From Candidatus Bathyarchaeia archaeon (lineage in GTDB: Archaea > Thermoproteota > Bathyarchaeia > Bathyarchaeales > Bathycorpusculaceae), in contig JAVZLK010000028.1 of NCBI GenBank assembly GCA_038883795.1, positions 1 to 20,278 on the forward strand: a DNA stretch of 20,278 nt. The letters are read 5' to 3'. The notes beneath the pieces are model-generated. The model ran no database searches and was not told where the DNA came from. It saw only the letters and a program-made list of their open reading frames with translations. Below are positions 1 to 20,278 of the stretch, piece by piece; position 1 is the stretch's first letter, and every line of letters starts with the position of its first letter. A program made the translations under genes and the position numbers.

Positions 1-127
1 CTTTTTTACAAGGATTTGCGAAGCCAGTTAGCGATCTTTCAAGAGGTGCTACAGTTGATGACATAGTTGGTACGATAGCGTTAATAGTTGTAAAAGCTCA
101 AAGTGACAAAATCTCGGAGAGGTCTAA
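1..127 (+). repeat. Terminal direct repeat copy 1 (probable circular-assembly overlap)
   Basis: CTTTTTTACAAGGATTTGCG...CTCGGAGAGGTCTAA is identical to 20152-20278. 127 is a commonly used de Bruijn k-mer size. Confidence 0.97.
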
Positions 128-137
128 CGATTATTAG
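1..137 (+). CDS. pta: 3' end of phosphotransacetylase (continuation of the ORF starting at 19269)
   Basis: Reads (P)[44 protein letters not shown], with TAG at 135-137. Contains the catalytic DLSRG motif. Confidence 0.93.
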
Positions 138-598
138 CACTAGTTGTTTTATGTGAGAAAATGAACAATGTAGTTTATTTGTGCGTGTCGAACATGTTAA
201 AATCCTAAAGATAGATTGAAGGTGATCCAAATGACCTATTACTATGGTGCCATATATAAAACGAAATTATGGATTTTGAAAAGTTGACCGAACGCGCCAA
301 GAAATACCCACTAGATTAGGTTGAGCAAATAAACTTGTACCCCAAAAGAAAAAATAATTGAAGTTGAAATAACTTTTGTTACCATCAAACCCGGCGTGCA
401 TAAATTTTAGGCAATTGATCAAAATGTTAATCCGGTACAAACTGCCCGTGCAATTAATAATCAAAGTGTGAAGTATAACGCAAGAAGTACAATCCGTATA
501 AAGAAAGCTGGTAATGTGAGCATTAGTCAAACATCTTTAGTAACAAAAAGATTTTATGAAACTAAAAATACTTGTTACATATCGGGAAATATTGCAGT

Positions 599-1270
599 AT
601 GTCTAAAAATGCTAAATTTCAAAAATTATTTGAGCCTGGTAAGATAGGAAAAGTGGAAATCCAAAATAGAATTGTTATGTCGCCTATGGCAATTATCGGA
701 CTTGCAGAACTAGATGGAAGGTATTCAAAAAAGCCATAGATTTTTATGTTGCTAGAGCCAAGAGTGGTGTTGGACTAATAATAGCTGGTGCCGCTTCGCC
801 CAGTCCACTTTTAGAAGCAGTGAGTTAACTGTTGATGAAATTGAGAGTGCAATAGAAGGGCATGCAGCCGCTGCAAGGATTTGTAAAATTGCTGGTGTAG
901 ATGCTATTGCAATAGCTGGTTATGGAGGTTACTTCCTGGATCAATTTCAAACTGAACTTTGGAACAGGCTGGCAAGGTTAGCAATCTTGCATTTGGTCGA
1001 GGAGCGTGTTAAAAAAAAGAAATAAAAATATCGACAAATACTCAACTTATTGAAATAATCGAGAGAGGCGCTGTCGTCGCTATCAATGGCTCCAAGAGTT
1101 TATTAAAAGCTGATTCAATAGTTTTAGCGTTAGGTTTGAAATCTGAAACTAAACTTTGGGATGCTCTTAAAAATAGATTGCCTGAAGTATACGCTGTCGG
1201 AGATTGTATTAAACCCCGAAAGATTTTGCATGCTATTTGGGAAGGCTTCCACATTGCTCGTGTAGTTTAG
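599..1270 (+). pseudogene. Collapsed NADH:flavin oxidoreductase (old yellow enzyme / 2-enoate reductase-like) pseudogene
   Basis: N-terminus MSKNAKFQKLFEPGKIGKVEIQNRIVMSPM, a frameshift to AIDFYVARAKSGVGLII, then LTVDEIE...GYGGYFLDQFQTELWNR, then directly the C-terminus ADSIVLALG...EVYAVGDCIKPRKILHAIWEGFHIARVV*. Large internal deletions and stops. Confidence 0.88.
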
Positions 1271-1487
1271 ATCAAAAACAGCGTGTATTACGATTAGAAA
1301 TGATTATAGAATGTTAATCAACTCCGTGTAAGTGAGCAAAAAGCGGTCATCGGCGCTTGGCTTTAATAAATGACAAAAATTCTGATGGTGAGAGATTTAG
1401 CACTTATACGCCCCTTATAGCATATGAACGCGATTATCGTTTAGGCAAGGTAATTAATATCATCCGCCAATATCAACAGTTTATAAA

Positions 1488-1523
1488 ATAACTTTTGAAG
1501 GTTCCCGAGAGTTTTAAAGTTAT
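1488..1523. promoter_or_regulatory. Inverted repeat upstream of ackA (possible operator)
   Basis: ATAACTTT (1488-1495) and AAAGTTAT (1516-1523) are perfect 8-bp arms with a 20-bp spacer in AT-rich DNA. The function is inferred. Confidence 0.25.
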
Positions 1524-1688
1524 AAAACCTCATATACATGTTTATTATGCTTACTAGGCGAAGCAAAATAAGATAAAAAATAGATAATTAGCGAAAACTC
1601 CTTCGGCTTTAATGGATAAATTTAGTAATAATTCAGCAAAACTTAAAATAAATGTTACCTAAACGTTTTGAGGTAGTGAGGTAGAGTA

Positions 1689-3086
1689 ATGAAAGTTCTG
1701 ACATTAAACTGTGGGAGTTCCTCTGTAAAGTATATGCTTTATAATTGGGATGAGAAAGCAATAATGGCAAAAGGAATAGTTGAGAGAGTGACAATCGGTG
1801 GCACATATTGTATACATGAAGCTATAGGGAGAAGCAAAATCAGGATTGATTGTGATTGCTTAAATCACGCAGCAGCCGTCAAGTTGATATTGGATACATT
1901 AACACATTCAAATTATGGTGTCATAAATGACCTATCAGAAGTTAATGCAGTGGGACATCGTGTGGTTCATGGAGGAGAAAATTTTTCGGAGTCTGTAATC
2001 ATCGATGATACTGTACTTCAAACAATTAAGAACTTGGCCAGCTTGGCACCCTTACATAATCCGTATAATATTCTTGGTATCGAAGTAACAAAGAAATTTT
2101 TGCCAAATATTCCGCATATAGCCATTTTTGATACAGCATGGCATCAGACCTTGCAACCACCACAGTACTTATATGCTACACCATATGATTGGTATAAAAA
2201 GTATAGAATACGGAGGTATGGTTTCCACGGAACATCATTTTTATATGTGTCCAGAAGAGCAGCAGTACTACTTGATAAAGAGCCCTCTAAATGCGATCTA
2301 ATAATATTGCACATAGGAAATGGCGCCAGCGCAAACGCTGTTAAAAATGGTGTATCCTTTGACACTAGTATGGGCTTTACCCCTCTTGAAGGGTTAGTTA
2401 TGGGCACACGAGCAGGAGATCATGACGTTGCGATAGACTTATACATAATGGAGAAGGAGAACTATTCAACTAAGGAAATTTACAATGTTCTAAATAAGAA
2501 AAGCGGTCTGCTGGGAATAACCGGTAAATACATTGACAGAAGAGACATTATGGAAGCTATAAAGAAAGGTGATAAGCAGGCTAAACTGGCACTTGAAATT
2601 GAAGCATACAGAATCAAGAAGTATATAGGTGCCTATATGGCTGCACTCGGCGGTGCGGACGCTATTGTATGGACTGCAGGGGCAGGCGAAATGTTTGACA
2701 CATTACGTGCCAAAGCAATGGACGGCCTGGAGTTTATGGGCATCAAGTATGACCCGAATAAAAACAAATTGGCAAGGAGTCAAAATGCTGAGTTCGACAT
2801 TTCAGCATCTGATTCAAAGCTCAAAATATTCGTGATTCCTACGGATGAAGAGCAGGTATTTGTAGAAGAGGTTATTAAGGCTATTGATGGGAGGTACCAT
2901 AAACATACAAAGTTCAAATATTCTTTTGAAGAAAGAAACTACAGAAATAAAATTAGGGATAGGGAATTCATAAGAGAGTTAGAAGAGGAACCGCGCAAGG
3001 CTATTGCGTTAGCACAGCCATTTCCAGATGAGTTGCTACCAGATAAAGCCAAACCATATGCATGGTGGTTGAAAAAGCTTATATGA
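1689..3086 (+). CDS. ackA: Acetate kinase with C-terminal extension
   Basis: Motifs LNCGSSSVKY, GHRVVHGGE, APLHNP, RRYGFHGTS, HIGNGAS, DTSMGFTPLEGLVMGTR and IPTDEE. GAGGT SD-like sequence upstream. Confidence 0.97.
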   Translation: MKVLTLNCGSSSVKYMLYNWDEKAIMAKGIVERVTIGGTYCIHEAIGRSKIRIDCDCLNHAAAVKLILDTLTHSNYGVINDLSEVNAVGHRVVHGGENFSESVIIDDTVLQTIKNLASLAPLHNPYNILGIEVTKKFLPNIPHIAIFDTAWHQTLQPPQYLYATPYDWYKKYRIRRYGFHGTSFLYVSRRAAVLLDKEPSKCDLIILHIGNGASANAVKNGVSFDTSMGFTPLEGLVMGTRAGDHDVAIDLYIMEKENYSTKEIYNVLNKKSGLLGITGKYIDRRDIMEAIKKGDKQAKLALEIEAYRIKKYIGAYMAALGGADAIVWTAGAGEMFDTLRAKAMDGLEFMGIKYDPNKNKLARSQNAEFDISASDSKLKIFVIPTDEEQVFVEEVIKAIDGRYHKHTKFKYSFEERNYRNKIRDREFIRELEEEPRKAIALAQPFPDELLPDKAKPYAWWLKKLI

Positions 3087-3123
3087 TCCAAAGATCCTTT
3101 AAAAAAGAATTCTGGTGAACAGG

Positions 3124-3357
3124 ATGACTATTGAAGATAAGATCAAAGAAATAGTTAGCAATATTTTTAAGGTTGAAAAGGAAAAATTAACTAGAGATAC
3201 ATCCTTCGTAGACGATCTTCACATGAAGTCTATAAACTTAATAGAAATGGTTGCATGGATCGATGAGGAATTCAATCTTGAAATTAATATAGGAGAAGTG
3301 AGAAAGAAAAAGACTTTAGGTGATCTTATAGATTACGTTGAAAAGCTAATTAGTTAA
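3124..3357 (+). CDS. Acyl carrier protein (atypical DDLHMKSIN attachment motif)
   Basis: 77 aa with the ACP pattern TSFVDDL-x-x-x-S36...IEMV..IDEEFNLEI...TLGDLIDYV. GGTGA RBS 5 nt upstream of ATG 3124. Adjacent to acpS. Confidence 0.9.
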   Translation: MTIEDKIKEIVSNIFKVEKEKLTRDTSFVDDLHMKSINLIEMVAWIDEEFNLEINIGEVRKKKTLGDLIDYVEKLIS

Positions 3358-3746
3358 CATAAAGATTTAGTTTTTGTAGCAACCGCAAAGGCTATGGCGT
3401 ATCCTGCATCATAAGATAGAGATAGGTGAATGTCAATTATACCTTGTGACATAGCCAGATCTTTTATCTTACCTGAAAGTCGGACAATCGGTTCTCCGTA
3501 TTTCCCATCGATTATCTCTATTTCAGTTAACTTAACGTTACTATTCCATCCCATTCGGATCGCTTTAAAAACTGCTTCTTTACCAGCAAATCTCATTGCA
3601 AGATAGATCACATAATCCTTTCGTGAAGATGCAAGCTTAAGCTCATGGCTGGTAAAAATTTTTTCTAAAAACTTTTTACCGCTTCTTCGTACTGCATCTT
3701 CCATTTTTTGAATTTCAATTATGTCAGTGCCAACACCATATATCAA
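3354..3746 (-). CDS. acpS: Holo-[acyl-carrier-protein] synthase (4'-phosphopantetheinyl transferase)
   Basis: Motifs GVGTDIIE, RFAGKEAVFKA, EIEI...GEP and HLSLSYD..YAIAF. TTG start. Convergent with the ACP gene, with stop codons overlapping at TTAA 3354-3357. Confidence 0.95.
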   Translation of the reverse strand: MIYGVGTDIIEIQKMEDAVRRSGKKFLEKIFTSHELKLASSRKDYVIYLAMRFAGKEAVFKAIRMGWNSNVKLTEIEIIDGKYGEPIVRLSGKIKDLAMSQGIIDIHLSLSYDAGYAIAFAVATKTKSLC

Positions 3747-3855
3747 AACTAAAACCTCAGCAAGTGTTCATTTACTTCGCTCAAATTATAATAGTTAATT
3801 TTTTGATTGTAAAAATAAATTAGGAAAAAAGAGAACGTCTTTGACTTTCAATACT

Positions 3856-4272
3856 TCACCTAAGTGCTCTAGCAACCGGTATAAAGTTCCCTGCTACTTC
3901 TCTTGTCGTTATTTCTACATAAAGTGGTAATTGCCTATTTTCTTCGGGGATATTATTAAGGTCTATCCCTTCAATGACCGGACAGAAAATCACCGGTCCT
4001 TCTGCCAACTGTACAACTCCAAAAGCACATGGTAAGATGGAATCGAATCGTGGTCCTCCAGAAGCCGGGCCTTTAGCGGCTTGCACCAACAGCAGTTTTC
4101 CTTTTCCACTAAATTCTGTCCATTCTAAGTCTGTTCCTTTGCATGTCCTGCAAACTGGTATTGGAAAGAATTGATAAGAACCACACCTTTTACATTTTTG
4201 CCCCACCAATTTGCCTTTAGCCAGATTTTCGTAAAAGGTAGTTACGTATCGCTCTGTGAAATCTAGAACCAT
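3856..4272 (-). CDS. DUF35-family Zn-ribbon/OB-fold protein (thiolase partner)
   Basis: GKLVGQKCKRCG...P.PVCRTC Zn ribbon, SGKGKL and GVVQLAEGP. Starts 1 nt after the thiolase stop. Confidence 0.92.
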   Translation of the reverse strand: MVLDFTERYVTTFYENLAKGKLVGQKCKRCGSYQFFPIPVCRTCKGTDLEWTEFSGKGKLLLVQAAKGPASGGPRFDSILPCAFGVVQLAEGPVIFCPVIEGIDLNNIPEENRQLPLYVEITTREVAGNFIPVARALR

Positions 4273-4273
4273 A

Positions 4274-5596
4274 TCATAACGCCTCCTTTCTTCTTAATAC
4301 CGTTACGCCAAATACCGGCCCTGTACCTCTGCCGAAAATAACAGCGCATTTAGGAACAGGGTGAATTTGCCGCTCACCACATTCGCCTCGCATTTGCTGG
4401 ACAGCTTCTATAACATCTATTATGGATGCGGGATCATAACAGTCGCCAAAGTGAATTTCCCCTCCATGAGTTTGTATTGGTTTCATTCCATCAAATGCTG
4501 TTTCCAAATCTTTTAGGTACTTCCAAGATTTACCAGGCGGGATATAACCAGCGATCTCTGGATCTATAAGATGCCAAGATAGATTAAAATCGTGTAGCCC
4601 AAAATAATCAATCTCTGATGGATCTAAGTCTGCCATTTCGTATGCACGTCGTACGGTAATTTCCTCAATTGGATGATAATTGTAGTCAGGCGTAGTTGGA
4701 CATGGGAAACCTCCTGTATGATAAACTCCAGATACCTCTATTGGCGTTTTACTTGTATATTTACTAGCCTCTTCTGTTGCACATAGCACTATCGCGGCAG
4801 CGCCGTCACACATGACTTTCCAATTACTCTTCCTTAAAGGCCAGTTGACGAATGGGTTATGCCTAGGTGACTTCATGTACTCAAATACATCGTCAAATCC
4901 CGCTTTTTTTGCCATCGTTTCGAAGTCGTCTTGACCATAAACAAGACTTTTCGGGTGAATAACTGCGCCCCGTCTTAGGGATATAGCAGCGCCGTTCAAT
5001 GCATCGTCAATTTCTTCCCAGGTTAGATGATATTTCTTGGCATATTGAAGTATTGTGAATATTTCTCTGAATCCTGGTCCACCTATGCCTGTTATCGGAT
5101 TATCATACGCTTGATCAAAACCAGAATATAAGTAGTCTGCATGTATTTCCCAAGGAATAGGTTTTCTAATTCCAGGGTGTTTGCGGTATCTTTGAAAGTC
5201 CTCGTCAAACATTGCAGAGGTTATGCTTGTAGCTGATACTACAACAATATCCTCCATGCCAGAGGCAATGGCATTACCAGCTATTGTAATACCCGCTGCA
5301 GCTAACCCGCATGCATGAACGAGTGAATAGCCCGGTTTTCCTTCTAAGCCGAGCCATGAATTTGCTATTGCATGTATGCACTTAGTTTTCATTTGATCTC
5401 CTTGAAACTGTCCCACAACTATAGAATCAATGTCGTCTATTTTAATACCAGCATCTTGCACAGCCTCCATCACAGCCCATGCTAAGAGTTCTCTCTCAGT
5501 CATGCCCTTCAACCAAGGAGAATCCAGAACCGTACCCATTTTTGTCATTCCGCAACCGATAATTGATACTCCCCGTTCCCATTTCCTTTTAGTCAT
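4274..5596 (-). CDS. Divergent thiolase-superfamily (SCP2/archaeal-type) protein, 440 aa
   Basis: VSIIGCGMTK N-terminus, HACG (nucleophile Cys position), DGAAAIVLC, AYEMADL.P.EID, EAVQQMRGECGERQ. ATG 5596 is preferred over 5647 because a TATA box overlaps 5646-5652. Confidence 0.88.
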   Translation of the reverse strand: MTKRKWERGVSIIGCGMTKMGTVLDSPWLKGMTERELLAWAVMEAVQDAGIKIDDIDSIVVGQFQGDQMKTKCIHAIANSWLGLEGKPGYSLVHACGLAAAGITIAGNAIASGMEDIVVVSATSITSAMFDEDFQRYRKHPGIRKPIPWEIHADYLYSGFDQAYDNPITGIGGPGFREIFTILQYAKKYHLTWEEIDDALNGAAISLRRGAVIHPKSLVYGQDDFETMAKKAGFDDVFEYMKSPRHNPFVNWPLRKSNWKVMCDGAAAIVLCATEEASKYTSKTPIEVSGVYHTGGFPCPTTPDYNYHPIEEITVRRAYEMADLDPSEIDYFGLHDFNLSWHLIDPEIAGYIPPGKSWKYLKDLETAFDGMKPIQTHGGEIHFGDCYDPASIIDVIEAVQQMRGECGERQIHPVPKCAVIFGRGTGPVFGVTVLRRKEAL

Positions 5597-5645
5597 ATTA
5601 TCATCTCTTTCCCCCTTTAATTCTTCTTCGATTATATCGAGAAAC

Positions 5646-5660
5646 ATATAAAAATTTTAT
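5646..5660 (-). promoter_or_regulatory. Archaeal BRE/TATA promoter of the thiolase-DUF35 operon
   Basis: The minus strand reads ATAAAATTTTTATAT about 50 nt upstream of ATG 5596, followed by the palindrome TCGAT-N3-ATCGA (5628-5640). Confidence 0.55.
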
Positions 5661-6039
5661 CTTTTTCTCTTTCTCTCTACCCAATCCACCCACACCCACC
5701 ACCCAATACAAAGAGATAAAACTAACTAAACGCCGTAATCTAAAATGGAAGGCTGTGCATGGATTCAGAAGCGTATCGGTTGCCTTAATGTTTCCAATAA
5801 AAGGGAATTCCAATAGGACAGTTGACTGAAAAAAGCGTGTTTAAAGCTCTTTAAACTTTGAAATGGAGTAATCGGCGGGACAGTCAGCTTCAATGACCGG
5901 TTTCTCCATTAAAGCACACTTATAGCCACATCACCAGCCATTATGAAAACAACATAGTGTCCACTTCACCATCCTTCGGATAGGCTTACCTTTCGCTTTA
6001 GCTAAAGCTTCCCTCATCAGCCTGAAGACTTCCTTCAAG

Positions 6040-6492
6040 TCAATAGCCACTTACTTCACCATTTACTTTTTCAAGGAAAGCCTTAACCCTTCTAACACAA
6101 TGCTTAGCTGTTTCCACACTTAAATTCAGTTTTGCCGAAAAACAGTTTAAAATCCCCCAAATCCCAGTTTTAAACACTTCTTTTCAACAAACAAGCTGCT
6201 TTTCGCCGGTTCAAACCCGGCCATCGGCACTGAACCTTTTCTCTGAAGAAAAGCTTCACCAAAAGAGGAAAGAGCTTTTTGTGTTACGTCGATTTTTTGG
6301 GTTTCCATATATTCTATAATGCTTTGCAGAGCTTTTTCGCAAATTATGCTTATATTTAGGTTTCTTTTCCGTGTTTCCTCGATTAATCTGAGCGGAAGGG
6401 TTATTCCAACTGTTTTCGGGTTCTTGTCTTCGAGTTTTTACTCGAGTTTGGCTTAATTTACTTGAGTGATTTAGGTTCAAACCCTCACTCAT
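6040..6492 (-). pseudogene. Split-type (SSV-like) tyrosine integrase remnant: RHH/CcdA-like IntN, att core and start of IntC
   Basis: MSEG...SQTRVKTRRQ, then a frameshift to KTVGITLPLRLIEETRKRNLNISIICEKALQSIIEYMETQ...QRKGSVPMAGFEPAKSS. This reads in frame through the antisense of the tRNA fragment. Frameshifted pieces WDLGDFKLF and KLNLSVETAKHCVRRVKAFLEK follow and resemble the integrase SAM-like domain. No catalytic domain remains. Confidence 0.6.
6203..6230 (+). other. tRNA 3'-end fragment (T-arm plus acceptor strand), putative attachment-site core
   Basis: GCCGG-TTCAAAC-CCGGC T-arm (6205-6221), then acceptor strand CATCGGC and discriminator A. There is no D-arm, anticodon arm or 5' acceptor strand upstream. 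Confidence 0.8.
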
Positions 6493-6650
6493 GGCCCAAA
6501 CACCTCTGAGACACTTCATTACTTTATTCCAATTTTTTCTAAAATTTGCTTAAACAATTCACAAATTTTAGGGTATTTCTTGACTTTGTGTGGCTGCTGA
6601 CAGCACATGAAGGGCACAGAAAAAAGATGGCGGTGGATTTGGTTTTTGGT

Positions 6651-6665
6651 GGAAAATTTTTATAT
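6651..6665 (+). promoter_or_regulatory. Archaeal BRE/TATA promoter of the ADC-family gene
   Basis: GGAAAATTTTTATAT ends about 35 nt upstream of ATG 6700. Confidence 0.6.
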
Positions 6666-6699
6666 TTGAAAATCTAAACACATATCCTTGGTGTTGATC

Positions 6700-7500
6700 A
6701 TGAAAGTGAAATACAAAAATACTAAAGATGACTTTGTAAAGGCGCTCTCTGACCACGAACCGCACTTCAAGGGAATGAATCGTTTAGCTGTGTACTATGA
6801 TATTAGCTATGACATTTTACGGGAGTATCTGCCACCTCCACTGGAACCTGGCGACACACCTGAAGTCGAACTAATGTTCTTTGATACCCCGCCTCAAGGT
6901 GTGGTAAGGGAACCAGCAGAAGTGATAGGTATGTTGCCGAGAGGTCACAGAGAATTTGCGATATTCCTAAGTGCTAAATACAAGGAGTACCGAGGTTACT
7001 ATTGTCCATATATGTATGTTGCCTGGGATGATCATATGGCATCAGGAAGGGAAATTCACGGTTTTCCTAAAAAAATTGCAAATCTGCGGTTAGATAGATT
7101 CAAGGACGAAGTATGGGCAAGTGCCGAAAGGGGGGGAATCGAACTTGTATCAGTTAAGGCAAAGCTGACGCAACGCCTTCCAGCAGGCGAAATGCCTAAG
7201 CCTATACCCCATTTTGCATTAAAATTCTTACCAGAAATCGGTGGAAAGGTAGGTTTTGTTGGTAAGCCTCAAATAGTTATGACTCAAGGGAAAGCCAAGC
7301 TAAATGGCGAACTTTGGAATGGAACTGCAGAAATCACTTTCAAAGAGTCAGACTACGATCCGGTGTATGAACTTAAACCTGCGGGGAAAATTAAGCGCGT
7401 TGTATTTGCTACTGACTTGGACTATTCATTTAAGGGCCAGGTAATAGCTGAATGTAAACCCGAAGACATATACCCATTTGTTTGCTTTAGATATCGATAA
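6700..7500 (+). CDS. Acetoacetate decarboxylase (ADC)-superfamily protein
   Basis: YLPPPLEP, HREFAIF, GYYCPYMYV, the Schiff-base motif SGREIHGFPKKIA, and DPVYEL near the C-terminus. Confidence 0.88.
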   Translation: MKVKYKNTKDDFVKALSDHEPHFKGMNRLAVYYDISYDILREYLPPPLEPGDTPEVELMFFDTPPQGVVREPAEVIGMLPRGHREFAIFLSAKYKEYRGYYCPYMYVAWDDHMASGREIHGFPKKIANLRLDRFKDEVWASAERGGIELVSVKAKLTQRLPAGEMPKPIPHFALKFLPEIGGKVGFVGKPQIVMTQGKAKLNGELWNGTAEITFKESDYDPVYELKPAGKIKRVVFATDLDYSFKGQVIAECKPEDIYPFVCFRYR

Positions 7501-7703
7501 ATCCTTTTTACGTTCCCACTTTTTTATTTCGCTCTTCTCAAGAAGCGGCGTTTAGTAGGTTTTGCGTTTTATTTTTGAAGGTTTTAAAAGCATAGCACTA
7601 AGTTACCAAATGATTATGGATAATGCTTCTGAACACGCAACAACATCATGGTACATGCTATAATGGTCGTTTCCAGACACAGGTTTACAGGCAGATGTCA
7701 TTT

Positions 7704-9074
7704 TCATTCGCAAGGAAGTTCTAAGGCCGCGTTTTTTCCGGCTATTCGACCTGAAGTGAAAGCCCATGCTAGGTGCATTCCTGATATGGTATTAACACCA
7801 AAAATACCGCCATTACCTACTTGACCCACAGCGTATAATCTCGGGACAATTCTGCCTAAAGTATTAATCGTTTGACATTTTGAATTAATTTTTAGCCCTC
7901 CCTCTGTAAGAATAACTTTCACTGTTGCCTTCAACGAATAGAAGGGAGAAGCCTTTATTCCACATCCAAAATTAGTTCTTCCGAACTCCAAATCTTTTTT
8001 CATTTTGACATAAATATTCCATGTATATATCGTTTTCTTCAGTTCTTTTATTGATATTCTTAATTTTTTGGCTAATTTTTCCAAAGTATCCGCCTCGATC
8101 AAGTAGCCTAGATCCTTGTATGTCTGGTAAAAATTTACACCTTTGATTGCCACTTGTCTATCAAAAATAACGTAGCATACTCTTCCAGGTTGTGCGAGTA
8201 TGGCGGCATTTTGTAACGGATAGGCAGACAATTCATTTACAAACCTCTTCCCCTTTTTGTTAACTAAAATGGCACCATTTACAATGAAGCTTCGCGATAT
8301 AAATGTATGATCTACCATTGGACCGCATGGCTGTCCACCAATATTCATATTTACCATATCTACTCCTATCGCACTAGCCATTTTATGACCGTCTCCGGTA
8401 TTACCAGGATTACATGCGGTCGCTATATTGACTGTTTCAATAGGACAATATTTTCTTCTCATCCTTTTATTTGCAGCAAAGCTACCAGTAGCAAGAATCA
8501 CCGCTTTTTTGGCCTTAATTTTTAGTATTTTTTTTCGTTTAAGATCTTCTGCTTTGACTCCTATAACCTCTCCGCCTCGGCTCCTAATCAATCTAACAGC
8601 CTTAGTATTTAATATAATTTCTACACTTCTTTTTTCTGCCGCCTCCTTGAGTACTTTAATGTAAGCACTAGAATTAGGTAAAACTGCGTGACACCTTGGA
8701 ACTGTGCATTCATCTCTAGGATAAACTTTATCTTCAAATTTAACCCCCAATTGTGTCAACCAATCAAATGTTTCTCCTGATTTTTCCGCCAGAAGTTTTA
8801 GAAGTTCAAGATTTGACGCGCCTCCTCCCACTTTAACCATGTCTTTATAGGCAATTTCAGGAGAATCATATATCTTGTGTTTTTTTTGAATATGTGTTCC
8901 CACGGCAAATAATGTTCCTGCTGAAAGAGCGGTATCGCCACCAACAAAGGGCATCTTCTCAAGAACAATGACATCAGCTTTATGCTCGGCCGCTTCAACG
9001 GCTGCAGATAATCCGGAACCACCCCCTCCCACTATTAATACGTCAGTTTCATAATTCCAACTTTTTTCGATCAT
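7704..9074 (-). CDS. FAD-dependent oxidoreductase, flavocytochrome c / fumarate reductase flavoprotein family (substrate unknown)
   Basis: DVLIVGGGGSGLSAA, LEKMPFVGGDTALSAG, KAVILATGSF, NTGDG, ILVNKKGKRFVNE, TEGGLKIN, LYAVG and SGRIAG. No haem motifs or signal peptide. Confidence 0.9.
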   Translation of the reverse strand: MIEKSWNYETDVLIVGGGGSGLSAAVEAAEHKADVIVLEKMPFVGGDTALSAGTLFAVGTHIQKKHKIYDSPEIAYKDMVKVGGGASNLELLKLLAEKSGETFDWLTQLGVKFEDKVYPRDECTVPRCHAVLPNSSAYIKVLKEAAEKRSVEIILNTKAVRLIRSRGGEVIGVKAEDLKRKKILKIKAKKAVILATGSFAANKRMRRKYCPIETVNIATACNPGNTGDGHKMASAIGVDMVNMNIGGQPCGPMVDHTFISRSFIVNGAILVNKKGKRFVNELSAYPLQNAAILAQPGRVCYVIFDRQVAIKGVNFYQTYKDLGYLIEADTLEKLAKKLRISIKELKKTIYTWNIYVKMKKDLEFGRTNFGCGIKASPFYSLKATVKVILTEGGLKINSKCQTINTLGRIVPRLYAVGQVGNGGIFGVNTISGMHLAWAFTSGRIAGKNAALELPCE

Positions 9075-9291
9075 TGAACATCAGTAAGAGGGAGGGATAA
9101 AATGTAAATAAAGTTTTTTATGTCGTTTGTCATCGAAAATGTACCTTCATCATCAAGTTTACATGAACTTTTCTGCATCCACATACTTTACATACTCGAA
9201 AGGTCTATGATGCGTTTTGGTCAGCGTATAGACGCATGCCTCCTTTATGAGGGGAATCAGCCTTTGGAGGTGGCATGTTAAGGTTTAATGC

Positions 9292-9639
9292 TTATGCACA
9301 CGCAGCTCGCTTATTTACAACCCTTTGTATTCCACAGTCACAGTTTCGGTTTCCTGGCAACCTCCTTCTAACGATTTCCTGAAATTCTTCATGCTTAGGC
9401 TTGCCATATTCAGCTGGCTGACCTCTTCCTGACTGAAGCCCGTCACGAGAAGAAGCTGTTCCTAAACTCATCAACCATCTTCTCGCTTTTAGTTTGGGGC
9501 TTTGTCGTCTGTAAGTATTTTCGGATTCTCCTAAACGGCTCAAGCATATCCTCACCCAACCTTTCGCCGTTTTTAATTCGCTTTCAACATGGGTTTTCAG
9601 AAAATCGCAACCTCATTTTGGAAAATCCCTAATCCTAAG
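9292..9639 (-). pseudogene. Second, heavily deleted archaeal tyrosine integrase remnant
   Basis: Frameshifted pieces LRIRDFP | GCDFLKTHVE.RIKNGERL | EDMLEPFRRIRKYLQT | QLLLVTGFSQEEV...EEFQEIVRRRL resemble, from recall, successive segments of an archaeal site-specific integrase family. The catalytic segment is absent. Confidence 0.5.
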
Positions 9640-10092
9640 CTCTACTGTTCCAGTCTAGTTGCTAAGTGTTTCTGTGCATAGTGCCTATGCACCAACAAAG
9701 CATATGCCACTCGGGTTGGCGCGCGCAATATTCGGGGCGATAGAAGCGGGCAAAGAACAAAACAAGGTGTAGGCTGAGGCGGACGCAGAGAAGATGGGGA
9801 GTCGCAACATCCATAGGCCACAACCTAGCCGTTCTGAACAGGCTGAAATGCGCCAAAACCCTCAACATAACCTCAAGCCAATACTTGCAAACGCTGAGCC
9901 ATAAACCTCAAAGCAAAAGATACGCCGACCAGCTAGCACACACCATGAAACAACAATCCATAAAATGAAACCCGACAAAAGGCTTTAGGATGTTGCCAAA
10001 TCCCACTTTGCACGGCTTCTATGGAGCAAGCTTTTTAGGGCTTAAAAACTCTGCAAGCTTCTTCAAAGCCCAAACCAAAACGTTGTTAAGGA

Positions 10093-10717
10093 TCATTTCA
10101 GGTGCTGCTCCGACTTTTCGGCCAGCCTCTCAACATCCTCGTAAAACCGCTTCTCCAACATAAGCTGAACAAAATCTGCGTTAGCATACTTCTTAACGGT
10201 TAAAACCCCTCTCAGCAGGCTCAGCTGCAAAAAACTCCAGCTGAAAGGATTCAGTTGCAAGCTTGCAACTTTACCTTTATAAAAAAGCTTCTTTACATTT
10301 TGCAAATCAGACGCTCTGGAAGGATTTCCGACGCCAGGTCTCTCCTTAAGCCTATCGGGCAGATACATCATAACCCACCTGAGGCTCATGCCAGTTACCT
10401 CAGAAATCTTCCTTGCAGTTCAGCTCAGGCTTAACTCCAGCCTTAACATACAGTTCGCCAAGCTCCTCAAGCATTCTGCTTTTCTCCCCAGCAGGAACAT
10501 TCCGCCTGCAAACGTTTGCGATGAGCCTAGCAACAAGCCTTTGCTCATCAGACTCTATATGGTCAAGCCTAATTTTAGGCCGGTTTGGGTCAGCCTCAAG
10601 CCTATGCAAACCATCAACAACATTTCCATACCTGTCCAAAAGAACGGGGTAAAGCCGCCCAACACGCTCACTAGAAAACCTCAAACCCTCAACGATCTCC
10701 CCACCATCCCAAAGCAA
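10093..10717 (-). pseudogene. ParB/Srx-domain plus HTH protein gene with one frameshift
   Basis: GRLYPVLLDRYGNVVDGLHRL (ParB/Srx DGxHR), RLIANVCRR, then a frameshift near 10420 into ARKISEVTGMSLRWVMMYLP (HTH). This joins ORFs 10400-10717 and 10093-10389. Confidence 0.72.
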
Positions 10718-10828
10718 ACCCCACCAAGACTAAATATACACAATGAAAAACACATAAAATTTACCCTCAAGCACTTGAAAAACTCTAAAAATCATACAAA
10801 CAGAATTAGCCGACAACCCCGGGAATTA

Positions 10829-10845
10829 CGAAAAATTTTAATATT
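10829..10845 (+). promoter_or_regulatory. Archaeal BRE/TATA promoter of the VOC gene
   Basis: CGAAAAATTTTAATATT lies about 42 nt upstream of ATG 10887. Confidence 0.5.
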
Positions 10846-10886
10846 CAACCATATTTTTTAAACTCGATTAAAAAATCGTGGTTAAG

Positions 10887-11384
10887 ATGGTTGAAGGCTT
10901 TCCTAAAGATGTTACCCTCAGATTTCACCATGCAGGAATATATGTATCAGACCTTGACCGAAGCATAAAATGGTATTCTGAAATGTTAGGCTATAAACTG
11001 CTAAAGATTCGCGAAGGTTTACGACTGTTTGAAGTTAATGGTAGTTTCAAGTATTTTGAGTGCACAATGGCAATACTGCAGCATGGAAATCACTATCTTG
11101 AGCTGTTTAAAATTCACAACTTGAATATCGCCCCTTTTAATTACGATCACTATAAAGGCGAATGTGGAATGAAGCATGTATGCTTTGTTATATCGCCTAT
11201 GGAAAAATACAACAAGTTTATTGACTACCTTTACGAAAAAGGCGTGAAGTTTACCGTGGGAGGCAGCGACAAACATCATGTCAAGGAGCCCTTAGAAGTT
11301 GAGCATATTTCTCGCGTGTTCATTCTAGATCCTGACGGTATTCCGATTGAGATAGTTGGTAGAGAACCTGGAGTAGACTGGTGA
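10887..11384 (+). CDS. VOC / glyoxalase superfamily metalloenzyme
   Basis: FHHAGIYVSDLDRSIKWY, LELF, KHVCF and DPDGIPIEIV give the His/Glu/His/Glu metal-ligand pattern. Alternative GTG start at 10878. Confidence 0.9.
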   Translation: MVEGFPKDVTLRFHHAGIYVSDLDRSIKWYSEMLGYKLLKIREGLRLFEVNGSFKYFECTMAILQHGNHYLELFKIHNLNIAPFNYDHYKGECGMKHVCFVISPMEKYNKFIDYLYEKGVKFTVGGSDKHHVKEPLEVEHISRVFILDPDGIPIEIVGREPGVDW

Positions 11385-11953
11385 GACTGGAATATAATAT
11401 AATAGAGATTTTTAGTAATAATGTGCTGTCTCGCCCAAATAAAATATTTATTGAACCTAAGATTGTTAAGAACGAGTTTACCTGTCATTGGGTCAAGCTA
11501 TCTATGACGTTATATAAGTCTTATTATACTTAGTGAAACGCGGCAACGTTCGCCCTCATTACGGTCCTTCATTCAATAGGATGACTGCTACTTTTTGAAT
11601 TCCTAACTCTTTCTCAGACAAGCTATCCTCGCTCCATTGAGCTTTTCTATTATTCAGCATTCTTATAATAATTTTCTACGTAATCTCTTTAAAGAAACAA
11701 CACAATTTGCAGGCAACTTTACTTATCTTGTTATCATGACCACAGCTTCGTTGCGCCCAACCCCCCTCTGTAAAATAACCCAATTATTCAGTCACATACA
11801 ACGTTAAGAAAAAGCAGCAAGAACCATGCCTACCTCGTGCTTACCACAAATTAAAAGAAAAAGATTAATTAAAACGCTGTACAACTAAGCATAGAATTTA
11901 ACTTTAACGTTATCTATATTTTGCCTATAGATACAGGACCGAAACAAATACGT

Positions 11954-12691
11954 TTAAATCCCCAAATAAGCTTTTCTAAGAGTTTCACTACTAAAGAGTT
12001 CTTCCGCAGTTCCATGTGCAACAATTCTTCCTTCTGACATCACATAATTCCTATTTGTGATTTTAAACGCTGATCTAACATCTTGCTCAACAAGTAGTAC
12101 GGAAATCCCAGTTTGCCCAATATTTTTTATTTGCTCAAAGCAGCTTCGCTTTAACTTTGGTGCGAGCCCGGCTGTAGGTTCATCGATACACAGGAGCTTT
12201 GGGTTAGCCATTAAAGCCCTCCCGATAGCTAGCATTTGTTGCTCACCTCCTGACAAAGTCCCTGCAATTCTACGCTCCATTCTCTTCAGCGAAGGGAAAA
12301 GTGCATAGACGATCTCTAGTCTTTTCTTAATTTCTTCTTTGTCTTTACATGTATACGCACCAGCTTTTAAATTTTCTATTACTGTCATTTCAGGAAATGG
12401 CCTACGCCTCTCCGGGCAGAGTATTAAACCTTTATTTGCTATTTCATGAGGCAATAATTTCTCTATTCTTTCTCCATCAAATTTCACCATACCCTCGAAG
12501 GTTACGTTTCCATATCTTTTCTGATCCATCCTAACAAGTCCCGATATTGCACGCAACAAGGTCGTTTTTCCTGCCCCATTTGGGCCTATAACCCCAACTA
12601 CTTCACCAGAGCCAACTTCAATGTTAATGCCATTAAGTATCAGAGCCCCTCCATAGGCAACTTTTAGACTTTTTACCTCAAGCACTACCAA
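11954..12691 (-). CDS. livF: LIV/HAAT-family ABC transporter ATP-binding subunit (LivF-like)
   Basis: GPNGAGKTT, PERRRPF, AGTLSGGEQQMLAIGRALM, DEPTAGLAP and LLVEQD. Confidence 0.95.
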   Translation of the reverse strand: MVVLEVKSLKVAYGGALILNGINIEVGSGEVVGVIGPNGAGKTTLLRAISGLVRMDQKRYGNVTFEGMVKFDGERIEKLLPHEIANKGLILCPERRRPFPEMTVIENLKAGAYTCKDKEEIKKRLEIVYALFPSLKRMERRIAGTLSGGEQQMLAIGRALMANPKLLCIDEPTAGLAPKLKRSCFEQIKNIGQTGISVLLVEQDVRSAFKITNRNYVMSEGRIVAHGTAEELFSSETLRKAYLGI

Positions 12692-13421
12692 TTTCCTCCT
12701 CGCCTATATAAGCTTCAATCACATTCTTATCTTTCACCACTTCTATGGGAGAACCATATGCTATCACTTTGCCAAAATTAAGCACGATAACTCTATCGAC
12801 GATCTTCATTAGTTCAGATAATCTATGTTCAACTATGATAATAGAAATTCCTTGATTAACTAAGCCTTTTATTATTTTGCTCAATGAATCAATTTCATAC
12901 ATATTCACTCCAGCAAACGGCTCGTCAAGCAAAAGAATCTTAGGTTCTGTTGCCAACGCTCTGGCTATTTCGAGCTTTTTTAAATCGCCGTGAGGTAGAA
13001 CGGAGGCGAGTTCCGAAGCCCTATCCTTTAAACCAACTAATTCTAACAATTCCTTTGCTCGCCCTTCAGCTGCTTTATTTATTTGGCCTTTTTTCACCGC
13101 TTTGGCAAAAGCTGGTAACAGCACGTTTTCGAAAACAGACATATTACGGAAAGGTCTCACTTGTTGGAAGGTTCCTGTGATGCCTTCTTCAACTCTTTTG
13201 TGCTCGCTCCATCCTGTGATAACTTTGCCATTATATATAATTTGCCCGGAGTTCGGCTTCAATAACCCCATAATGAGACGTAAAAGAGTAGTCTTTCCAG
13301 CTCCATTAGGTCCTATAAGTCCTAATATCTGACCCTCATCTAAACAGAAACTAACATTATCGACAGCTCTTACTCCACCGAAAAGCTTAACCAAATTTTT
13401 AACCTCTAAAAGGACAACCAC
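12678..13421 (-). CDS. livG: LIV/HAAT-family ABC transporter ATP-binding subunit (LivG-like)
   Basis: FGGVRAVDNVSF, GPNGAGKTT, TFQQVRPF, LEIARALATEPKILLLDEPFAG, IVEH and VIEAYIG. Confidence 0.95.
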   Translation of the reverse strand: MVVLLEVKNLVKLFGGVRAVDNVSFCLDEGQILGLIGPNGAGKTTLLRLIMGLLKPNSGQIIYNGKVITGWSEHKRVEEGITGTFQQVRPFRNMSVFENVLLPAFAKAVKKGQINKAAEGRAKELLELVGLKDRASELASVLPHGDLKKLEIARALATEPKILLLDEPFAGVNMYEIDSLSKIIKGLVNQGISIIIVEHRLSELMKIVDRVIVLNFGKVIAYGSPIEVVKDKNVIEAYIGEEEIGSA

Positions 13422-13550
13422 TTTACATCAACTCTCGTATTTATTCTTTCCAAATCTTCCAAAATATTGCACTTAAAGCAGAGATCACGTAAACTATGTG
13501 TAAACGTACATATAACTGCAGACTCTTGCTCTAACATAATTATGGCCACC

Positions 13551-14852
13551 TTAAGTTTCAACATATTTAAGTCTTCTCGCTTTATTTGGGCAAATCTCTA
13601 CACATAGATTGCAACCACCACAAAGTTCAGGGTTCACTAACACCTTTTTATTCTCCCAATAATAGGCTTCACAGAGTATATCTGTACACAATCCACAGCC
13701 AGTGCACCTTTCTATATCCGTTTCTGCAATCACCTTCCCTACTTTGCAATCAACTTGAGCATTGTCCGCAATCCACTTTAATCCAAGTCCTTTAAAATCT
13801 TCAATTGTTTTGTAACCTAGCTTCTTCATATAATTGTTTAAGAATTCTACGGTGTTCTTAAATAATGCCCGTCCCTTCATAGCTACAGCAGAAGAAACCT
13901 CTACGCAGTTAGCACCAAGCATTATTAGTTGCACTATGTTCTCAGGTGTGTGAACTCCGCAAGAGGATATTAAATCTATGTTTGGTACGAATTTTGATAA
14001 GCGTGCAGTATAGTGCATAGCGATATGTATATTCGCTGGACTGTGTAAAGAAGCAATGGAAGGGTTCTTTTCTAGATAAGGAAACATGCTTCGACCTTCA
14101 TTGTATATGTCTGGAGGACATACAGAAGCCGTTGTGGCCCAAGTAAGATATTTTGCTCCTGCTTCTTTTACGCTGGATGCGACTTGTATTATTCTTGGAA
14201 ACCCGATTTCCGTGGAAAATTTAACACCCACACCAACCTTCACCGCTTTAGTAACACTTGCAACTATTTCTTTCAGCAGATCTGGCATATCAGATAATAA
14301 TGCACCAATATATTGGCTAGTAATTTCTTCTCTAGTGTACACTTTCAAAAGTTTTTCTCTTCCAAGGGGTGTGGGGCAAGCACAGTTCATTTCTATAAGA
14401 TCTACGCCTTCTTCTTCTTCAATTTTAGCGAGTTCCACCCAAGATTTTATATTTGCTCCATCACCCATAATACTTCCTATAAGCGGAACATCATCAGGAA
14501 GTTTTTCTTTGAGAATTTTTATAACCTTCACTGCCTCATCAATGTGATGCATAGCTGCTACCGGAGCCATGAATACATAAATTTTTTCTTTAGTCCAATA
14601 TGGAGCGTTAAAAGCAAGCCACCGCCCAGTAGGAGTTCCGCGTCCGCTCTTGAAACGCGTGCCGGATATGGCTGTGGCGAGAGTTAAAAAACCAGCACCT
14701 GCTTCCGCATGCTTAATTAGATGCTGCGCATATTTCTCAGGCACAATTCCCCAAGGTCCAGTCGCAGATGTTGAGGCCCAACCTAGAGGCATTCTAGCTT
14801 TCACGCCAGCAATTGTTACTGCAAGCTGAGGTGAAATCTTAAGCGTTTCCAT
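13551..14852 (-). CDS. Dihydroorotate/dihydropyrimidine dehydrogenase (PreA-like) FMN enzyme with C-terminal 4Fe-4S dicluster domain
   Basis: VPLIGSIMG, IEMNCACP (the ELNxSCP catalytic Cys loop), GVKFS, GVHTPENIVQLIMLGANCVEV, and C-terminal CTGCGLC...C / CGGCNLCVEICP. The start overlaps the livM stop (TAATG). Confidence 0.82.
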   Translation of the reverse strand: METLKISPQLAVTIAGVKARMPLGWASTSATGPWGIVPEKYAQHLIKHAEAGAGFLTLATAISGTRFKSGRGTPTGRWLAFNAPYWTKEKIYVFMAPVAAMHHIDEAVKVIKILKEKLPDDVPLIGSIMGDGANIKSWVELAKIEEEEGVDLIEMNCACPTPLGREKLLKVYTREEITSQYIGALLSDMPDLLKEIVASVTKAVKVGVGVKFSTEIGFPRIIQVASSVKEAGAKYLTWATTASVCPPDIYNEGRSMFPYLEKNPSIASLHSPANIHIAMHYTARLSKFVPNIDLISSCGVHTPENIVQLIMLGANCVEVSSAVAMKGRALFKNTVEFLNNYMKKLGYKTIEDFKGLGLKWIADNAQVDCKVGKVIAETDIERCTGCGLCTDILCEAYYWENKKVLVNPELCGGCNLCVEICPNKARRLKYVET

Positions 14853-15823
14853 TATTTTCCCCTCAATTTTACACCTTGAGCCTTTTTTTTTATCCTAGAA
14901 ATAATTCCTTCAGGGATGAAAAGAATTAAAATAATTAAAAGAAGAGCTTGCGATATATCCATAAGCTGAGGAGGGATTTTTGGAATTGTACGAATGTATT
15001 GAAAAATCGGGAAAAGTATAAAAGTGCCTACTACCGCGCCATAAATGGATGATGCTCCGCCAAAAATAGTCCAAATCAGCGGCTGGATCGAAAAAGTAAC
15101 TGACGTTATAGAAGTATCCGCGCCCTTCACTATATGCGCATAGATTGCTCCTGCTAGTCCAGCTAAAATAGCAGAGATGCAAAATGCCAATAACTTGTAT
15201 TTTGCGGTGTTTATTCCGCAAGTTCTGACCACAACTTCATCTTCACGAATAGCTCTGAAATATAATCCTAGCCTTGAATTTGTCAATTTCCAGCTCAAAA
15301 TTGTAACGCCAAGCATAATGATTAAAGAGTAATAATATATAAAACTTCTAGAGGGTGCTAGTGGGTCAGGAATACCTAATTTCATAGTGCCATATTCGCC
15401 TCCAGTAATATTTCCGAACATAACAATTAACCCCGTTAAGGCTATTGGAAATGCAAGTGTCCCTATAGACAAATAAGCCCCGTGTAATCTTGAGCATGGT
15501 GCTGCGACAATTAATCCGGCTATTAAGGCTGTGCACACTCCAATGGGAATGGTTATAAAAATAGGTAGCCTAAGATGCAAATTAAGTAAAACAGAGGTAT
15601 ACGCCCCCACTCCAAATAAAAAACCGTGGCCTAGGCTCCCCTGCCCACAATATCCGCCGAGTATATCCCAACTTATTGCGTAAATACTGTAGACATACGT
15701 CAAGGCCAATATGAATTGCCAATATGGGTTCGTAATTATAAAAGGAAGGATAAATAGTATGATAACAATTAAAAGGATCAATGTTTTGATTGAAAGGAAC
15801 TTTTCTAGAATATGTGACATCAT
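14852..15823 (-). CDS. livM: LIV/HAAT-family ABC transporter permease (LivM-like)
   Basis: SWDILGGYCGQGSLGH, RLHGAYLSIGTLAF, TGGEYG, AIREDE and YKLLAFCISA. Multiple hydrophobic helices. Confidence 0.93.
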   Translation of the reverse strand: MMSHILEKFLSIKTLILLIVIILFILPFIITNPYWQFILALTYVYSIYAISWDILGGYCGQGSLGHGFLFGVGAYTSVLLNLHLRLPIFITIPIGVCTALIAGLIVAAPCSRLHGAYLSIGTLAFPIALTGLIVMFGNITGGEYGTMKLGIPDPLAPSRSFIYYYSLIIMLGVTILSWKLTNSRLGLYFRAIREDEVVVRTCGINTAKYKLLAFCISAILAGLAGAIYAHIVKGADTSITSVTFSIQPLIWTIFGGASSIYGAVVGTFILFPIFQYIRTIPKIPPQLMDISQALLLIILILFIPEGIISRIKKKAQGVKLRGK

Positions 15824-15826
15824 TCT

Positions 15827-16696
15827 TCACCTCTCATGGATTTGAACACCAAAAAGTCCTCCAGGTCTTATCAAAAAAATTAGTACAACCGCAACAAAAG
15901 CAATAGCTTCTTTTAGATGACCTAATTCCGGATAGACTAAAGATACGCCCGTGAAAACAAAGCCGAATATTAATGATGCTAAAATAGAACCTTTTATGCT
16001 CCCCAGTCCACCAAGTACGGCCGCAGCCATAACTATTGGCAAAGCGGGAGCCCACATCCACGGTGTTAGACTTTGGAGAGGAGCACTAAAAACGCCTGCA
16101 AAAACCGCTAAAAATATCCCTATCGCTCCGCTCACGAAGTATATTTTTTTAATATTCATTCCGCATAGAGCGGCCACCTCGGCATCTTGAGCGGTAGCGC
16201 GAACAGCAATTCCCAGCTTTGTTTTCTTTAAAAATATAGCTAAAATGGAGTAAAGAATTATCGCAGATACTATAATAATTAAATGTTGGTTCAAGATTCT
16301 AACGCCTAAAATTTCAATAAATCCAGGAATGAAAGAGGGCATTCCTAGACTAAATGTGCCATAAATAAAATGTATAACCCCTTGAACAAACATTGCGACG
16401 CCTATTGTTAAAATTAGTTGACTTAAGATATTTTCTCTAATCTTATTTTTAAGGCATAACAAGTATGGGAAAAGGCAGAGTAAAGTTGCAAGGACCAACG
16501 AAAAAAACACGGATAATAGTATGCCAAAATTCCATATACGAAAAAACGTGTAAAGAAGATACGCTCCCATCATAGAAAATGCTGTATGAGCTAAGTTGAG
16601 TATTTTGGAGACCCCGAAAATGAAGGAAAAGCCCATAGTTATTAAAGCATATGATAGTCCAGTTGTCAATCCTAATATTATTAACTGGTCAATCAT
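15827..16696 (-). CDS. livH: LIV/HAAT-family ABC transporter permease (LivH-like)
   Basis: YALITMGFSFIFGVSKILNLAH, KTKLGIAVRATAQD, VLGGLGSIKG and RPGGLFG. GGTGA upstream of the start. Confidence 0.93.
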   Translation of the reverse strand: MIDQLIILGLTTGLSYALITMGFSFIFGVSKILNLAHTAFSMMGAYLLYTFFRIWNFGILLSVFFSLVLATLLCLFPYLLCLKNKIRENILSQLILTIGVAMFVQGVIHFIYGTFSLGMPSFIPGFIEILGVRILNQHLIIIVSAIILYSILAIFLKKTKLGIAVRATAQDAEVAALCGMNIKKIYFVSGAIGIFLAVFAGVFSAPLQSLTPWMWAPALPIVMAAAVLGGLGSIKGSILASLIFGFVFTGVSLVYPELGHLKEAIAFVAVVLIFLIRPGGLFGVQIHER

Positions 16697-16717
16697 GTAA
16701 ATTTATTCACCTTGTCA

Positions 16718-16734
16718 TTTTTTTTAAAAAAAAA
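16718..16734 (-). terminator. T-tract (T9 then A8 on the minus strand) just after the SBP gene; probable partial archaeal terminator
   Basis: The plus strand has T8A9 at 16718-16734, between the SBP stop and livH. Oligo-T tracts are established archaeal terminators. Confidence 0.4.
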
Positions 16735-16742
16735 GGAGAATT

Positions 16743-18140
16743 TTATTTAAAGGTTTCTTCGAACCTAAGTGGTATCTCATATGGAGATGTCCCTGGAATA
16801 TCCGGAGGATATACACATTTAAGTTCGCCGTTCACCAATTGAGTACCAATGAAACAATATAAGCCTGGAATGTCCTTAGGGTTTATTCTACCTAAAATTG
16901 GATGAACGTACGGATCATCATATTGCCACGTTAATTGGTGCGCATCATTATAAAGCCACTTGCCGACGGTTGTGAGGCCGTCAGGAGCTGATCTATATAA
17001 CTGAGTAACTCCTTGTCTAGTGCCTATCTTTTCAAGCTCAACAACAACGGCATCTGCATCAGTTGTACCTGCGCGGGTTATCGCGTCCGCCAATAGGTAA
17101 ACTACGTCATATGTAACTGAAGATTGAGTTGGATCCCTTCCATATTTAGTAACATATTTTTCAAAGAATGGCCCTGTTAGATGTGTTATGTTAACTCCTT
17201 TAGCATACTGATTAAAGGTCAACTCGTATTCAGCATATCCAGCAGTTTCATCCCAATATTCTTTTCCCTTCTGTGCCTCTGCGTTACAGCCAACCAATAT
17301 GGCGGGCACTCCTAACTCACCCCACTGTCTCCCGATAGTAGCGCCAAGTATTGAAGATGTTGAAGCTTCAAAAATTATGTGGACACCAGCCGACTTTATC
17401 GCCGTGAATTCAACAGTTAAATCAGTAGCGCTGCTGCTTGGTCTTGCTTCATAAACAATCTGGCATCCCAGAGAAGAAATGTATGGCTTTGCTATTGAGT
17501 ATATTCCATCGCCCCAAACATTACCTTCTATTATTATGGCAACTTTAGGGTTCGGTACGTTATACTGGCTTTTAACAATATTAAGAACAAACTCGAAAAG
17601 TTTCAAATACGACTTTGCAAACTGAGTTAAAGTAAGGAAGAATGTGAAAAAGTACTTGTATCTATCATAGTTTGATCTTACCTTTGCGGTTATCGCTTCA
17701 CTGGATCCGTCGGCAATCATTATCTTTTTGTAATCCATAGCAACCTCCTGACAAACTAGAACACTGGCGGATGAAAAGGGACCAATTATAAAATCAGCCC
17801 CCTCAATTGTTATAGCTCTTTCGACTGCCGCAGGAGCATCAACAGTCGGACTCAGTATATCATTAGTATCTATTTTTACTAACTCTATCGGGCGAATTTC
17901 ACTTCCAACTTTAATTCCACCATATTTCTCATTAATCTCCTCAGCAGCTAAAGTTGCTCCTTGCCAAAAATCTTGCCCTTGCTTGAACGCCATAGGACCA
18001 CATACAGCTATTTTTATGGGCCTTCCAAGACTAGGAGATGGAGACGGAAGAATTGCAAAGTAAACGCCGATGACTAATGCTATGATTATAATAATAGCCA
18101 CAATGATGCCTTGCATTTTAGTAATGGCAGACTTGCTCAT
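16743..18140 (-). CDS. Membrane-anchored LIV-type ABC solute-binding protein (LivK-like)
   Basis: MSKSAITKMQ followed by a hydrophobic helix (archaeal-type anchor), PIKIAVCGP, GATLAAEEINEKYGGI, ADFIIGPFSS and YDVVYLLADAITRAGTTD. Confidence 0.92.
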   Translation of the reverse strand: MSKSAITKMQGIIVAIIIIIALVIGVYFAILPSPSPSLGRPIKIAVCGPMAFKQGQDFWQGATLAAEEINEKYGGIKVGSEIRPIELVKIDTNDILSPTVDAPAAVERAITIEGADFIIGPFSSASVLVCQEVAMDYKKIMIADGSSEAITAKVRSNYDRYKYFFTFFLTLTQFAKSYLKLFEFVLNIVKSQYNVPNPKVAIIIEGNVWGDGIYSIAKPYISSLGCQIVYEARPSSSATDLTVEFTAIKSAGVHIIFEASTSSILGATIGRQWGELGVPAILVGCNAEAQKGKEYWDETAGYAEYELTFNQYAKGVNITHLTGPFFEKYVTKYGRDPTQSSVTYDVVYLLADAITRAGTTDADAVVVELEKIGTRQGVTQLYRSAPDGLTTVGKWLYNDAHQLTWQYDDPYVHPILGRINPKDIPGLYCFIGTQLVNGELKCVYPPDIPGTSPYEIPLRFEETFK

Positions 18141-18177
18141 TATTATTCTCCTCTTAGCGTATTACCTGCAGTTAGCA

Positions 18178-18192
18178 ATATAAATTTTTTCG
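18178..18192 (-). promoter_or_regulatory. Archaeal BRE/TATA promoter of the ABC operon
   Basis: The minus strand reads CGAAAAAATTTATAT about 38 nt upstream of ATG 18140, with GAGGAG SD at 18148-18153. Confidence 0.65.
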
Positions 18193-18207
18193 TTTCGTTT
18201 CAAGCTC

Positions 18208-18848
18208 GGCTATTTCGTATTAAGGATAAGGATGGAAACGTTGAACACTACTCAATGTTTAAGAATGAGACTGGCGAAATAGCTTTGTTAAGTGGGAACT
18301 TTGTTAGCACAAGTGTTTTGGCCTGTTGTAGTTTTTGGGATATTCCAATTATTGTCGAGGCTAGGAATAGGGATCCCGTAGCTGTTCTCAGAAGCCTTGA
18401 TGATAGCCAAGTTAAGACTCGCATAGCTCAATATGAGGCTCTTTATAATGGTAAAGGGAACACGGCTTAAAAGAGCTTGATTTAACATCTTATAAATCTA
18501 AGATTGAAGGTTTAAACTCTAAAGATTTTAAAAACTTTGAGATATAGGCTTATCCAGCTGGAAGGTCGAGCCTCTGAAAAGTATTTCCATGAATTTTTGG
18601 CTTTAATAGACGTAGAGTATGGATAGCCTATGATGGCTTAAACAATACTTTCAATTTGGCCTATACCATGCTTAAGTTTAGGGTTTACATGACGGTTCTT
18701 AACGCTCACTTAGGGCCCTATTTAGGGTTTGTTATATGAACAGAGTCAAACAATTGGAACTCTGATCAACCAGGAGGCTCATCTATTAGCAAATATCTTC
18801 GAAAGGAAAATCCAAAAATTGAAGCCACGACTTTCAATTTCAAACTAA
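18208..18848 (+). pseudogene. cas1: Solo cas1 pseudogene (no CRISPR array or other cas genes)
   Basis: Fragments KDKDGNVEHY...GEIALLSGNFVST...FWDIPII...PVAVLRSLDD...TRIAQYEA | LIQLEGRASEKYF | AYDGLNNTFNLAYTML...HLGPYLGFV | QTIGTLINQEAHLLA match the Cas1 motifs R..QY, EG...YF, N..LN..Y and L.PY.GF.H. Broken by frameshifts and deletions. Confidence 0.85.
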
Positions 18849-19268
18849 CAATTTTCTATGATAACGGATGGCTTCCGCCTCAAAAGCAGACTCTTTATGA
18901 AAAATTGGAAAACTAAAGGTGTGTTGTATTAGAATAAGTGAAGCTTTTCGGCTAATTACTGAAATGAAAAATCAGGCTTGTATTGTTAAAAACCAGATCC
19001 AAAGGCACCTATCTTCAACTGCTCAGATTATAAAGTAATTAATGAATTTTATATAAGATCGCTTGAACGTTAGAAGTAAAGTGCCCACGTGTAAAGGTAT
19101 TCACTAATTAGATGAGGATGGTTCTAAGTCTTTGCTTATTTAAACTTAGTTATTGATGTCTTTTCGAAATTTTAAACTTGCACCTAGCAGATACAGACAA
19201 AAGTAAAGTTTAAAAATGTATAAATCCTTTAAGATTACATACACCGCTAGTATTAATAGTGAATTAGA

Positions 19269-20278
19269 TTGGAATTGATAGAAAGATTAAAGAATAAAGC
19301 AAAAGCTGACCCTAAAAAAATAATTCTTCCAGAGAGCGAAGATTTACGTATTCTTAAAGCTGCTGAATTATCCTTAAAAGAGGGAATAGCCATCCCAGTT
19401 TTGTTGGGGAGAAGGGAAATTATTGAAAAAATCGCCTATAACCATAAAATATCTCTAAATGGAATTGAAATCATTGAGCCGACTAACTCCCAAAATTTCG
19501 ACAATTATGTTCTGTCTTATCACAAAATGAGAAATATTCCTTTAAAAGTTGCAAAGAGAATCATTCAAAAACCCATTAATTTTGGCCTTATGAGTATTAA
19601 ACAAGGAGATGCTGATGGTATGGTCGCGGGTGTTGCTCATACCACCGAGGAGATAATAATGTCCAGCGAACTTATTATTGGTATGGAGAAAAACATGAAA
19701 ACACCATCAAGCTTTTTCCTTATGCATATTCCAGGATACCCAGGAGGGGAAAACGGTCATTTTCTTTTCGCAGACTGCGCATTAAATCCGGATCCGACCC
19801 CTGAACAGATGGCCGATATAGCTATTGCTACTGCAAATAGCGCCAAAACTCTATTCAACTGGGAACCTAGAGTTGCAATGCTTTCTTTCTCAACAAAAGG
19901 AAGCGCCTCACATCCGGCCGTAGATAAAGTTGTTAAAGCAGTGGAAATCGTTAAAAAAAAGGCAACTAACTTATTGGTTGATGGAGAACTTCAGGCTGAT
20001 GCAGCAATCGACCCACTGGTTGCACAGTGTAAAATAAAAGGAGAGAGCCAAGTTGCGGGGAAAGCAAATATTTTAATTTTCCCAGATCTTAATTCAGGAA
20101 ACATAGCATACAAACTAGTGCAGAGGCTTGCGAAAGCATACGCTTATGGTCCTTTTTTACAAGGATTTGCGAAGCCAGTTAGCGATCTTTCAAGAGGTGC
20201 TACAGTTGATGACATAGTTGGTACGATAGCGTTAATAGTTGTAAAAGCTCAAAGTGACAAAATCTCGGAGAGGTCTAA
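19269..20278 (+). CDS. pta: Phosphate acetyl/acyltransferase (339 aa when circularised; ends at position 137)
   Basis: TTG start, KKIILPESEDLRILKAA, GDADGMVAG, FADCALNPDP, PRVAMLSFSTKGS, DGELQADAA, AGKANILIFPDLNSGNIAYKLVQR and [13 protein letters not shown]. Missing from the ORF track because it has no stop before the window end. Confidence 0.96.
   Translation, partial: MELIERLKNKAKADPKKIILPESEDLRILKAAELSLKEGIAIPVLLGRREIIEKIAYNHKISLNGIEIIEPTNSQNFDNYVLSYHKMRNIPLKVAKRIIQKPINFGLMSIKQGDADGMVAGVAHTTEEIIMSSELIIGMEKNMKTPSSFFLMHIPGYPGGENGHFLFADCALNPDPTPEQMADIAIATANSAKTLFNWEPRVAMLSFSTKGSASHPAVDKVVKAVEIVKKKATNLLVDGELQADAAIDPLVAQCKIKGESQVAGKANILIFPDLNSGNIAYKLVQRLAKAYAYGPFLQGFAKPVSDLSRGATVDDIVGTIALIVVKAQSDKISERS
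20152..20278 (+). repeat. Terminal direct repeat copy 2
   Basis: Identical to 1-127. Confidence 0.97.

Follow-up and report, generated by a model that had tools for sequence, protein, structure and literature searches.

A putative carrier-protein-dependent variant of phosphotransacetylase–acetate kinase energy conservation on a circular archaeal contig

Why would an archaeon encode an acyl carrier protein (ACP) and a holo-ACP synthase (AcpS) next to a phosphotransacetylase (Pta), an acetate kinase (Ack), a thiolase and a DUF35 protein? The original prediction was that an acyl group is cleaved off by the thiolase–DUF35 pair onto a dedicated holo-ACP rather than CoA, and is then used by Pta and Ack to make ATP, in a loop that would be insulated from the host CoA pool. 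Sequence comparisons support this interpretation. On balance, we lean toward the view that the six genes make up a single module that would conserve energy from a thioester bound to its own carrier protein and not to CoA. The gene set, its conservation, the altered residues of Pta and ACP and the intact catalytic residues are observed here, and the chemical steps, catabolic direction and substrate class are inferred. We found no prior description of such a module in the literature.

The circle and the proposed module

The window, that is, the whole stretch of 20,278 nucleotides analysed here, is a contig whose first 127 bases recur exactly at its end (bases 1-127 = 20152-20278), which makes it a 20,151-bp circle. 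It is the only one of the 81 contigs of the genome to have an end overlap of this kind. The circle junction lies inside pta, so that bases 1-137 represent the 3' end of this gene (127 duplicated bases, then the last codons and the stop), and translation across the closed junction gives an intact 339-aa Pta. A 7,191-nt Logan contig produced by a second assembler from run X1 also bridges the junction (18662-20278, then 151 letters, then 279-5701); since run X1 is probably the source sample, these are not independent data. The features of the circle are as follows.

19269-20278 and 1-137 (across the junction), + strand: pta, phosphotransacetylase-like, 339 aa; PF01515, E 1e-108; TIGR00651, 326 bits against a cut-off of 311.2
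About 566-1267, + strand: decayed OYE / 2,4-dienoyl-CoA-reductase-like pseudogene
1689-3086, + strand: ackA, acetate/propionate-family kinase, 465 aa; PF00871, E 1e-139; TIGR00016, 486.6 bits against a cut-off of 293.4
3115-3357, + strand: acp, acyl carrier protein, 80 aa; PF00550 (PP-binding), E 3e-10
3354-3746, - strand: acpS, holo-ACP synthase, 130 aa; PF01648, E 6e-16; TIGR00516, 91.8 bits against a cut-off of 59.8
3856-4272, - strand: DUF35 gene, ChsH2-type zinc ribbon and OB fold; PF12172, E 3e-11; OB domain weak, 18 bits
4274-5647, likely start 5596 (440 aa), - strand: thiolase-fold gene, Thiolase_N and Thiolase_C_1
6688-7500, + strand: acetoacetate-decarboxylase-family gene, a possible same-pathway neighbour
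7704-9074, - strand: flavocytochrome-c/VprA-like FAD oxidoreductase, a possible same-pathway neighbour
11954-18140, - strand: Liv-type ABC importer with two ATPases, two permeases and one binding protein
13551-14852, - strand: PreA/DHODH-like flavoprotein with 4Fe-4S motifs, interrupting the importer set

Pfam/NCBIfam profiles and coordinates confirm the predicted layout, in which the group pta, dead OYE gene, ackA, acp and the group thiolase, DUF35, acpS converge; each of the six module genes is intact. The convergent acp and acpS overlap by 4 bases, and DUF35 starts one base past the thiolase stop codon. In the kinase, the family match stops near residue 398, and about 65 further residues extend the C terminus. 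The dead OYE gene is a real remnant, as had been claimed: pieces spread over three reading frames align with Oxidored_FMN positions 1-25 and 135-188 and with the C-terminal end of Pyr_redox_2. Pseudogenes are thus present on the circle, and because of these decayed genes its cargo could be under relaxed selection. The Liv-type importer is a candidate for substrate uptake, tied to the module by inference.

The host is a hot-spring archaeon, and its bin contains a partial archaeal 16S. The genome is 87% complete, and all whole-genome absences refer to that assembly. Within it we found no second copies of Pta, Ack, ACP or AcpS, and profile searches identified the window's ACP as the sole PP-binding domain.

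According to the proposed scheme, AcpS would add phosphopantetheine to the small ACP. The thiolase-fold enzyme, together with its DUF35 partner, would use its invariant Cys to remove an acyl group from a beta-dicarbonyl-type substrate (a beta-keto acid, beta-diketone or C-acyl phenol) and hand it to holo-ACP. The resulting acyl-ACP would be phosphorolysed by the Pta-like enzyme to acyl-phosphate and holo-ACP, a PlsX-like chemistry on a Pta scaffold, and Ack (Buk in most bacterial versions) would make ATP from the acyl-phosphate. Such a module would probably yield ATP from carrier-protein-bound acyl groups, and the description that suits it best is a form of Pta-Ack substrate-level phosphorylation that would not depend on CoA.

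Conservation of the gene set and residue changes

To see how far this gene set extends, we scanned genomes and metagenomes, obtaining 564 and 438 confirmed thiolase loci, respectively, and keeping the best 80 of each. A locus was considered evaluable if 4 kb or more of sequence flanked the thiolase on each side, and a partner was counted if within 6 kb. Among the 49 evaluable genome loci (from the best 80 of 564), DUF35 was present in 48, ACP in 42, a Pta-like protein in 39, a kinase in 32 (Buk in 30, Ack in 2) and a PPTase in 17; ACP, Pta and kinase occurred together in 31. The 27 evaluable metagenome loci (from the best 80 of 438) included 24 with ACP, 22 with a Pta-like protein, 21 with a kinase, 21 with all three and 13 with a PPTase. 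As the detection HMMs were derived from the genome loci themselves, the metagenome counts alone are independent of them. This survey, a preset test of ACP linkage to pta/ack/thiolase, bore the linkage out. The thiolase, DUF35, ACP, Pta-like protein and kinase, in some cases with PPTase, are a conserved set in several bacterial phyla and a second archaeon, spanning Bacillota, Actinomycetota, Chloroflexota and archaea, most commonly in the order thiolase, DUF35, ACP, Pta, Buk. The operon is conserved across many gut and sediment bacteria.

DUF35 adjoins the thiolase in all of the best 80 of 564 genome loci. The window thiolase has the invariant nucleophile Cys113 and an Asp at the canonical GHP histidine position. 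Its subfamily, whose members are mostly bacterial, is sharply set apart: among the matches listed, 57 are close (31-100% identity) and the next are at 28% or lower. The best PDB matches of the subfamily profile are the archaeal-type thiolases 7YVY and 6ESQ, with PhlC also among the matches. The host genome's three other thiolase–DUF35 pairs (C11, C5 and C36) have no ACP or Pta beside them, since this genome has none outside the circle; as a further negative control, three thiolase–DUF35 pairs from a neighbouring subfamily within the class also have neither beside them. We did not find the window-type ACP in the 4 same-genus and 24 same-family genomes searched. Most likely, the module reached the archaeon via transfer from bacteria.

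What could make a Pta prefer a carrier protein? A report on the P. gingivalis enzyme bound to acetyl-CoA describes contacts of Arg89 with the 3'-phosphate and of Arg135 with the beta-phosphate (PMC6461089); these residues correspond to Arg87 and Arg133 of M. thermophila Pta. When aligned to 1QZT, the window Pta keeps Arg87, Ser309, Arg310 and Asp316 (M. thermophila numbering), while Arg133 is replaced by Met131. This oddity turned out to mark the whole linked Pta subfamily: none of 105 thiolase-linked Pta-like proteins has Arg at position 133 and only three have it at position 87, whereas the catalytic Ser-Arg pair is retained in 101. The single Ptb-like protein examined has Lys instead of Arg near the corresponding column. 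In five bacterial genomes, both arginines are kept in the stand-alone Pta (5/5) and both are missing in the ACP-adjacent paralogues (8/8). The arginine loss is suggestive of non-CoA use rather than diagnostic; the same report gives activity decreases of only 58% and 21% for the P. gingivalis arginine mutants (PMC6461089). The window Pta also gives a faint match to PlsX (TIGR00182, E 2e-4), and several of its close homologues bear a precomputed PF02504 match.

The carrier protein has its own peculiarity, Lys instead of Asp directly before Ser39, which had been noted from the window alone and proved to be a shared feature: in alignments of thiolase-linked ACPs the Ser is present in 132/132 and the preceding Asp in 1/132. 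By these sequences, the linked ACPs are a separate subfamily of their own. Structure prediction of the Pta-ACP complex gave a score of 0.54 against 0.00 for the best control, with run-to-run contact agreement of at least 90% and partner pLDDT of at least 87. Of 80 solved complexes, 58 reach the same mark, as do 2 of 110 mismatched pairs; scores of 0.60 or below include only 7 of the 80 solved complexes, yet both passing mismatches. The predicted ACP-Pta contact therefore reached the mark at a score within the range of passing mismatches, and lends the proposal weak support.

Two further arrangements bear on the role of ACP. In the second archaeon (G369), ACP, thiolase, DUF35, Pta and Ack share a strand and AcpS is divergently oriented; Ser and Ala occupy the two Arg positions of the Pta, and the operon is chromosomal (a 731-kb contig, housekeeping genes around). 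Agathobacter ruminis and Collinsella phocaeensis have a CocE/NonD-type serine hydrolase, rather than a thiolase, ahead of ACP, an Arg-less Pta and Buk. This variant fits a portable module that may take acyl groups from varied acyl-enzyme-forming front ends.

Alternative readings

A kinase and a phosphotransacylase can also run toward acyl-ACP, as in the precedent of fatty-acid kinase with PlsX, which load ACP via acyl-phosphate. It is therefore conceivable, if rather unlikely, that the kinase and Pta-like enzyme spend one ATP to convert a free short-chain acid through acyl-phosphate into acyl-ACP, with thiolase–DUF35 then performing Claisen/Friedel-Crafts C-acylation to a beta-dicarbonyl or acyl-phenol. 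The residue and synteny evidence is compatible with both directions. Moreover, the solved thiolase–DUF35 relatives PhlABC are biosynthetic, reversible C-acyl transferases (PMC6392133), and a Streptococcus thiolase/HMGS/DUF35 complex is reported to have been repurposed for antibiotic biosynthesis (PMC12960953). However, other biosynthetic, tailoring or export genes are not conserved; the recurrent neighbours in the best 80 of 564 genome loci are PucR-type regulators (24/80), MFS importers and FAD or FMN reductases. The carriers are mostly fermentative anaerobes, which profit from substrate-level phosphorylation, and the hydrolase-fronted variant is more readily seen as acyl harvesting. In the window, the ABC importer and catabolic-type enzymes flank the module. 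Among its neighbours at 6688-9074, only the FAD oxidoreductase recurs elsewhere (a homologue near the thiolase in 23/80 loci); the acetoacetate-decarboxylase-like gene has no counterpart in the same 80. We found no substrate-specific neighbour gene conserved across these loci and G369, and no catabolic neighbours of the G369 module.

It seems still less probable that thiolase–DUF35 cleaves beta-ketoacyl-CoA and Pta-Ack make acetate and ATP in an ordinary CoA pathway, with ACP and AcpS being unrelated passengers of a horizontally acquired island. The window Pta may still use CoA, since it has Arg87, along with all catalytic residues, and passes the curated Pta cut-off; pseudogenes on the circle point the same way. 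In same-order archaeal relatives, too, ACP and AcpS adjoin a fully canonical Pta-Ack with both arginines kept, next to a GlmU-like hexapeptide protein and without thiolase or DUF35, so adjacency alone is no proof of ACP use. Yet a passenger would not persist between DUF35 and Pta across three bacterial phyla and archaea, often accompanied by PPTase (17/49 genome and 13/27 metagenome loci). The linked ACPs form a subfamily of their own, and the linked Pta-like proteins lost the CoA-contact arginines kept in the same genomes' housekeeping copies. ACP-dependent fatty-acid or polyketide synthesis, with thiolase–DUF35 as the condensing enzyme, appears very improbable. ACP and AcpS are present, and it has been proposed that thiolase–DUF35 complexes carry out the condensation step in an archaeal fatty-acid synthase (bioRxiv 10.1101/2024.07.05.601840). 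But the circle yielded no ketoreductase, dehydratase, enoyl reductase, FabD or PlsX, this ACP is missing from the searched relatives, and the mainly bacterial thiolase subfamily has Pta and kinase as constant partners. The earlier claim that fatty-acid and polyketide synthase genes are lacking also held for the 87%-complete genome: FabD (PF00698) and PlsX (PF02504) had zero matches, PF00109 matched only weakly, on two ordinary thiolases, and PF08541 matched one 502-aa ORF on C47, a profile that also rings in archaeal control genomes.

Relation to known systems

The carrier-protein-dependent reading combines traits of several known systems. PhlABC shares with the module a thiolase-fold subunit (PhlC) and a DUF35 partner (PhlB). 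Cys88 of PhlC accepts acetyl from a C-acyl phenol with no CoA involved; the complex lacks CoA-binding residues and takes the acyl from a carbon-carbon bond (PMC6392133). Unlike the module, PhlABC includes no ACP, depends in addition on the HMGS-like PhlA and transfers the acyl to another phenol, and its similarity to the window thiolase is low. The archaeal acetoacetyl-CoA thiolase/HMG-CoA synthase/DUF35 complex (6ESQ, 6ET9), to which the three ordinary host pairs correspond, also has adjacent thiolase and DUF35, but it shares about 25% identity with the window thiolase, in which the GHP histidine is substituted, uses acetyl-CoA and has no ACP, Pta or kinase nearby.

CoA-dependent Pta-AckA and Ptb-Buk share with the module the PF01515 and PF00871 families, the catalytic Ser-Arg pair, gene adjacency and the expected product, ATP made from an acyl thioester by way of acyl-phosphate. 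They differ in that the linked transacylases lack the beta-phosphate Arg (0/105) and mostly the 3'-phosphate Arg (3/105), and are encoded beside a dedicated ACP and often a PPTase. To our knowledge, PlsX (with fatty-acid kinase) is the only known enzyme class interconverting acyl-ACP and acyl-phosphate; its role is in membrane-lipid synthesis, with long acyl chains. The faint TIGR00182 match indicates distant kinship, but its score is 20.6 bits where the cut-off is 243.4, and the window protein is a Pta rather than a PlsX. Although their protein families and prosthetic groups differ from those of the module, glycine reductase protein C and the ACP subunits of citrate lyase and malonate decarboxylase are catabolic and have a protein-bound thioester, not acyl-CoA, as the energy-rich intermediate; glycine reductase yields acetyl-phosphate, from which acetate kinase makes ATP.

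A closed circle and its host

The first 127 bases of the window return as an exact copy at its end, which closes the contig into a 20,151-bp circle; among the 81 contigs of the bin, this is the only one with such an end overlap. The junction lies inside pta, and closure yields an intact Pta of 339 residues. A 7,191-nt contig produced by another assembler from DNA sequencing run X1 spans the junction (18662-20278, 151 letters, 279-5701). Since X1 is probably the source sample, the bridging contig checks the assembly and does not represent independent data. The sequencing-run search listed one DNA run carrying the stretch, probably the source, and no RNA run. Logan depth in X1 is about 18-19 round the circle, save for three bins of higher summed depth (132 at 5615-6281, 74 at 946-1612 and 76 at 6949-7615). 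The X1 Logan contigs also have loose ends at 5672, 5714 and 7570, and one of them omits 5682-5798. Because of these raised bins, loose ends and the skipped stretch, we conclude that the sample contains short repeats, or else the circle in variant forms. An identical thiolase protein is also known from a contig of 27,931 nt, more than the length of the circle.

Genes and remnants on the circle (bit scores follow the model that gave them)
19269 to 137 across the junction, plus strand: pta, 339 aa; PF01515 363.7 bits, TIGR00651 326 bits against a curated cut-off of 311.2
About 566-1267: decayed gene resembling OYE/dienoyl-CoA reductases, in fragments in three frames
1689-3086, plus strand: ackA, 465 aa; TIGR00016 486.6 bits against 293.4, residues 1-398
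3115-3357, plus strand: acp; PF00550 40.6 bits against 20.8
3746-3354, minus strand: acpS; TIGR00516 91.8 bits against 59.8
4272-3856, minus strand: DUF35 gene with Cys4 zinc ribbon, one base from the thiolase gene; PF12172 E 3e-11, OB domain 18 bits against 27.1
5596/5647-4274, minus strand: thiolase with N and C domains
10400-10717, minus strand: ParB-like ORF, no Pfam match; 74% identical to an ORF on bin contig C8
13551-14852: PreA/DHODH-like flavoprotein with two 4Fe-4S motifs, inside the Liv-type ABC operon between ATPase and permease genes
18111-18470, plus strand: Cas1-like fragment, PF01867 E 9e-4; counterpart on C8 with 61% identity and a comparable remnant on C49

The thiolase, DUF35 and acpS genes are convergent with pta, the OYE remnant, ackA and acp. 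In the ackA product, family models stop near residue 392-398, leaving a charged tail of about 65 C-terminal residues without a family match. Elsewhere the circle carries an acetoacetate-decarboxylase-family gene, a flavocytochrome-c/VprA-like FAD oxidoreductase gene, a VOC-family gene and a Liv-type ABC importer. Three stretches have no convincing ORFs (5650-6690, 9075-10390 and 18470-19269). No recognisable replication gene was found on the 20,151-bp circle, and Rfam and tRNA scans of the window gave no match.

Several observations tie the circle to the bin, in which contig C3 carries a partial archaeal 16S gene. Besides the ParB-like and Cas1-like sequences, its VOC gene has a bin paralogue (70%, contig C16), and its GC content is similar to that of the bin. 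An intergenic sequence of 123 nt downstream of livF (11751-11872) recurs with 99% identity at the extreme end of contig C49 (G000:C49:9047-9169); it may be a repeat common to circle and chromosome, or a site of recombination or integration. Tetranucleotide similarity to the large contigs is 0.928, the sixth lowest among 40 contigs of at least 10 kb and within the range of the bin. Such a value at the low end of the range is as expected for mobile cargo and does not by itself decide the host assignment.

In the host genome, which is 87% complete, we found no second copy of Pta, Ack, ACP or AcpS and no match to FabD (PF00698) or PlsX (PF02504). The KS family (PF00109) gave weak matches only, on two ordinary thiolases. 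Since the four proteins were found only on the circle, FabD and PlsX gave no match and the KS matches are weak, the gene layout without fatty-acid or polyketide synthase genes that had been described in the original prediction is confirmed.

Linkage of ACP, Pta and kinase genes to a thiolase subfamily

The thiolase belongs to a sharply bounded subfamily: in a search of 5.8 billion proteins, 57 matches had 31-100% identity and the other listed matches had 28% or less. With the subfamily alignment as query, a scan limited to a single genome for each species confirmed 564 loci, of which we kept the best 80; the same alignment gave 438 confirmed loci in metagenomes, of which the best 80 were likewise kept. 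A metagenome scan with the single window thiolase as query found no relative. The best 80 genome loci are nearly all bacterial (Lachnospiraceae, Blautia, Pseudobutyrivibrio, Streptococcus, Collinsella/Atopobiaceae, Oscillospiraceae and Anaerolineae). When these were searched by tblastn with the window proteins, DUF35 was detected at 80/80, Pta at 60/80, ACP at 31/80, the FAD oxidoreductase at 23/80, Ack at 18/80 and AcpS at 8/80. Further counts came from HMMs built from the neighbours and were restricted to loci where the sequence continues for at least 4 kb in each direction from the thiolase. As the genome loci served to train these HMMs, the metagenome counts alone are free of that dependence.

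Features within 6 kb of the thiolase (HMM detection; loci drawn from the best 80 of 564 in genomes and of 438 in metagenomes)
DUF35: genome 48/49, metagenome 26/27
ACP: genome 42/49, metagenome 24/27
Pta-like: genome 39/49, metagenome 22/27
Kinase: genome 32/49 (Buk 30, Ack 2), metagenome 21/27 (Buk 19, Ack 2)
PPTase: genome 17/49, metagenome 13/27

Linkage of such ACPs to pta, ack and thiolase genes had been named beforehand as a test of the original prediction, and it was found: ACP, Pta and kinase all lie within 6 kb at 31/49 genome and 21/27 metagenome loci. The genes usually follow one another as PucR-type regulator, thiolase, DUF35, ACP, Pta-like and Buk. The closest bacterial locus, from an Anaerolineaceae genome (L044), encodes thiolase, DUF35, SDR, Pta, Ack, ACP and AcpS with 42-53% identity to the window proteins. 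The full set is encoded together in the window (19269-5647 across the junction), at this locus, in a second archaeon of the same class (G369) and at many bacterial loci. No ACP, Pta or kinase neighbours were seen at the three ordinary thiolase-DUF35 pairs of the host, nor at three pairs found in the class that belong to a neighbouring subfamily.

A second type of cassette has a different front end. In Agathobacter ruminis (L226, 4992-10991) a PucR-type regulator and a 601-aa serine hydrolase of the CocE/NonD type (Peptidase_S15) are followed by ACP, a Pta lacking the arginines discussed below, and Buk. Collinsella phocaeensis has the same hydrolase-fronted cassette (L225, about 6100-12035) a few kb from a thiolase-type one. 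The two ACP-adjacent Pta paralogues of these species have no adjoining thiolase; the hydrolase precedes them instead.

In a sample of 401 genomes of the class, the subfamily profile gave high scores only for the host (646 bits) and G369 (449 bits), and within the 301 sampled genomes of the order the window thiolase was matched in two at E of 1e-30 or below, the other one at 31% identity. In G369 (L247, G369:C3, 6307-10955) ACP, thiolase, DUF35, Pta and Ack are contiguous on one strand, with AcpS divergent, on a 731-kb contig amid hisG, GTP cyclohydrolase, rubrerythrin, a ThiF-family gene and a TPP enzyme. The six genes thus stand on their own as a unit in archaea as well. Two archaeal members were seen, of which the window is one, and it was probably acquired from bacteria. 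Close Pta homologues with names come from Bathyarchaeia, Hecatella, Nitrososphaerota and several bacterial phyla.

Other ACPs in the order have a different setting. The ACP profile matched in 15/301 genomes; a search with the single ACP found none in 4 genomes of the same genus and 24 of the same family. Close matches lie in clusters of Pta, Ack, a 427-aa GlmU-like hexapeptide protein of the TIGR03991 type, ACP and AcpS, for example L009 (G028:C49, 2096-6419) and likewise L026, L028, L029, L030 and L008, from two other families of the order. The ACP has a Glu-Ser motif, and sugar-related genes (NagB-like, ROK kinase, GNATs) are nearby. Neither thiolase nor DUF35 was found at the 15 ACP loci of the order. 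Since hexapeptide acyltransferases such as LpxA use acyl-ACP, this cluster may represent a different ACP-dependent system. Pta occurs in 7/301 genomes of the order, all seven with ACP (and AcpS) beside it, and was not found in 147 further genomes from the family to which the window belongs.

Residue signatures of Pta, ACP and thiolase

Aligned to the Methanosarcina thermophila enzyme (1QZT), the window Pta has Arg88 for Arg87 and Met131 for Arg133, and it keeps the catalytic Ser309/Arg310/Asp316 as Ser308/Arg309/Asp315. It passes the curated Pta cut-off with its catalytic residues in place, lacks one of the two arginines that contact CoA, and is far from PlsX (TIGR00182, 20.6 bits against 243.4). 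A study of Porphyromonas gingivalis Pta with acetyl-CoA (PMC6461089) places the equivalents of Arg87 and Arg133 in contact with the CoA 3'-phosphate and beta-phosphate; it reports that replacing the arginines mainly affects Km or moderately lowers activity and that the Ser-Arg site is essential. Among Pta-like proteins encoded within 6 kb of a subfamily thiolase, Arg is present at position 133 in 0/105, where Leu or Met is mostly found, and at position 87 in 3/105, while the catalytic Ser-Arg is retained in 101/105. A within-genome control in five bacterial genomes gave the same division: the stand-alone Pta keeps both arginines (5/5), whereas the ACP-adjacent paralogues lack both (8/8). Ser and Ala occupy these positions in the G369 Pta. 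Among the 120 homologues closest to the window Pta, Arg is missing at 133 in 89 and the window's Arg/Met pattern recurs in 43, and all five archaeal Ptas examined from the GlmU-like clusters keep both arginines. Our Pta tree has no canonical outgroup and was not used to choose between a single loss of Arg133 and its regain in the archaeal clade that keeps it.

When phosphopantetheine is attached to a protein, the 3'-phospho-ADP portion is missing. Loss of the CoA-phosphate contacts with retention of the catalytic site is therefore what one would expect of a transacylase moving from CoA to ACP. The pattern would fit such a shift, but it is not proof, as the moderate effects of the mutations, the Arg88 of the window protein and a Lys near the 133 column in the single Ptb-like protein examined count against it.

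All linked ACPs carry the attachment serine (132/132; Ser39 in the window). The canonical motif of FAS-type AcpP is Asp-Ser-Leu. The window ACP has Lys-Ser-Ile, and it falls below the cut-offs of the AcpP equivalog models. The residue before the serine is Ala in 59, Gly in 22, Ser in 16, Lys in 14, Thr in 12 and Asp in just one of the 132; the Lys-Ser form is common to the window, G369 and L044. Oddities in the Pta and ACP sequences had been put forward as compatible with ACP use, and both now appear as traits of linked families. A predicted complex between Pta and ACP, both entered as alignments, adds a small increment of weak support (score 0.54, best control 0.00). The mark was passed by 58/80 solved complexes and 2/110 mismatched pairs, and scores of 0.60 or below came from only seven of those 80 solved complexes and from both passing mismatches. 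At least 90% of the contacts agree between runs, and the partner pLDDT is at least 87.

Within the thiolase subfamily, the nucleophilic Cys113 and Asp353 of the His-Asp (HDCF-type) motif are conserved in 27/27 and His352 in 19/27. At the histidine of the Gly-His-Pro motif the window has Asp402, and the subfamily has Asn in 13, His in 9 and Asp in 5 of 27. Among solved structures, the closest are archaeal-type thiolases, BbsB, SCP2 thiolases and PhlC. PhlC and its DUF35 partner provide a precedent: there, the active-site cysteine takes an acyl group out of a carbon-carbon bond without CoA (PMC6392133).

Direction of the proposed pathway and relation to known systems

Based on these genes and residues, we propose that AcpS would convert the carrier to holo-ACP, that thiolase-DUF35 would cut an acyl group from a compound of the beta-dicarbonyl type and load it onto ACP, that the Pta-like enzyme would exchange the acyl-ACP thioester for phosphate, and that Ack (Buk in most bacteria) would form ATP. 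Every comparative test run supports the original prediction of an acyl group passing to holo-ACP instead of CoA, as far as sequences can speak to it. That the Pta-like enzyme acts on acyl-ACP, in either direction, seems quite likely. We lean, with less assurance, toward the catabolic, ATP-forming reading of the module as a whole.

The main rival is that the same module runs in reverse, in the biosynthetic direction. Action of Pta on acyl-ACP would suit either course. The position of ACP, Pta and Buk behind two different enzymes that form covalent acyl intermediates favours the cassette as a receiver of acyl groups that makes ATP, and we regard the reverse direction as rather unlikely. A conventional CoA pathway in which ACP is a bystander could draw on the Arg88 of the window Pta; set against the linkage counts and the within-genome control, it appears improbable. 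Archaeal ACP-dependent synthesis of lipids or polyketides is highly improbable, given that none of the KS, FabD and PlsX components of a type II FAS or PKS was recognised in the 87%-complete genome.

Coming back to the ATP-forming reading, the neighbours give hints of the substrate, none of which is constant across loci. VprA-like and FMN reductases and MFS transporters near some bacterial operons suggest phenolic or enone substrates, and the Liv-type importer, the acetoacetate-decarboxylase-like gene and the FAD enzymes of the window suggest an imported compound. Degradation of phloroglucinol or triacetate came to mind from the rumen Streptococcus carriers and the decarboxylase-like gene; as no phloroglucinol-pathway gene was recognised among the annotated neighbours and the decarboxylase-like gene is not conserved, it stays a guess. 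Reduction of hydroxycinnamates, prompted by VprA/HcrB-like flavoproteins and FMN reductases near some bacterial operons, was taken as context only.

It is tempting to speculate, although we hold this only tentatively, that ACP, arginine-less Pta and Ack or Buk constitute a widespread, hitherto undescribed CoA-independent energy cassette, which would plug into thiolase-DUF35 for carbon-carbon cleavage or into CocE/NonD-type hydrolases for activated esters. If this is the case, anaerobes would gain ATP directly from acyl groups excised from plant- or sediment-derived compounds, and part of the Pta-Ack markers of acetogenesis in Bathyarchaeia would belong to the cassette and not to acetyl-CoA metabolism. 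Since every Pta found among the 301 genomes of the order adjoins an ACP, the inference of acetogenesis from pta-ack in such archaea may need revision. The proposal would also assign a function to two subfamilies, of thiolase-DUF35 and of Pta, which in hundreds of genomes from gut, rumen and sediment now carry the names acetyl-CoA acetyltransferase and phosphate acetyltransferase. It is directly testable, since some carriers can be cultured (Streptococcus ovis, Pseudobutyrivibrio xylanivorans, Agathobacter ruminis, Dielma fastidiosa and Collinsella phocaeensis).

Apart from the departures noted for individual domains and motifs, the parts of the module are members of known families. In the main texts of open-licence papers and bioRxiv preprints, we found neither a thiolase-DUF35-ACP-Pta-kinase operon nor ACP-dependent substrate-level phosphorylation described. 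Textbooks treat phosphorylation by way of acyl-phosphate as CoA chemistry and ACPs as biosynthetic carriers, and a conserved operon joining the two would add a new route of energy conservation for anaerobes. The proposed module shares its chemistry with Pta-Ack and Ptb-Buk, but in those systems the carrier is CoA. PlsX with fatty-acid kinase likewise connects acyl-ACP and acyl-phosphate, although it serves lipid synthesis. PhlABC resembles the front end of the module in its CoA-free thiolase-DUF35 acyl transfer, and glycine reductase, which converts a protein-bound thioester to acetyl-phosphate, resembles its conversion of a carrier-bound acyl group.
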